Of a DNA stretch of 64,000 bases, positions 1-64,000 are shown piece after piece; positions within the stretch are counted from its first letter, which is position 1, and each line of letters opens with the position of its first letter. The notes under the pieces were generated by a model. That model was not told the origin of the DNA. It did not search any database and saw nothing but the letters and a program-made list of their open reading frames with translations. Location of the stretch: contig OZ281497.1 in assembly GCA_965637545.1 (NCBI GenBank), positions 29,016,001-29,080,000 on the forward strand, given 5' to 3'. This DNA is from Phallusia mammillata. Taxonomy: Eukaryota. Both the position numbers and the translations under genes were made by a program.

Positions 1-88
1 TACCTTTAAATTAGATCACTTTGTTCAGAAACTATAACATGGGTTTGGTGCTATTGGTAATGTCGTCAATTTAAACTTTTTTTTGTAG

Positions 89-1380
89 GAATGCACACCC
101 AGTGAGAACTGCAAATAAGAGTGTCTTCATCGATACTAGTAGGTGAAAACAGAAGTAACGTTTATTTTTGCCATGGCTAAAAATTGGAGTAAATCATTTG
201 GATTTTGTTTTAAATAGTTGGAAATAGTCAATGCACTGGAACACACAACAATCCACCGATGTTCGTCATCAACTCCGTACAACGTACTGCGTCACACAAA
301 CATCCAGTTCATGACGTCAAATCATGTGGTGTCACACAAGGTTTATATTCACAGGCGTATTACTACCATTAAGAAACTACATAGGTTCGATTTAGCAATT
401 AACCTCCTTTAAACATCCTACCGTATGAAGGAGGTGTGTACCGGAAACTGCTAGTTCATAAATAAGCGCGATGTTGGGTCAATTGGCCATTGCATTCCTC
501 ATTTTTGTTTGTATTGTTGATTGGCCATTACGTTTTTAAACTGGAATAATTGGACTAATGGCCAAAAATAAAACATGAATCGAATTGATCAAAAACGTTT
601 TTTTTTTAAGTATTACTTCTTTCCAACCAAATGTCCCCAATATCAGTATTTTTTGTATTCCGCTGACTTTTTAAATGGAAGGCAAAACGTTAGCAAAAAG
701 TTATGTATGTTAAATCGAATAGCTTGTTCACCATAATTACTTCAGTATAAGTTGAATTAAAACATTGTTTAATATAACATAAATATTAACCTGATTTTTG
801 TGAAACGCTTATCATATGTCTGTGCAATGCATTGTAAAAATTATTTCTTCAACAGCTGATAAACGCCAAACCGAAGAAACTTGTAACATTTCTCAAATTC
901 TAAAAAGCGGTTTCGTCGAACCAGTTAATCATGAAATTGATGACATCAACCAATATGACGAAACCCGGAAGACGTTGCACAGTCAGCACCTGAAAGAAAC
1001 GTGCAACATTCCAGAAACTGAAAAACCGCCATCACATCAACAAACCGATGACGTCAACCATTATGACGCAATCCGGGAGTCACGTCATCGGTGCTGACGA
1101 AGTTGCACAACCAACAGCAGGAAGCAGCGATGTCTATGCTCAGCTCAGAAAGTTGAAACAATCAACAAAGGTTCACGACAATGGACAACAATCACATGTT
1201 CGGAAATATAATCACAATCAATTGGATGAAGTCAGTTACGACACTTTGCAAATATCTCAACATTTGGAAGTCCACGATCAATTTGCAAGCGGCTCCAATT
1301 CAACTAATGTCTAAGATAATAAACACAGGGCTGATGACGAATCGGATCCAACTTACGATGAACTACGACGTGACAACTAA
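89..1380 (+). pseudogene. C-type lectin receptor copy 0, 3' cytoplasmic exons only (89-138, 218-340, 856-1380); 5' part lies outside the window
   Basis: Exon sizes and phases match the paralogs downstream (50-nt exon; GN..T.HNNPP exon). The last exon reads ...DDVNHYDAI / frameshift near 1075 / SDVYAQLRKL...DEVSYDTL...TNV*(1312)...DPTYDELRRDN*. Confidence 0.8.
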
Positions 1381-2479
1381 ACAAAAAAAACACATATATT
1401 TATTTTAAAACTTTAATCGAAAGTCCATTTTTTGTAATTACAGACAGTAACAAAGTCGATTTGAAAGCTTTTGACAAACGTTTACGACATTTTATGTACA
1501 CATACATTTTTTACTTAAGGGTTTCCAACGAAGAAAGGCTTTGCGCACCAACCAACAAAAATTTTAGCTACGTATAAGCGCAGAAATTGCTGGGTTAACA
1601 TTTGTCTTGATACTCACTGGTCCAAAGCAGACAGCTAGATTTCAAAATTTGCGTTTTTTGCACATTTAAGCCCAGAATTGAAAAACCTGTATTGGCCAGT
1701 TCGAACCTTTTCCTCCAAAAAGGACTCTTGCATTATATGTTTATTTACACATTTTAATGATAAACAACCGTGTGATTAGCAGGATAAATGAATTACGTAA
1801 ACGTCAACTTATAACTTTCGGAACTATTGTATGCATGTTGTGTATGTTTGCCGGCAATTGTAAAAATTGTAGTTAAAAAATTGTGTCATAAAAATTGTAA
1901 GCTTTTTCTGTTATTCCGATTTGTAACATAGAAAGGCTTTCAAGCAGAAAATGACATGCAATAAATGTAACTGTGCATATTACTGGTTTCAACCATTGAA
2001 CAAAAGTTCAAGCTTATGTCATAACCGGGCAATATTTAGAATATTCAAATTATATTCAAATTTCACGTGACAAATTTGTTGTATCATGTATTTATTTATC
2101 ACTTATCACATTTGCTTGTCAGCTTTATAGTTTGAACGTTGCATACCAAACGTTGTTTTGTAAACGACGAAAACTTTAAATCAGCTTGATATAGTTGTAG
2201 AAATATCTACCTATTCAATAGACTTGAATGTCAGTAATATTGATAAATTGTACGGTATTGTGGCACCTCTCTTGCATGTTTACAATCGTGTTCATCGAAG
2301 CGTGTGTTTTTTCTTTTTCTCGCATTGTCGTTGTCCCCTTATCAGCGCGTTTTATGGTTGCGCGGTCTTCTATTATTAAACTGCTGTTGAATAAAGCATC
2401 CGCTTTAGTACAAACAAATATATCCATGTACGCAAACTCGTATCTGAGTTAACGCTATATTTTAAGGAATCGTTTAACG

Positions 2480-2616
2480 CTGTGTATTCCATTGAAATAA
2501 CTCCAGTCTGCTCATATGTTGAAGCAGAAATAGGATGATCTGCGTTGCAAGCTAATGTAGTTAACGTTAAACTGAACATGTCTTTCAATATTAAAAGGAA
2601 CTTTTGGACCAAGCAA
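2480..2616 (+). pseudogene. Degenerate orphan exon 1 (CTLD N-terminal half) of the lectin family
   Basis: Reads EITPVCSYVEAEIG*SALQANVVNVKLN, matching EMTSVTSYAEAEMGCSALQANVADVK at 15559; contains an in-frame stop. Confidence 0.65.
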
Positions 2617-2884
2617 GTAATTGTTTGACCGCACAACATTTGTCATAGCTTTTCATATTTGTGACCCGACATCATTGTTTCATTTAAAATGCGCCCTCTG
2701 GGCTAATTTAGGAAGTTGAGTCCGATACGTAAAAAAACATACGACATATCAAATTTAGACAATTGGTCCACCAGAGAAAAAGAGTTGTTACCAGACCAAA
2801 AGTCGTCCCTGAACCCATTCCAAACATCACACACCGATCCAAACTCATGATGCATACACACCCACATATCACTCGTTACGCACT

Positions 2885-3970
2885 CAAACGTAAGAGGAAG
2901 CGTCAATTGGCAAAACCTTTTACTGCTTACAAGTGTCACAGGCACAGGGTATAATAAACACTGGTTTGGACAAAAACTAACATATTGATGGGGATAAAGC
3001 AAAATGTTGTAGCCAACGTCAAAACACAAGTCATGTAATTTATAAAGACATGTATAAACTTTGGTACTTAAGACTTGGCACTTAAGTCCAAATATGAGGC
3101 AATAAAATATCATTGAAAAAGCATGTAATACCTTAAAGCAGTGATGCTTAATGTATTCCAGTAACTAACTTAGTTGAGAGTGTAGTTGATGGCTGCTAAG
3201 TGTGGGTGTAATAATAAATACCTCGCATCATATCACGCAACATCCGCTATTGTTCCAAGTCATTTCAAACTTTAATCTATTCTTATTACTACCGTGTGGA
3301 GCTTGCAAACTATTTTCTTCTGAACCCTCTCAGATAATTTGATCGAGAGTTTATGGTAGCACAGGATTCGAAGGGTTTTGCCTGAGCAATTCATCACAAG
3401 CAAATAGTTTTGGTGTTGAGGTTCTGTTGATGCATGATCATACACGAGTTGCAAACACGAGTTAATGTGTCTGAAGCGGATTGCCGGAACGAGTTCTGTG
3501 TGTTAAACAGCAGCTCTGCTTGCAAAACGTACAAATAAAATATTTGTGGCACTACGGTTGTGGAAAAGCGGAGTTAGTTTGTGAAATCATGCCATTATAA
3601 GAAGTAGAGCCTGATCTTTGTTGAGTTTATTTCACTTACAGATAAAACTACCAAAGCTAAAATAGCAACACAATTAGAGAACGCGTCAAATAAAACAGTA
3701 TTTTAAGAAAATTGAGACCAAAGTAGGGCAAGAATATACTACAATTTAATTGTATTAGGGATGAATGTATGGTTAAATTTTGATATTGTGTCACAGATTA
3801 ACTAACAAACAATATGAATTCCTAATTTTTTCTGGTTTTATTGATGTGCGCGATGGCTGATTCGAGAACTTGGCTTGAATTTCAGAAGTTTCAATATTCT
3901 GTTGAAATACCTACAGTCACTTTATATGCCGAAGCAGAGAAGGGATGCTCTGCGTTGCAAGCTAATGTGG
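2885..3970. repeat. Local segmental duplication, copy 1 (copy 2 at ~5700-6795): ~1.1 kb of upstream region plus lectin exon 1
   Basis: Colinear near-identical blocks, e.g. aaacgtaagaggaagcg/aaacctaagaggaagcg, gttttgcctgagcaattcatcacaagcaaat, ccaaagctaaaatagca, tgtcacagattaactaacaaacaatatgaatt. Confidence 0.85.
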
Positions 3971-4001
3971 CCAAGAGAAGGGATGCTCTGCGTTGCAAGC
4001 T
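3814..4001 (+). pseudogene. Truncated lectin exon 1 copy (frameshift after ATG, internal ~27-nt duplication, no downstream exons)
   Basis: Starts ATG AAT TCC TAA; reads LMCAMADSRTWLEFQKFQYSVEIPTVTLYAEAEKGCSALQANV; agagaagggatgctctgcgttgcaagct occurs twice. Confidence 0.75.
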
Positions 4002-5699
4002 CAATTTAACTTTGGCGCAAATAAAAACGCTCGGCAAACAGTTTAATTTGGTTGTAACTACATTGCATGTAATTTCTTGCTTAATTTTGTTTTTCGTTAA
4101 AAATGTGGCATACGTTTCTGCGATTTACATTAAGTTCGAATTACATGGCGTAACATTCGTACGTAAAAGCATCGTTTTATGTTGTATCATTCCAAAATGA
4201 AAACTGATCTCTGGGGTTGCCGACCCATGATTAAAACTTATAAACAACATTCGTGACAATATACAAGTAAAAATAAACAAATGTGGGAAATTTAGATTCG
4301 GTATAAGGTATATATTAAGTAAGACTAGTGGGTATCGTTAGAGTTAAGCTACAGGTTTTAGGATAAGAATTGACTGAGTAAATTCGATAGAAATTTGAAA
4401 TCCACTGAAGTGATGCGCCAAGTCTGGGCCTTAACTGATAAGGATAAATGCATATGCAACAAAATTAACAACACCATGTTTGTTGAATAATTTATCAACC
4501 CCTTTAATTTATATTACTTTTTGAAATCTTCTAGGCCAATTTCATGAAATGCCAAGTCTAAAAATACGACATAGTCAAGGGGTCGCAAACTATTAAAAAT
4601 ATCTAGTTTCTAGTTTCTGGAAAACTTATATTTTAAATCGTTGTAAACTTGACTGTCCTTAATTTTATTCTACCTGTGTTTTCAATACATCTCTGCGAAC
4701 ACTTCAGATAGCATCAATCAATTATTATAAGGTAGTCATTTTGGACCAAACCGGTGTAAATGGGCTAAGAACTTCTCACGAATCTCGATGAGTAACAACC
4801 AAATCTATTTATTGCAAACGTTTATAGCGTGAAATTTACATAACATTTGAATATTCTTACGATCGCTCACATCAAATTGAACCTTGTAGGATTGGAAAGC
4901 GCAGAGCGTTTGTAACTCGGTAAAACCAGTAACACGAACATGCTCATTCAAATTATGCAATGTCTGATTGGTTTCCAAGTTTAAAAACTGTCTTGTTCTT
5001 ATTTGTTAAAAATGTGGTATAAAAAATGTCGGCAATTTTTTTTCTTGACGTTAAATTTACGATTTGTTAACATTTATGCATTACATACAAAATTCCAAAT
5101 AGTATTGATAACTTGTTTTATCACATGCGTGAAGCTAATGGCAATCTACAGATAACACACAAAATAACAGCCTATATTTTGGTATAAGTATAACACAGTA
5201 CACATGCAGCGTGGACGGGAAAGTCTACGTTAGACCAGTGGATATCCCCAGTGGAGTCATTTTACGGCTAAAACATACAGTGCAACCAAAAATAGCATTA
5301 GATTTGGTCATGATATATACAGGGTAATTAGTGCGCCAAATTTACAATGTTTTCTACAATACATCGGTGAAGCAAATGAACATAACAGAAAAAAGAATTA
5401 TCATCAATTGATCGTAGTTTGTCATTTTTATTTTTGACTTCGTAATTCATCGTAAGTTAAATCCGATAAATCCGACACTGTTTTTATCTATATTAGGTGT
5501 TTCTGATGCAAGTTGATTCTTCATTTACAACAGTCAACCTTGGTGCAACTGGTTCGGTCAACCCATCAACCCATTTGGAAATATCCTGGTGGTATCTAAA
5601 GTATCACCAGCCTTTAATAAAAATTCCTAACCTTTACCCGAACTTCCGGTGAAGAAACCAAATGCTCGGTCAACCCATGCGCGCAGAAGGTTAAGCACT

Positions 5700-6795
5700 A
5701 AAACCTAAGAGGAAGCGGCAACTAGCATACAGTGATTTTTTCGACAAGTTTGGAATGTTTTTAATGCTTACAATTGCCACGGCACAACAGTTTGATAAAG
5801 ACTGGGTGAGATGAAAACTAACATATTGATGGGGATCGAGCAATTGTTTAAGTCAAAGTAGCTAACTTCAAAACTAGAAACCTTTTAAGTTTCTAAAGTC
5901 ATGCATAAACTTAAAAGATTGCCACTTATGTAGAACATGTGGCAATAAAATATAATTGAAAAAACAGGTAAATCTTCGAGTAGTGATACGTAATGTAATC
6001 CAGTAACTAGTTGAGCCGTAAAGTTGATGGGTGTTGTGTAGGTGTATTAGTACCTTGCGTCATATAACGCAATATCCGCTGCAGTTCCAAGTCACTGGAA
6101 TCTTCAATCTATACTTATTAATTACTTCCTCGTAGCCCTTGTAAACTTTTCCTCTTAGACCCTCTCGGATAATTTAATCGAGAGTTTACGGTAGCAAAGG
6201 ATTTAAAGAGTTTTGCCTGAGCAATTCATCACAAGCAAATTGTATTTGGTGGTGACGTTCTGTTGATGCGTGATCACAAACGAGTTACAAACACGAGTAA
6301 GTGTGTCTGAAGCGGGTTGCCGGAACGAGCATCGTGTGTTAAACAGTAGCTCTGCTTGCAAAACGTACAAAACAGATATTTGTGGCATTAGGATTGTGGA
6401 AAAGCGGAGTAAATTTGTGAACTGACATGCGCTGTTTGCAAGAATTCGAACCTGAGCGGTGTTGAGTTTATTTCAATTGCAGATACAAATACCAAAGCTA
6501 AAATAGCAGCATAATTAGAGAACACGACGAATAAAACAGCATAAAATTGCGACCAAAGTACATTACCATTTAACTGTATTAGGGATTAACCTATGGTTAA
6601 GTGTTGCTTTTGTGTCACAGATTAACTAACAAACAATATGAATTCTAACATATTCTTGATTTTATTGATGTGCGCGATGTCTGATTCGCGAACCTGGCAC
6701 GAATTCCAGAACTTTCAATATTCTATTGAACTGACTACAGTCACTTCATATGCTAAAGCAGAGATGGGATGTTCTGCGTTGCAAGCTAATGTAGC
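5700..6795. repeat. Local segmental duplication, copy 2 (see 2885-3970)
   Basis: Colinear identity with 2885-3970. Confidence 0.85.
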
Positions 6796-9700
6796 CAACG
6801 TCAAAACCACGGCAATCTTTGATTTTTTAAAGCTCCATATAAATGTGACAGGTAAAAAAATTGATTTTTCACATACGATATTTAATGTTTGTGTCTACAA
6901 GTGTTTAAACTTGAAATATTAATGTTCATTGTGTGCAATAGGGCTTGTATTTAGAGTTTAGATCTAAGCCCAAAACAAGTGTAGACTTTTAAGCAGATCT
7001 AGAAGACATCGGTTTCAAAGATTTCTATGTAACAGACAAAGCCGATTGATGCATCCAGGTGCTAAATATTTATTCAAGCTCGTAAAAACATTGGCAATCT
7101 GTGAAGACCCCAGAAAAAGCAAAAGTTTGCCTGCCTTGATGTAAAGCTACTAAAGTTATCACGCACTTGAGCGGTCCTTATCTCTCCGTATCTCTTTTTG
7201 TTTTATTATCTTAATTTTAAACTTAAACGGTAAACGGTGCGCCGCACTTTTAAAAACTTTAAAAATTAAAAACTTGCCACAATTCTTTATAAATGTAAGC
7301 TGAAAACACAAAAAATAGTTGGTCCTGGATTGGTATAGTAGGTCCCATGGCAGCTTTATTTGTTACTAATTAGCGTACACCTAAAATTTTGTGATTGTTT
7401 ACGTCCAAAACGATTAACTTATTATATTGTCAATTGTTTTCCACTAAAGTTTACATTTATAGAACTTACAAACAATGACTCAAACAAAATTTTATTTTAA
7501 AACCAGGTGAACCTTATTGCTTTTACATCGGAGCAATGAGAAACACAAGCACTGGTTTGTTTCAATGGAACGATGGAAGTGACGTCACAACTACTCAGTG
7601 GTATCTGAACCAGCCAAACAACTTCGGAGGGAAAGAGAATTGTATAACCATGGGCGATGCTTTTAACGTTAGATCATCTTTTCCATGGTTTGATGTACCG
7701 TGCACATATTTTTCCAGATATATTTGTGAGAAACCCATTCCAAGTAAGTCACCATATAAGGTATTCATTGCTGAATGGGGTTGCAAAGAAAAAAAACGAG
7801 TCACAACATTTACAGAACACGCATGTCACTATCTTTGTTTGAAATGTTTGTTTTTTTCAGAACAACTAATTTTAAATGTATTGGAACGAAATTGCGTTTG
7901 CTGTTACTTGCATTAAAATGGAACTGTCGACACAAAGCGATCTAGAATGAAAGCTGACCGCGATCCGCAAATGGCTTTATCTATTATGATATAACTACGA
8001 GTTGTATTGTTGGTAGCACAGAAAAAATATATTTGGGTGTAGTAATGTATATGTGTATATCAAATCTGCTAGCTTATTAGACATTACTAATGAGTAGGAA
8101 ACAAAGTCGCATTGTATTAAAATAAACGCTTAAGAGATTATTTACAAAATCCCTAAAAAGGGATTGCCATGTAAAAAAGATCGAAAACCACTAACATAAT
8201 TTTAAAGTTTGCTAGCAATTATACGTAAGAATCGACTTCATACTAAAAGGTATCATATTTATGTGAAGGTTCATCTTTTATAATTCACGTGCATATAATA
8301 ATAATCATTTATTCCGCATTTAGAAAAATATTTTTGATTTTGGTGTAATAAACTGTATTTTCTTTTATTTATTATAGCAATCACGTTGATTAGTGCAACC
8401 AGCAAGGAGGTGTTATCAACTACCACTGCAACAACAGTCACACCAACCACCACTACCAAAGGAACCACGACCACTTTAATAACCACACCAAGTGTGACAT
8501 TGATCACTAAATCACCATTGTCAAGCACAACAACCAACAACATCGTTCCAGTAACAACCCCCAGAACATTGACATCACCAAAAACTACCATTACCGCAAG
8601 CATATTTCCAAAATGTAATCTATTTCGCATATGGGGCTTTTTTAACCAATCACAGGTATCGTTTTCACCGCCGCTTCGTCAGTCCAAACCAATCAGAGAA
8701 CACTTTGCCTTTGACCAATCACAGGACACGATGCGTGACAACCATGCAATCAACTTATTTTAAATTTTAAGTTCCGTTTCGCAGGTGTAGCTTTTTCATT
8801 AGCATTGCTTAGAGTTATGCCAGTTTAAGCATATGTATGTAGTTTTAATGGTAATAGCATTGTTTATAGTGATGCCAGTGTAAGCGTACTATGCGTGTAG
8901 TTTTAATAGTAATGGTAATTAAATTAAAAAAAACTGAACTTTAGTTGTTGTGTAGGCAAAACCATAGACCTTTAAAGTTGCAGCTAAAACTCAAAAAATA
9001 GAAGCACAACATTTCGTAGAAGCACTTGCTGGATTGGTAGTAACAAAAGAAAGAACCGAAATGTTTTTTGGAGGAAAAAACTTCAGCAGAAGAATAGTCA
9101 AATTGGCTTGGATAGAGTGGACAGTCTTTCTGCAGATGTGAAATCTCTGATACAAGCTGGAATTCCAATTTGTCTTTGTACCAGCAAAAATTTATCCAAA
9201 TTTGACCTTGAATTTTTGTCAAAAAATTGGTTTGGTCAACCAATCTGACGACTGGGGGTTGGTCCAAATTTTGACCGTGTATCAAGCCAAATTGGGGACA
9301 GCTATGTCAATGAAGTTAATTATTTGAGCCCTAATTTATACCGATTTAATTTCCAATAAATGTGTATCAAACATTTTCTAGTCCTAAAAAAACCAGTGCA
9401 ATTAAATTCAACACTCTATGCCTTGTATCTATAAATGTTTAAGTCAAACTTAACACCGAGGCAACTTAACAAATGCAATCAAATAGGACCAAGTTGCTTG
9501 TAGCAGATAAAGAAGTGCAGTTGCCAACAACCACTCTTATCCAAAGCACACTATTTCAGGATTGAGTGCTGTATCATTGTAGGACATTTATTGTTGCCGC
9601 ATGGAAGTATGCTTAAGCCTCAGCATTTTCGACGATGTTTGTGTCATTATTAATTTGATCATGAACATATCATAACTCAATAGAACAATCTTCACAAGAG

Positions 9701-12700
9701 ATTGTATATATTTATGTATATTTTCTGAAAAAAAGAACCTCTACATTGCCAAAACTATCAAACTTCGGAAAGGATAGACTACAGAAAAAGTCTGGCTGAC
9801 CTGACACAAGCATTTCAAAATTTATGTGTAATGTATAATTGGGGTCTTAAAAAAGTTATTTCAGATTGACGCAGTGCATTCCAGTGTGTCAGATTGACAC
9901 AGTGCAATCCAAAAATGTTTTAATGTGTATGTATTGTCTCAAAAGATTATGAAAAGTATTGTTACATTTTAAAGATCTGTTAACTTGTGAAACTAATATG
10001 TGCAACTTGTTTCATATTGGTGATAAAATGTGATTAATGTTTGTTTAATAAAAATGAAATGGTTTTGGATATTTGTGGAAAGAAAAGACAACAAATTAAA
10101 ATTGACTGCTTGCTTATGGTTAAACACTATGCCTGCCTTTTTTAAAGTCATCATTATGCTTGCCATTTTCCAGTTTATTAATTACACATATACGACCACA
10201 AGACTCACGAAGGCAGTGCAATTCGGGAGGCTTATACAGGACACTTTAACGGATACACTGCAGAAAATGAAAAATTTGGTGTACTAGGTAAATTGGTAGT
10301 GAACAAAAAGGTTTTTCAGGCCTAAATTTTTTTAATGACAACAAGGTCAAGGCAACCAGTAGTTTTGACACCAATATAAACAACACTAGTTTTTGACAAG
10401 GACATTAATGTGAGGTTTCCAACATGTTTATACAATCATACTATACCAAAATCTAAAATAGAATGATGGTATTTCATTTTATTATTTCCAACTATTGACC
10501 ACGAAAGCTTTCGTTTACACATTTTAAATATCTTTTACAGAACCTCAGGATTTGATACATGTGTTTTGCCCCACCATAACTTAAATGAGTGCTTTTTGGA
10601 AGGAGGTGCATAGGCAATTATTGTTCTGTACTTGCCAAAAACAATTTTAGGACAGATTGGAGAGGTCAACAAATCAACTGACATGGGCCTATATGCTATT
10701 AAAAAAAAATAGCACCCACAAACACTTGGTTACAAGAAAATAACACAGCATTTGAACTGGGTATTTGTATAATCCAAAGGTTGTTAACAACAAAAGATGT
10801 CAACTCATTACAGAATTGATAGTACACTGCAAAAAATAATGGCTCACTATTGAGCCATAAGGACCAACCTTTAACTGTACTGACTCATTTTTCCCTTATT
10901 TTTTGACTGGAAATGAGCCGAAACCATTTTTAATTTTCAGCCAACAAACTTTTAGTGTGAAAGTAGAAACATGGCTCATTACAAGCCGATACTGGATTGA
11001 TATAAGCCATGTTTAAAAAGATTTTTAAAATGGGCCATTCCAAACCATTTTTGGCTTGAATTCAGCCTTTTTTATTTTTTGGCTTCATAGCTAGCTAATT
11101 TTTTTTGCAGTGTAAGATTATACTGCTGATCACTGTAAACATTTTGGAAGTTTAAGCAGTATGTTGATTTCAGATATTTATGTCATTTAAAGTATGGTAA
11201 GTGATGGTGATTATAGGTCTCTATAGCCATACAGCCTTTTAAAAGTAGCTTTAAATATAAAAGACCAGCCCTCATTGTTGCCATTACATGCAAGCATTGC
11301 ATTTTAGTAAACATGAACACTTCTATCTTGCTGCTTGCTTTCACGATGCGATGGTATCTAAAACAAAATTGCATATATTTCTCTGAAAGTAGCCTGTGTG
11401 CTGCTGTGCATAATATCAGTAATTTTACAAAGAGAAAAATATAATCTATCTAGTTTATTGCAATACATTATATACTGGTCATTACCTGCACTTTTGTACT
11501 GAATGCTTCCATTTTCGCCATATTTTCAAAATAAAATATTATTTTGACTTGAAAAAGCAGTGACGACCTTACAACATCAAAAATACGCAAAGTAAACCAC
11601 TACGCAACGGCCTACGTGACGTAACGAAAGTCCGCAAAAATCCGCCCCTCTGATTGGTTAAAAAAGCCCCATATGCGAAATAGATTACATTTTGGAAATA
11701 TGCTTACCGCAACCGACACCACATGGTCCGTCACCATTTTTACCACATCCATCCGACCAAGCCAACCACCCTCAGAAACCAACACTCAACAAGGTAGTGA
11801 CTTTTCGCGAGTGTTTCTCACCAAAAAAACTATTTTCGTAGTCATCTGCATTACTAAAGTAAATGTCATTCGTTTTGCTTTAAGTTTTACTTTTAGGAAC
11901 ACCATACACCGGCTGTCAACTATATTAATTAGGCCAAACTTGTTTGCGCTTTAACAGGAAGCACTACCAACGTCACCGTAGCATTAGCAGCATGTGGGAG
12001 TGTAGTCATCATAATCTGCATTGTCGTTGCCATTGTGACGTTGCAAAAACGTAGAAGGAGGTAAGCGGCATGTTTGCAAAAGCAAAATGCTCGATATTGC
12101 TACAAAAAAAAACAAATTTTCGTTTTAGAAGTAACTTGTTTTTAATTTCTTAAATAAAGTTAACAAATGTACACATTTATATTGTCGACTTGTCAATAAA
12201 TGCATTTAATTCCCAGGCGCGAATTGTCAGTGAAGTTGGAAGAGGAAAGTGCATATGTCAACATAAGTAAGTACATTTGTTCAAAGCAGAGTAACAGTAA
12301 ATCAAAATACAACCATAGATAGATTGAACAAATATTTTGTCAAGCTTTACCGTCGACTTATACGAACCAATAACATTGATTTGGACTTGTCGGAATTCTT
12401 TATTTTTTGTCGTTTTTTGCACTTTATCTGTTTCCAGTGGTGACAAAAATAACACAAAGTGTGTTGTATTTGTTGTAAACAGGTGGAAATCGCCAGGTTG
12501 CAGAAACACACAACAATCCACCGATCTATGTCAATAACTCTGTACAATCCACGACGTCACCACAACAACCTGATGACATAGATCCTTATTACGTCGCCCA
12601 CAAACAAGGTACCGATGACGCAATCATTAATTCATAATATGGTGTTCATAGATGGGCAACATATACAGTAGAGTAGATGAACGAATATAGGCCTCGTCTA

Positions 12701-13125
12701 TTTGTAGTCAATTTTCATGTTTTATTATAAATCTGCTTTTTGGGCAGAAAATGTTTTGCAAATTGCGCTTGTTTTTTGTTTTTTTGTTATATATTTCGAC
12801 AATCGTCGGCAGTCCGAGAACTAAAAATCGCCCTTTGTCGTTCACGGGATTCGAACCCAGCATAATTACGGGGACGAAACCCGATCAGGTTTTGTATGTG
12901 GGTCAGGCGCGCCAGGCCATTCGGTCAAGTTCCCGCCCCCACTTGTTTGCACTTGTTTTATTAAATGGAATCCATTGTCCGTTTGTAGAAACCCACAAAG
13001 AACCCCGACCAACTTACGTCAATAACTCCGTACAACCAACCACGTCACAATCACAAGCTGATGACGACCATCCCTATTGCGTCAGCCAAGAACGACGTCC
13101 AGAGTACATAACATTTGATCCTTAA
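6638..13125 (+). CDS. C-type lectin-mucin-TM receptor copy 1; exons 6638-6851, 7507-7743, 8378-8599+11704-11793 (split by MULE), 11958-12060 (TM), 12217-12266, 12483-12608, 12989-13125
   Basis: Signal MNSNIFLILLMCAMS; CTLD FYIGA..FQWNDGS..QWYLNQPNNFGGKENC..WFDVPC..RYICEK; Thr-rich stalk; TM VTVALAACGSVVIIICIVVAIVTL-QKRRRR; tail SAYVNI, PIYVNN, PYYV, PTYVNN, EYITFDP*. Exon phases are consistent. Confidence 0.85.
8600..11703. mobile_element. Non-autonomous Mutator-like (MULE) DNA transposon, 3104 bp, inserted in the mucin exon
   Basis: Perfect 53-bp TIR GCATATTTCCAAAATGTAATCTATTTCGCATATGGGGCTTTTTTAACCAATCA (8600-8652 / 11651-11703); 9-bp TSD TTACCGCAA. A 9-bp TSD with G-starting TIRs fits MULE. 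No intact ORF. Confidence 0.85.
10825..11112. mobile_element. CACTG-ended MITE (EnSpm/CACTA-like), nested in the MULE
   Basis: Termini CACTGCAAAAAA...TTTTTTGCAGTG, with TA on both flanks. Confidence 0.7.
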
Positions 13126-14007
13126 TTAATAAGTTACTCTTTCTATTTTTGATTGCTAAAATACAGATATTTCTTCCCACCTTTTCTTTTTTAGTTTTAT
13201 TCTTTAGAACTCGCTGGTTAAAATGGATCTTCATAAGATTTAAAATGCATACCACAACAATCACGTTTCAGCAATTCCCACGGAAACTTTATTAGTTTAA
13301 CTCTGCCTCCAGCAAAATGTCCCCTTCGTCAATACATCCATACTTACCTGACATGTACTTGTATTTTTTGTATGAAAGCGGGCAGCAGTTATGGCTGAGC
13401 CACCCTCATTTTTGTTTTAGAAAACCCGAGTTACAGCCAAACTTGGTGGAATTGCTGCACAGATGGGACATAGTGTGAATTCAGTTTTATGTCCTCTTTG
13501 CTTAGTGTAAAGCGCAAACCGAACCAGAAAAGCCAGTCTCAAATTACAACTCTGTAACATCGGTGGTGGCGAGGAACGTAGTATATTCAAAATGTTGGAC
13601 TGGACACACATTAACTGCATGGTTAACAAAACAAAACAAAAAACTGTCTGTAAAATTTGGACGGGCCTTCGGTCGTTTATTTCCCGCCGCAGCACAGAGC
13701 CCCTCGGTAAGCTAACCTCGGTATGTGCAAAGCTGCTAAACCGTTTGCTTCAGTCTGGACACTAGTTGTCAGTATTGGGATCAAATAGACATAGAATAAC
13801 TAAAGCTGCTCTGAGCTAAAAAAAAACTGCTCTGAGCTGTTTCCATACTCTTGGCGTACACGTGTGTATGAAAGTAAAATATTTATTTTGTTTTCCGAAT
13901 CGCCTATTTTCAACGTTTGCAAAAAGTAAAATGTTAAACAGTCAAAACAAACGGATAATTACACTTAGTAAACTCAAACTTAAAACTTGCACTCATTATA
14001 ACATACT

Positions 14008-14262
14008 GTTGTTACTGAATTATTTCGGCAGGCATGATAAATCGATCTTATGCACTAAGCCTGCTGACCAGAACACTGCAATAACGGCTCACCACTAAAG
14101 CCAATTACTCCCGCACACTGGTTTAGCTGATGGGCGCAGACTTATATTTAAAACAATGTAAAAACGACAAACATTACACCGGGCACGTGACAACCCACCA
14201 CCAATACCAATACTAACACCACCACGTTTACGGCGCCTAGAGAAAAGCCATTTAATTGACTA
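14008..14262. repeat. Dispersed repeat; inverted copy at ~44170-44442
   Basis: Blocks such as cacgtttacggcgcctagagaaaagccat, gccaattactcccgcacactggtttagct and tatttcggcaggcatgataaatcgatc match the reverse complement near 44.2-44.4 kb. Confidence 0.8.
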
Positions 14263-14678
14263 ACGACGATCCAACTAACATCTATAATAGTAGATACGGG
14301 GGTTAACGACGAATCGCATTCAACCTATAATAAAATACTGCGTGACAAATAAACAAAAGAAACTTTCATTCAATTTACAAACTGTTAATAGTTATTTCCA
14401 AACACATCTAACCGCCCAAAATATTATGATTAAATCCAATGTTTGTTTTGACATGTTGATGTGTTTAAATGTTGCTTGGTGTTTCGATTCTGTATACGCA
14501 TATATGTATTTGTTTTTATGTCCAAAATATTTTGTTCTAATTATGTTTTGCGCTAAACACAGGATTCAACAGCAAGAATCCTAACCAGCCTTTGTTTCGT
14601 TACACGTGGCAAGCGCTTTTGACCATTGCGCCAAGTGTTCGTCATTTAATATTGATTTTGCCTGTTAAGTATTTTTAT

Positions 14679-15107
14679 TAGTGATGCACCGAACCCGACT
14701 AAAAAGGTTCGGGCCGAAACCGAATATTCGGCCATGAGGCCGAATAATTTCGGCCGAATCAGGCCGAACCTAAAATCCCCTTTCTTATGGATGTTTTCAA
14801 CTAAACCTTGCGTTGTAGATGCGAGAGAACTCAATTTTGACAAACTAAAATCACTTTCACAATGTATAAGCTTTAGTAAACATCTAATATTTTGCGGAAA
14901 ACGTGGCTCGTATTTTATAGATACAACAAATAGTTAGTTCCTGATGTTTCGGATGGGCGAAAATGAAATTTTGGGCCTAAATTCAATGCAATACAAAAGT
15001 TCGGTTTCGGCCGAATTTTTAAAAAAGTTCGGGCCGAAACCGAAACATTTGAAAACAGCGGATTCGGCCGAAATGTTTCGGCCAACCGAAACTTCGGTGC
15101 ATCACTA
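14679..15107. mobile_element. hAT-type MITE, 429 bp
   Basis: TIR TAGTGATGCACCGAA / TTCGGTGCATCACTA; 8-bp TSD ATTTTTAT; multiple subterminal TTCGGCC/GGCCGAA repeats. Confidence 0.9.
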
Positions 15108-17536
15108 ATTTTTATCCCATAGCCATTTTCACCTGACTTCTAGAATCAGCTATCGATGTTATGTAAAGTCTCCAAAAGGATTCAGTCGCAAAGATGTATT
15201 GAAAATACAGCAGGAGTTAAGTAATCTTTTGTTTAACATGTTTCTTGAGTTGTCAGATTTAGATGATTTAGGTTTTTTGTTACACAACGGGTTCGATTTA
15301 AGGAGTTGATGTGTAACCAACAAGTTGTTTTAATAGTTAATGCCACCTCTTAGCGATGACTCATTTTTAAATTGAACACAGATTTCACTTTTCTTAAAAC
15401 TTGTCCAGAAGATTTAGTAAGATTCATGTGAAAAAACTATTTATCTGTCAACAATTTCAAGCAGTTTTGACTAGAGATTGTGCCTTGAATATTGTGTTAC
15501 TGTATCAAATAACAGTGATTACTTTGGCTTTTGGATTATTTTGTAGCCTACAACAATCATGGCATTGTTAATTATGTTGTTTATGTTGTGTTTGTCTGTT
15601 TCTGCTGAAACACGCACTTGGCATATCTACAACGGTTTTCAATATTTCATGGAAATGACTTCAGTCACTTCATACGCTGAAGCAGAGATGGGATGTTCTG
15701 CGTTGCAAGCTAATGTAGCCGATGTCAAAATCACTGAAATCTTTGAGTTTTTGAGGAAATATATCAACCTGACAGGTAATGTTTATCCACATTTGTTAAT
15801 TTTAAGCCAGTTTGACATATTTTGCAGATATCTTCGCGATAGTGTGATGATATATAGCAAAATGACGTCATAACACCATGACGACCTTGACTGCAATAGT
15901 CACATAAATATTATTATCAGTTTTTATTAGTAAACACATGTTTGATTTGAAATGAACGTAATCAGATATTGTTTCCACGCAAGTGACTTTAATTTTTTTT
16001 CTTGCTAACATACAATGCAATTTGATCTGTGACCGTTTAAATTTAAACAATTTAAATTTTCGCTTTAGATGAACCCTTCTCGCTTTACATCGGTGCTAAA
16101 AGTGTTGGAAACACACATAAGTTTCGATGGAGTGATGGAAGTAATGCTTATCTTACAACATCCATGTGGTTCCCTGGACAACCAGATAATATAAAAGTGA
16201 TAATTGCGTCACAATGGGTATTTTTTACAAACGCCTTGATGATCAAGACTTATATAGATGCCATGATGTACCGTGTACACATTACAATGCGAGATACATT
16301 TGCGAGAAAAAGTCAAGAGGTAAGCAATGTTTGGTTACGCTGATCATTGTAATCGATGATAAAAATAAGTTAAATTAAATGTTCTATTTAAACCTACTGT
16401 GACAAAAATCTATTCCGAGTTTACTGTCTGTAGTTCATAATTTACAAATTGCTGCTTGCATTAAAAGAATCATCAACAACAAGCGTACAACCATCTACCA
16501 AACCAGTTAGTTCAACCATATCGACACCATCCACAACAACCACAAACATTCTGTTATCATCGACCAAACCACCAACAACTAGTGTGCAACCATCTATCAT
16601 ACCAACAATTTCAACCGTATCAACACCATCCATATCATCATTCAACATCGTATCCTCCATCAAACACCACCAAGAAGCGTGAAACCATATAGCAAACCAA
16701 CTAATACATCAACACCATCCACTGTAATAACAACCACCAAAAGTTTGCATACTGACAACACTACACAAGGTAAGAAGGATTTAATCTACAAATTTCACCA
16801 TTTCTAGTTGATGCTAATATTGCGGAATAACTTTCATTTTCTTTTCTGATTTTTGCAGCTCCAAAGAAAGGCAACTCAGCCATCATTGCTATTGCAATAG
16901 GCGGATGCGTCATTTTAGTTATAATCTGCATCGTCATTATCTTTGTTACGACACGCAATAAAATAAGGTAACAACAATAATGAACAATATGAAACTGAAC
17001 AATTTGTGAACGATAATTAATGAATAATGCTGCCAGTATTATCTCCTTAAAAAAATATTTTACGAGTACATATTTGCTTTGACAACTCGGCGTGGGTAAT
17101 TTCGCTTTCAAATTTCGCAGGAAAAGCCAACCGGTGAACGAAGCCGTACTGATGGACAACAACGCAGGAGGTAGTATATACTGGTTGCTATTATGATTAC
17201 ACTAACTTTTTTTGCGTGACGAAACCAAGTAACTTAAGATGAATCCTATCGTGACGTAGTTATTTCGGTCATGTGTTTTGTGATAAAGTAAATTGTTTAT
17301 GTTAAACAGCTGAAGAAATCGATCCCGAAGAAACGTACAACATTTCTCAGAGTAAAGGAAGCAGTTTAGTGCAACAATGCAGCACAACCGTCCTTACGTC
17401 ACGAAACCGATGACGGAATCCCGGGGCCACGTCACGAAAACATCATTATCGATGGAGTTGCACAGCTCAAAGCAGTGAAAAGCAACAAGTCATCAAGTTA
17501 AAAGAATTAACAAATGTTCACAACAATGAACAATCG

Positions 17537-17701
17537 CTTAGGAACACTATACACGGACTTGAAAAGTAATTTAATCATAAACATTACTGCCAAGGTACTG
17601 GTGTTTTCAGAATTCATCGTTCAGACGTTTCGACAATCTCTGTTGTCATCATCAGTGAAGGTGCACCTACACCAGTACCTTGGCAGTAATGTTTATGATT
17701 A
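17537..17701. mobile_element. 165-bp Penelope-like mini-insertion containing a hammerhead between inverted repeats
   Basis: 12-bp TSD AATGAACAATCG (17525-17536 / 17702-17713); perfect 36-bp inverted repeats at 17569-17604 and 17669-17704; absent from the paralogous exons at ~1180 and ~21700. Confidence 0.8.
17620..17659 (-). ncRNA. Minimal type-I hammerhead ribozyme
   Basis: Minus strand reads TTCA-CTGATGA-T-GACAA cagaga TTGTC-GAAAC-GTC-TGAA: catalytic core, 5-bp stem II, stem I TTCA/TGAA, palindromic ACGT stem III, GUC cleavage triplet. Confidence 0.8.
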
Positions 17702-18992
17702 AATGAACAATCGTATGTTCGAAAATACGATCAGAACTAATTGGATGAAGTCAGTTCTAACGCTTTGCAACTATCTCGCATGTTTCCATTATTATCAGCC
17801 AACAGTTGATTGTCCAACCCTGTAGCTCAGGGAAATTGTGGTCTGAGAGTCACCAGTTGCAAATATCTAAAACATTTATACACAACTAAGTATACGTTGC
17901 TAAAGCTAAATGAGATTTAATAACTTAAACCATGGCTTAACGTGATTGCCGGTCTTTCATCTGGTGATATTGCTTTTTATGAATAAGTGGTTCAACTTTC
18001 AGCAACAGTTCATCAAAAGTCTCTTTGTCCATTCGAAAGTATTTGTGGAAACTTTCTGGATCTGAGCGCATGTTTTTGACTTAATTAAATTTCCCCTCCT
18101 CTTGAGTCCGAAATATGACGAACCAAACGTTTGCAAGCAAATGATCACATTGATGCCAAAAACCACCGAACCATAACGAACGGTAAGTAGCTTGAATGGG
18201 CAAGTGGTTAGCACAATCGCTTTCAAGTCATATGGTTAGTTGTTCAAATCTCACCCATTTTAAATGTATTTAAAAGAAACCATGTAATTTTTCAGAGTTA
18301 TTTGCTAAACATCATCAGAATAAAATGTCAATCAATGTAATTAGGCAGTCAGCTCGTGGACTCATAGTAAGCATAAATTATTCAGTTGTTACTTACTGCT
18401 TTAGTACTAAGCTATGCATTTCGCCATTTCAAGAAAAACTTTTTCGTTTTGATTGCAGACTTTTGTTAATCCGTACTTTGTTATTTGCAATGTTAATTCG
18501 ACTGATAACAAAAGTAGTTACAGAAAGTATTGGCCGGCAATTTCAAAAAAGGTTATCAGTTTCCATCCCATTCAATAGTTGTTGCAATATTGTTGGCGAA
18601 TTTCATCTTTACGTCCGCTAGCATTTCGTTTAGTTCATGCATAAAATCATGCGTGTGTCAAGGGCGTTTATTCTTACTCTTTTGTTTGTATGCAAAGCAT
18701 TTAAGAGATTTCCTGAACTGTTGCTGCCACTCACCATTGTTCTAATACTCCTGGCTTAGTTCTCCAACAATATTTGCCAATTAAACGAGCTATACATGGA
18801 AGTTCTTTAGGCTTTGATGCACTAGCACTCAGTTTTGGACTTTTTGGACATTAATACTTAGTTAAAGTTATATTATATAACTTATATGGTGTAGCATATT
18901 TCTCATTAGACATATGAATAGATTCGTGTACAGTGAAAAAAAATTCCTTTCTAACCGATTCTGAAAACAAATGCATTTTTAGGTCAACCATA

Positions 18993-21893
18993 ATGAAGTT
19001 GTTAGTTTGCTTGTTGATAATGTGTTTGTCAGCTGCTCTGGGTGAATCCCCTCAATATTTCAGAGGTGTCAAATATCTGATCAAACTAAAAAATGTCAAA
19101 TCTTATGCAGTGGCTGAGAGAGAATGCGAAAAACTGAACGCTACCTTGGCAGAAGTTAAAACAACCGACATACAAGATTATTTAAGAACTCGTTTCAAAC
19201 TAGCAGGTAAATTAGTCTATGAATTTACTTAGCAAATGTTTATTTTACACCAGTGTTTTAATAACAATTAGGTACAGTATACCTCCCAGTGTAGATGTGT
19301 TCTGCCTTAAGTGCACACTGCGTTCGCACAAACAGTTTACTAAAGTTAACCGTAGTTTCTTCCTTTGGCAAGCATATCATATCAAACTCTGCTGCTGATT
19401 ACTTCCCCAAGCAGTCACTTGGCTGGGGCATTATTAATCAGAGGGGGTCGTGTTACATGTTAGGCGCCTCTTGCTTCTTTGTTGTAAAGTTTGAGACCTG
19501 CCTTTTTGGTACGTTTGTTTTTGAAAAAAAAAACGCTTGTGTTTGGCAGTAGTTCTTAACAGTATGTTTACGTTGGTACTGTAGAGGTTTACTTGATATA
19601 TGAATCACCTTGAAAGATTCTTAGTTCTGTGTTTTAATAAGACAAATCAGTTTACAAGCGAAGAGGATTCGGGCCATTTGTAGAAAAGCCTTAGTTCGGT
19701 TTTCAAGGCTTTCGGTATTATAATCAAACAAAACGTTTTTTAGGTTTGTTTTCTTCCTTTTACATCGGTGCAACGAGAGTAAACAGTACTGGAGAGTTTC
19801 GATGGGATGATGAAGGGAAATTGGAACCAAATTGGTCACTATGGCTTGAAGGGGAACCAGACAATGAAAACGGAAAAGAGAATTGTGTTGAAATGGATGA
19901 AACTCATTCTAGATTCAAAGACATACCGTGCTATCGGAATTTGGCCCGATTTATTTGTCAACAGAAATCTGATATTGCAAGTAAGTTACATTTTATCCGA
20001 CTCGAAAAGAATTAGAACTATGATTAACCTGGATTTTTTAGGGATGTTTAAATGTTTTCCAACTTATAAATCAAAATATTTTGTTTATTTTATTTACTGT
20101 TCTCAACTATTTTTTAATAAAGTATTCAATTTTCAGGCTTCGTTTTCGCCACAGAATCAGCAACAGCTACCAAACAGTCCATTACCCTAATCATTGCAAC
20201 CAACGCTACCAGAACATCTCCTACAGTGGTCTCGATAGACGGTAAGTAACAAAATACTTTTTCCATTGCCATGTAAATAGTATTGAAACACCTTTCATGA
20301 GAATAAAGTGTTTTTCTTTTATTAAAACTTCTCCTTAGGTTCAACAGGTGGAATGACAGCTGACAGGACAACCATTGTGATTGTCATGACTACATGCAGT
20401 TGAGTCATCAGCGTTGTAATTTGCATCGTCATGGTAATTGTGACGCTACAAAAACGCAAAAGAAGGTATGTAATCTTTACGTAAAGCAGCGTCTTTTAAA
20501 CTTTTTAAGCATGTGTCACAAACAAGCTAATGTTTGAATAAATTTGTTTCAACTTATTTAATTGTGAAACAGTTTTGCGACAAATAAGATTTCAATACGA
20601 TTCTGACGTTGTTTTGGATACACCTGAACTTTGTTGTTAAGTTATGAAACGTGAGTTTAAAAATCGGGTTTTTCTTTAAAAACTCGTTTTCCGACGGTTG
20701 CAACCCACAAAAATAAACATAATCAAATAATTAAATGTGTTACGGTATTGCAAAAAAATGTGTATGTTGATCTATTAACTTATAAAAACTAATTCTGTAA
20801 GTTACCAAAACTTACATTTACTTCACAGAAATAATATATCGGTAAGATTTCAAGAAGAAAGTGCTTACGTCGATATGAGTGAGTATTTGATTTTCAAAAA
20901 GAAAGTCAACAAACAAAATGTGTGGATTGCCTCTAGTGTGTTTTCAAAATTTATTTGTTGTTTTACCAGCTGGAAATCGACGGAGTGCTCCATCTCAAAA
21001 CATCCCACTTGCCCTGCCGAATGGGTCTATTCAGCCGACCACGTCACAACAACCAAACGATGACGTCAACAACCTTTATGACATCATCCAAGAGCCCAAG
21101 GTGGAATACATGGAGTTTGTTCCGTAAATAACTGCTGCTTTTATTTCAATTAGCAACTTACGCAAGAAGGTCAAAAATTTTTGTAAAAACGTGTTTATAT
21201 TTAGTCTGATTGGTGAATTATAAGTCTATTCTACCGTCGACGCAAAACAAAAACTTTAATTGGCATCGGTGTTTTCATTCCTATTACGTAGGCATGCCAA
21301 ATTGCGTTCACATTGTGGCGACTTCTCTGTCATGTTTTTATTCGTGTGTGTCAAAGCTTGCGTTTTGCTCTTTTCTTGCTCGGTTGTTACGGCGTCATAA
21401 GCGCATATTTTTCTGTTGCGCTGTATTTTATTATGACACTGCTGTTAAATAAAGGTTCCGTTTTTCTGGCGATCCCACGGCTTTAAAACAAACTTAAAGA
21501 TCATGGAATCGGAACACGCTGTGTCAATTAAGTTTCCACCGTTCTGGCCGAAACAGCTACGTGTTTGGCTAGAGCAAGTAGAGGACAGTTTGCTTTAAAG
21601 ACGAAACGAAGTTCTACCACGTTGAAAAAAGGAGCGGAAAGCAGCGATGTTTATGTTCAGGTCCGAAAGTTAAAACAATCAACAAACGTTCACGACAATG
21701 GACAACAATACCATGTTCGAAAATACGCAATCAATTGGATGAAGTCAGTTTCGACACTTTGCATCTATCTCAACATGTGGAAGTCCACGATCAACTTGTA
21801 AGCGGCAGCAATCGAACTAATGACTTTAATATTAGACACGGGGCTAATGATGAATCAGATTCAGCCTACGATGAATTACGACATGACAAATAA
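18993..21893 (+). pseudogene. C-type lectin receptor copy 3; exons 18993-19206, 19744-19980, 20137-20241, 20339-20465 (TM, TGA at 20401), 20829-20878, 20970-21127; alternative last exon 21601-21893
   Basis: Signal MKLLVCLLIMCLSAALG; intact CTLD WLEGEPDNENGKENCVEM..FKDIPC..RFICQQK; in-frame TGA inside the TM; tail SAYVDM, NLYDII, VEYMEF; distal exon DVYVQV..VSFDTL..DSAYDEL with a 4-nt deletion. Confidence 0.85.
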
Positions 21894-23806
21894 GCAAAAC
21901 AGACTACGATATAGTTTGAAAACTGATGATCACTATTTTGCCTGTTAAGTCCATCTGTAGTATCGAAGTCCCATTTGCATCTTTGGAAGAAACATTAGAA
22001 AATTGTTGCACTGATTCTCATATTTTTATATTTTAACTAAACCTTAAATACTTTTAAAAACGCTGTATTTCAATTTCTTGAAGTTTTGATTTAGAATATA
22101 ACGCAATTTGTTTAATATTACTTACAACTTTTGTACCAATTATGTTTTGGGGAAACCCAATCCTAATCAATGTTTTTGTGTCTGTTTGCATGTTAAAGGC
22201 CTTTGACCATTCCGCCAAGTTCCTAACGCAAAGATTTTGCCTTTAGCAAAGCTTTATTTAATGACTGTAGCGACATCCACTGGCCTGACGTAGTTCATGG
22301 CAACATCCTAATGTGAGCTGTTTTGCATATTCATTTATATATTGTTAGGTAACAAGCATGTATTCACAAGTATATACAAATGTTGACATTAAGAACTGTT
22401 ATGTAATCTATTTTAAAAAGATTGTGGCATTAAAGTATGACATTTGCATGTGGTATTGAACGACAGTTCTATGGTTTGTTCAACATATCTATGTTATATC
22501 AGTTACTTACCAAAGAAAGGTTTTTCAAACATATAAACGAAACAGACATGTTTTAGATGACATATAGTTTTAAGTGTAACTAATGTGGTATATCTACATA
22601 CAAATGTTCTGCCCCAATGTCAAACAATTGTTGCAAGCTAATCTATGTTAACAATTTTCAAATTTATTCAAATTTTACCTTTTGTCATTAGTTTTTTTCC
22701 GACACAGCCGTATTGCCAATAGCTACTATTTGCATAGTATACTTTTGCCTGAAAATGGTGTGGAAAAAAATGAAATATACATAAGCAGAGCTCATAATCA
22801 AACATGCGTTAATAAATAATTTGTTTGTCGGTTTTGCCACTGTCTACGGTTTTCCTAAAATATTTTGTGCATGGACAAAGTTGATTTACGTTTTTGTTGA
22901 CACGTTCCTAATTGAGTAATAAAGGTGCAATCAGTTTTTACAAGGTACAAAAACGTTGAAAACTTTAACCTATCTTAAAGGCAACGCATAAAAAAGTAAA
23001 CACCAATTGTAGAAGGTCGACTTTTTAATACAAGTTTCAAATTTCTGTGAACAAGTGTACCCCTGGATACATACATAGACTATGTATAAATTCTCATACA
23101 AAAGGCTGATTGAAGGCGTTATACCCAATTCATTGAACTTGTTCATTTGTCTGGGCAAAATAGTAAAATATTGTTAATATTAAAAATGAATACAGGCGGT
23201 GAAATAAACATTTATTTAATGTAGCAGGTATGGTTCTGGTTGTACCATCCGTTTTTGATTGCACGGAAGCGTCACAACTCCGATATGGCCGCTACACACG
23301 AAAGATCGACTTACGTTATGAACTTAGCGACGTTGAAGTGAATTAAATTCTATGTAAATATCTCGTAAACCACGATGAGTTTGTTACCGGGCCGTATAAA
23401 TTTTCAGGTTAAATGCTCTAAAACATTTTGCCAATGTACCCCGGTGATAAACTAATTGATGCGTTTTCATTGCTAAAAATTTGTAGTTTCTTGAAGACCG
23501 GTCCAAGATAAGATTTCACTTTCAAAAACGGTCCGCAGTGCAAAAAAGGTTGCCGATCCCGGTCGTAATAAATATTCGCATCGAAGTTTTCATCTTTACG
23601 AGCAAGATTTGTTCAAATGTCCATAAAATTAGGTCCACAATTATCATTTAAATTGTCATAAGAGTTGCAGATTTTAACACGATGGTGAACAATTTTAGTT
23701 AAAGAATCGTATTTAACTTACATACACGTAATAATATCTTTATGCGTTACAAAAAAATAGCGCACGACACAGAAGATTTTGAAACACCATCTTATCCTTG
23801 TTATAA

Positions 23807-24460
23807 ATGTGCCTTGTGCGGTCACCACGGCAAAGCCAAACCAATGTTTTTTCGGTGACTGACTTACGATCACAACAAAAACTTTTTCACTTACGTCAGC
23901 AACTTACGTGTCGAAACTACAGCACATACGTTGCCACGTGTTTGGTGTGTGAAGAACAACATGACGGCCAAACAAAAAATATGTTGTTGACCCGATGGAA
24001 CTCGCATCGAGCTGTTAGGCGGACGTCCGACATAAGTGTAGGGGATGACCGCGCGGCTCTTTTTCAGCATTACCATAACAAACATTTCCGACTTTTCCAA
24101 AAAAGTTAGGTATTGCACAATGTTATGTGGTTTTTGTAGAGGAACCTCGTGGAGAAGAATTGGATGTTTGTGAAAACTAATTTTCAAGGGCGCCACAATA
24201 AATGTTCAAGCGATGGTCCTTCCGGCATTCGTTGAATGCAATCGCTTTGTTGTTACAATCGTGTTTGTTTTTTCGTTTTGCGCATCTTTTCCTCGCCCCC
24301 TTTTTTCGTGGTTCAGCGCCATACCTGCCGGTCTGCATTTGCAGTCTTGTAAAACAGAGGAAAGGCTTTTTGCGGTTGGTCTGGGGGTGTGTCCCGCTTT
24401 TTCATTTGGTTTTTAGACACTGATGTAGCTTTTTATAGCGAAATACATTTGTTTTGTTAA
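23807..24460 (+). mobile_element. Penelope-like retroelement 3' fragment (GIY-YIG endonuclease remnant)
   Basis: Reads LTCRNYSTYVATCLVCEEQHDGQTKNMLLTRWNSHR...DDRAALFQHYHNKH, followed by a degraded VFVEEP...LDVCEN...INVQAMVLP. Confidence 0.75.
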
Positions 24461-27400
24461 ACAAATAAAATATAGCGACAGATTTGGTGGTTTTCACACT
24501 GAATTTCTTAATCTGATTTTAATGACCCTGAATCGTCGCGGTTGTTTTACTTGCAAGGAGATTTCAATAATAAGAAAAGAATTGCTACAGTGTCTCTGCA
24601 TTTGAGCGTTTCGCACAAGGCCTGTGTTTCTTGTCCTGCAGTGCGTTGGCTATTCAACGTGGTGATCTGCATCATAATAATTTCAGCTATACTTTCTAAT
24701 CTACCAAATTTATAAAGTTAATAATCTAGTTACCACAAAAGTTCCGTTACCACCCTAAAAGTGTCGAAACAGTGGTAATGAAGCCAAACAATGAACGCTT
24801 GCCTTACGCTGTGTTTTTTCGCTTGCTTTACGCAGTAAAGGTTTTTACTGTCGAGTGCCGCAAAACTAATTACAATTAGAAACGCAGTTTAAACCTTTAC
24901 CATATTTGTGTGCTCCGGGTGTGTTGCGAGGCAGTTTGTGTGAGTTGGTTTCATACAAAAAATATTTACTGACGCAAACACATACATTGCCGCTTCGTAT
25001 ATTTCAGTGATTCTCAACCTAGTTTTTTTAACTCTTAGTGTGACAAAGTTATTGGTGGAAATCAGGTTGCAGAGAGTTTTGGAGTTTTGTTGATACTGAG
25101 AATCAACAAGTTATGGCGTATTTTTCAAACCTAGATAAAAACAAAAGTTTTTTCACATGAGTTCAAAGCTGCATTCGGAATGCGAAAACTTTTAACTTTA
25201 AACAAAAAAGCGTAAAACCGACCCAATCTTCTGTTTTATCTATTGATATGTCTCATGTTACCGATAGCAGCTTTGTGCTTATTGACGCGAAAAATCACAA
25301 ACACACAAAACTGAAGAAAGGTTTTATAAACCTAGCCCACTTCATAGGGCTCATGTTAAATGTGTGTTTTAACTGGCTTGTCAAAAGTCTTACTGGTTGA
25401 TGGTTTTATATTTACAAGAACTGTGCATAGACATTTCAGGAACTTTTATCCGTATTTGGGTTTGAACTAACTCACATGTACAACCGAGTTTATCAGTTTG
25501 TGTAAAATTAAATTGACCGTGAAACCTGGGGAAGGTCTTGTTAGTTGTAATCCGCATTTCGCGGTGGAATAAGGGCAAGTAAACGGAATTCAGCGTATTG
25601 TTACACCTGACATTACGAACAATATTTAAGGAAATATCCAACACAGCCCATAACAAGCATAAATCAACATAAAAACAACGTTATAAGCAACTTTATTCAT
25701 TGGAGATTTTCCAAATAATAAGGACAATATCAGGCTAACTTGTTCAAATCACGTTTAAAAGATCGCTTTGAAATACTTATAACTAAACAAATAACAAGTA
25801 ATAGTTTTGTTCTCATAACGAATTGTCGAGAAAGGTATTAACCCCAAAACTAAAACCACTTTTTTTCCTAACAATTTTGTGTTTTGTGCGTTATGGTCAA
25901 TGTAGCAAAATTTAAGTAACCGCGCTCTTGTCAATGTCACGAAGTAAAGTAAATTAGTTAACAAAGGAAACTGGCTGCAGTTTGATCGCAAGGGTTTACC
26001 TTTAAAGTAAAGATTCGCGCAAATTTCTATCCAGACACAAGATTTGCAAAACACACTTATGTCTTCATCTATTTATCGGGTAGATCAGCACTCTTTTACC
26101 ACAGAACTGTTCGGTACGTAAGTGTTTTGAAAGTGTTTTGGTGTCATTAAGTTTTGAAGTCGTTTGAAGAAACTAGTATAATTGATTCTAGAAAGCTAAT
26201 TAAACCATGCAGTTTTATCATCTGTTTCAAACAAATACCAAGTTTTTATTTTCGGCAAAATTTAAATAATTGAGTTTAAGGTACAGTTCTTAAACCAAAA
26301 CATTACCAAGTAAATGCTAGGTTTCCTGAAATTATTCAGCAAACAATAAACAGTCGTTGTGCGTTGTGTGGTAAAACTTTACCGCTATCAGCAGCAATTG
26401 TAACCAACCCTAACAGTCCGATTAATAACACAAACAGTGACACGGAGTTTTTTGCAACTCATGTATGATGTGATTAAGCGAAAAATTTAAATAATGATAT
26501 CTTGGTGATTCCTGCAGCAATGTAAGAACTACAATAAATACAGTAACGACAAAACCACACATGCCACAAACTAAGTTGATTTTCGGCCTTCGATGCTAAC
26601 AGTTTGTTAAATTGCCGCCAGCACATATGGGTACAAAAAACACACACATACTTCGCATCTTGTCATCTTCACAATTTCCTCACTCAACCTGTTGTTCGTG
26701 AATCTTCAGTCGACATCAAGTACTTGCAGTCAAATTTATAAGCAACTGCAAACCGCCATTTTGTTTCTCGCGCCACGGCTGGTTGCTGAGCAACGCCGTT
26801 TTTTGAACTCGATGGAGTTGAAAATTGAAGTTGAAAACACTTTAACTCCAAGCCCAGCACGTGCCAGATGTGAATTTACCTGATGGAACAATATTATGTC
26901 ACGTATAAAAAGAGCAATAATAACAATTTTTCAAACAGACTGGAGTAAATAATGCATCGGTGATAATATTTATACTATGCCCTACGTTTAAATTTGATGC
27001 ATTTCTAAAATGGCCACTATAAAACAAACATACAATTTTGAGAGAATATTTAGTAGTTATATTTTCGACATTACAACATAACTAGCAGTTGAACAAACAG
27101 TTGGATGTTGCGTAAACCTCTGCTTACTCTTATTGTTGTTTAAAATTATTCAATTCCAAGAACTGCGAGGCAAAATGCAACCGACTGCTTCACGTTAACT
27201 AGCAACTGAATGTGCAGTTGGTGAGTTGTTGGTCTATGTGTTTTTTTTCGGTTGTATATTTTTCTGTTGTTAGCTCTTTGCCCCAATAGCGTAATAAAAT
27301 GTTGTGCAGTATGTCTGGCAGCCAAAGCTGAAATACTGTAGCCAAAACCTGAAAGTGAATTAAAAACTTACTTTTTTGATTAAGTTTTTACATAATGGCG

Positions 27401-27567
27401 TTTTCTGTAATACCCTTACAAACAAAAATTTGATCGCTTTTGAAACAACTGTTTTAATTATTACTCATTACTCAGGCATAATCAGACATGATCCCAAATA
27501 CTATGCTAATTTGTTATGAAGAGATAAAGGTTTAATAAAAATGTAATCACAAAACTGTACTGTGGCG

Positions 27568-30500
27568 TCATAAACCTGGTCCAATATATGTGTCCGAGGT
27601 AACGCCGGTCTCCTTGAAACGTTGATTTGACCTATCGATTCTGCCAAAAGCTGTTAAATTAGACTTTCCTTCATTTAATACTGTTTAGCACTACTAAGTT
27701 AATTTTACCTGGGTAAAATGTAGCTCATGTAAACAACACATTATCACCATCAATTAGATTTGATTATATTTCATAGTTAAAGTTTCACTCACAAAACGTA
27801 CTTTACGTAATTGTTGAGTAAATGTACGGCAAAGAACGTGTGTTTTACCATACAAAGCCCCCAACGACAAATTTGACAAGGCAAACACATAACGATCTTG
27901 AGTATAGGTGAAAACTTCTCTCTACAGACGGATTTACTTAGCTGTTGGATATAAGATTAATTTGCTCCATATGAGATAACCAGCTCCGATAATTACAGAA
28001 GCCAGAAGAACAAACATCACAAGTTGGAAGATGTTGTCAGCTGTTTCCTTTGTTTCATCTCTGTCTCCTGATTTGTCTGCAAAAAATGTTTAACTTAGAT
28101 ATACACAATTGTGCGAGAGCATATTTATCACTAAAACCTGCACTTAATAAGCATATTTATACTAAAGCCTTTATGCTGGTCAACTTTGAACAATACTATG
28201 TATAGATATCATCGCACGCCAGACCTAAAATAAGAGTTATAACGAATTAAGCAGATAATGAAGGCAGCAACATGCAACATGAGATGATTTTCAAAGGAGC
28301 AAGCGTTTTTAATTTTTTTAATTTTTCCGTGTTTAGAAATACTAATCAAATGAAATTTGCCACAGACTTTGGTTACGTATTAATTAAAGCTGGTTTTCGC
28401 TTATGAACGCGGGTATTGGAAATAGCACATTAAAAATGATGACTAAAGGAAAACAAGGCACTTCGTTTATTGTGTTGTTACCTTGCACAAGCAAATACTT
28501 GGTAGTTTGTAAGATGTGCACTGGCCCTGCAGAAAGTCGTTGGTTGCGTCCTTTGTTTTCAACAGATCGCCGTCCTACACCTCCACACGTCTGTAAATAA
28601 ATTAATACACTCTAGTTATTGCATCAGGGATTTAACATTAGGTGTTTTAGTTCAAAGACTTGAAACAAATTTATACATACCGAATCTGTCTGAAAGATGT
28701 TAGTGATAAACAACATAAGTTTTGTAAAAGTAAACTTTTAAATCGGTGATCTAAGTTACTATGTCTAATTTTGGAGAGAAATATTATCAACTCAACTCAC
28801 CTGTCCAGGGCATTGTCCAGTCGAGTTTTGACAGACGTCACGTCGCAGTGGATGTAGATAAATTGTTCTACGTCGGTAAAGTTTGTCCACACAAAGCTCA
28901 TCAGTTTGAATGTTGCAAAGTTGGATTCGTAATTTTGGATTAACATTTTCGCGTCGGCAGCCTCACCTCCACTGGGTTGAGCATCGCACCTAATATTTTA
29001 AAATCAAGGTACATCGAATATGGTTCGGAGAGGAACATAATGAATAAAGACCGAAAATAGTGGTCGAATGTTGGTAAGATTACCCGCTTTGTACAATCTG
29101 GTAACTCGGCAAACCACTGGAGTTTTCAACGCGCGTCGCCCAACATTCTTCAAGCTGTGCAAACAAATTCAACTTAGATTGTAAGTTGCAATTAAATCAT
29201 GCCAAACAAACGAAAGCAATTTGTTTTTCAATATATATATATATATACATATATAATTTGAACGTGGTATAATGAATTAAATGTCAAAAACCCAGTTGCA
29301 AAAGTTGTTTTATAAACATCGTATGTGATACAACAATGTGTTTAAAAATTTCATGAAAAGTTTAATGCAAAATTTTAGTGCTATGTTTGGAAGCATAAAT
29401 TCATAACTGGGATTAGCCCTAAAGTGATTATGCAGACCAGCGATCCCTACACACTCATTTAAAATCTTAGTACGTCCGACTCATTGAACATGTGCAGCAT
29501 TCGAGGCAAGCTACGGTGCTAAATATTCGACATTGAACGGTTTGACAGCTGGACTTCGTAGCTCAGTTGTTAGGGTGCAAGTCCCGGAAAGACTTCCGCC
29601 GTGTGTTACCACAGCCTAAAGCAAACACCTTGCCATGTGGGACTGGTTGGTGACAGATTGTTTCGGTAATACATCTTCAATGGGCCTGGCGTACTGTGAT
29701 TAACCTGGAAGCATAATTGGCGCTAAAAGCTTTGTTTGTTTTCTATGCACCTGGACAATAAAGTCATCATTGCTTGCAGAAATCTCATCAAGTTTAGCTT
29801 GAGCAAAAATGCAGTTAGGCACAGTTACTTCCCCGGGCAAGCTCTCGTTGAAATGTTCATTGGTGAAAAGACTTAAAGAGACATCGAACGTGCCTGTATT
29901 TGTAGCCGAAGTTTCAACGGATCTGCAAAAAGTTCACAAGATTTCGATTTGAACTACTTGTACTTGTCAATCCATACCGCTATTTATTCATTATTTTGGA
30001 TACTTTGTCTGTATGTTTTATTTTTAGTTAATAAAATATAAAAGTAAATTTTCTCCTCACAATTAGACATTACGTCTGTTATATTTATCTTATTTGTGTT
30101 GTTGTTGGACGTTGAGAAAGGGAAGATTAATAATTTATTCTTAATTTTAAAATTAACGATATCCTGTATGCCACTTGTTACGGCAAACAAAACCTATATT
30201 GTCCAATGACACTTGACGAGTAGCATCTGTCAAGTGACGTATGTCGGTACAATCTTCTTACTCGATTTGTGGTTGAACATTGGAAGACGAGAGAAGTTGT
30301 TTGGCGTTAAATAGACAAGTGACATTGAGCTTGTTTTGAGGGTCGCGTTGGATCACGGCAGGGGTTGGAGCTAGAAACCTCCAGATCAGGAAAGACACCG
30401 ACACCATATTGTTCTCATTCTGGTAATAATAAATAAACTATAAAGCGTCATTGTTTTCAACAACAAAGTTTAGAGAAACGAAAAACGTCGGTAAAAACAT

Positions 30501-31460
30501 CGTGTCAAATATTTACAGTAATTTCGGTAAGCCAAACATTTAATTTAGGAAATCATTCGTACAGCGACAAACTATAGCATATTACCTTATAGATCGCTTC
30601 ACACTCGCCCAAGTCAAACACGAACACCGGATCTGACCCCGTGACCTTGCAGTTGTCATTGAGGTGTGAAAGGGGGGTTTCCCGATCCAATGCGATGTAA
30701 AGTTTGTCACCAAGTTCATAATCAAGTGTCTGTTGTTCTTGACCTGTTACTCTGAGCAGATTTGTTTAATTAGATAATTTTTTGAATCACAAAAAATATC
30801 AGTCAGTTGCATATCTTGATGTCTGAACATTAGAGTAGTTTAAATTAAATTGAATTTTTTTTTTCAGATTTGCACAGATTTAATATTGAGCTACATTTGC
30901 AAGTTTTTTAAGAGATGTTAACAAGTAGAAGTTTGCGGGCATTGGGCATGGCGTTTAAGACGTTAACTTGCTCATTGTGTCTTTTAATGGTCCAATGCAA
31001 GGGTGCACAACCTATGCGCTACGACGGTCGCAACGCAGACCAATTACCCCTTGATTGTATCATACATATACACGATCTAATATGGGATATAAAAATCTTA
31101 ACTGTTTACGACGTCAAAAACTATATTGTGGCGCTTGTGGTGCATGTTCGTTTCGAATTGTTAGCACAGAGCAGAAGTACAAAATGCCTGACGCATTTTG
31201 CTAGTGGACTCTTTCGAGAACTAAAACATCTGTTTAGTGCAGTTTGATAATGAAAATATTTAGCAAAGTAGTTTTATATACGTCATGACAGCCAGTACAT
31301 ATATTTTAATAAGCCTGTGCGGCCGCATGTGGTTGTACCGCCGCAGGTCGCGCACTCCTGATCCAGTATAACCTCAAATCAAAGTAATTCAAACAAAAAT
31401 CTTCAACTTACGCAATGGTCAAACTTTGTTCCCTGCATTCAACAGATGGCGGCGACGGCC
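27568..31460 (-). CDS. Zona pellucida (ZP)-domain single-pass membrane protein, 5'-incomplete and probably pseudogenised; exons 31460-31412, 30751-30586, 30419-30262, 29922-29751, 29154-29084, 28989-28801, 28590-28482, 28076-27926, 27640-27568
   Basis: ZP-N: SVECREQSLTI..LNDNCKV..FDLGEC..IQRDPQNKLNVTCLF. ZP-C: GTFDVSLSLF..LEECWATR..SGCD..FKLMSFVW..IYIHCDV. Also a furin-like GRRS, EHP LSAGPVHI and TM. There is a 1-nt frameshift near 28840 and a CAA>TAA stop at 27934. Confidence 0.85.
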
Positions 31461-32766
31461 CTGAAACATATAAACACAAAGCTGAACAGATTCCATATAA
31501 GTAATTCTTGGAAACATCTGTAATGTGGTTCAAAGGAATCTTTTCGTGTCCCAGTTTATGTGTTACATTGTAGGGGCAGCCTTGTATTACGGCAGAGGCT
31601 TATTTTTACGAGTCTATATTTAAAATTTACTCCTTGATTGGTGGGCCAACAGGACGATAAAGCCATTAATGGTGGGTATAAAGGTAATGTCCAGAAAGAC
31701 TGATACAATTTTAGAGACATGGTCTTTTACTGAATTTTATTGCACCATTTTTGACCCTGCGCAATATGTGTGTGTTACTCCGATCCAGGTTAATAGTAGA
31801 CACAATTCATTTTAATTCACAAAAAAAAAAACATTGTAGCTATAGTGCTCAATAGGTAAAGAGTTTTAATGTCGTAGGATTAGATGGACAAAAAAAGAAT
31901 TAATTTTCCCGTAATTGGCACAACCATTGAGAAAGCTTTCTGCACTATTGTTTACTGGGGATGAAAAACTTGTTCCATAAAAAAAGTTATGAAAAAATAG
32001 ATGATAATCTATTGTTTCACGAATAATAGTTGGTTGAAATCTTCAACAGCAAGGTAGCATATGAAACCTGACAACGATACAAGATTTGGGACTATTGAGT
32101 TAAACTTTTTGTTACATTTCATTGAAGAAAGCTAGCGTTAACCAAACTAAAAAAGTATTTTTAATTAGCAGACCAGTGTTTGTAATGAATATGGTACTGT
32201 TGATGTACAACCTGGAATGAAAATATTTTGAATAAGTATTTTAGTTAAAACATTTGTGTTTCACCATAAATTTTTATTCAATTTGCATGTAAGCTAATAC
32301 TTTTTTTTAAAGATTGTTAGTTTTAAGTGGACTTTCTAAAACTTCATTAAACAACATTCAAGGTTTAGATTTAGAAAATCTTCTAATTATAAGGTAGTGT
32401 TAAAAATTATTTGTTCAGTTGTTTGGGGTTTGCGGCTATTTAGTATCAAAATCTCATTTCTAACCTTGCAGTGTTTCGAACCCTGCATTGCTGCAGTGCG
32501 CTTTGCTTTGATTGTGCTGCAACACCCGATCCGTCTGATTTCAGACGCTTGAAACTGTCGAATTCTGGATAATCCCGTGCCTTTATGCTGTCGTATTATA
32601 ATCTGTGTTAAGGATTCTTTCTTTAAAAGAAATGCGCTGCACAGTGCACGGAAAAACATAGAAGGGAATTACCCTTTATGCTATCCGTCGGCTGCGGCTC
32701 TTAAATGACAAATGATATCGTTGAAATTGCTGAAACCTGTAACGTGCAAAAATAAAAAAAATAAAA

Positions 32767-35700
32767 ATGAGAAGTAAATGTGGAAGGTCTGCAAGTGGAT
32801 ATAACTTGTTTTGCGCTTCACTGAAAGGTGGTGGTAAGTAGTCATTAATTGTATAGTCATTTAAAAGTAAAGTTGTATAGGGATACTGTCAGTGGTGGGT
32901 TTCAACTTTTTTATCACTTTTTTATCAGCCGGTGCTATCACAAAAGTCATATTTTTTGCTGATTTTGTTACAAAAAGTCTATTGACAGTAACCAGTAATG
33001 GCAACCAGTTCGCAGATCCCATAAAATTTTATGGACCGATTGCAACCAGCTGAATCCCACCACTGGGCTCTGGATACAGTCATGCAATGGTTCTTTGACA
33101 CATTAATAGTGGAATACGCCCAATGACAGCATATGTGCCACACAAACCCCTGTTTATTTAGGTGTTTAGCTATCATAGCCCAATGGTCTACTTTTTGTTT
33201 ATCTGGAACTTTGGTGCAGAAAAATTTAATCATACACATGTCCATTCATTACCCCCGGACCTTTCCCCTTTGAATTCTTAAGTAAACAGTTTATTGCTCA
33301 AGTGACTATATGGCCAATGTTTGGCTCTCACTAATTCTGTTGCTCAGTTGTTATGTTCCTTATTATTTGGTTTGTGCAATTTGTTTAAATCAAAGCATGA
33401 CAAATAAAACAGTGAAATTAGTAAACACCTGTGGACCTGAACTACTGTGCCATTGGTGTGTGTTTATCTGATCTTTTTTCTGTTATATATGACATATGTC
33501 GGTGGGTGAAAAAAGAGTTAAGAAAACTAAACAATTACAAATTATATATCCAGTTACTACTTCCTGGAGTATAACCATTAACAAAGCTTTGCTGTTGAAT
33601 TATATTTAATAATATTTCAACCTTTACATATATTTATACAAGATTAATATGCTGATTCAACTGGTACTTTTTGACTTATAAGACATTTAGATTATGAAAA
33701 ACATGTTTATGTGGTTCCCCAGGCTGTTTACCGCTTAGGCTCTTAATAGTTAAACTTGAACTCTTCCAGTCACTGTCAACATGTATATATTGAAGCTATT
33801 TACGAAGTTACAGAAGTTACAGTGTAGCTGTAAACGTTTTTTCAAAAGAATTTTTTAAATTAAATATTGGCATAGTGACATTGAGTCTTGACTCGCCTTG
33901 TTTTTAAGCAGTTGCTTGGTCATAGTGGATGCAGTTTCCCTGTGGCTTATCCCAATTTGCGGCATCAAACTGATATGGCATGACATGTCAATTAAGCCTG
34001 TTACTTCCAATAAACTGCAGTACATTAAATGTAGCTACACTAGCCTATACAGTCAACTGTATGAGTTTGATAGAGTGGGCACTGTCTGCAGCTTAACTTC
34101 TAAATTGTTTCAGAAATTTCTACATTTGGTAAAGAATGGCAGAATTTATCAGAAAGTGAAAAAAATACTTGGAAGGAAAAAGCCAAGCAATCAATTCAAC
34201 CTAATATGACAGAAAGACAACAGAAATCATACATAAAAAGACAGACAGACATGATTACACACTGTGTGAGTGACATTATGATGTTATAAACAAGTAATAA
34301 GTTTGAGAAATGCTTAAGTAGGTTGTAGATTTTAGTGAAGAGTTAACTACAATATCTAATGCAGAACACTATCATACTAGTGCATTCTCTTAGAGCAAAA
34401 ATCTGGAGAAAGTAAATGTAGAGGTTGTGGGAATGGTGCTGAAGAGTGGTGTGTTGCAAGTATTTGGAACTAATAAATCTGTGCAATGGTTGGAAAACAC
34501 AATTGATGTCCAACGACAATTTGTATGCAATTCCCACTTAGGTAATGATAAATATTTGTTAAGCTAAAAAGAAGAAGCAGTTTTCCATGCTTGTATACCT
34601 CTTTTTATTTACAGATGGTTGTAACACAGTTGAGAATACTTTAAGAGAAAACTTACGTAGAATGGTCCAAGATTTATTTAATTCAAAGTACTGTAAGTTG
34701 TTTTTACTTACATAGTTTTAACAATTTTTTTAGCTGCAATGTTTAATTACAGCGGAAGCTGTTGGCAAAGCTTCTCGAGTTCCGTATAAGAAAAGAAATT
34801 ACACAGTTACTGGTTTGCCGGAAGGTGTCTCTTTTTCAAAACCTTCGAAATATGGGGTTCTTAAACTCAAACAAATTTTGTCAGTTAAGGAAAACATAAT
34901 GTTTACTGTTGACCGGTATGTATACACTTTTGTTTTTATATCATTGATCAATGTTGGTTTGTCATTTACTGTAAAAACTGATGTATTATTGTGTTTTTAG
35001 GATTGCTACAAATATAGAATTGGGAAAAAACTCTGAAGGTAATCTATCTCTGCAACATAACAAAACACCACTCTTACTAAGGTTTTCATTTTAAATACAG
35101 TAAAATGGCATATTTAAAATTACCAGTATATATAATGAAATCATTTTCACACATTCAATTTCCTACTTTTTTAATGATATTATTGTATTTAAGATGATCA
35201 AATTCCTAATGACGCTCAACAAAATGTTACCATGGAAGGAGATGATCAACATGTTGCTGAGGGTAATTTCATTTATTTCAGTTACTATTTGATAAACTGC
35301 CAAACGCTATTTCATAGCAGTACATCTAGTAAACATGCACTTATAATGGGCTAGTTATGTAAAATTTTTGTTTAATTACAGAGCAAGAGGAAGAAAATAC
35401 TGTTACTGCTGAAAGTTCAAACGAAACTAACAAAGAACACCTACAAAGTCAACCGGGTAAAATATGTGTTTTAAATCTTTTAGTGTTTTGCTGTAATATG
35501 CTTTGTGTTCCAGTGTGCCAAATGCAAACAAAATCATGACGCTGGTGGCCACAAGTGCAATAAGCATACATAGATGTAGGCTTACATTACAGATAACAGA
35601 AACTTAAGAAAGGTTAATTCCAATATTAATTATTTTTAACTTCGCTTAAGCTCATTGTGACACAAAAAAGGAAAGCTGAATAAAAGGACGTATCTATTTT

Positions 35701-36102
35701 TGTCCATTGATGTGTAACAGCTAATTTTGTAACCCTTTTGTCTATTTACGTATGTTTTAACATTTAGATGGAAGGAGATTAAAGAGAAGAAAAAAGGGAA
35801 AACCATTTTCAAAAAGAAAAGTCTCTAAATCAAAATGTAAGGTCATGTTACATTGTCAGAACTTTTTTAAATGACGTACTTACGTTTTGTAACACTTATG
35901 TTCGTCACTATCACAAATCGAATGCTTGGTTGTTTTTGTAGGGACCCCAAAACAACTAGACACTCTACGCAATGAGCCTGAAAACTATTGCTCGGGTTGC
36001 GGAGAATTTTATTACACCAGCACACAAGAAAATGAAGACTGGGTTATGTGCGCTTGTGGTTCATTTCATCACGAGTTTTCGTGCCAGTGCCACTGCAAGT
36101 AG
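32767..36102 (+). CDS. Transposon accessory protein, ~339 aa: HMG box + GTF2I-like I-repeat + acidic linker + basic NLS + PHD-like finger; exons 32767-32833, 34114-34265, 34394-34541, 34615-34692, 34753-34915, 35001-35038, 35194-35262, 35382-35456, 35768-35836, 35942-36102
   Basis: Ten GT-AG exons join in frame with no stop (1020 nt). HMG: RSASGYNLFC..GKEWQNLSESEKNTWKEKAK. I-repeat: LRRMVQDLFNSKYSEAVG..VPY..VTGLPEGVSFSKPSKYGVLKLKQILSVKENIMFTV. C-terminus: YCSGCGEFYY..EDWVMCACGSFHHEFSC. Confidence 0.88.
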
Positions 36103-36940
36103 GAAGTAGCCCAATACATTGCATTCAATAAAAGAAAAAAATCGTTTTACTTTGTGCATTCGTTGTTTTTTTACTAAGATTGGGAAAAGTGAAAAAAGGG
36201 CTAAAACCGCAAACCGGCGTACCCCACTTAGCAAGAGTACCTCACTTAACCCATGCCATAACAGGAAATAAGCGATGGGACTAAATAGGGCCTTAAACAA
36301 GGGCTAAGCATGCATTTTCGCGGTTGGTATATGCAGACTAAGTGACCTTAGCGTAAGCTAAGCGAGCTAAGTGTTGGCTGCGCAGGCTGAGGTAGCTCGC
36401 AGTTTTAACGGGATCCAAGACTTGTGAAAAACATAAAATAGATTAAAATGATGTGATGTTGAGGCATGGATATGTGACAATAAAGAGAGTAAACATATTC
36501 AAAAGTAATGGAACGTACTGTCGTTTCAGTTTTTATGAGGTAAACAATATCAACAACACCAATAGCCAGCAACAAATTACAAATTTCCAGGTGTTAGTTA
36601 CTCACTGTACCATAACAATGGTTTATTACGTCACTATTGATAGTTGTTGACGAATTTAAAAACAATGATTATTCAACGCACTTAAGGTTTTGACTGGTAG
36701 TAAAAATTAACGCAATTCCTTCCCTTGCATGCAACCTGTATATAAACACCCAAAAGGAAGGGTAATGAATAAAATTTGTTGACAACTTGTAGTGTTACAA
36801 ATCAAAACGCCCAACATTGCCAGTTCAATTAGTTTAAATACCTGGTTTGGCAAAGAATAGTGGCCTGCCATAAGTCATAATGCGTGTCTGTTTTTTTAGT
36901 TTAAATTTACCTCAGTTTGTTTGTGTGAGCCGGTCGTTCT

Positions 36941-38586
36941 ATCTTTAACCGTACGTGTTTTGTAGTCGATTGGGCTTAGCCGCACAGACAACTAGTAATA
37001 ATTCAGGCGGTCGTGCCCTTCATTTCATGACGATGCACGCTTCTCATTTTTGATTCTCTTATTGAAGTAACCTGAAACTTTGCAAGCTGTTGGTGACTGC
37101 AATTATAAATTGGCTAGTGAAAACCGTTTCGTTTTATCTTTAACCGTTCGTGTTTTGTAGTCGATTGGGCTTAGCCGCACAGACAACTAGTAATAATTCA
37201 GGCGGTCGTGCCCTTCATTTCATGACGATGCACGCTTCTCATTTTTGATTCGCTCATTGAAGTAACCTGAAACTTTGCAAGCTGTTGGTGACTGCAATTA
37301 TAAATTGGCTAGTGAAAACTGTTTCGTTTTATCTTTAACGGTTCGTGTTTTGTAGTCGATTGGGCTTAGTCGCACAGACAACTAGTAATAATTCAGGCGG
37401 TCGTGCCCTTCATTTCATGACGATGCACGCTTCTCATTTTTGATTCGCTCATTGAAGTAACCTGAAACTTTGCAAGCTATTGGTGACTGCAATTATAAAT
37501 TGGCTAGTGAAAACCGTTTCGTTTTATCTTTAACCGTTCGTGTTTTGTAGTCGATTGGGCTTAGCCGCACAGACAACTAGTAATAATTCAGGCGGTCGTG
37601 CCCTTCATTTCATGACGATGCACGCTTCTCATTTTTGATTCGCTTATTGAAGTAACCTGAAACTTTGCAAGCTATTGGTGACTGCAATTATAAATTGGCT
37701 AGTGAAAACCGTTTCGTTTTATCTTTAACCGTTCGTGTTTTGTAGTCGATTGGGCTTAGCCGCACAGACAACTAATAATAATGATTCGGACGGTCGTGCC
37801 CTTCATTTCATGACGATGCACGCTTTTCATTTTTGATTCGCTTATTGAAGTAACCTGAAACTTTGCAAGCTGTTGGTGACTGCAATTATAAATTGGCTAG
37901 TGAAAACCGTTTCGTTTTATCTTTAACCGTTCGTGTTTTGTAGTCGATTGGGCTTAGCCGCACAGACAACTAATAATAATGATTCGGACGGTCGTGCCCT
38001 TCATTTCATGACGATGCACGCTTTTCATTTTTGATTCGCTTATTGAAGTAACCTGAAACTTTGCAAGCTGTTGGTGACTGCAATTATAAATTGGCTAGTG
38101 AAAACCGTTTCGTTTTATCTTTAACCGTTCGTGTTTTGTAGTCGATTGGGCTTAGCCGCACAGACAACTAGTAATAATTCAGGCGGTCGTGCCCTTCATT
38201 TCATGACGATGCACGCTTTTCATTTTTGATTCGCTCATTGAAGTAACCTGAAGCGTTGCAAGCTGTTGATGACTGCAATTATAAATTGGCTAGTGAAAAC
38301 CGTTTCGTTTTATCTTTAACCGTTCGTGTTTTGTAGTCGATTGGGCTTAGCCGCACAGACAACTAGTAATAATTCAGGCGGTCGTGCCCTTCATTTCATG
38401 ACGATGCACGCTTTTCATTTTTGATTCGCTCATTGAAGTAACCTGAAGCGTTGCAAGCTGTTGATGACTGCAATTATAAATTGGCTAGTGAAAACCGTTT
38501 CGTTTTATCTTTAACCGTTCGTGTTTTGTAGTCGATTGGGCTTAGCCGCACAGACAATTAATAATAATGATTCGGGCGGTCGTGCC
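36941..38586. repeat. Tandem array of a 195-bp unit (198 bp in two units), ~8.4 copies
   Basis: Unit starts (atctttaac) at 36941, 37136, 37331, 37526, 37721, 37919, 38117, 38312 and 38507. Confidence 0.95.
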
Positions 38587-38857
38587 CGGTAGAGCTACTA
38601 ACACCATAACGAGAATCAGAACTTCGCTTTCACAAGGGGGCGTAAAGAGCTGAATTTTTACTTAGCGGCTATAAATGGGTTGGGAAATAATTACATACAA
38701 TTTTTGCATTAGTAACTAATTTTTGGGTTAGTTTTATTGAATTTTAAGTGCTAATACCTTACTCCGATCCTAATAGCCCTAACCGTGAACATTTTTGGAG
38801 ATACAACTAACCACATTTGGGTGTGTGATTCTCGTTATGGTGTTAGTAGCTCTACCG
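38587..38857. mobile_element. MITE-like element, 271 bp, abutting the tandem array
   Basis: Perfect 32-bp TIR CGGTAGAGCTACTAACACCATAACGAGAATCA; no TSD visible. Confidence 0.8.
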
Positions 38858-39347
38858 TTTACTACAGAGAGAATTTAAAATTTGCACAAAAGCTTTACAA
38901 TCGCATATTTAGAAATTTTCTGACAAGAAGGCGACCAAAATAATGCATGATTGAAACATATAGAACACAGATAGTAAAACAGTTAATTGCGCGGTCGCCA
39001 ACTTTAATTTCCAACAAAAAAGTAACATAGCAGACAGACAGTGACGCAACAATCGCAATCAAACGAATAATGCTTTACAGTTTACACTTTAAGCCTTGCA
39101 TTTATTTGTAACTATATTTCGTATTGGTTGACTTGCTTTGATGAAACGAATATTAAACATTTAAAAAACGTTTTGCCATAAACGAGGCAATCTACCACAT
39201 GTATAAACCTTATTTGGACATTTCAAAGTTAACCGAAAAGCACTGGAGCAATAGAATTACTTAAACATAAATCACAGTTGAAAAACAAAACACAAAACAC
39301 ACAAAAAAGAACACCAGCACTACAATTTAACTTTACAAATCAAGCTA

Positions 39348-42300
39348 TTAATCCTCATCATCACTTTCATCCGTTGAATAGTCAGCACATTCTGGTTCCA
39401 AAAAAGGAATAATTTGAGGAGTTTCAAGGGAGTTTGAGGAAGTAGGCAATTCAAGATGTTCAGCGAAACTGCCTCTTAAGTTTTGCACAAGGCTTTGAAC
39501 TTTAAATTTTTGGCAAATCAAGTAGGAAGATAAATTACCATTGATTACAATTTCTCTCTCAAGTTGACAAATTAGTTGCTCATTAAACTGTAATACACTA
39601 GTCATTTCCCTTTTTACTATGACAATTTCTTCCTTTGACCTTTCCATAACAAAGTATCTGTCAAGTATTTTTTGAAAAGAATCTTGCTGTGTAGCATTTG
39701 GTATGTCATTAGGCTTTACAAAAATATCTGCAAGTGTTACTCTTTCAGGGCATTTGGTGACTTCAATGCCTGACATTGTGTTGTACTTCTTGATTAACTT
39801 TTTTGTTACCAATGTGACCCTTTTCATATTTTTGGATATCTTGTCAAAAATTGCTTGTCCAGCTATAGGAGGCAAAAAGAATAGTTTGTTCACTTGGCTG
39901 CAATATCCCCTATTCTTCTACTATACTATTTTCTGCTGTAATTATGATTAGTATTTGTTTCCAACATGATTTGGTAAACCAATCTATCTGAAAACTTACA
40001 TGAATACTTCCGTATTAAAGTTGAAAGGAAACTGCGTTCAAAGTTCTGACATTGCAACTTAACCAACAACTCCTGCCTTTTCTTTTCTGCTGCAGTCACT
40101 AGTAACAAGTCTAGTTCTTTCAAACTTAAGTTCTGAACACTTCCTTTTTTTCTTGATCCTTCAAGTTGTTTCTCTAACCTGTACAAAAGGCATTAGTATA
40201 GTGCTGTTATATTTGGCTAATTAAAGTTTTTCCTAAAACTGTAATATGCTAAATTTATACTACCTGGCAACCTGGCCTGTCAAGTCTAAGACCTCTGTAC
40301 AATCTGAATTTCCTTGAGTTTCAAGTGCATTAATACGAATTCTGTAAACAAAGAAAAATTGAGTGCTATTTATAATTGTTCAAACTGCAGTAAAACCATT
40401 TTAAACCTGTTTGCATTTAAATCGTGCATTTTTAATGCATATTCCTCTTTGTGTGAAAGTTTTAGCTCTTTGCATGCATCACTGATGACATAAGGGCATT
40501 TAGAAGCATTTTCTACCTCTGAAAGAGACAGTCCTCCTGTAAAAGTTTGTATTGGGTAAATCAATAAATTGACAAAATTAAGCTATAGTATATCAACTAA
40601 AATGCTGTTAAAAATAACCTTCAGTGTTGTTTTAAAAAAATACAGACCTGGATAGGATTCCATCATCAGAGAGAGCTCAGCTTCAGCCTGATGCAATGCA
40701 ACTTTAGCATTACTTAACCTTTGAACCAATATAGACCCTGCAAAGTGTTTTTTTAATAAATAAATTTTTACATATTTTTTCATATTATACTTAACCAACT
40801 TAAACATTGTTCTACCCAGGTTAAACTTTATTTTTCTTCCATAATGTAGGAGTGCATCAGTTAGTAAATCAATTCTATGTTCTGGTTTCATTTCTTTTGT
40901 TATTTTGGCAAATTTCCGTAGATATGACCAAAGTCTTTCAACAGTTTCTCCCTCTGTTAGTCCAAATCCAACTTTTCGCCTAGGGCTGTATTGCATCTGG
41001 ATTTTAATTAAATTTGAGTGTTAGAATTACTGTTTACTTTGTTTTACATGTAAAACCTCAGGTCATTACCTGGCATGCAACATTATGACCATAGCCATGA
41101 AAAATAGGCACAGCAAAAATGAACTTGTTTAAATTTGATGCAGGTAGTCGAATCTAAACCAATATATGAGTATATCTGGTTCGTAGTTAAAAAAGAAAAA
41201 CCCATCCCTGGCATACATACCTTTATGTGTTCCTGTAGTTTACATGCTATATCATAAAATATCTTTATGTCTGCATTTTTGTTTTGTTCCATAATTTTTT
41301 TCAAACAGAAAACTGGATAACCTAGCCTGGGCGCATTGACAGGCTAGCATTGAAAAAAACAGCAAAATGATTATAAAGCAGTTACTAACCTCTCCCCATG
41401 TTTCATATCAACAAACAATTTCGGATATGCATGCTTACAACATACACCAAAAATTCCTTTTACATCAAGTTTAGCTATTTTGTTGACAGAGCGGATTTTG
41501 GTTCCAGCTTTAAAATCACTACACATCTACACAAAAACAAAAACGTACTCACAGATTAGATAAATATGTTCTTAAATGTGTTTTTATTTGGATTTTACTG
41601 TTTTTGATGCTGTGTCATGAGCATAGCTGTTGACAAAGCCATCCACTTGCTCTTCATTAACAAAAAACAGGCCATTATGATGGGGAGAAGCACTACTTTT
41701 GCCAGCAGCCCTTCTTCTTACTAAGCCAAAATTTCCATCAAAGCAATACATATCTTCACATGTTGGATCCTAAACGTATTAAATTTCCTCATCAATTTCC
41801 AACTATGCCACTTGCTAATCTTTTGGTAACAAGTAAAACAACTACCCCTTTGCACGCTGGACATTGGGACCCATTGTCATTCAAATTTTGTAAAATTGAG
41901 GGCAGGTTGTTTTGAATTTGATAGACATGGTGTCTGTAAGATTCAAGGACTTCATTTAGCAAAATCTTCGAAAGGTCTTTTATCTGCTAAGTTTAAACAG
42001 CTTAAAAGTTTATCCTTTCAAGACTACCATAGATGTACATTTACCAAACAATTATATCCTGGTGTATTTTCATGCAACATTGTCATTGCAATGCAAAATC
42101 CATGAGTGGAAACCTGTTGTTCGAGACTAAGGGTACGGATAAATTCCATTAAATTAATGCTCACGGCTACCTTTGGGGAAACTGGTGAGCATGGCCATAA
42201 ATTGTACCTTAAAAGAGTGGCACTTTCCTGCTCACAGGAGCAAAATTCTGCTACTGCCAAGTGTTGAAATCCTATAAACAATATAAATTCAATTTTGAAA

Positions 42301-42911
42301 AGGTCATTGCTTTAAATGCACTGTGATAAATCACCTTTACTGTCTATTACAGTTAGTTTCTTTTTGTGCAATGTTGAGCAATGATGGCCATCACTTCGAT
42401 GCAAACAAACATCGTTTAGTTTTTTTTTGACAAACATGTTGTCCTAAATGAAATTTTGCATGAAATGTTAAATAAATTCAAAATCAAGAAAACAGCATAC
42501 CTGCCAAACATCTGGTCTATGGAATAGAACAAAGCAATGGACCTCCTCCCAGCATGAAACACAATAATAGGCATTCCAACCACAATCTTGGCATCTCAAC
42601 CCGTCTGTTTTAAAGTCCAAGCTAATTTTACATCGTGAACAGACACATCTTTCAGGATAACGAAAATTGCCTATTTCAACATTAAGGAGGTCTTTTTCCA
42701 ATTCCCTCCACCTTAGACTTAAAGTGGATCTTTTTTCGGCATAAGAAGAAGGTTCACAAGGGAAAGTACTGACTTCATCCTGAACTGAACTCTTCGTAGT
42801 ATCGGATTCATGCCTATTTTGCGATAAATATGAGCTACAAAACAGTAAGCACTTCTTCTTTTTAACACTTTTTATTTTGTACAGTGACGATATTTTTCTT
42901 CACCTAGGCAT
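39348..42911 (-). CDS. KDZ transposase with N-terminal CxC zinc-binding region, ~852 codons, 14 exons: 42911-42501, 42443-42335, 42271-42045, 41986-41846, 41769-41599, 41526-41390, 41326-41221, 41153-41070, 40996-40816, 40737-40648, 40536-40407, 40341-40264, 40178-40000, 39862-39348
   Basis: Motifs RCQDCG..YCVSCWEEVH..FHRPDVW, FCSCE..LLRYNLWP.SP, CPAC, CFDGNFGLVRR, CKHAYP..DMKHGER, FYDIAC, VPIFHGYGH..CQ, GFGLTEGETVERLWSYL. All phases are consistent. The only lesion seen is a TGA at codon 4 (MPR*RK). Confidence 0.92.
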
Positions 42912-43485
42912 AGCAAGACCAAGAAAAAACTAACAGCTGAAATACGTATGCCTGAATATGTGGAAGATTGATAAAATTGTCATTAGATGGTGAAGGTAAT
43001 TCGGAAATGCAGCCTTTAGGTTTAGAGTTAGGGAAACTGCCCATCCAAAACCGGGAACCACCCTACACAAAACAGGCTAAAGTTGCGACTTTTAAGCGTA
43101 GAATCCCTAATACAGGTTATAATACAACAGCATCAAGGCCCGAGATTACTCAGAATTCGACAGTTTCAAGCGTCTAAATCAGACGGATCGGGTGGCTGCA
43201 AATATGTGACGTAATATTAACACAGGAAGGTTGGATCGGCACTGAATGCTGACGTCAGTTAACATACTACTTGTTGCAATTTTTATTAATTATATGTGGT
43301 CATCGAAATTATTGTTTGAAAGTAAAGACAAACGCTCAAAGCTGTATACGTAATTGAAGTATTTTTGACTGTACTTGTCCATTAGGGTGGCCACCACACG
43401 CACCTTCGATCGCATTGTGAGTTACCATATTTTTTGTTATTTTCGTTGATAGTTAGTACAGTTAATCATTACAAAATTGTCAAAA

Positions 43486-43546
43486 ATGTCACTTCAACTC
43501 CTAAAGTTTGCTCTTTTTGTCTGTTCGTTGAGTTTGCTGCACAAAG
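43486..43546 (+). CDS. Signal-peptide first exon, paralog A (MSLQLLKFALFVCSLSLLHK|G)
   Basis: ATG to phase-1 GTAAGT donor, 61 nt; homologous exons at 46006 and 61947. Confidence 0.65.
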
Positions 43547-43599
43547 GTAAGTGGTTTTAAAAAAAATTTCTTCAAAAATGTCTACTGATAGAAGTAGAG

Positions 43600-43969
43600 T
43601 TCTTTGCAGTTTCGTGATCAAGCGCTGCAACCACGTAGAAATACCTGGTGCTTTCTGATGTAATGCTTCTCAGGGCAAATTGTGCTTCAGCCTGTTGAAA
43701 CCATACGCGTGGATTGGAGGTCCAAAAAGTTGGCAATTTCAATGTAACTGCATGTTGCTGTTGGGCTTCTTCTGGATTAGACATAGTATTCTTACAAATG
43801 CCGTTTGTAAGCTTCGGGGTCACCAAATGTGGCGAGCGTTAGCTGTTTATTTCGCGACGTCCAAAATAGAATGAATAAATACAAAGTGTCATACAAGCGA
43901 AGAAAGAGAACACGAGAAAAGGGCACATTTAACACGCTTTGATAAATGCGGGTCGGCAGAGTCGCTACA
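43600..43969 (-). mobile_element. Ty3/Gypsy LTR retrotransposon 5' relic: short LTR (~43969-43828), PBS, gag start
   Basis: TGTAGCG...CGCCACA followed by PBS TGGTGACCCCGA (matches the tRNA-Trp 3' end); gag reads MSNPEE..LKLPTFWTSNPRVWFQQAEAQFALRSIT..RYFYVVAAL. Confidence 0.8.
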
Positions 43970-44169
43970 GTCGCACAATATTGTAGCGAAATTTTATTTG
44001 CTTGTTATTTTTTGTCACCGTCACTTATTGTTTTCGTTCTTTTTCGTTGTGGCACCTTAATTACGTTTTTGTGTTATGGCACCCTCGCTGCTTCCCCTTA
44101 GGAGTGATTAGTTGTGAAAGCGTTGATTGCGACGGAATGTGCCTTCCTGTTCCGCATGCTTTGAATAGG

Positions 44170-44442
44170 GCGTCACTAGTCGATAATATGGCTTTTCTCT
44201 GGGCGCCGTGAAACGTGGTGGTGTTGGTGTTGGTATAGATGGTGGGTTGCCACGTGCCCGGTGTAACTTTGCTTTTACATTGTTTTAAATATAAGTCGCG
44301 CCCATAAGCTAAACCAGTGTGAGGGAGTATAATTGGCTTTAGTGGTGAGCCGTTATTGCAGGGTTCTGGACCGGTAGCAAATTAAGTAAGCAGGCTTGGT
44401 GCATACGATCGATTTATCAGGCCTGTCGAAATAATTCGGTAA
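44170..44442. repeat. Dispersed repeat, inverted copy of 14008-14262
   Basis: Reverse-complement match to 14008-14262. Confidence 0.8.
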
Positions 44443-44524
44443 CAATATCATGCAAACCTAATTTTTAATTTAATAATTTTTCACCATTCATACCATCATC
44501 CGGCAACGAGTGTTCAAAATCTAA

Positions 44525-45615
44525 CTCTTTGCCGGTTGGGTTATCCCTCTCCTCATTGCCATCACCTACTTGAACTCTGGCCAATTCGGCTACAACCGAT
44601 GCTGGCTCCCTGCCAACACCGCCATCCTTGTTGCCACGGTGATAGTTCCCATAGCAAGCTTTTTTATCTGCACCATTTCGCTGGCTCTACTGACGGTAGC
44701 CCTGATAGTGAAGAGACGAATCACACCTCTTTGCGTCATGCAGCGATCAACATGACGATGGATGACGTCGACATGGATCACGTGATTCAAATGTGGCTTG
44801 AACACTTTCTGGTGGGCGCGGTCCTCATTCTTCCATGGGCTATATTTTTTATGCCAGGTATGTGTTTTTTTTATGACATGGGACGAAGTAGTTTTTTACA
44901 TGCACAAAATGTGCATGTATCACGGCAGAGTCTGGTATTAGGAACAGCTTTGTCACCAAAACACATGTTCATTTACTAGATAGTCCAACCAACTTTTCAC
45001 GGCAATGTTTCAACTAATATTAAGTAGTCAACCTACGTTCTGGTGAAAAATCCTATTTTGCGCCCAGTGTTTTCTTTTATCACCCAAACTAGGGTTATAT
45101 ATTCCTAGCTGAAACGGGTTTTGTTCACAGGGCAGTCAACCGTTAAGAGCTGCCTGTACACAGTGTGCAATTTTCGCTAACAACTTATTTACGTACGTTT
45201 AGGTTACAACAGCTTGGCGGCTAATCTGCAAAATATCTACACCGCTTTCGTCTTTATGGCCATCCAAGGGATTCTAGTCTTCATTATCTACGTCATAGTA
45301 AGCCCTGATGTCAGAACGGCCCTGTTTGGCACAAACAAGTATTCGAGCACCTACAGCCTCTACTGGTACTGACCACAACAAAGCGGAGATAATTTGCCGA
45401 TCGAGAATTACACAGTGTATACTCGGGATAATCTGGATGAGCGAGAGAATGACCACGGGAAACCGGAGGACGGAGAGCTGGAGAGGACATCCAGACAACA
45501 GACGTAGCAGAACGCAGAAGAAAGTGAGCATGAAGCACAAAACAGCTTTACATCATTAGAACAACGAAAACAGCATGTTGGGCAAGAGTGGAGAGAATAC
45601 AACTCAAAAAAGTAG
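44525..45615 (+). pseudogene. Adhesion/secretin-class GPCR fragment (TM4-TM7 + acidic tail); exons ~44525-44857 and 45203-~45615
   Basis: Reads LFAGWVIPLLIAITYL..GYNRCWL..VIVPI; frameshift; FLVGAVLILPWAIFF; MAIQGILVFIIYVIVSPDVR. The tail has a further frameshift and a stop. Confidence 0.75.
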
Positions 45616-46005
45616 AGCGATTGTAACAAGAAGAGAAGCAAAAATAATACGAAAGCTAGAGACTCATGTAGGGTTCATAATACGCATCAGCACATTTGAA
45701 TAGGTGCTTACGACTGTGAACCCAATCAGCCCATAGTGTCTTATAATGTAGAAAAAGAAACCCGCTGACAAAGCTGTTGCCACACTTGACTCAGCAAGCG
45801 TGCCGGCCACAACAAAGATTAAATAAATATGTCAAACATGGAGGCAAAAATATGCTTATGTACTAGTTTATTTGCAAACACATATAGTTGTAAGTTATAT
45901 AGACAGTACTAAAGTAGCATTTTGAATAATTGTTTTGTTTTTTATATTACCAGATATAGTTGATGGTATAAAACAGTTGTATTTTTTTCCAAAAACACGA
46001 TAAAA

Positions 46006-48720
46006 ATGTCAATTAAGACGGTAAAGGTTGTCCTTTTTGTCTGTTTGATGAGTTTATTACATCGAGGTAAGTAAGTTTCGGCACATAACAAAAGCAATAA
46101 AGCATAGTCATTTGAAACTACCTTGTTTTAGTGGCGGCATAAAAAACTTACAAACTTCATAGACTTAGATGACATTTTACTGAAATTTATCAAATGAAAC
46201 CTAATTTGGGTAAGTTATAGGCTCGGTGTAAAAAATGGTGCCTGTAAACTGGTAAAAATATTCACCAGACCTAGAATAGCGACGCAAAGTTTCGATTCTA
46301 TATGGTTTTATCAGTGCAGCTGGTGACGAGAGATCGGCCGCATTGGCTAGTGTAGCCATTCAAAGGCACTCCAGTGTGCTGGGTGCCTTTACATTGATAC
46401 TGTGACACTAAGCCGACTTCACTTTGGTTCCCAAGTAGTTACTTGACCAATGTGCCACCCAGCTTACTCTTTGGTGTATGCCCAGTTGTGGCATCGCACA
46501 GACTAGCAGAGGCATGGGTTTTTACCCTGTTACTCCAAGCAAACTGGAGTGCCGTTGGATGGCTACACTAGCCAATGCGGCCGATCTCTCGTCACCAGCT
46601 GCAATGTGCACTGTCTGCAGCTTATCATTTAATACATTGATTTTGTTTCTAATGGTGAATTTCATGTTAAGTGTCGGACGGTCAGTGTCACGGAGGGGAT
46701 TTAACCGCAAGTCACGTCGTTGTAACCATTTTACCTCACTGTACCACATGGACTCGACGTTTCACCCTCCAATCGGGTGCCACAAGTTTGATTGCGTATT
46801 TTCGAAGTGGAAAGCTTGCTGCAGACAACTTTTGTAAGGTAAAGTCTTACAATTATAGCCTTTAAATTTAGTACATAAGATTTTTTGGTGTTTTTCTTTT
46901 TTAAATCTAGAGCGGACGTTGTGCACATAATGAATCTTCTGTCGAGCTGCCTGCATCGTATTGCTAGCTGTTGGTTAATTTCTTTCGTCGGTAGTTTATC
47001 CAGCAAAACAGTTTATATGAATGAGCTGCATGTATTCGTTTTCACACATATGCTCATATAACATGTTTACCTCGATTCGACTTGAGTAACGAACCAACAT
47101 TTTTTAACTATTTTAACACGAATTATCGCTTGTTTCGAATCCATAGATTACAAATTCTGTTGGAATGTTGTAGATTTTTTTTTTGCTTTGGAGTTATGTT
47201 TAAAACCAAGTTGTTCTTAGAGCAAATTCTGACTTTGATTTTAACCAAAAAGGGGCTCACTTCAGGCCTCACTCTGTACTCGGCAACATTTCTGTCGTAT
47301 TTTTGAAGTGGTTTATTCAAACGGGATATCTTTGATAAAAGTTCAGGTTTGGGTTATTTAGACGTTTGGACTCGGTGATAACTCCTAAATAAACTAATTG
47401 CCTTTAATATGTAAATTTTGAACAATAACCTCATTCTGTTTAATTTAGATTTACGAGGGATCCGACGACAATGGTACATTGGCTGGAACGTTAGAAGGTG
47501 GAGGCTTATCTTTTCCGGTTATCGCCAAAAGCTTGTCTGGTTACATATATTGTGTCACAAACCTCACATCGGAACCTGTGTCGTTTATTGTACAACAATG
47601 TAAGTCGGGCTTACGATTCATGTATAACCGAAACTTAACTACGAAGTTTTTTCTTGTCCATGGTAGCAACGAAATAAATTAAATTCGTTTAGCTCGTTTT
47701 GCAATTGTGTATGGGGAAACTTATTACGACACCCTTGTGGAGTGAAATGTAGCTCCACTTAATGCGCCGTAAAAGTCCCCGAGTGTATTTTCTGTATTGA
47801 TAATTTCATTTCCACAATCAGTTCGTTTTTTTAAAAAAAGGTAGATGGGTCCCTAAATCTAATCCCCAGTTTTAATTACCAATGTGGTATTTAGATCCAA
47901 ACGCATTGTTCCCCAAAACTGCATTTATGCCCTCAAACCCATAAGAAGTTCATTTTTTTCTTGTCCATGTCCACCAGTATTTAGGTTAACCCTTATTAGA
48001 TGGGATCTCTTATCATATTTGATTCGGTATAACGCTTCTTGCTGGTCTAGCGTACTGTGATGTATGATTAGCCCCAATATTGGCCACTACTGGTGCATAT
48101 CGTGGATAAGCTTTCTCTCATATATCGTTATATCCGCGTTAAACATCTAATTTTTCGCAGACACTGCAGGAGACAGAGAAGAAGTAAATGAAGCAACTGA
48201 CAACATCTTCCTCATTGTGATGTTTGTTCTTCTGGCTGCTGTAATTATCGGAGCTGTGTACTTCGTATGGGTAAAACTGGCTCAAGATCCAAAGGCGAAG
48301 CAAATTCGTCTGTAAATGAATTGTCATGCAATTTAAAAATCGTATACCCTTGTCAAAAAAGCTTAACATGTATGAATGTTGGTTTTAACAGCTTGTGGAA
48401 GAAAAAAAACTTTGCAGCGTTTGTTTGCAATTTAAAGTTTGATTTTTGAAAAAAAATTGGTAACTTGTCTACCACGTTTTAGACAATGAATGCTTTAATT
48501 AATTCCTTTGTATTCAGAAAATTACTTATTCAGAAAAAGTATTTCATTGTGTCTGTAATTTAAATGCAATACAGTCAAGCTTATATCGCTTTGAGTCTGT
48601 TGATTATGATGTGAAATTTAAATTCTCTTTCTCACAGTAGGAAGCGGCCAGGAAATTAAGCCCGAACTTGAAAGCAAAATTCCGAAACTCGGCCCAATGT
48701 TCGGTATAAATGAAGCCTGA
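46006..48720 (+). pseudogene. Single-pass membrane protein gene (signal exon 46006-46066; CUB-like exon 47449-47599; TM exon 48161-48311; uncertain last exon from 48638)
   Basis: Signal MSIKTVKVVLFVCLMSLLHR; IYEGSDDNGTLAGTLEG..PVIAKSLSGYIY..; TM NIFLIVMFVLLAAVIIGAVYFVW. The exon near 47220-47346 appears frameshifted. The CUB call is tentative. Confidence 0.55.
46315..46603. mobile_element. MITE with ~45-60-bp TIRs, in intron 1
   Basis: TGCAGCTGGTGACGAGAGATCGGCCGCATTGGCTAGTGTAGCCAT is perfectly inverted at both ends. Confidence 0.85.
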
Positions 48721-49059
48721 ATTGGCCCAGAAAGGTTTAAGTACCATTAAGACATAAATGTTTTTATTGCTTGTTGTCAAAATTAATGTATAACACAAAC
48801 AACATGAACAACAAAAAGCCGTCCACATTACAGATTATTTCCTTAGCCCTTTTGTTCTCTTAATACTAATCTTCTTTTCGGATTGAAATCATAGTTGGTC
48901 CTGAATATCTACAAGAAAGGTTTCAATTTTTATTAAGATTGACAAATTATGATCAGTGAAATATAACCTGGTCCCACAGAAAACGTTCATTCTTCCTCTT
49001 CAGCGTTCAAAACAATATTTCTGTTCGACCTACGGGGAAGCACGGCATTGGTTGAAGAT

Positions 49060-49215
49060 TCACCTTCTGGTGATATACAATGCACCATCTTTGGATTTTA
49101 CCAAATAAGATCTGGGTGCAACAAGTCGGAGCACTTGGCCGCAAATGGACCACGTCTTATTAGCATTGTTAAAAATTCTAACACAGTCCCCAGATTTCAG
49201 ACTGGAAAGATTATG
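49060..49215 (-). mobile_element. Gypsy integrase C-terminal remnant
   Basis: Reads LSSLKSGDCVRIF..KTWSICGQVLRLVAPRSYLVKSKDGALY, resembling the L..GD.V..W..G.V....RSY.V..G pattern. Confidence 0.6.
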
Positions 49216-52097
49216 TACATTGTGTCTGTTATTAAAATATGCTAAATCCCTTCAATGTTTCAAGCGGGTTTCCTCTTTTCTACATTATAACACACTGTGG
49301 CCTATAGGTTTACAGTCGTAAACTGCGCTGGCACCGTAACACAATGCAGGTGATTCAAACCGGATCAATACAGTTGTGTCGCTTATTGTGTAACGATGCC
49401 GCTATATCCAATTGTTCTGAACGCGTATTATGAACCTAACGCGAGTCTCTAGCGTTCTTTTCGATACACTGTGTTGAAACAAGATGCAGACAATGTACAT
49501 ATATTACTTCAGCAATACCAATAATACCAATGGTGCCTGTCAGCTAAAACACTTCGTATGCTTCAAGTATTCTTTTGTACATCAGAACACACATTGCTGT
49601 CTACTTAGGGCTTTCAGGCGCAAGCCATTGCAAACCCCGTAATACAATACAGGTAGTTCAAACTGGACCAATACGGTGTCGCGATCCTTTCACGATCTAA
49701 CTTTGTTTGTAAAGCTCAAACTATTTCGATGCATGAAAAACTTTAAGTATTTGTATGTCCTAAACAATAAATCAGAATAAGAACAGCCGGATCTGTTATA
49801 TGAACTGGCGTTTAATAAAACCCGTTTAACAATTAGTCTGCCACATAGTATTTTGCAACGGTTTTGCACAAACCACCGTTTAGTGAGTTACATTTCTTTC
49901 ATTTTTGAGGTCACCGCACTGGGCGATATTAGAAAGCCACCTAATGGGGCAAGGCTGTTAACAGCAATTCATACTTTGTGGTCAAACCAGAAAAAATGTT
50001 TTTCAATGTAACGTAAAAGCTGTTGTTTCTCATCGCTCAATCTTAGTTCTTATCTGGCAGACTAACTGTGAAGTGTTTTTTTAAAGGTCCAGGCTACTCC
50101 CAGGGACGAATCCCGATCAGGTTTTTTTTAAGCTCAAACTATTTTGATGCATGAAAAACTCTAAGTATTTGTATGTGTTGCGCTGTCTTTTATTATCGGA
50201 AATTCGAATCCAAAAGGCTAACAACAAGGTTTAAACATGTGCTTACCGGCCACTAAATATACAAGTCACGCATTGGCCGATTTAGTTTTTAAACAGCATA
50301 ATTTTCCTGTTCGTTACACAAAAGACAAACATAACTGACCAGTTAAAAAACGCATGCAGACGCTGTAAGTTTCAGTCACTAATAAACACGAGGCGACCTC
50401 GCTTACAAGACGTGATACCAATAAAACAATGCCAAGGTTGTGACATCATAAGCACCGATTGTGTGATAGATAATGTCACCAGGTTGCACAACATTGAGCC
50501 TTACAAGTAAGTTAAGGCTACTGGCGTGAAACATAGAAAACATAATAATATGTTCAGTGGCGATGTAAGTATGTCCTAAACATGAAATCACAATAAGAAC
50601 AGCCGGATCTGCTATATGAACTGGCGTTTAAAACAGATAAAAACCCATTTGACAGTTAGCATGCCAGATAGTATTTTGCAACGGTTTTGCACAAATCACC
50701 GTTTGAGTTACATTTCTCTCATTTTTTTTCTTTTTTTTCCTGGTCAGGTAATGAAAGCTGGAAGCTGTGTTAAAACTGTTGATTTTTTTTTAGTTCGGGA
50801 TGCACAGCAACAAAATTAAAACTGGCAAAATGTCCGCAATGGGTAATGTGCATAGATGAAACAAAAGAAATTCTGAATTTGTATGGAAGGTCTCACGTTG
50901 ACCATTCTCTGGCTCTTATACAATTAAAAGAGCCCGAAGAAAACATTAAGCTTAAAACTATCATTAAATCAAATGGAAACATAACTTTCGGCCTTGGATC
51001 AGACGGAGGATTTTTCAAAAAATCCGTTTCCAAGTCAGGTACGGTTGAAAGAGTGTTCTGGTTGAAAAATCCACATTTTTCTAACACATATTTTTTTTGC
51101 AGCCAAATGAATCTGCTCCTCAGAACGGTAAGTTATTGAAATATGGTCACAAAATGAAACGTTTACAAATTTAAAGTGGTTTGAAATCATTCTTTGGGCA
51201 CATCACTGTAACAGGAAAAGTATTTAGCCATTATGATGATTATTATTATGCTGTTTCTTTTAGTTTTCAACGTAGAGCAGATGCACGGTTTGGCACTGGG
51301 GTGATCAATCGCCAAGATGGCCGAGTAGCTAGCGAGACCGCCTTGTGTCAAAAAATTAGCGGTTTTGAGCCTGTCTCGGTCACTTGTGTTTCCGTAAGCA
51401 TAAAACTTGAGCGACATTTAACCTAGTGGCGTCTGATTGGTTGAAATGAGAGTCACCGACACCTGAAAAAAGTCGCAAAAATCAAATGCTAGACTGATTG
51501 TCACTTGTTTTTTTCAACCGGGGCAACTTTGCGAAAATGTCATCACATCTATGACTTTAATAGTGAAAGAAAATAATGGCCCATACAGGCGTAAAAAGCG
51601 GCATGTTTTATATTTTTAAAAATAATTCTATTTGAACATGAAGGGCTAGTTCATTTTAGTTTCAATTTTAATGGCCTGCTGTCAACACATATCTGGCGAA
51701 TGTGTCATCAAATTTAGCTCAAAAAACTCCAGGGGTGCACAACCTGTGGTGGCAGGTACAGATTGTGTGACTGTGAACATGTTAAGGTAGAATGTACACT
51801 AGTTAACCAAACACTGGCACCATTTTATGAAATAAAAACCAGAATGCAGGCAATGTCATAAATCATTAAGTTGTTTCTTTTATTGTTTTGTACGCCTTCG
51901 CTTGAATAAGGAATCGATTGTTTCCATTTCTCCAGCATCCGAAATTATTTTATCATCTGTAATAGATCACACACATATAAATTCAAATCCTCATATAAAA
52001 AATAAATTCAGGTCGCGATTCGAAAATATAATATAGATTTTAGTTTTAGGACGGTATATTTTACTAACAAAAGTGAGTATATTTGTAAGCAAGTTGT

Positions 52098-53325
52098 AGG
52101 GGAGATGCGGGACCATTGGGCATGAAGGACCTTTGGGCCATCATGCGTTTCTTTCAAACTGGCCACTGTAGCAAGTTCTCAGTCATACGTTAAAGTACTT
52201 GTGTTGCAATAGTTTTAAAGCTGTAACAACAAGAAGGTCAGTCACTTACAAAAGAAACTGTGAGCAGAACTAAGTTTTCGCAGCTTGAAAGTAAATATTT
52301 TGCTCCTTTACATTTTTGTAATTTCTTTGTAAGAGAAAGCTAGTTAAAACACAAAGTTTGCAGGATATTAGTTAGTTAGTTGTAGCGTTAGATGAGCATT
52401 AGTATGTCTTAAGTTGATCTGTGTAACGTAGTTCAGTCAGATAAGTTCGTAATGGGGGCAATACAGGACCATTGAGCCAGTTGTTCACAGGACCATTGGG
52501 CATGGCCCAAAGGTCCTTTGACTTTACACCTTAATAGCGTTAATACATGCGTTGTGCTTGTGGGTTTTAAGTATGAAATTTTGTGTTAGGCCTATGTATT
52601 TTTGTTGCATATTAAACTGTCAAAAACCTTTACACAAACAAATTGTTATATTAATAGTGTCTGATATTAGTCTAGGAAATCATATAACCTATATCAAATG
52701 CCTACTTTCAAAAAATAAAAATAAACAAAGAAAAGTATAGACATTATACTGACTCTAGCTTGAGAAAAGCTGTTCTAGAGGTTTTTGATAAAAAATGTAG
52801 CACCGGAGAAGCCGCTTTCAGCAACAACATTCCTCGTGCAACTTTGCAAAGATACATCAAAGAGGCGAAATCTACATCAACCCTTAACTTAAGCAGTTAT
52901 GACTTGTGAACTGTGATTTCTTGTATTTGTGGGCCTTTAAAGCTATCGATGGCTGGTTGTATTTCTTTCTTGTGATTAATATTAGATTTCTTTTTCAATA
53001 AAATTGTTCTACTTTCAAACACAACACTTAACAAGCTCCCTCATACTTGGTTTAATGGTCCAATATCACATAAAAATACTAGCCCAAAGGTCCTTTATGC
53101 GAGGCTCAATGGTCCCCAAGGGTAAGGACCTTTGAGCCATATTTTTTGTAATTTTTAAAACGGAATATCCTGCCAACTCATTTCCAAATAAGAAAGTTTT
53201 GCCCTTGTGTAAGTGTGTTAAAACGTGTAGTATTAGTACAGGTGCTCAATGGCAATTTTTCTTTCGAACTCAAAGAAATAGTCATGAAAAACTGAATTTT
53301 GTCCCAATGGTTCCGCATCTCCCTT
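52098..53325 (+). mobile_element. Internally deleted pogo-like (Tc1/mariner superfamily) element with HTH_psq remnant (~52698-52910)
   Basis: ~23-bp TIR AGGGGAGATGCGG(G/A)ACCATTGGG; reads KYRHYTDSSLRKAVLEVFDKKCSTGEAAFSNNIPRATLQRYIK; no DDE domain. Confidence 0.75.
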
Positions 53326-53590
53326 ATTTACCCAAATCTAAACTATAGAGGTGACTTTCAAAAAAATGCTGACAATTTATATGTTCTATATCCTATTTAA
53401 CAATTTACTTAATACATATTTTGTCCTGTTAAGGTAACCACTAGGCTGATTGAGCTTAAATTATATACAAGAAACGCCCCACAAACAACTGTACAAAATT
53501 TTAGCACATCGGGGCAACCCGGGTAAAAAATTGGGTAAATCCAACTAAAAGTCACAATTGATTGAAAATATTTTACAATTTTTACAATAC

Positions 53591-54114
53591 CAAGTATTGA
53601 AGAAAATCAATTCCTTTCAGTTTAAGGCGTTCTTCATCTTCAATTTCATTTTGTTCCACTTTCGAATATCCAGCCTCTTCAATCTCATTCTTTCGTTTTC
53701 TTCCTTTTGGTCTTTCGTTTATGACGGCGCCTGTGTAACAAAGCAAAATAGGTAAAGTGGTGCTTGACGAAAGTTGAAAACTGCAACACAGCTTAAACGT
53801 ATAGAGTTAATACAACCCACATAAAAATTTAGAGAATTACTATTATAATCTGCCCAGGGGTGCCTGAAAATAAAACCAAATATTACACAGCTTTAAATAA
53901 AGTGTGTCCCACATGGCTTCAATATTGTTTAAACTTGTATCTGATTATAATCAATATATATATATATATATTATAAAAAAGTCTTAGTAGATTTACAGTA
54001 GACCTCTCGGAAAAGTTTATCCGGTTGATCAAATTCCAATTTCTTTTTTCTTTCCACTTCTAATTGCAGTTTAGGGGCTCTCCCTCTGGGAAAGCATTCT
54101 TCTGCTTCAGGCAT
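53591..54114 (-). pseudogene. PDCD11: RRP5/PDCD11 5' fragment (exons 54114-53997, 53730-53591)
   Basis: MPEAEECFPRGRAPK...DQPDKLF resembles the RRP5 N-terminus (E.FPRG...D.LF), followed by a basic/acidic exon ending IDFLQYL. No S1-domain exons were found downstream. Confidence 0.6.
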
Positions 54115-54361
54115 TATTGTTTCAATGTTGTATTTAAACCTAACTAGGATGTAGATCACTGATAGATTATTTGATTTTGTTTACCTTTACTGAAAATGCC
54201 TAAAAGCAGTTTGAAAACAGATCAACATGCACGATATACTTTTACTGAGGTTCAGCCTAAATAATATATTGAATGGAGTCTTGCTGAACAACTCAAACTT
54301 TGTATGAAATTGAATTACGTCACAGTGCGAGAGGAATGAAATTGAATTACGTCACAGTCCA

Positions 54362-55530
54362 TTCTACTGCGAAAAACTGCGGGAAAGGGTTTTGATGGCG
54401 CGAATTACCAAACGAGGGAGATTGCGGGACGTCACGGAAACCGCGGAATATCGGGTTAAATTGCTGACGGTTAGTGCTGTAGCGCCACTGTTTCTGCGCC
54501 TAAGGTCCAAGACGCTGCTCTTAACGGCTAGCCGGTGAAACCAGTAAATAGACCGCGCGCTACTCTTAATGCTTTTGCGACACAATATACAATAAGTAAT
54601 CTGGCCTTTGTTCTTGTAATAAAAGCGAACTAAAATGCGCACAGTAACAAAATTGGGCTAACGTTGCACTTAAAAACAGGGTAAGAAAAACGGACAAAAC
54701 GGTAATAAAATTTCTCCAAGTAAAACAAACACGTTCTACAAAGGCCGACCAAGCAAGTCTGCCGGATCGCAGTTTTCACAGCCCTCACGTGAGTGAGCCT
54801 GCCACGAGAAAAAATACCAGTTATTCGAAAGGCTAACTGAGAAGAGTCCGTAAGGTGTTTATAATTAGGGCAACGCGCTGGAATGCCAAGGTAACGCGGT
54901 GGGTTGCAATCGAAACGAATAAGAAAAACAATAAAATAAAATAAAACTGTTATAACTAATTAAAACAAACCACAGGTGAAACAAAAACAAAGAAGATGAA
55001 AAACATACAGTGACGCATCAACAAACAAACGTAGTGCCGGCACAGAAAACAAATAAACAAAGGTATTATGATGTGTGACATACCGGAAATGAATACCGTA
55101 TGACAGTATATTGACGAAGCAACAAATCAAAGCAGTAACCAAACTGTGCAATGAACCATTTTTTATATTATGAGAAACGAACAACATATAGTTACAAAAC
55201 AACAAACAAAACAAGTGGTAAAACAGTGCAATAAAGGAATTAATAACATTATTCGTAACAGTGCTATTAAGGTTGAGATAAAGTTTTAAATAATCAAAAA
55301 ATGTTCCTGTCTAAAACTTTTTCAGCTGTTTCCTGACATTCGGCAAAAATGCTTGGGCGGGAAGTCCCCCTCGGCCCGGGAATGTTTCCGCCGGAAATTT
55401 TAAAATGATTTTCTAGCATAAAACCTCACTCCAACCTTAATAGCACTAACCGTCAGCAATTTAACCCGATATTTTGCGGTTTTCACGATATCCCGCCATC
55501 TCCCGCAATATCCCGCAATACTCAGCGTTT
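54362..55530. repeat. Inverted MITE-like end fragments (54436-54479 vs 55439-55490; 55259-55277 vs 55428-55447)
   Basis: AATATCGGGTTAAATTGCTGACGGTTAGTGCT and GTGCTATTAAGGTTG occur in both orientations. Confidence 0.6.
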
Positions 55531-56569
55531 TAGTGTAGCCAAGTTGGCCCTAGTATTTACATACCCTAGTCTGAATGCGCAATGGCAAAAACAGCAATAA
55601 AAATGGAAAGCTACGTCATCTAGCGGTGGTGTTGTAGTTTTGCAGGGTGAGGGTCATAACAAAAAATTGCCACTTGTCACTTGTCACGGTTGTGCCCGAA
55701 ATCAATCAAGCGCGAAACCAGACAGAAAAAATGAAGCAAACAAACTTACGTTTGAGCGAGCGCGGTACGCATAGTGTAAACGGGCCTTGATACCAGAATC
55801 AGAGGTCAACGCTTCCACCTACAAAATATTGGAAATTATTTCGGATGCAACCTTTTGTAAGAAACTTTACCAACAGCCGACACAAATTGTTTTGCTAGCA
55901 ACAAATCCAGTACAATTATAGCATTTTTACATTTGTGACTTGTTGCTAATTATAACCAACTATCAATTTTTCTATGTCAATTTGTTTAAATCTAACTTGC
56001 ATTAAAAAATTGAAGCCTTCCGACACTTTATGTCACTTCAGGACCGAATTGTTTCTATAACGACGTACTTTCAGCATCAGTTGAATTTTCCATCGGAAAC
56101 GATTCAGTGGCTAACTCGATGCTGTCACCAAGAGTAAAACCTCTACCTATCGGATATGTTCAGTTTCGTGCTTATGGAAGAACTGGAAGCGTTAAAGCAA
56201 TGTGTTCTGCTGTTAAGTAAGTATAGGACTACTGTATATTCAACAGTGTTAGGAATTCCTACGTCGTAATCGTACTACATTGACACAAACATAATTTAAA
56301 CTATTGTTGTAGCTGCAGACTAGCACTCAAACAATCGTTTGGAGCAGTGGCTCTTAACCTGCGGGTGACTATACCGAATGGGTTCTTTGACGTTTTGTAT
56401 AGTCTAATTAGAGTTTCACCACTTACTTTCGTGACGTCACTTATGTGTGACCTCATAGGTGATCGTTTTAATATTTGTAGAGTAGGGGTAAAATAAGGAG
56501 GTGAAATTCATCTGATATAAGCACAGTTTTTTTAGAAATCAAACACTAACTGGTGTAAATTGTTTAGAG

Positions 56570-56645
56570 CAGCGGTTCCCAAACTGGGGTCCGCGGCCCC
56601 TCAGGGGTCCATGAGGCAATTTTGGGGGGACCGCGAAGCGGTTGA
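56570..56645 (+). mobile_element. hAT (Charlie-like) MITE end
   Basis: Starts CAGCGGTTCCCAAACTGGGGTCCGCGGCCCC. Related CAG(T/G)G..CAA(A/C)C ends occur near 4535, 23550, 25005, 31340, 51730 and 56345. Confidence 0.55.
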
Positions 56646-59600
56646 AGTAATTCTATAATTGTATTTGGCGTCAGTTTGTGCCACTAAATAAGTTTTTAGA
56701 ATCGAGTAGAATTGAGAATCGACTGTCTCCATTGCTAAACAATGGCCTTTATTGAATGACAATGATCCATCATTTTATAGCCAACAAGATTGTTTGATTG
56801 TCTTTTTGCAAAAAATGCCGTATGTATATTTTCATACCGCACGAATAATGAGGGTCTGTGCAACATTTACAAATTGCAAACAAAGAAAATAGTTAACCGG
56901 CATTATTTAGCTGTCGTCGGTCGGTTGCATTGATAAGCAATGTTGCTAAAGGTATAAAAACATAAAGAAGATTTTTTTCATTCAGTATAAAAGCATGTTC
57001 AACAAGGTTAGGTATACCGAGTAAAAAATGATGCTCTCGTTAGTTTAAGTCAAATTAATACTATTGACAACAAATCCGAATCTCGGGGCAAAATTAAAAA
57101 GAACTAGGAATAAATCACCAATAAGAATCTTTAAAGCAGGGTGGTAAAATTTTCGCTATGACGGCTGCATCACAAGTCCTTAGTTCACCAATGGAAAAGT
57201 GTCCCCATGTTTTTAGTTTATACATCACTGATGTAAAGGAATTATAATATCATATCTCGTAGTAAGCTGAAAGCGTAGATATATTTTTAACATAATCCGT
57301 TGATTTAGCTGAACAATTTGGTAAAAATTTCTAATTCCATTATTTTTTTCCCGCCCTTAAAAAATATTGCACAAAATATATTACGTCGGTGAAGGCAAAT
57401 GTTTCGCAATGATACTTGTTTTGCTGCGTTTTAGCACAAGCAGAGTACAACCCGGATGCTTATAGTCTATAGTCATCACATTGTCGTCACTTCGGTTTGC
57501 AAACTCTCATGAGCAACGCACAAGAAACGCCAAACAATTACTAAAAATAATTCACCAAAGAGATTTTCCGAAATTTTTAGTTTCATCCTAGTAGTTTTTG
57601 CAATGACACTCTATTACAAGCAAATTTAACTTTGAAAAAAGTTAATACTCTACAAAACTAGAAAATAATTCTATTCAATTTTTTCTCCATTATTTTTGTT
57701 TGATTTTGTCATTTAGAATCCTTTTGTCAGCTGAACGATTTTTTATAGCTATTTTACTTTTTAAACAGAAAATATATGTAGTACACTAATATAACGTGCA
57801 TCTTCAGAGAAATTGCTTGTACAATTTGGAAAAATGAGAGTTATTTTACTGCACATTTCTGTTGATACAAAAATACGAACAACTACATTGTTAGGGCGGT
57901 AGGTCATTGCCAGCAAAACATTGGCTGTATTTTTGCTTTAATCTATCAGTGCTGTAAGTTATATTCCAAACAATGACCTATGTGATACAGCGCTGTTTAA
58001 CACCAGTAACTCTCAACGGAAATTTTATTGCTGTTATAATGGAATAAATTTTCTCCATACACGCGATCTATGGTCTTAATAGTGCAGCTGGTTACAAAAC
58101 ACTGACCGTATAAGATCGAAACGCCAATGCGAAGACATTATTGCAAACAAATCTGTATTAGCAAGTCTTTCGAATTCTTAAGGTCCTATAGACAATGGCT
58201 GTTCAACAAATTTAGGGCATTTCTGGTGGGAAAACACAGCCATTAATGCTTAAACGCTCGTTAGTAAAGTCAAGATTACAAATCATAATGATGAGTCACA
58301 TCGCGTATGATCTGGTGGTACGTTTTTTGTAGGTTTGAAAGTTTAAAAGATTACATCAACACATTGTTGATGCAAAACTGTTTATTGTACTCTATTGTTG
58401 ACACGGTTTTATTAATATATGTTACTCATTTTCTTTTGGCCTAGGTTTTTTTTGCAAACGTTTTTCACTGGTGTTTTCGAAGAAACTTCCAACGCTATTA
58501 CTCTCGAAAATCTAGGTTGATTATAAAGCGAAAAAGCAGGTTTGGCATCTCTTCATCGCTGCGAACTTTTTAAACATCATGTTTATTCCTGATATTGTTT
58601 TGCAAGGTAGTATATATAGACAAGTCAAAGCTAAAAAAGGACTGTCGACACCTGAGAAAGAAGTACGCACTTGTTTAGATAGACAGCAGTTTGTATTTGA
58701 GGGACAAACAAGGTGTGCTATATTAAAAAGTTAGGTTGATAGTATGATTAATATTCGCTTCTGTTACTTAGATATTTCAACCTGCGTACTGCAATAAACC
58801 AAAGCATCGCGAGTAATTTCCAAGTGTGCCTTGAAGAAAATTTGTTTCAAAATATTTTTGCATATGTTTGAAATGCCTTGCACATCTCGAGAACTTTACT
58901 TTATATTTCTTACCAAAAGCAATTTTATAAATATTAGGAAACACAACACAGACCAATACCTAGACAACATTGCAGTCAGAAATCAAATTGCAACATACAC
59001 AATTCATTTATCTAATGAATCCTGTTACTCGTATTTATAAACGAATTGTTGACAACAAAATACACACCACGTGGACAGTATTTGCAACCAAGTGCAATCA
59101 TGTATATTGGGATCATGGACATGTACTGTTTCTCTGAACAGTAGCTCCTAAATTGCTTCACAGAAAGTGTTTCTTAAGAATGAACATTCTACAGAGGAGA
59201 TAGCAGTGACCACCATGCATATCCTATTGTTGACAAAGAAAAGCTAGTTACTGAAATAAAAATGTTTCTGTAGATCTGATGTTAATGGTTATTTTGAAAA
59301 TAATCTAAATGATGTTTTGTAGTAAAATAAAATAAGTAAAATTACTAAGATGAAAAATCCTTCTTGCCAATTCCATGAGTCTTTCAAAGGCAAAACGGTT
59401 CTTTTTCGTTTCGAGTCTGTGTCACGTGTGTTTTTGTGTAACACGGTATTACTGCACGTTATTGAGTTTGGCCCTTTGCCATGCAAGTACACAAAATTTC
59501 CCAATGATATCGTCTGCTGTTTATACTGTACACTAATGCGTAACGAAAATCACCATGGAGTTGCTAATTAAGATTTGTATTACTTGTTCTTCTACACAAA

Positions 59601-61946
59601 ACAATGGCTGGAAATCTAGAAATGTGGCTTTTCTATATATTACCAACTCATATATGTTCAATAAAGGCTAAAATATGGAGCAGCACCCCCAGAAATTTTA
59701 GGCACGAGCCGCCACTGCTCCTGTCATGGGTCGAATCCCACCGCAGGCTAGATTTTTCTAGCCTATGCCTTGTCATATGGTGGTAAATGCTTGGTGACCG
59801 GCTGCTTCGGCATGGTGCCTTCAATGAGCCTGGCGTACTGTCAGTTACAAATTAATTATAAATTATATGGCATTAGGTGCTACGTATATACTGACACACT
59901 TCTTTTGTTTTCCTTTATTGAGAGGAAAAAAGTGTTGATTTTGTGTTTATAGTTTTAATACTAACAGTTATGTGTTTATAGTTTTAATACTAACAGTTAG
60001 CCAACGTTCGTCCAAGGTGTTGGCCAACGGCTACCCAACTAAGCATTGGAATAAGCATTATGACGCATAACTGATTACAATCAGTGTGTTCCACGACCAT
60101 TGTTTGTGTTCAAGTTGTATTAGGTGTGAAAATGTACAATCTTTCTTACCGGGTTCTATAAACAAGATGACAAAGATAGCCAGATACTTGAAGAAGAAAA
60201 ATGCCATAGTTATCCGTTGTACACAACCTGCTGTTTTTACATAAAAATGTGAACTACCTCAACAACATTTACGCATATTGCTTAACAAACAAACAAATCT
60301 ACTTTACTCATACACTATCTGCAATTACGTATAAAGATTGATTTCAAGTCACTACAACATTTAAATTTATTATAGTTAACCACTGAAAACATACAGTAGG
60401 AGCATCGCCACTACAATAAACAGCACACCTTATTGTAGATACAAACTAATACGTGGCTGTTCCAATACATTCCAGCGTTACGCGACGGCAGATACAGAAC
60501 CCGGAAATCACGCGGAAATCGTCACATGGTTGTTGAGTCATAATCCTGATGTTGCGAACTATTCGTAGGCTTTGGTGTAAAAAACAACCCTTCACGATGT
60601 ACAAAGTGTTAAAGTGACCAGTTGACTTTAACCTGGACTGCACACACACCATGGTGGTTTTAAAGTCGTTTAGAAATCACTACAGTACACTATATATTTA
60701 TGAAATATACATGCAACTGCAAGATTGGTGGTTGTTTACGGTAGTTTTCTTGCCATGGCAAAGTTGTGCACTTTCTACTGGCGGTGTGTGAAGACAACAA
60801 ATTTGATAAGTTACAAAAATATGGTTGTTCAAGATATAGATATATATTTCGTTTAGTGAAGGAGTTGTATTGAATGTATTTCGACACTACGACACTTTAT
60901 GGACCATTAGTAACAAGCGTTGGCTAATACATCTGTGGTTTGTAAGCTCTGATGACTGACAACTAATTGCTGCCGAGCGCGGTACGATTTCCGCTTCGCA
61001 TGCATCGCTTCTTGGAACGAGACCTGTAAAACCGCGCACACAACCTGCGCAAAGAACAAACATCATATTGACCATTGAGACCTCTATAATTTACGCTAAC
61101 ACTCGGGCAGTTTTTTATTCGACCAAGCGACCTTTGAACGCCTTGTTTTGTGTTCATATGATTTACCGATAATATTTGACTTGTGCTTTTCAATAAAGTG
61201 GCCAATGAGGTTACCAACGTGGCGGGATTAACCGTTTAAAATTCCGCCGGATTAACCGTTATGAATACTCATTGGCTGCATTTGCAGTTACTGCATTTAT
61301 TGCATACTCCGCGGTCTGTGAAACAGAAAATAAAAAAATCAATTTTACTAGCATATTCAAAATGAGTTTATTAAAGTACAGACCAATATGGGTCAAGCTG
61401 CAACGAACATTCCAAGCAAAAAATAAAATAAAAAACTGTTCGTGCTACTGCTATGTATATGGCTTAATGCGTCTAACTTACATTCGTAACTGCCTCTACA
61501 TCGAAGCCTCAAGGAAATAACATATTAAACTTTACAAACACAGGATATCGTATTGGTCCCGTTTAAACCACCGTTTAATACAATTAGATGTAGCGGCATC
61601 GGTACAGGATATGCTACGTCACTGTGTTGATCCGGTTTGAATCACCTGCGTTGTGTTACGGGGCATGCAGTGCTTACGGCTTAACACAAATACGAATGGT
61701 TTTAGCAGAGAAGTAGCATTATAATATCAGCTCGGCCGAAAGCAAATGTGTTTGGTTGTACGGGGTTAGATATTAATTTTGTACTGTAAAATTAGTATTT
61801 TGGTGATGTATTCCAAAGCATATGCATTTGCACAACATAATTAAAAGTTTTGGGTGTAAAATTGGTATATTTTTTGTTATATTTTCGTTATATATTCGCA
61901 GTTGATGGTTAGTACAATTAGTCATTTTAAAGAAAGGCGGTTAAAA

Positions 61947-62007
61947 ATGTCATTTCGACTTCTTAAGTGTGCTCTTTTTGTTTGCTTGATAAGTTTGCTA
62001 CACAAAG
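61947..62007 (+). CDS. Signal-peptide first exon, paralog C (MSFRLLKCALFVCLISLLHK|G)
   Basis: Homologous to the exons at 43486 and 46006, including 5' flank and donor. Confidence 0.65.
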
Positions 62008-62192
62008 GTAAGTGGTTTTAAAAAATTTGTTTCATCAAAAAAGTTCTCTAGATTTAAGTGTACTTATCATTTGGAGTTGAGATGGCAAGGTATGTGTGTA
62101 TATATGTGTATATATACAGCATCGCCACTATCTGCAGAAAGCATAAAAATCTCGTGGTAAAAACCAAACACATGAAATATATTAAGTTTATT

Positions 62193-63033
62193 GAGCTCTT
62201 CTGGCAAATGTATTGTTATTTCGACGTTTCGACGCAGGTCGTCTTCATCAGAGTAAAAAACACCGAATGCGACTGGCACAGTGCACGATGAACAAACGAA
62301 AAAAGAATGAAACGCAAGCACGTCACAACGCAACGAAAACACCGCGCGATAACGAATGATTGGCCTCTAATCTTTAAACAGGTGCCTGTAGCACGCTAAA
62401 AACATCACGCCTGTTTTGATGTTCCCGTTGGTATATATTCAATGACTCAAGGAATAGTCTTCTCCTATAGTCCGGCTCCCAGGCCATAACAGACGCCGCA
62501 TTGAAATCAATACCCCTTGCCTTGTAATACCGCCTGATTGGATAGGGTCGACTTCTTCGCGTCGCTGTTGGCAACATCCCGTTTATGTTCTTTTCGGCGG
62601 GTGTTGAGTGACCTTCCAGTTTCCCCGATATATATCAACGGACACTCAGCGCAGCGAATAGAATACACAATACCTCGTTGTTCATAGGTATCGATGGGGT
62701 CTTTCGGGTAACTCAATAGCTGGCGGAGAGTGTTGGCAGGTTGAACGCCTGACTGTCAGAAAAAAATATTTCTTGTGTCATGATATATTCACCTACGGGA
62801 CAACACAATGAACATCAAACCAGATGTGCGTGCTACAGGCACCTGTTTAAAGATTAGAGGCCAATCATTCGTTATCGCGCGGTGTTTTCGTTGCATTTTG
62901 ACGTGCTACCGCTTTATTCTTTTTTTCCTTTGTTTATCGTGCACTGTACTATAGTCGCATTCAAGGTTATTTACCCTCATGAAGGCGACCAGTATAGGAC
63001 GTCGAAACAACAATACATTTGCCAGAAGAGCTC
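62193..63033 (-). mobile_element. 5'-truncated Penelope-like element with inverted pseudo-LTRs and GIY-YIG remnant
   Basis: ~200-bp inverted repeats at 62193-62396 and 62828-63033; reads LLSYPKDPI..QRGIVYSIRCAECPLIYIGETGRSLNTRRKEHKRDV...RRLFLESLNI. Confidence 0.85.
62215..62261 (-). ncRNA. Minimal hammerhead ribozyme in the Penelope pseudo-LTR
   Basis: Reads CTGATGA-A-GACG acctg CGTC-GAAAC-GTC-GAAATAAC; the copy in the other inverted repeat (~62965-63010) is degenerate. Confidence 0.7.
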
Positions 63034-63685
63034 TAAAAACTTGATATTATGCCAGGCAGCAATATCTTATATATGAAATATATTACTGTGCAAGATAGAA
63101 AATAAACAAAAGCCGAAACAACTGAGGTCAGTACTTGGTAAAGGTTTACGCCGCAAACTGTACAATCAGTTGAAAACAAGCGGGTGAAACTTGAATGAGT
63201 TGAGTTTATTTCGCTTGGTCAAATATAACGTAGCGACACAATTACACTGAACAGTCACCAAGCCGGGAACAGCTCCTTAACGTTTGAACGTTACGAAACG
63301 AAAAAACAGTCAAGGGAACAATTGGTAGATAATATCTAAGCGCATTGGAGCTACTCCGTATTATAAAGCGTGATAAGACGGGCTCACAAGAAGGGTAGGT
63401 TGGCGCATTGTGGGCAAACACGAATGGGAGGTACGTTGGTGGAAACAGTCGAGTGGGACATAAAAACTAACCAACCGGTTTAGGGAAAAATGGTGGTGTT
63501 CTACAAGAAATGAAACCACCTTAAGAAACCTTGTGGAATAGTTTCATGCGCCGGAAAGAAGAACACATAAGCTTGGTAGTAATAGTAAAAAATCTAGAAG
63601 CATCGAGCCAATAAATGTCAAGCTGTAGACAGTGCGCAATTTTTCCTCGTATAAGGCCACATTAGTGCACCTGGTGACGAGATAG

Positions 63686-63724
63686 GTGCACTGATGAGAC
63701 CTTATCGGCCGAAACAGTGTCCAC
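63686..63724 (+). ncRNA. Possible hammerhead ribozyme (imperfect)
   Basis: Reads CTGATGA-GACC ttatc GGCC-GAAAC AGT GTC-CAC; stem II has one mismatch and stem I register is poor. Confidence 0.4.
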
Positions 63725-64000
63725 TGTATGCAGCTTAAAGTTAAAAATTGCAGTCATTCACATTAAACGGCGGCGTTGAAAATAATAGTACAGAAGTGAT
63801 AAAACGCAGCCAAATAATCACAAACATACAAATGGATAAACAAGCAAAAAATAGTAAATCATCAAGACAAAATTACAAACACACAAACAGAAAAAAAGAT
63901 CAAATAAACAATAACAAAATAAAAGGGGTAACACACAGCGCGCCTGACAGCAGGAGATGCAGATCATGTCATTGCGACATTTAGAAATAGATCAGTGTAA

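What the first reader, a model, noticed from the sequence alone, without database searches (positions are those of the whole stretch)
32523..43194. Complete two-gene KDZ transposon carrying a chromatin-reader accessory gene
Seen: TIRs, a TSD, a 14-exon KDZ transposase (-) and a convergent intact 10-exon HMG + I-repeat + PHD gene (+), all inside one 10.7-kb unit. Established: KDZ elements are DDE/RNase-H transposons; fungal ones travel with TET/JBP and HMG genes, and fish Zisupton encodes a single large ORF. Inference: this is a metazoan bipartite KDZ family whose accessory protein binds DNA/chromatin (target selection or anti-silencing). I do not know of a published description of this architecture.
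Basis: partly seen in the sequence, partly recalled or inferred. Interest (0 to 1): 0.92.

Follow-up and report, generated by a model that had tools for sequence, protein, structure and literature searches.

The report
Two-gene KDZ transposon, conserved across phyla
This is a complete 10.7-kb cut-and-paste transposon of a sea squirt that carries, besides its KDZ transposase, a second expressed gene for a DNA-binding protein; soft-coral transposons share the gene pair, the end sequences and 7-bp target duplications, and the second protein is related to the vertebrate transcription factor TFII-I.

Summary
Window 32523-43194 is bounded by ~107-nt inverted repeats with 19 perfect terminal bases and a perfect 7-bp target duplication (GCTGCAA). 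The minus strand holds a KDZ transposase (Pfam KDZ plus CxC cluster). I could assemble it into an uninterrupted 796/822-aa ORF from 14-15 GT-AG exons, but this model has no RNA support. The plus strand holds a 10-exon gene. All nine of its introns are confirmed by RNA contigs from two studies, and its 339-aa product equals a database protein labelled Phallusia mammillata.

The product has one full GTF2I-type I-repeat (Pfam 1e-19, fold match to ten solved I-repeats). It also has a short, sub-threshold HMG box and a Cys/His tail that is only weakly PHD-like.

The decisive result comes from the octocoral Dendronephthya gigantea. Three diverged subfamilies there place a homologous accessory gene convergent with a KDZ gene. 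In two of them, including five 97-99.8% identical copies at different sites, the pair lies between TIRs alignable with the ascidian TIRs and flanked by 7-bp duplications. So the accessory gene belongs to this transposon lineage and is not a chance capture.

Its function as a DNA-binding transposition cofactor is inferred. The Phallusia copy number is low, and the transcript's 5' end reaches outside the TIR. The scan had noted the I-repeat and the domain fusion on this same stretch before.

The parts
32516..32522 (.). Left copy of the 7-bp target-site duplication, GCTGCAA
   Evidence: Read directly. It is identical to 43195-43201.
32523..32629 (+). Left terminal inverted repeat, starting CACCCGATCCGTCTGATTT
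   Evidence: Multi-copy word depth starts exactly at 32523 in DNA runs X1 and X21. It aligns with the coral TIRs.
32477..36128 (+). Accessory gene of 10 exons: 32477 or earlier to 32833, 34114-34265, 34394-34541, 34615-34692, 34753-34915, 35001-35038, 35194-35262, 35382-35456, 35768-35836, 35942-36128 or later. The CDS is 32767-36102 and encodes 339 aa. An alternative in-frame joint 32833>34615 skips exons 2-3.
   Evidence: RNA-contig joints from two studies. All splice sites are GT-AG and the translation equals P0011. Pfam GTF2I 1.1e-19, HMG 19 bits. Foldseek matches GTF2I-domain NMR structures at E 5e-6.
32890..33065 (.). Nested, hyper-abundant 176-nt MITE in intron 1 of the accessory gene. 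It is not part of the element's own machinery.
   Evidence: 18-nt inverted ends (pair I16). Word depth is about 90,000 against about 27 for unique DNA.
36934..38587 (+). Internal tandem array between the two genes: 195-bp unit, 8.4 copies, 97% matches. Six of the copies carry TGAAACTTTGCA.
   Evidence: There are analogous arrays at the same position in coral subfamilies 1 and 3.
39348..42911 (-). KDZ transposase gene. Model exons: 42911-42904 (uncertain), 42834-42501, 42443-42335, 42271-42045, 41983-41846, 41769-41599, 41526-41390, 41326-41221, 41153-41070, 40996-40816, 40737-40648, 40518-40407, (40341-40264, optional), 40178-40000, 39862-39351, then the stop codon.
   Evidence: Pfam KDZ and CxC2/CxC1 on the pieces. 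The splice model gives an uninterrupted ORF. tblastn against the coral KDZ genes is collinear at 25-63% identity. The motifs CFDGNFGL, FYDIACK and GETVERLWSYL are read directly.
43089..43194 (-). Right terminal inverted repeat
43195..43201 (.). Right copy of the 7-bp target-site duplication, GCTGCAA

Best explanation
SHOWN. Window 32523-43194 is a full-length DNA transposon of the KDZ (Kyakuja-Dileera-Zisupton) superfamily, probably in the ascidian Phallusia mammillata. It has roughly 107-nt TIRs and a 7-bp target duplication. It belongs to a lineage that also lives in octocorals. The layout of that lineage is: TIR; accessory gene reading inward, with its ATG about 245 nt from the end; usually a tandem array of 190-300-bp units; KDZ transposase gene reading inward from the other end; TIR. 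The accessory gene is spliced and expressed.

INFERRED. The accessory protein is an element-encoded DNA-binding cofactor. Its parts are a short HMG-like box, a module homologous to the N-terminal part of TFII-I, one I-repeat, an acidic linker, a basic nuclear-localisation-like stretch, and a Cys/His tail. The closest analogies are the Myb-like second protein of PIF/Harbinger and HMGB1 in RAG and Sleeping Beauty reactions. On that analogy it would bind and bend DNA at the element's ends and/or the internal array, help assemble or target the KDZ transposase, and perhaps also regulate the element's transcription or chromatin state. From my own knowledge, the N-terminal region of TFII-I is a dimerisation region.

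The variable C-terminal module may be a tethering module. In corals it is a beta-rich domain also found on other transposon proteins. In Phallusia it is a PHD-like finger.
For: - Structure of the element.
- Splicing and expression of the accessory gene in two studies. The product equals P0011.
- Conservation of the gene pair in coral: five copies of subfamily 1 at different sites (L001, L002, L003, L016, L017), plus subfamilies 2 (L011) and 3 (L019).
- Exact 7-bp TSDs in L001, L017 and L019 as well as the window.
- TIR termini are alignable across phyla, with 22 invariant columns out of 68.
- Accessory proteins share 34% identity over 246 aa (E 3e-33), and an intron falls at the same place before SEA(V/C)G.
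- The KDZ genes are collinear, with shared borders at about aa 330, 375 and 439.
- I-repeat fold.
- Arrays between the genes in three of four lineages, two of them sharing an exact 12-mer in every unit.
- TIR-like words are 20-30 times more abundant than the interior in DNA run X1, as expected if short derivatives were mobilised in trans.
Against: - No experiment or binding data exist. Whether the accessory protein is needed for transposition is pure analogy.
- The HMG box is below the Pfam cutoff and PHD is unsupported by Pfam and AlphaFold.
- The Phallusia protein lacks the homeodomain-like N-terminus and the C-terminal domain of its coral relatives.
- RNA contigs of exon 1 reach 46-127 nt outside the TIR, so at least some transcripts start in flanking DNA.
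- The interior is low-copy in Phallusia: depth 27-42 against 15-19 for the flank.
- KDZ expression is untested.
- The shared 12-mer has a chance probability of about 0.01 and was found post hoc. It is absent from coral subfamily 3, and subfamily 2 has no array.
- The GGATTA motif known for GTF2IRD1 is not enriched.
- Pocillopora-type copies of the accessory homologue have no KDZ within 10 kb.
Confidence: 0.7

Rival explanations
1. Immobilised or half-domesticated copy. The Phallusia element is a low-copy relic whose accessory gene now serves the host as a transcription factor. It would be driven by a promoter in the flanking DNA, while the KDZ gene is silent.
For: - RNA contigs of exon 1 start outside the TIR.
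- Expression is steady across many RNA runs of several studies.
- The interior is low-copy.
- The architecture is reduced compared with the coral proteins, with a new Cys/His tail.
- A MITE has inserted in intron 1.
- Vertebrate TFII-I shows that this protein type can become a host factor.
Against: - The TSD and the 19-nt termini are perfect.
- The KDZ ORF can be assembled over about 800 codons and 14 introns without any stop or frameshift. That is unexpected for a decaying relic.
- TIR-related words are 20-30 times more abundant than unique DNA, which points to activity of the family.
- A second, slightly diverged copy or haplotype exists in run X1 (record 7).
Confidence: 0.2
2. Anti-silencing or chromatin-targeting cargo. 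The accessory protein does not take part in the DNA reaction. Instead it reads or alters chromatin, protecting the element from silencing or steering integration, as proposed for TET/JBP genes in fungal KDZ elements.
For: - Fungal KDZ and other transposons carry TET/JBP genes thought to counter methylation (PMC12730594).
- The C-terminal modules vary between lineages. The coral domain has AlphaFold DB look-alikes at the C-termini of piggyBac-derived, reverse-transcriptase and DNA-polymerase proteins.
- The Phallusia tail resembles PHD fingers by language-model features, with scores of 0.77-0.88.
- The sea-urchin relative P0021 ends in a chromodomain.
Against: - PHD is not supported by Pfam or by the AlphaFold model.
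- The conserved core of the protein (HMG-like box, TFII-I-like N-terminal module, I-repeat) is of the DNA-binding or dimerising type, not a histone-reader type.
- This rival is not exclusive of the best explanation.
Confidence: 0.25
3. Chance capture. A host GTF2IRD1-like gene lies between the TIRs of this one copy by transduplication or nested insertion, and has nothing to do with the transposon family.
For: Databases name P0011 'GTF2IRD1-like'. Only one copy is present in the window.
Against: - The same gene pair, in the same orientation and order, and with the ATG about 245 nt from the end, is found in three diverged coral subfamilies and in the ascidian.
- The accessory homologues are multi-copy in corals, with 16-26 members per 90% cluster.
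Confidence: 0.04

Closest known systems
Zisupton (fish and other metazoan KDZ elements; Bohne et al. 2012, as cited in PMC12730594 and PMC9297572)
   Same: It has a KDZ transposase domain with an N-terminal cysteine cluster, a multi-exon transposase gene, and TIRs.
   Different: Zisupton makes 8-bp TSDs and is described as carrying one large transposase gene. Here the TSD is 7 bp in four insertions, and a second conserved gene plus an internal tandem array are present.
Kyakuja (fungal KDZ; Kojima 2025, PMC12730594)
   Same: It makes 7-bp TSDs, has 5'-CA..TG-3' termini, and carries a second gene besides the transposase.
   Different: Kyakuja families were reported without TIRs, and their cargo is a TET/JBP dioxygenase. 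Here the TIRs are 96-134 nt long, the cargo is an HMG/I-repeat protein, and the hosts are animals. The phylogenetic position within KDZ was not tested.
PIF/Harbinger two-protein transposons (transposase plus Myb/SANT DNA-binding protein; mentioned for Nuwa in PMC12730594)
   Same: The element encodes a DDE-type transposase and a separate DNA-binding protein that is conserved across the family.
   Different: The transposase superfamily is unrelated, the DNA-binding domains are different, and the TSD is 3 bp. A requirement for the second protein is shown for Harbinger (my own knowledge) but not here.
Vertebrate TFII-I family (GTF2I, GTF2IRD1)
   Same: The I-repeat fold and sequence match: Pfam 71 bits, and 33-41% identity to solved repeats. 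About 70 residues N-terminal of the repeat align with the TFII-I N-terminus.
   Different: The vertebrate proteins have 5-6 repeats, no HMG box, and are single-copy host genes. The transposon protein has one repeat and sits next to a transposase.

Membership tests
KDZ transposon superfamily | KDZ transposase domain (PF18758) | tested here: met
   Five exon pieces hit consecutive parts of the profile (positions 4-48, 53-100, 108-136 and 166-213). The best pieces score 42.3 and 27.5 bits against a cutoff of 26.6.
KDZ transposon superfamily | N-terminal CxC cysteine cluster | tested here: met
   PF18803 CxC2 scores 40.5 bits and PF18802 CxC1 scores 39 bits, against cutoffs of 27.
KDZ transposon superfamily | Acidic catalytic residues in conserved motifs | tested here: inconclusive
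   The motifs CFDGNFGL, FYDIACK and GETVERLW are present and are conserved in the coral genes. I assigned the catalytic residues from memory of the family, not from a structure.
KDZ transposon superfamily | Terminal repeats and a 7-8-bp TSD | tested here: met
Zisupton sensu stricto | 8-bp TSD | tested here: not met
   The TSD is exactly 7 bp in the window, L001, L017 and L019. Extending to 8 bp fails in each.
Zisupton sensu stricto | Phylogenetic placement of the transposase | not tested
Kyakuja | 7-bp TSD and CA..TG termini | tested here: met
   The termini are CACCCG...CGGGTG and the TSDs are 7 bp. The criteria are taken from PMC12730594.
Kyakuja | No TIRs (as reported for Kyakuja-1/2_LB) | tested here: not met
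   TIRs of 107 nt (window), 134 nt (L001) and 96 nt (L019) are present.
GTF2I / TFII-I protein family | GTF2I-like I-repeat | tested here: met
   PF02946 covers its full length at E 1.1e-19. The top ten Foldseek hits are GTF2I-domain NMR structures.
GTF2I / TFII-I protein family | Several tandem I-repeats in a single-copy host gene | tested here: not met
   There is one repeat, and the gene lies inside a transposon.
HMG-box proteins | HMG box (PF00505 / PF09011) | tested here: inconclusive
   P0011 scores 19.4 bits against a cutoff of 25.4, covering profile positions 25-57 only. The coral homologue P0102 scores 24.8 bits (PF00505) and 22.5 bits (PF09011, cutoff 22.4). Foldseek hits to TFAM and HMGB3 have E 0.5-1.5.
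PHD finger | C4HC3 zinc-finger signature or a Pfam PHD model | tested here: inconclusive
   There is no Pfam hit at E up to 1. AlphaFold pLDDT is 30-46. The spacing after the His is too short for a canonical PHD. Language-model neighbours are PHD clusters at scores of 0.77-0.88, which is a lead only.
Two-component DNA transposons (Harbinger-like logic) | A second, DNA-binding protein gene conserved across the family | tested here: met
   It is present in four lineages across two phyla.
Two-component DNA transposons (Harbinger-like logic) | The second protein is required for transposition | not testable with these tools
   This needs a transposition assay.

The most novel reading that the evidence does not exclude
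The vertebrate TFII-I family (GTF2I and GTF2IRD1, the Williams-Beuren syndrome genes) may descend from the accessory gene of this ancient KDZ transposon lineage. The TFII-I N-terminal module plus the I-repeat exists as one unit in transposon-borne proteins of cnidarians and a tunicate. It would have been domesticated and its repeat multiplied at the base of vertebrates. In the transposon, the same module would act as the end- or array-binding partner of the transposase.
Probability: 0.4. Interest if true: 0.88.

Novelty: new variant of a known kind. Interest (0 to 1): 0.78.

Why it matters
KDZ elements in animals have been treated as single-gene, multi-exon transposons (PMC9297572). Accessory genes were known only from fungi, where they encode TET/JBP (PMC12730594).

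A gene pair, target-duplication length and layout shared by ascidian and octocoral elements, with alignable ends in the two coral subfamilies whose termini could be defined, point to a distinct two-component lineage. Its second protein can be tested directly, for example by transposition assays with and without it, or by binding to TIR and array DNA.

The finding also gives the I-repeat and the TFII-I N-terminus their first context outside vertebrate host genes. That makes the origin of a medically important transcription-factor family a testable case of transposon domestication.

Tried and rejected
- The 181-aa last KDZ exon found nothing in the word-indexed protein search, within its length limits.
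- Exact look-ups of P0011 and P0061 found no contig on record.
- No KDZ was detected by tblastn or Pfam next to the Pocillopora/Tara loci L006-L010, the ENA loci L013-L015, the sea-urchin locus L005 or locus L004. Desmophyllum locus L018 was not screened; it has only 3.9 kb downstream and no KDZ gene called. The pairing is therefore shown only for Dendronephthya and Phallusia.
- The GTF2IRD1-type GGATTA motif occurs once in the left TIR but is not enriched in the element or the array, so I dropped it as a binding-site argument.
- Rfam found nothing credible in 32000-43700.
- The coral C-terminal domain has no significant PDB match.
- A tree of the shared module separates cnidarian from deuterostome sequences but does not resolve the direction of transfer.
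- One literature query was badly framed and gave nothing useful.
- DNA run X21 lacks both the interior and the flank, so it says nothing about an empty site.


Full report
ANATOMY

The stretch 32523-43194 is bounded by inverted repeats. The terminal 19 nt (CACCCGATCCGTCTGATTT) are perfectly complementary, and a further 90 nt are 84% complementary. The 19-mer occurs nowhere else in the window, against zero expected in shuffles. Directly outside both ends lies GCTGCAA, a perfect 7-bp target-site duplication; an eighth base does not match. In DNA runs of the same species, multi-copy word depth begins exactly at 32523. That independently marks 32523 as a repeat-family boundary.

THE TRANSPOSASE

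- Stop-free pieces on the minus strand between 42311 and 40586 hit consecutive parts of Pfam KDZ (PF18758). The piece at 42024-42281 hits the CxC2 and CxC1 cysteine clusters above their cutoffs.
- I enumerated frame-preserving GT..AG pairs and obtained a model of 14 exons, or 15 with an optional in-frame 78-nt exon. It reads through without a stop to a 796- or 822-aa protein ending DESDDED.
- The first coding exon (ATG 42911) is a guess.
- I had already spent the single read-laying run on the other half of the element, so this model has no RNA support.

THE SECOND GENE

- RNA contigs of two independent studies (X4, X13) give nine GT..AG joints on the plus strand, and one alternative joint that skips exons 2-3 in frame.
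- Joining the ten exons gives an ORF from ATG 32767 to a stop at 36100-36102.
- Its 339-aa product is identical to P0011, a UniRef/nr protein labelled GTF2IRD1-like from Phallusia mammillata. The window therefore most probably comes from this ascidian.
- Pfam finds one complete GTF2I-like repeat (residues 136-203, E 1.1e-19). It finds only a partial, sub-threshold HMG box (residues 18-49) and nothing for the Cys/His-rich tail.
- An AlphaFold model built on an alignment of relatives is confident for residues 8-204 and poor for 205-339. Its ten best PDB matches are all solved GTF2I domains, at E 5e-6 to 3e-4.
- A language-model search of residues 280-339 returns PHD-finger clusters at scores that the tool itself calls leads only.
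- So the I-repeat is solid. The HMG box is probable by homology, because the coral relative P0102 reaches the cutoff of one HMG model. PHD is unproven.

IS THE SECOND GENE PART OF THE TRANSPOSON?

A phmmer search with the I-repeat exon found the multi-repeat vertebrate TFII-I proteins. It also found a family of single-repeat proteins with a homeodomain-like N-terminus, an HMG box, a conserved middle module, the I-repeat and a C-terminal domain. These proteins are multi-copy in corals, with up to 16-26 members per 90% cluster.

Subfamily 1 in the octocoral Dendronephthya gigantea:
- Five loci (L001, L002, L003, L016, L017) carry 97-99.8% identical copies of an element of about 14.3 kb, each with a different left flank.
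- Each copy has the accessory gene on one strand and a KDZ gene converging on the other.
- The TIRs are 134 nt long and start CACCCGTTCCG, which matches the ascidian terminus CACCCGATCCG at 10 of 11 bases.
- L001 and L017 have exact 7-bp TSDs, TAAGAAA and GTTCCAA.

Two further coral subfamilies, whose accessory proteins are only about 38-42% identical to the first:
- L019 is a 9.8-kb element with 96-nt TIRs starting CACCGG and the TSD GTACGGG.
- L011 has an extra protein-kinase gene between the two genes.

Homology between the ascidian and coral elements:
- The accessory proteins share 34% identity over 246 residues, E 3e-33. An intron falls at the same point, before SEA(V/C)G inside the I-repeat.
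- The ATG lies 244-247 nt from the element end in both.
- The transposases are collinear at 25-63% identity. Alignment breaks coincide with my exon borders at about residues 330, 375 and 439.
- The first ~33 nt of the TIRs of the ascidian element and of coral subfamilies 1 and 3 can be aligned.

Together these results exclude a chance capture. They show a two-gene KDZ lineage in Cnidaria and Tunicata, either old or moved between them.

A THIRD RECURRENT FEATURE

A tandem array sits between the 3' ends of the two genes:
- 195 bp x 8.4 in the window;
- 187 bp x 11 in coral subfamily 1;
- 305 bp x 6.5 in coral subfamily 3.

The ascidian and subfamily-1 units are otherwise unrelated, but they share the exact 12-mer TGAAACTTTGCA. 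It occurs at most once per unit and in the same orientation as the accessory gene: in every unit of the coral array and in six of the ascidian units. I estimate a chance probability of about 0.01, and the match was found post hoc. A related 9-mer, CTTGAAACT, lies 26 nt inside both ascidian TIRs. I treat this as a candidate protein-binding site, not as a result.

MECHANISM

What is shown is the architecture, its conservation, and the expression of the accessory gene. What is inferred is its role. The conserved core consists of an HMG-like box, a module that aligns with the N-terminal part of TFII-I, and an I-repeat. From my own knowledge, HMG boxes bend DNA, the TFII-I N-terminal region is a dimerisation region, and I-repeats are the DNA-binding units of TFII-I and GTF2IRD1. 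The most economical reading is a dimeric DNA-binding cofactor that helps the KDZ transposase find or pair the ends. This follows the logic of the Harbinger Myb-like protein, or of HMGB1 in other DDE reactions.

The variable C-terminal modules suggest an added tethering or chromatin function:
- The coral beta-rich domain is modelled at pLDDT 85. Its AlphaFold DB look-alikes sit on piggyBac-derived, reverse-transcriptase and polymerase proteins.
- The ascidian protein has the Cys/His tail.
- A sea-urchin relative has a chromodomain.

RESERVATIONS ABOUT THE PHALLUSIA COPY

- In DNA run X1 the interior has word depth 27-42 against 15-19 for the flank, and a second slightly diverged copy or haplotype is visible. 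The element is therefore low-copy. TIR-like words are 20-30 times more abundant.
- RNA contigs of exon 1 run 46 nt (X13) to 127 nt (X4) beyond the TIR into flanking DNA. At least some transcripts therefore start outside the element.
- A hyper-abundant MITE sits in intron 1.
- The protein is shorter than its coral relatives.
- These points keep a partly domesticated or immobilised state alive as a rival, at about 0.2. Against it stand the perfect TSD, the perfect termini and an uninterrupted ORF of about 800 codons.

COMPARISON WITH KNOWN ELEMENTS

- Published animal KDZ/Zisupton elements are described as single, multi-exon transposase genes (PMC9297572).
- Zisupton makes 8-bp TSDs. Kyakuja makes 7-bp TSDs with CA..TG ends but was reported without TIRs and with TET/JBP cargo (PMC12730594).
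- This lineage has 7-bp TSDs, CA..TG ends, long TIRs and an HMG/I-repeat gene.
- Its position inside KDZ was not tested. Repbase and Dfam could not be consulted, and full-text searches found no paper linking GTF2I repeats with KDZ elements.
- I therefore class it as a new variant of a known kind.

SIDE RESULT: TFII-I

The N-terminus and first I-repeat of vertebrate GTF2I and GTF2IRD1 align with residues ~58-203 of the transposon protein and with the coral proteins. In the non-vertebrates examined, this module was found either in transposon context or in multi-copy genes. This makes domestication of a KDZ accessory gene a serious hypothesis for the origin of the TFII-I family. A small tree does not settle the direction of transfer. 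Earlier notes of this scan on the same stretch (s1-375390, s1-375491) had raised the I-repeat and the domain fusion. I tested and extended them here.

Noticed in passing
window 32890-33065: A 176-nt MITE with 18-nt inverted ends (CAGTGGTGGGTTTCAACT) is nested in intron 1 of the accessory gene. Its word depth is about 90,000 in DNA run X1 against about 27 for unique DNA, which means thousands of genomic copies. It is also abundant in RNA runs.
   Followed up: partly
window 32396-32522: RNA contigs of accessory exon 1 extend 46-127 nt beyond the left TIR into flanking DNA. Positions 32423-32510 of that flank have 91%-similar copies elsewhere in the genome, so the flank may be another repeat that supplies a promoter.
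   Followed up: partly
window 32833>34615 (alternative joint): An in-frame isoform skips exons 2-3. It removes the second half of the HMG-like box and the TFII-I-N-terminal-like module. It is seen in both RNA studies at roughly 40% of the depth of the main joint.
   Followed up: no
window 37073-38065; L001 15971-17826: The exact 12-mer TGAAACTTTGCA occurs at most once per unit, in the same orientation, in the internal arrays of the ascidian and coral subfamily-1 elements (six of the ascidian units, all eleven coral units). The related 9-mer CTTGAAACT lies 26 nt inside both ascidian TIRs.
   Followed up: partly
P0003, P0005, P0067, P0078, P0094 versus P0011 residues ~58-203 (alignment A1): The N-terminal region and first I-repeat of vertebrate GTF2I/GTF2IRD1 are homologous to the core of the transposon accessory proteins. 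This may point to a transposon origin of the TFII-I family.
   Followed up: partly
L011 7156-8792: Coral subfamily 2 carries a protein-kinase gene between the accessory and KDZ genes, in place of a tandem array. The same arrangement is present in a second copy (L012).
   Followed up: no
P0105 residues 388-501 (model me2f8cbbdbe81): The beta-rich C-terminal domain of the coral accessory proteins has no PDB match. It does resemble C-terminal domains of piggyBac-derived, reverse-transcriptase and DNA-polymerase proteins in AlphaFold DB, so it looks like a domain shared among unrelated mobile elements.
   Followed up: partly
L005 (Lytechinus pictus, P0021): A sea-urchin relative combines an HMG-like region, two I-repeats and a C-terminal chromodomain in a 32-kb gene. 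No KDZ gene was detected in the fetched locus.
   Followed up: no
L006-L010 (Tara coral metagenomes, Pocillopora-type; P0155): The accessory homologue is present on hundreds of contigs within a repeated unit of at least 14 kb that also holds a reverse-transcriptase fragment. No KDZ was detected within 10 kb downstream.
   Followed up: partly
window 38570-38618 / 38826-38874: A 49-nt inverted repeat (84% complementary, 207 nt apart) lies just after the tandem array. Its first arm overlaps the last, degenerate array unit.
   Followed up: no

What the first reader, a model, noticed from the sequence alone, without database searches (positions are those of the whole stretch)
34615..34915. TFII-I (GTF2I) I-repeat inside a transposon: candidate mobile origin of a vertebrate transcription-factor domain
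Seen: exons 4-5 encode LRRMVQDLFNSKYSEAVG-KASRVPY-KKRNYTVTGLPEGVSFSKPSKYGVLKLKQILSVKENIMFTV. Established, from memory: human TFII-I repeats read LRK.V..LF..K..EALG...VPY.....V.GLPE...F..P..YG...L..I.....I.F.I. The GTF2I/GTF2IRD1/GTF2IRD2 family (Williams-Beuren region) is regarded as essentially vertebrate. Inference: the I-repeat may have been domesticated from KDZ accessory genes, paralleling the KDZ-derived HMGXB3.
Basis: partly seen in the sequence, partly recalled or inferred. Interest (0 to 1): 0.88.

Follow-up and report, generated by a model that had tools for sequence, protein, structure and literature searches.

The report
Transposon gene carrying a TFII-I repeat
A sea-squirt jumping gene (a KDZ DNA transposon) carries an expressed helper gene with the same two-part DNA-binding module as the human Williams-syndrome factors TFII-I and GTF2IRD1, and soft corals have the same gene pair, so that vertebrate factor family and this transposon gene share an origin whose direction is still open.

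Summary
Exons at 34615-34692 and 34753-34915 (+) encode a true GTF2I-type I-repeat (Pfam PF02946, 71 bits against a cut-off of 27). The fold matches all ten solved I-repeat structures.

The repeat belongs to a 10-exon, 339-aa gene of the ascidian Phallusia mammillata. RNA contigs from two studies confirm every intron.

The gene lies tail to tail with an intron-split KDZ transposase. Both sit inside a 10,672-bp element (32523-43194) with 107-nt terminal inverted repeats and a 7-bp target duplication.

The same pair, with a related transposase (38-65% identical in blocks), occurs at six complete loci plus one cut by a contig end in two octocorals, where the gene is multicopy.

Homology to vertebrate TFII-I proteins goes beyond the repeat. 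It includes the N-terminal domain before repeat 1 (hhalign 94.9%, E 4e-8) and a phase-1 intron at the same codon.

The domain is not vertebrate-only: cnidarians, echinoderms and molluscs have it. The domain tree does not resolve whether the transposon gave the module to vertebrates or took it. Distribution favours a mobile origin; this is not shown.

The parts
32523..43194 (.). Whole KDZ-type DNA transposon, 10,672 bp, holding two convergent genes
   Evidence: TIRs start exactly at 32523 and 43194. DNA contigs of run X1 and run X21 break exactly at 32523.
32523..32629 (+). Left terminal inverted repeat (about 107 nt)
   Evidence: 19 nt are a perfect inverted match and 90 nt match at 84% to 43089-43194; alignment. 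Word depth of the bin 32422-32608 that holds the left TIR is about 1150, against about 16-58 in most flanking bins (119 in the first bin) and 27-42 in the element's interior, in DNA run X1.
43089..43194 (-). Right terminal inverted repeat
32516..32522 (.). Target-site duplication GCTGCAA, left copy
   Evidence: Read directly; 7 of 7 bases identical to 43195-43201.
43195..43201 (.). Target-site duplication GCTGCAA, right copy
32767..36102 (+). Accessory gene, 10 exons, 339 aa (P0011). Exons: 32767-32833, 34114-34265, 34394-34541, 34615-34692, 34753-34915, 35001-35038, 35194-35262, 35382-35456, 35768-35836, 35942-36102.
   Evidence: All introns are GT-AG and the frame is open. The product is identical to P0011. 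All nine joints are seen in RNA contigs of runs X4 and X12, plus an in-frame exon 1 to exon 4 isoform.
32767..34265 (+). Exons 1-2: short, degenerate HMG box (residues about 5-49)
   Evidence: Pfam HMG_box E 1.4e-3, 19.4 bits, below the cut-off of 25.4. The octocoral relative P0040 scores 24.8 bits. Alignment A1.
34394..34541 (+). Exon 3: domain homologous to the N-terminal region that precedes repeat 1 in GTF2I and GTF2IRD1
   Evidence: A profile built from transposon proteins only hits vertebrate N-termini at E 2e-5 to 3e-3 with Z = 1e5. hhalign of the transposon-only profile against a vertebrate-only profile: probability 94.9%, E 4.1e-8, 62 columns. Foldseek aligns model residues 2-141 to residues about 30-200 of GTF2I, GTF2IRD1 and GTF2IRD2.
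34653..34915 (+). I-repeat (residues 136-203), split by the 60-nt phase-1 intron 34693-34752
35942..36102 (+). Exon 10: C-terminal Cys/His finger (CxxC...CxC...HH...CxCxC). It follows an acidic linker and a basic NLS-like run in exons 7-9.
   Evidence: Read from the translation. No Pfam hit at E <= 0.1. Not studied further.
32890..33065 (.). High-copy short element (MITE-like) nested in intron 1
   Evidence: 18-nt inverted ends (pair I18). Word depth about 33,000-45,000 in DNA run X1.
36934..38587 (.). 195-bp tandem array, 8.4 copies, between the two genes
39348..42701 (-). KDZ transposase gene, intron-split. The stop codon is at 39348-39350. The start exon is not defined.
   Evidence: ORF pieces hit Pfam CxC2/CxC1 (42281-42024, E 3.5e-10) and KDZ PF18758 profile positions 4-213 (41751-40583). 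A continuous GT-AG spliced frame of about 860 aa can be drawn, but its boundaries are unverified and wrong in at least one place. The pieces are 38-65% identical to the octocoral KDZ genes beside I-repeat genes.

Best explanation
The flagged stretch encodes a genuine TFII-I-type I-repeat. It is part of the accessory (non-transposase) gene of a KDZ-superfamily DNA transposon in the ascidian Phallusia mammillata.

Shown: the element (32523-43194) has 107-nt TIRs, a 7-bp target duplication, an intron-split KDZ transposase gene on the minus strand and, tail to tail with it, an expressed and correctly spliced 339-aa gene. The protein reads: short HMG box, then a domain homologous to the N-terminal region of TFII-I/GTF2IRD1, then one I-repeat, then an acidic linker and NLS-like run, then a Cys/His finger. 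The same gene pair, with a related transposase, recurs in octocorals, where the I-repeat gene is multicopy. So this is a conserved accessory gene of one KDZ lineage, not a one-off passenger.

Inferred: the protein is the element's DNA- and chromatin-binding partner. It would recognise the element's ends or choose chromatin targets and bring in or regulate the transposase, as the Myb-like second protein does for PIF/Harbinger elements. Relatives that swap the tail for a chromodomain fit a chromatin-directed role.

Shown: vertebrate GTF2I, GTF2IRD1 and GTF2IRD2 share with it a colinear two-domain module (N-terminal domain plus repeat 1) and a phase-1 intron at the same codon. They therefore share ancestry at the DNA level.

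Inferred, about even odds: the vertebrate family arose by domestication of such a transposon gene, followed by internal repeat duplication.
For: I-repeat: Pfam 71 bits over the full profile. Ten solved I-repeats are found by sequence. An AlphaFold model (pLDDT 89.6) has all ten solved GTF2I domains as its top ten Foldseek PDB hits, E 1e-6 to 1e-4.

Gene: 10 GT-AG exons identical to P0011. All introns are seen in RNA contigs from two studies.

Transposon: TIRs, TSD, CxC and KDZ Pfam hits. The left-TIR bin has word depth about 20-70 times that of most flanking bins and the interior, and contigs break at 32523.

Recurrence: an I-repeat gene (+) with a KDZ gene (-) downstream, its near end about 2-3.5 kb from the I-repeat coding sequence, at L002, L004, L005, L006 and L007 (Dendronephthya) and L012 (Xenia) (exon positions). 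L008 is cut off at the first transposase exon. The window's transposase pieces match those genes at 38-65% identity. The 90%-identity cluster of P0039 holds 16 members from at least 10 LOC ids.

Two-domain homology.

Shared phase-1 intron after the KY codon in Phallusia, three octocoral genes, both repeats of a sea-urchin gene and two repeats of a fish GTF2IRD1.

Transposon-borne repeats lie outside every vertebrate repeat clade; the R1 clade of GTF2I plus GTF2IRD1 has 99/97 support.

No paper in the searchable library links GTF2I with KDZ.
Against: The direction of transfer is unresolved. Non-vertebrate repeats, vertebrate R1 and vertebrate R2-6 meet at one node, and deep supports are weak (92/59, 79/41).

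In Phallusia the interior of the element has only flank-like depth, so it is single or low copy. The two TIR arms differ by about 12%. RNA contigs start outside the left TIR (32396 in X4, 32517 in X6-nt-before-TIR terms in X12). This copy may be driven from flanking DNA and may no longer move.

The transposase start exon and exact splicing are not established, and its expression was not examined.

The TSD is 7 bp, whereas Zisupton is reported to make 8 bp (PMC12730594).

No KDZ gene lies within 10 kb of the sea-urchin I-repeat gene (L003) or of three metagenome contigs (L009-L011).

The proposed molecular role rests on analogy only.
Confidence: 0.6

Rival explanations
1. Capture from the host. 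A KDZ element in a stem-vertebrate or older animal picked up a genomic fragment (N-terminal domain plus repeat 1, with its intron) of an ancestral TFII-I-like host gene. That element lineage then spread, partly horizontally, to tunicates, cnidarians and others.
For: The unrooted tree is equally compatible with transposon repeats being sister to vertebrate R1 (bipartition 83/85). The best single identity of the Phallusia repeat is to shark GTF2IRD1 repeat 1, at 50%. DNA transposons are known to transduplicate host fragments with their introns (general knowledge). The shared intron fits DNA-level capture as well as it fits domestication.
Against: Transposon-type I-repeat proteins were seen in cnidarians, echinoderms, molluscs and a tunicate. 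The multi-repeat host genes were seen only in vertebrates. Transposon repeats are not nested in any extant paralog's R1, so a capture would have to predate the GTF2I/GTF2IRD1 split. Transposase and accessory protein are both deeply diverged between tunicate and octocoral.
Confidence: 0.25
2. In Phallusia this copy is no longer a working transposon gene. It is an immobilised element whose accessory gene is being used, or is simply transcribed, as a host gene. This is compatible with the family-level reading above.
For: Interior depth is like the flanks, so single or low copy. RNA contigs begin outside the left TIR at 32396 and 32517. At least 15 runs guessed by the tool to be RNA, from several studies, hold about the share of words expected for the exons. 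The TIR arms are only about 88% alike.
Against: Both TIRs and the TSD are intact. The transposase frame can be spliced open and keeps the CxC and KDZ motifs. TIR-like sequence is abundant in two DNA runs. DNA runs X21 and X22 of the same species label hold almost none of the gene; X21 showed zero interior depth when laid. That hints at presence/absence variation, although X21 also covers the flank poorly.
Confidence: 0.2
3. Chance neighbourhood. An ordinary host I-repeat gene merely lies beside a KDZ transposase, or was enclosed by unrelated inverted repeats.
For: Only one full copy is visible in this window.
Against: Both genes lie inside one pair of 107-nt TIRs with a matching 7-bp duplication. 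The same pairing and orientation recur at seven octocoral loci with a related transposase.
Confidence: 0.03

Closest known systems
Vertebrate TFII-I family (GTF2I, GTF2IRD1, GTF2IRD2; Williams-Beuren region)
   Same: Same I-repeat by sequence and fold. Same N-terminal domain directly before the first repeat. Same phase-1 intron after the KY codon.
   Different: One repeat instead of five or six. An added HMG box and a Cys/His finger. Encoded inside a TIR-bounded transposon beside a transposase rather than at a syntenic host locus.
KDZ (Kyakuja-Dileera-Zisupton) DNA transposons, including fungal elements that carry TET/JBP passenger genes (PMC12730594)
   Same: CxC cysteine cluster plus KDZ transposase domain, long TIRs, a target duplication, and a second gene that travels with the transposase.
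   Different: Animal hosts (tunicate, octocorals). The second gene is an HMG plus I-repeat DNA-binding protein, not a dioxygenase. The TSD read here is 7 bp, against 8 bp reported for Zisupton.
PIF/Harbinger two-gene transposons (transposase plus Myb/SANT DNA-binding protein) and their domesticated pair HARBI1/NAIF1
   Same: A working analogy only: a transposase gene paired with a separate DNA-binding protein gene. PMC12730594 notes this second protein for Harbinger-type Nuwa families. The rest is general knowledge.
   Different: Unrelated transposase superfamily and an unrelated DNA-binding fold. No experiment shows that the I-repeat protein is needed for KDZ transposition.
GTF2IRD2, an I-repeat protein fused to a Charlie8/hAT transposase (PMC10641963)
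   Same: A TFII-I family member tied to a DNA transposon. Transposon genes get the label 'GTF2IRD-like' in automatic annotation.
   Different: In GTF2IRD2 the transposon part is the hAT transposase, and the mislabelling comes from that part. Here the I-repeat itself is the transposon-borne part and the transposase is KDZ.
Zisupton-derived genes of vertebrates (PMC3424704, citing Bohne et al. 2012)
   Same: Shows that KDZ/Zisupton elements have already given rise to vertebrate host genes.
   Different: Those genes derive from the transposase.

Membership tests
GTF2I-like repeat (Pfam PF02946) | Score above the curated gathering threshold over the whole profile | tested here: met
   71 bits against 27; profile positions 1-75 of 75; residues 136-203. 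Exon 5 alone scores 51.6 bits.
GTF2I-like repeat (Pfam PF02946) | Fold of the solved I-repeat domains | tested here: met
   Model pLDDT 89.6. The top ten Foldseek PDB hits are the ten solved GTF2I domains, TM by target 0.63-0.72.
TFII-I family transcription factor | Several tandem I-repeats (five or six) | tested here: not met
   A single repeat in P0011.
TFII-I family transcription factor | Conserved N-terminal domain before repeat 1 | tested here: met
   hhalign probability 94.9%, E 4.1e-8. Foldseek aligns the model to residues about 30-200 of all three paralogs.
TFII-I family transcription factor | Stable host locus (orthology and synteny with the vertebrate genes) | tested here: not met
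   The gene lies between the TIRs of a transposon. Synteny as such is not testable with these tools.
TFII-I family transcription factor | Sequence-specific DNA binding and transcriptional regulation | not testable with these tools
   Needs binding and reporter assays.
KDZ (Kyakuja-Dileera-Zisupton) DNA transposon | Transposase with the KDZ catalytic domain and an N-terminal CxC cysteine cluster | tested here: met
   PF18758 positions 4-213 in four ORF pieces; PF18803/PF18802 at E 3.5e-10 and 9.5e-10. ESM Atlas nearest clusters are KDZ, 0.97.
KDZ (Kyakuja-Dileera-Zisupton) DNA transposon | Terminal inverted repeats | tested here: met
   About 107 nt, about 88% alike, starting exactly at both ends.
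KDZ (Kyakuja-Dileera-Zisupton) DNA transposon | Target-site duplication (8 bp reported for Zisupton) | tested here: inconclusive
   A perfect 7-bp duplication GCTGCAA flanks the TIRs. An 8-bp register does not match. Only one insertion was seen.
KDZ (Kyakuja-Dileera-Zisupton) DNA transposon | Several copies at different sites (mobility) | tested here: inconclusive
   TIR-like sequence has high word depth and contigs break at 32523, but the interior has flank-like depth in Phallusia. The related octocoral gene is clearly multicopy.
Two-gene transposon with a DNA-binding cofactor (Harbinger-like logic) | The accessory protein binds the element's ends and/or the transposase and is needed for transposition | not testable with these tools
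   Inference from domain content and the conserved pairing only.

The most novel reading that the evidence does not exclude
The vertebrate TFII-I family (GTF2I, GTF2IRD1, GTF2IRD2) descends from the accessory gene of a KDZ DNA transposon that was domesticated in the vertebrate stem. The N-terminal domain plus one I-repeat were kept, and the repeat was then multiplied by exon-pair duplication. A bolder and less likely extension is that the transposase of the same kind of element gave rise to a Zisupton-derived vertebrate gene, so that both genes of one element type were co-opted.
Probability: 0.45. Interest if true: 0.85.

Novelty: new variant of a known kind. Interest (0 to 1): 0.7.

Why it matters
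TFII-I and GTF2IRD1 are dosage-sensitive genes of the Williams-Beuren region, and the origin of their I-repeat is obscure. This locus ties that domain, its neighbouring N-terminal domain and even an intron position to a conserved accessory gene of an animal KDZ transposon lineage.

If the mobile origin holds, it would be a transcription-factor family born from a transposon's helper protein rather than from a transposase. It would also show that animal KDZ elements are two-gene systems.

Practically, 'GTF2IRD1-like' annotations in invertebrate genomes are transposon genes, not orthologues. That matters for gene-age and orthology studies.

The question becomes directly testable by a census, a rooted two-domain tree and binding assays.

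Tried and rejected
Word-index protein searches gave almost nothing. The search with P0011 and the search with alignment A1 returned two or three proteins, and the search with P0022 returned only vertebrate GTF2IRD1, so no mollusc protein id was obtained.

The exact-protein context look-up had no record for P0011, P0065, P0160 or P0072. Exaiptasia, Montipora, Acropora and the window's own annotation therefore could not be examined.

The domain tree (58 repeats, 81 columns) and the clade tests do not give a direction.

Presence/absence of the insertion is unsettled. DNA run X21 has zero depth over the interior but also covers the flank poorly. In X1 and X21 a second version of the left flank stops matching at 32510, 12 nt before the TIR. 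Whether it runs on into the right flank (an empty site) could not be checked, because the single read-laying run was used.

My splice-graph model of the transposase gives an open frame. However, it misses the exon that carries the FAVPIFHGYGHNVACQ motif and has no start exon, so I do not offer it as a gene model.

The HMGXB3 = KDZ claim could not be tested. No paper in the library holds HMGXB3 together with Zisupton; the one paper holding HMGXB3 and 'transposase' mentions it only as a neighbour of TIGD6; Iyer et al. 2014 is not held.

The ESM Atlas ranked Basidiomycota 'hypothetical protein' clusters first by features (0.88). That is below the level the tool calls more than a lead, so I did not follow it.

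P0100 and P0184, at first possible non-vertebrate or multicopy cases, turned out to be vertebrate GTF2IRD1 copies.
Full report
**What is at the coordinates.** The window is AT-rich eukaryotic DNA (GC 0.32-0.42). At 34615-34692 and 34753-34915 on the + strand lie two exons separated by a 60-nt GT-AG intron. The intron splits a Ser codon after its first base.

Exon 5 alone hits Pfam GTF2I (PF02946) at E 1.2e-13. Extending by hand, I obtained a 10-exon gene (32767-36102) with canonical splice sites throughout and an open 339-codon frame.

An exhaustive HMMER search of 1.84 billion representative proteins with exon 5 returned a 339-aa protein, P0011, that is letter-for-letter my model. [quoted passage not shown] The genome is therefore an ascidian.

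The whole protein scores 71 bits on PF02946 (cut-off 27), with residues 136-203 covering the entire profile. It also has a sub-threshold HMG box at residues 18-49. phmmer against PDB sequences finds ten solved I-repeats of GTF2I, GTF2IRD1 and GTF2IRD2, the best at E 2.9e-11.

**Expression.** About twenty public runs of the same organism hold the stretch. At least 15 runs that the tool guesses to be RNA hold 0.20-0.51 of its words; the exons make up 0.30 of the stretch. Contigs of two RNA runs from different studies show all nine introns at my coordinates. They also show an in-frame isoform joining exon 1 to exon 4, which skips 300 nt.

The RNA contigs end about 30 nt past the stop codon. Notably, they begin outside the element, at 32396 in X4 and at 32517 (6 nt before the left TIR) in X12.

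**The surroundings: a transposon.** An inverted-repeat scan finds arms at 32523-32629 and 43089-43194: 19 nt perfect plus 90 nt at 84%. Aligned, they are about 107 nt and about 88% alike, starting exactly at both outer ends. GCTGCAA flanks both ends directly. This is a 7-bp target duplication with chance about 6e-5.

On the minus strand between 42701 and 39348, a series of ORF pieces hits the CxC2/CxC1 cysteine clusters (E 3.5e-10). They also hit positions 4-213 of the 217-position KDZ transposase profile. The ESM Atlas places one piece among KDZ clusters at 0.97.

A GT-AG spliced open frame of about 860 codons can be drawn through them. Its boundaries are unverified and wrong in at least one place, and the start exon is unknown.

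In DNA run X1 the interior of the element has word depth 27-42. Most flanking bins are at about 16-58 (119 in the first bin), and the bin holding the left TIR is at about 1150. Contigs of two DNA runs begin exactly at 32523. TIR-bearing relatives are thus numerous, but the full element is single or low copy.

A 195-bp tandem array of 8.4 copies lies between the genes. A very high-copy short element sits in intron 1.

**Is the pairing accidental?** No. Among the exon-5 hits are single-repeat proteins with a shared architecture: homeodomain-like N-terminus, HMG box, a 'middle' domain, one I-repeat and a C-terminal domain. They come from anthozoans: Dendronephthya, Xenia, Exaiptasia, Desmophyllum, Acropora and Montipora.

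In Dendronephthya the 90%-identity cluster of P0039 has 16 members from at least ten LOC ids, which is a multicopy signature.

Genomic context was available for eight octocoral places. At L002, L004, L005, L006, L007 and L012 (Xenia), the I-repeat gene on the + strand is followed by a KDZ/CxC gene on the - strand. The near end of that gene lies about 2-3.5 kb beyond the last I-repeat coding exon. L008 ends at a contig edge just where the transposase begins.

The Phallusia transposase pieces match these octocoral genes at 38-65% identity, and its C-terminal ORF at 25-45%. This is one KDZ lineage with a conserved accessory gene in a tunicate and in cnidarians.

No KDZ gene lies within 10 kb of the sea-urchin gene P0022 (HMG, two I-repeats, chromodomain; L003). 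None lies near three metagenome contigs that carry the last exon of an octocoral-like gene (L009-L011).

**How far the homology with vertebrate TFII-I proteins goes.** An iterative search unexpectedly linked the 'middle' domain to the N-termini of vertebrate GTF2I/GTF2IRD1. I tested this without circularity.

- A profile built only from transposon-type proteins hits vertebrate proteins at residues about 25-90, always just before repeat 1, at E 2e-5 to 3e-3 for Z = 1e5.
- hhalign of a transposon-only profile against a vertebrate-only profile, both without the I-repeat, gives probability 94.9%, E 4.1e-8, over 62 columns.
- An AlphaFold model of residues 70-210 (pLDDT 89.6) has the ten solved GTF2I domains as its top ten PDB hits.
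- Against Swiss-Prot models it aligns over its full length to residues about 30-200 of GTF2I, GTF2IRD1 and GTF2IRD2, at E 2.5e-10 to 2e-7.
- Against AlphaFold DB clusters the same two-domain module appears in many further proteins named chromo-, BEN- or YqaJ-domain proteins. Their organisms are masked.
- ESM Atlas clusters with GTF2I plus Homeodomain (166 members, Cnidaria) and Chromo plus GTF2I (58 members, Mollusca) show the domain's wide invertebrate range.

There is also a gene-structure character. The phase-1 intron directly after the KY codon of the repeat is at the same place in several genes. These are the Phallusia gene, three octocoral genes, both repeats of the sea-urchin gene and two repeats of a fish GTF2IRD1. 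The relationship is therefore at the level of genomic DNA, not a retrocopy.

**Direction of transfer.** I built a tree of 58 repeats. All vertebrate repeats fall on one side (92/59). GTF2I and GTF2IRD1 repeat 1 form a clade (99/97). The transposon-type repeats fall on the other side (79/41).

The partition 'non-vertebrate plus R1' against 'R2-6' is also present (83/85). The three groups thus meet at one node, and the tree cannot say whether the root lies on the transposon side (domestication) or among R2-6 (capture of R1).

What the tree does exclude is a recent capture from any living vertebrate paralog. Distribution favours a mobile origin: transposon-type genes occur in cnidarians, echinoderms, molluscs and a tunicate, while multi-repeat host genes were seen only in vertebrates. 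I put this at roughly even odds.

**Likely mechanism.** Shown: the protein combines DNA-binding modules (a weak HMG box and an I-repeat) with a basic NLS-like run and a Cys/His finger. Relatives replace the tail with a chromodomain.

Inferred: it acts as the element's DNA- or chromatin-directed partner of the transposase, as in two-gene Harbinger elements. No data here test binding or requirement.

**Literature.** No paper in the searchable library holds GTF2I together with KDZ. The one paper pairing 'GTF2I-like repeat' with 'transposon' concerns mislabelled hAT transposons and GTF2IRD2, a different matter (PMC10641963).

KDZ elements with passenger genes are described in fungi, where Zisupton makes 8-bp TSDs (PMC12730594). 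Zisupton-derived genes are reported in vertebrates (PMC3424704). The HMGXB3 parallel could not be verified.

**Verdict.** This is a new variant of a known kind: an animal KDZ transposon lineage with a TFII-I-like accessory gene. It raises a credible and testable, but unproven, hypothesis about the origin of a medically relevant transcription-factor family.

Noticed in passing
window 32890-33065: A short element with 18-nt inverted ends sits in intron 1 of the I-repeat gene. Its word depth is about 33,000-45,000 in DNA run X1 and about 10,000-14,000 in X21, so it is a very high-copy MITE- or SINE-like repeat of this genome.
   Followed up: partly
window 36934-38587: A 195-bp tandem array (8.4 copies, 97% matches) lies inside the transposon between the two genes. 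Each unit carries a small ORF. Its role is unknown.
   Followed up: no
window 32832>34614 (joint): RNA contigs of two runs show an in-frame isoform that joins exon 1 to exon 4. It drops residues 23-122 (half of the HMG box and the N-terminal TFII-I-like domain) but keeps the I-repeat. Its depth is about half that of the full form.
   Followed up: partly
window 32396-32522: RNA contigs of the accessory gene begin outside the left TIR, at 32396 in X4 and 32517 in X12. Transcription of this copy may start in flanking DNA.
   Followed up: no
window 32423-32510: DNA runs X1 and X21 each hold a second version of the left flank (8 differences in 88 nt). Its match stops at 32510, 12 nt before the TIR. 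It is possibly the empty-site allele, but this could not be checked.
   Followed up: no
window 32566-32576 and 43142-43152: The left TIR holds GGATAATCC, which reads GGATTATCC on the other strand and so contains GGATTA, the core I recall for GTF2IRD1 binding. The right TIR has AGATTA at the matching place. One 6-mer in 107 nt is expected by chance about once in 20, so this is only a lead.
   Followed up: no
L007 7156-8792 and L008 10032-11668: In one Dendronephthya subfamily a 347-aa protein-kinase-like gene lies between the I-repeat gene and the KDZ transposase. It is a possible third passenger.
   Followed up: no
L009-L011 (ENA metagenome contigs): The last exon of an octocoral-like I-repeat gene (P0147; identical at three places) lies near genes with reverse transcriptase/integrase, protein-primed polB and D5-like helicase hits. 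No KDZ gene lies within 10 kb.
   Followed up: partly
L001 10001-11729: P0100 is an intronless four-repeat copy whose repeats pair one-to-one with GTF2IRD1 repeats 2-5 in the tree. It looks like a retrocopy in a vertebrate assembly (GCA_039880945.1).
   Followed up: partly
P0011 residues 121-204 vs ESM Atlas: Basidiomycota 'hypothetical protein' clusters are the nearest by language-model features (0.88, 0.80), and one reaches TM 0.50. KDZ elements abound in that phylum. Two AlphaFold DB cluster hits also carry accession prefixes that I associate with a glomeromycete. This is a lead for I-repeat-like domains in fungal KDZ elements.
   Followed up: no
window 7536-7916: This ORF reads like a C-type lectin domain (WNDGSDV...QPNNFGGKENC...). 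It was seen only in the ORF list.
   Followed up: no

What the first reader, a model, noticed from the sequence alone, without database searches (positions are those of the whole stretch)
32767..36102. Unusual domain fusion: short HMG box + I-repeat + acidic linker + NLS + atypical PHD finger
Seen: the HMG box has a very short helix1-helix2 connection (YNLFCASLKGGEISTFGKEW). A K/R cluster (GRRLKRRKKGKPFSKRK) precedes a C-terminal CxxC..DWVMCxC..H..C with extra CxHC residues. The ORF is uninterrupted across 9 introns, suggesting recent activity or selection. Inference: it combines DNA-bending, DNA-binding and histone-tail reading.
Basis: partly seen in the sequence, partly recalled or inferred. 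Interest (0 to 1): 0.7.

Follow-up and report, generated by a model that had tools for sequence, protein, structure and literature searches.

The report
Transposon partner gene: short HMG plus I-repeat
This is a real, expressed 339-residue gene of the sea squirt Phallusia mammillata that rides inside a KDZ-type DNA transposon. Its HMG-box plus TFII-I-type repeat module is shared with KDZ transposons of soft corals, so it is probably the element's own DNA-binding helper, while the proposed histone-reading PHD finger is not supported.

Summary
A 10-exon, 339-aa gene (32767-36102, +) has nine GT-AG introns. Spliced contigs from four studies confirm every junction, and the product is identical to a public Phallusia mammillata protein.

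The I-repeat is certain (Pfam GTF2I, 71 bits). The HMG box is real at family level, but this copy lacks 11 residues of helix 1 and the following loop and falls below Pfam's cut-off. The acidic linker and the K/R cluster are as described.

The Cys/His tail got no PHD support from Pfam, from PDB sequences or from three fold searches. Its ligand spacing departs from the PHD pattern at four of seven intervals, so histone reading remains speculation.

The fusion is not a one-off. HMG + conserved middle region + I-repeat proteins (30% identical, E 8e-28, first four introns in matching positions) sit convergent to KDZ transposase genes in the octocorals Dendronephthya and Xenia. One copy there has 42-nt inverted ends, just as this gene lies between 107-nt ends with a 7-bp target duplication.

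Best reading: a conserved DNA-binding/architectural partner protein of a KDZ transposon lineage with a lineage-specific zinc tail. No searchable paper links GTF2I repeats to KDZ elements. The scan had already noted this same stretch (KDZ element, I-repeat), not other DNA.

The parts
32516..32522 (.). Left target-site duplication GCTGCAA
   Evidence: The same 7 nt directly flank both inverted ends.
32523..32629 (+). Left terminal inverted repeat of the KDZ element (about 107 nt)
   Evidence: the repeat finder I6 (19 nt, 100%) plus I1 (90 nt, 84%) pair it with 43089-43194. There is one indel after position 19.
32767..32833 (+). Exon 1: start codon and HMG-box N-terminal strand plus shortened helix 1 (aa 1-22)
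   Evidence: Gene model. In-frame stops lie upstream of the ATG. Junction 32832>34113 is seen in 4 runs. R7, Y12, N13 and F15 are invariant in the family.
34114..34265 (+). Exon 2: HMG-box helices 2-3 (aa 23-50) and the start of the conserved middle region
   Evidence: Pfam HMG_box sub-threshold, aa 18-49. The family profile hits solved HMG boxes.
34394..34541 (+). Exon 3: conserved middle ('X') region, aa 74-122, fold unassigned
   Evidence: It aligns with cnidarian homologues. No Pfam or PDB sequence match.
34615..34915 (+). Exons 4-5 (34615-34692, 34753-34915): GTF2I-like I-repeat, aa about 131-203
   Evidence: Pfam PF02946, 71 bits, E 1e-19. Exon 5 alone scores 50 bits. PDB 2DZR E 8.6e-12.
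35001..35456 (+). Exons 6-8 (35001-35038, 35194-35262, 35382-35456): acidic linker, aa 204-263
   Evidence: 16 D/E against 2 K/R in 60 aa. The junctions are confirmed. No homologue found.
35768..35836 (+). Exon 9: basic K/R cluster (NLS-like), aa 264-287
   Evidence: 14 K/R in aa 264-290. Nuclear import is inferred from composition only.
35942..36102 (+). Exon 10: Cys/His-rich tail (C303...C338) and stop codon
   Evidence: Ligand positions. No Pfam, PDB or fold match to PHD. No relatives by word search.
36127..36132 (+). AATAAA polyadenylation signal
   Evidence: Contigs end at 36112-36145.
36934..38587 (.). 195-bp tandem array (8.4 copies, 97% matches) between the two genes
   Evidence: Tandem Repeats Finder. 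It shares no 9-12-mers with the element ends.
39348..42701 (-). KDZ transposase gene (multi-exon; only ORF pieces were examined)
   Evidence: Pfam hits are colinear on the minus strand: CxC1/CxC2 at 42024-42281, then KDZ profile positions 4-48, 53-100, 108-136 and 166-213 at 41584-41751, 41371-41526, 41083-41304 and 40583-40996. The pieces are 38-67% identical to Dendronephthya KDZ genes.
43089..43194 (-). Right terminal inverted repeat
43195..43201 (.). Right target-site duplication GCTGCAA

Best explanation
The gene is the second (non-transposase) gene of a 10.7-kb KDZ-superfamily cut-and-paste transposon in Phallusia mammillata.

Its N-terminal two thirds hold an HMG box, a conserved middle region of unknown fold and one TFII-I-type I-repeat. 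This is an old module that travels with KDZ transposases in at least two phyla. It most likely acts as the element's own DNA-binding and DNA-bending partner. On this reading the I-repeat recognises element DNA, the HMG box helps bend the ends into a synaptic complex, and the basic cluster takes the protein (and perhaps the transposase) into the nucleus, as the Myb-like protein of PIF/Harbinger elements does.

The acidic linker, the basic cluster and the Cys/His tail were added or replaced in the ascidian lineage. The tail is probably a small zinc-binding module, but it is not a demonstrable PHD finger.

Shown: gene structure, expression and splicing, domain identities, position inside inverted ends with a target duplication, and conserved linkage to KDZ transposase. 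Inferred: every biochemical role.
For: - Gene and splicing.
- Inside the element: inverted ends 32523-32629 and 43089-43194, with a perfect 7-bp duplication.
- KDZ transposase with CxC domains, convergent on the minus strand.
- I-repeat. HMG at family level.
- Homology to the Dendronephthya protein P0039 over aa 7-252 (30% identical, E 8e-28) and to the Exaiptasia protein P0061 (E 1e-24).
- The first four intron positions coincide within about 3 residues with those of the P0039 gene (one search set).
- The same layout, with the I-repeat gene on one strand and the KDZ gene convergent on the other, occurs at Dendronephthya loci L001, L002, L004 and L006 (L003 is a partial copy that ends before any KDZ gene). 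It also occurs at L013, a second and more divergent family, and in Xenia at L007.
- Dendronephthya copies are about 99% identical over about 13.5 kb. In L002 they are bounded by 42-nt inverted repeats that enclose both genes.
- In the I-repeat tree P0011 falls with the invertebrate and KDZ-linked repeats, split from all vertebrate repeats with support 95/92.
Against: - No experiment or binding-site evidence ties the protein to the element's DNA. GGATTA, the known GTF2IRD1 core, occurs in the left end only, and the ends share no motif with the 195-bp array.
- Only one Phallusia copy was seen, and the protein is a singleton cluster, so selection among copies could not be measured.
- The HMG box is truncated and below Pfam's threshold, and its single-sequence model is unreliable (pLDDT 50).
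- Two contigs start 11-38 nt outside the left end, so transcription may be driven from flanking DNA.
- Some cnidarian I-repeat genes (Pocillopora, loci L008-L012 and L014) and the sea-urchin gene (L005) have no KDZ neighbour.
Confidence: 0.6

Rival explanations
1. Chromatin-reader accessory protein. The C-terminal finger is an atypical PHD that reads histone H3 tails and steers the transposon or its transposase to particular chromatin, as the RAG2 PHD does.
For: Language-model neighbours of exon 10 are PHD clusters (0.82-0.88). The stretch C-x2-C-x16-C-x-C-x4-H resembles the first three quarters of the PHD pattern, with W-V-M-C before and F-H-H after the second pair (direct reading). A sea-urchin I-repeat protein, P0021, ends in a chromodomain, so joining an I-repeat to a chromatin reader has a precedent.
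Against: There is no Pfam PHD hit even at E up to 10 and no PHD among PDB sequences. Foldseek, VIA-align and the Atlas find no PHD or other zinc finger for the model. The spacing departs from C4HC3 at C3-C4 (1 residue instead of 2-4), H-C6 (3 instead of 2), C6-C7 (1 instead of 12 or more) and C7-C8 (1 instead of 2). The tail has no homologue in the cnidarian proteins or by word search. PHD-like cross-brace fingers in transposases, such as the piggyBac C-terminal domain, can bind DNA rather than histones (own knowledge).
Confidence: 0.1
2. Passenger or captured host gene. A host HMG/I-repeat transcription-factor gene was picked up by, or merely enclosed between the ends of, a KDZ element and has no role in transposition.
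For: Transposons do capture host genes. NCBI names the protein 'GTF2IRD1-like'. Only one copy is seen. Two contigs begin outside the left end.
Against: The same gene-plus-transposase layout occurs in two octocoral genera and in two divergent Dendronephthya families, with matching intron positions. This is hard to explain by independent capture. The repeat does not group with vertebrate GTF2I repeats.
Confidence: 0.12
3. Element-encoded regulator. The protein is a transcription factor or anti-silencing factor that controls expression of the element (or of host genes) and is not a structural part of the transposition complex.
For: TFII-I family I-repeats and HMG boxes are classic transcription-factor domains (own knowledge). 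An acidic stretch of 60 aa could be an activation region. An in-frame isoform that skips exons 2-3 removes most of the HMG box and the middle region, which suggests regulated forms.
Against: Nothing distinguishes this from the architectural-cofactor model with the present data, and no binding sites were identified.
Confidence: 0.15

Closest known systems
Vertebrate TFII-I family (GTF2I, GTF2IRD1, GTF2IRD2)
   Same: It has the same I-repeat domain (Pfam PF02946 71 bits; solved repeats of GTF2IRD1 and TFII-I at E 1e-8 to 9e-12). GTF2IRD2 also joins I-repeats to a transposase-derived part (an Atlas cluster carries the FAM200/GTF2IRD2 domains).
   Different: It has one repeat instead of 5-7 and an HMG box in front. 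It is encoded inside a mobile element. Its repeat falls on the invertebrate side of a 95/92-supported split from all vertebrate repeats.
Cnidarian HMG + I-repeat proteins next to KDZ transposases (Dendronephthya XP_028416357 = P0039, P0040, P0049; Xenia P0126; Exaiptasia P0061)
   Same: The order HMG box, conserved middle region, I-repeat is the same, with 30-31% identity over about 200-250 residues. The first four introns sit in the same places. The octocoral genes lie convergent to a KDZ gene; the Exaiptasia gene could not be located.
   Different: The cnidarian proteins have a full-length HMG box and an unrelated C-terminal domain of about 190 aa in one exon. P0011 has an 11-residue HMG deletion and instead carries an acidic linker, a basic cluster and a Cys/His tail in five extra exons. 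Most Dendronephthya copies also carry a kinase-like gene.
Two-gene DNA transposons with a DNA-binding partner (PIF/Harbinger Myb-like protein; En/Spm TnpA; RAG1L/RAG2L ProtoRAG)
   Same: A transposase gene and a second gene for a putative DNA- or chromatin-binding protein lie between the same inverted ends. They are convergent, as in ProtoRAG (own knowledge for those systems; layout here).
   Different: The transposase superfamily differs (KDZ) and so do the partner's domains (HMG + I-repeat instead of Myb/SANT, TnpA or kelch + PHD). No functional test exists for the KDZ partner.
KDZ (Kyakuja-Dileera-Zisupton) transposons carrying TET/JBP genes in fungi
   Same: The transposase superfamily is the same, with CxC cysteine clusters, and the element carries an extra gene acting on DNA or chromatin (PMC12730594 abstract; Pfam).
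   Different: The extra gene here is a DNA-binding protein, not a dioxygenase, and the hosts are animals. That paper does not mention HMG or GTF2I.
PHD finger (PF00628)
   Same: It is rich in Cys/His, and C-x2-C ... C-x-C-x4-H with flanking hydrophobic and aromatic residues recalls the first three ligand pairs. The language-model neighbours are PHD clusters.
   Different: It fails the sequence profile, the spacing rule and the fold searches.

Membership tests
GTF2I-like repeat (PF02946) | Score above Pfam's gathering cut-off over the whole 75-position profile | tested here: met
   71 bits against a cut-off of 27; aa 136-203 cover profile positions 1-75.
GTF2I-like repeat (PF02946) | Sequence similarity to experimentally solved I-repeat domains | tested here: met
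   Ten solved repeats of GTF2IRD1, TFII-I and GTF2IRD2 at E 8.6e-12 to 3e-7.
HMG box (PF00505 / PF09011) | Score above Pfam's gathering cut-off | tested here: not met
   P0011 scores 19.4-20.1 bits against 25.4, and only aa 18-49 align. Homologue P0039 just passes HMG_box_2 (22.6 against 22.4).
HMG box (PF00505 / PF09011) | Family-level homology to solved HMG boxes | tested here: met
   The profile of alignment A2 hits TFAM box B at 7.8e-8, UBF at 7e-7, Abf2 at 5e-5 and HMGB1/3 at 3e-4.
HMG box (PF00505 / PF09011) | Complete three-helix domain of about 70 residues | tested here: not met
   There is an 11-column gap in helix 1 and the loop relative to all homologues, at the exon 1/2 junction. 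The core residues R7, Y12, N13, F15, W31 and L34 are kept.
HMG box (PF00505 / PF09011) | L-shaped three-helix fold | tested here: inconclusive
   The single-sequence AlphaFold model has pLDDT 49.7. Helices fall at 9-19, 23-31 and 36-47, but there is no significant fold match.
PHD finger (PF00628) | Profile match | tested here: not met
   No PHD family listed at E up to 10 for exon 10 or for the whole protein. No PHD among PDB sequences at E up to 10.
PHD finger (PF00628) | C4HC3 ligand spacing (C-x2-C-x8-21-C-x2-4-C-x4-5-H-x2-C-x12-46-C-x2-C; recalled from knowledge of the family) | tested here: not met
   Observed: C303-x2-C306-x16-C323-x1-C325-x4-H330-x3-C334-x1-C336-x1-C338. Four of the seven intervals lie outside the range.
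PHD finger (PF00628) | Cross-brace two-zinc fold | tested here: inconclusive
   The model (pLDDT 70, no alignment, no zinc) matches no zinc finger in Foldseek/PDB, in VIA-align against 48,161 chains or in the Atlas. The model itself may be wrong.
PHD finger (PF00628) | Binding of histone H3 tail peptides | not testable with these tools
   This needs a peptide array or ITC.
KDZ-superfamily DNA transposon | KDZ transposase domain with CxC cysteine cluster | tested here: met
   PF18758 pieces are colinear over profile positions 4-213, and PF18802/PF18803 score 39-40 bits.
KDZ-superfamily DNA transposon | Terminal inverted repeats and a target-site duplication enclosing the genes | tested here: met
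   Inverted ends of about 107 nt and a perfect 7-bp GCTGCAA duplication.
Two-gene transposon with an obligatory DNA-binding partner (Harbinger-like logic) | The partner gene is conserved with the transposase across copies and species | tested here: met
   Six complete loci in two octocoral genera (plus a partial seventh) and this ascidian locus share the layout.
Two-gene transposon with an obligatory DNA-binding partner (Harbinger-like logic) | The partner is required for transposition or binds the element's ends | not testable with these tools
   This needs transposition and binding assays.

The most novel reading that the evidence does not exclude
The I-repeat, the DNA-binding domain of the vertebrate TFII-I/GTF2IRD1 family (Williams-Beuren region genes), may belong ancestrally to the partner gene of a KDZ transposon lineage that is still mobile or recently mobile in cnidarians and tunicates. 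The vertebrate family would then have arisen by domestication and internal duplication of such a gene. The conserved middle region may be a further cryptic DNA-binding fold. The Atlas's structural neighbours for aa 50-124 are I-repeat-bearing proteins at TM 0.72-0.80 and MADS-box proteins at 0.52-0.63.
Probability: 0.2. Interest if true: 0.8.

Novelty: new variant of a known kind. Interest (0 to 1): 0.55.

Why it matters
KDZ transposons of animals are barely characterised. Extra genes in this superfamily are described mainly for the fungal elements that carry TET/JBP.

A conserved, intron-bearing partner gene with two DNA-binding domains, shared by ascidian and octocoral elements, would define a two-component KDZ lineage. 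It would also give a concrete protein to test in transposition assays.

The result also places a domain known almost only from vertebrate transcription factors of medical interest inside mobile DNA of the vertebrates' sister group. That makes the question of where the TFII-I family came from directly testable. In the library searched, no paper holds both 'GTF2I' and 'KDZ'.

Tried and rejected
1. PHD reading. A Pfam scan, a PDB sequence search and three fold searches of a single-sequence model gave no support.
2. Fold of the N-terminal 135 aa. The model is too poor (pLDDT 49.7) and its matches are meaningless.
3. Word searches for relatives of aa 1-125 and aa 275-339 returned only the query. 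These searches see only proteins of 186-593 aa that share exact 5-mers with the query.
4. Middle region as a cryptic I-repeat. hhalign against an I-repeat profile gives probability 0.4%. For the middle region as MADS-like, the only sequence hint is Pfam SRF-TF at E 0.047 on one homologue, and a PDB profile search found nothing.
5. Known GTF2IRD1 core GGATTA as a binding site. It occurs once in the left end and not in the right end. The ends and the 195-bp array share no 9-12-mers.
6. Other copies in the window: none.
7. The full spliced protein was never typed into a tool. It was reached through exon 5 as a reference, which returned the identical database entry P0011.
8. dN/dS among copies could not be done, because no second Phallusia copy was available.
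Full report
**What is there.** Reading 32000-37000 and splicing by script gives a plus-strand gene of ten exons:
- 32767-32833
- 34114-34265
- 34394-34541
- 34615-34692
- 34753-34915
- 35001-35038
- 35194-35262
- 35382-35456
- 35768-35836
- 35942-36102

All nine introns are GT..AG, and the open frame is 339 codons plus a stop. In-frame stops lie just upstream of the ATG, and AATAAA follows at 36127. The window holds no second copy.

A search with exon 5 alone against 1.84 billion representatives returned a 339-aa entry, P0011, that is identical to my model. It is UniRef A0A6F9DDM2 / CAB3251328.1, named 'general transcription factor II-I repeat domain-containing protein 1-like', from Phallusia mammillata. 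The window is therefore ascidian DNA.

**Expression.** Contigs from four public runs of four studies were laid on 32400-36400. They show every one of the nine predicted junctions with no mismatch, and one 1285-nt contig carries all nine.
- The runs are labelled 'RNA?' by guess. Intron-less contigs in small assemblies are what a transcriptome gives, and the likely genomic runs hold 0.91-0.93 of the stretch's sampled words, introns included.
- A second junction, 32832>34614, skips exons 2 and 3. That is 300 nt, in frame, and it was seen in three runs. It would remove most of the HMG box and the middle region.
- Two contigs begin 11 and 38 nt outside the left inverted end, so the promoter may lie at or beyond the element's edge.

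**Domains.**
- *I-repeat.* Pfam on P0011 gives GTF2I at 71 bits (cut-off 27) over aa 136-203. Solved I-repeats of GTF2IRD1, TFII-I and GTF2IRD2 match at E 9e-12 to 3e-7.
- *HMG box, this copy.* HMG_box scores only 19-20 bits (cut-off 25.4), over aa 18-49. PDB HMG boxes appear consistently but not significantly (E 0.14-0.5).
- *HMG box, family.* A five-sequence profile of this region from P0011 and its cnidarian homologues hits TFAM box B at 7.8e-8, UBF at 7e-7, Abf2 at 5e-5 and HMGB1/3 at 3e-4. The family's domain is therefore an HMG box.
- *The deletion.* In the alignment P0011 lacks 11 columns right after LFCASL, which is the end of helix 1 and the loop. The gap sits at the exon 1/2 junction, where the coral gene also has an intron. 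Loss by a shifted splice site is plausible. The invariant residues R7, Y12, N13, F15, W31 and L34 are kept.
- *Linker and basic cluster.* Residues 204-263 hold 16 D/E and 2 K/R. Residues 264-290 hold 14 K/R.

**The tail.** The ligands are C303, C306, C323, C325, H329/H330, C334, C336, H337 and C338.
- No Pfam family is listed for exon 10 or for the whole protein in this region, even at E up to 10.
- The only PDB sequence hit is a kringle domain at E 0.08.
- A word search of aa 275-339 finds nothing but the query.
- A single-sequence AlphaFold model (pLDDT 70) matches no PHD or other zinc finger by Foldseek, by VIA-align against 48,161 chains or in the Atlas.
- Language-model neighbours are PHD clusters at 0.82-0.88. 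The best hit, at 0.90, is an unnamed chordate cluster. The tool rates these as leads only.
- By direct reading, C-x2-C-x16-C-x-C-x4-H resembles the first three ligand pairs of a PHD finger. However, H-x3-C and the last ligands C-x-C-x-C leave one residue where a PHD finger has a loop of 12 or more.
- I put about 20-25% on a PHD-like zinc fold and about 10% on histone reading.

**Context.**
- The gene lies inside a transposon. Inverted ends of about 107 nt sit at 32523-32629 and 43089-43194. A perfect 7-bp duplication, GCTGCAA, flanks both ends.
- A multi-exon KDZ transposase gene lies on the minus strand. Its CxC1/CxC2 and KDZ profile pieces are colinear.
- A 195-bp tandem array lies between the two genes.

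**The key result.**
- Among the hits to exon 5 are single-repeat proteins of cnidarians. Dendronephthya P0039 and P0040 carry HMG_box plus GTF2I with the same spacing as P0011. UniProt calls Exaiptasia P0061 an HMG-box protein.
- P0011 aligns with P0039 over aa 7-252 (30% identical, E 8e-28) and with P0061 (E 1e-24). The alignments cover the HMG box, a conserved middle region and the I-repeat.
- The exon ends of the P0039 gene, taken from tblastn pieces, map within about 3 residues of P0011's introns 1-4.
- At Dendronephthya loci L001, L002, L004 and L006 the gene is followed by a convergent KDZ transposase gene. Usually a kinase-like gene lies between them. L003 is a partial copy of the same element that ends before any KDZ gene.
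- A more divergent Dendronephthya gene (P0049, locus L013) and a Xenia gene (P0126, locus L007) show the same convergent layout without the kinase gene.
- The Dendronephthya copies are about 99% identical over about 13.5 kb. In L002 they are bounded by 42-nt inverted repeats that enclose all three genes.
- The Phallusia transposase pieces are 38-67% identical to the coral ones.
- The HMG + I-repeat gene is therefore a conserved component of a KDZ transposon lineage in two phyla. Only the C-terminal third of P0011 is peculiar to it.

**Relation to vertebrate TFII-I.** A maximum-likelihood tree of 77 I-repeats places P0011 with the sea-urchin and cnidarian repeats, including the KDZ-linked ones. 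A branch with support 95/92 separates them from all vertebrate repeats.
- The tree is unrooted and the domain is short, so direction cannot be read from it.
- The ascidian gene is clearly not an orthologue of vertebrate GTF2I or GTF2IRD1.
- Some cnidarian I-repeat genes (Pocillopora) and the sea-urchin gene with two I-repeats and a chromodomain have no KDZ neighbour. They may be domesticated or independent genes.

**Mechanism.**
- *Best supported.* The protein is the element's DNA-binding and architectural partner. By analogy with HMGB1 aiding RAG and Sleeping Beauty, and with the Myb-like partner of Harbinger (own knowledge), the I-repeat would recognise element DNA, the HMG box would bend it, and the basic cluster would bring the complex into the nucleus.
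- *Limits.* None of this is shown. I found no shared motif between the ends and the 195-bp array, and the GGATTA core occurs at one end only.

**Middle region.**
- It has no Pfam or PDB sequence match.
- The Atlas's own model of aa 50-124 resembles parts of I-repeat proteins (TM by query 0.72-0.80) and MADS-box proteins (0.52-0.63).
- hhalign against an I-repeat profile gives no signal.
- It remains unexplained.

**Literature.** No paper in the searchable library holds both 'GTF2I' and 'KDZ'. Searches combining GTF2I, transposon, HMG and Zisupton, or I-repeat and invertebrate origin, gave nothing relevant. The 2025 paper on KDZ elements carrying TET/JBP does not mention HMG or GTF2I. Subscription papers, among them the original KDZ and Zisupton descriptions, were not searchable, so the claim of novelty is provisional.

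**Earlier notes of this scan.** The same stretch had been noted as a two-gene KDZ transposon and as an I-repeat inside a transposon. I confirmed both points independently.

**Verdict.** The real finding is a conserved HMG + I-repeat partner gene of KDZ transposons, here with a lineage-specific acidic, basic and zinc tail. It is a new variant of a known kind, with interest 0.55.

Noticed in passing
window 32890-33070 (intron 1): A short element with inverted ends (CAGTGGTGGG...CCCACCACTG) is extremely abundant in the RNA-like contig sets: summed depth reaches about 8,700 against 30-70 for the exons. Many loose ends run into unrelated sequence. It looks like a high-copy MITE that is transcribed in many contexts.
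   Followed up: partly
window 32832>34614: An alternative junction skips exons 2 and 3 (300 nt, in frame) in three of four runs. It predicts a 239-aa isoform that lacks most of the HMG box and the conserved middle region.
   Followed up: partly
window 34200-34620 (aa 50-124 of P0011): The conserved middle region has no family. The Atlas model resembles I-repeat-bearing proteins (TM 0.72-0.80) and MADS-box proteins (0.52-0.63). Pfam SRF-TF scores E 0.047 on one coral homologue, and hhalign against the I-repeat is negative.
   Followed up: partly
window 36934-38587: A 195-bp tandem array (8.4 copies, 97% matches) lies between the two transposon genes. Each unit holds a 32-33-codon GTG-started ORF. 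It shares no motif with the element ends.
   Followed up: partly
window 43572-43826 (-): An ORF with Pfam DUF7041 (57.8 bits) lies just outside the right inverted end. It is probably a remnant of another mobile element.
   Followed up: no
L002:7156-8792, L004:14526-16159, L003:10032-11668 (-): Dendronephthya copies of the related KDZ element carry a third gene of about 346 aa, with protein-kinase Pfam hits, between the HMG-I-repeat gene and the transposase. The Phallusia element has the 195-bp array at that place instead.
   Followed up: no
L004:1-6312: A long tandem array with a period of about 136 bp (copies 80-87% alike) lies about 3.6 kb upstream of the left end of one Dendronephthya element copy.
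   Followed up: no
L005 (Lytechinus pictus, protein P0021): A sea-urchin protein joins two I-repeats to a C-terminal chromodomain (Pfam Chromo, 51 bits). No KDZ gene is called within 10 kb. It is an independent case of an I-repeat joined to a chromatin-reader domain.
   Followed up: partly
L008-L012 (Tara coral metagenome scaffolds; protein P0139): A single-exon 265-aa I-repeat protein of Pocillopora-type corals occurs at one conserved locus in very many samples (indexed in 451 blocks), with no KDZ neighbour called. It may be a domesticated relative.
   Followed up: partly
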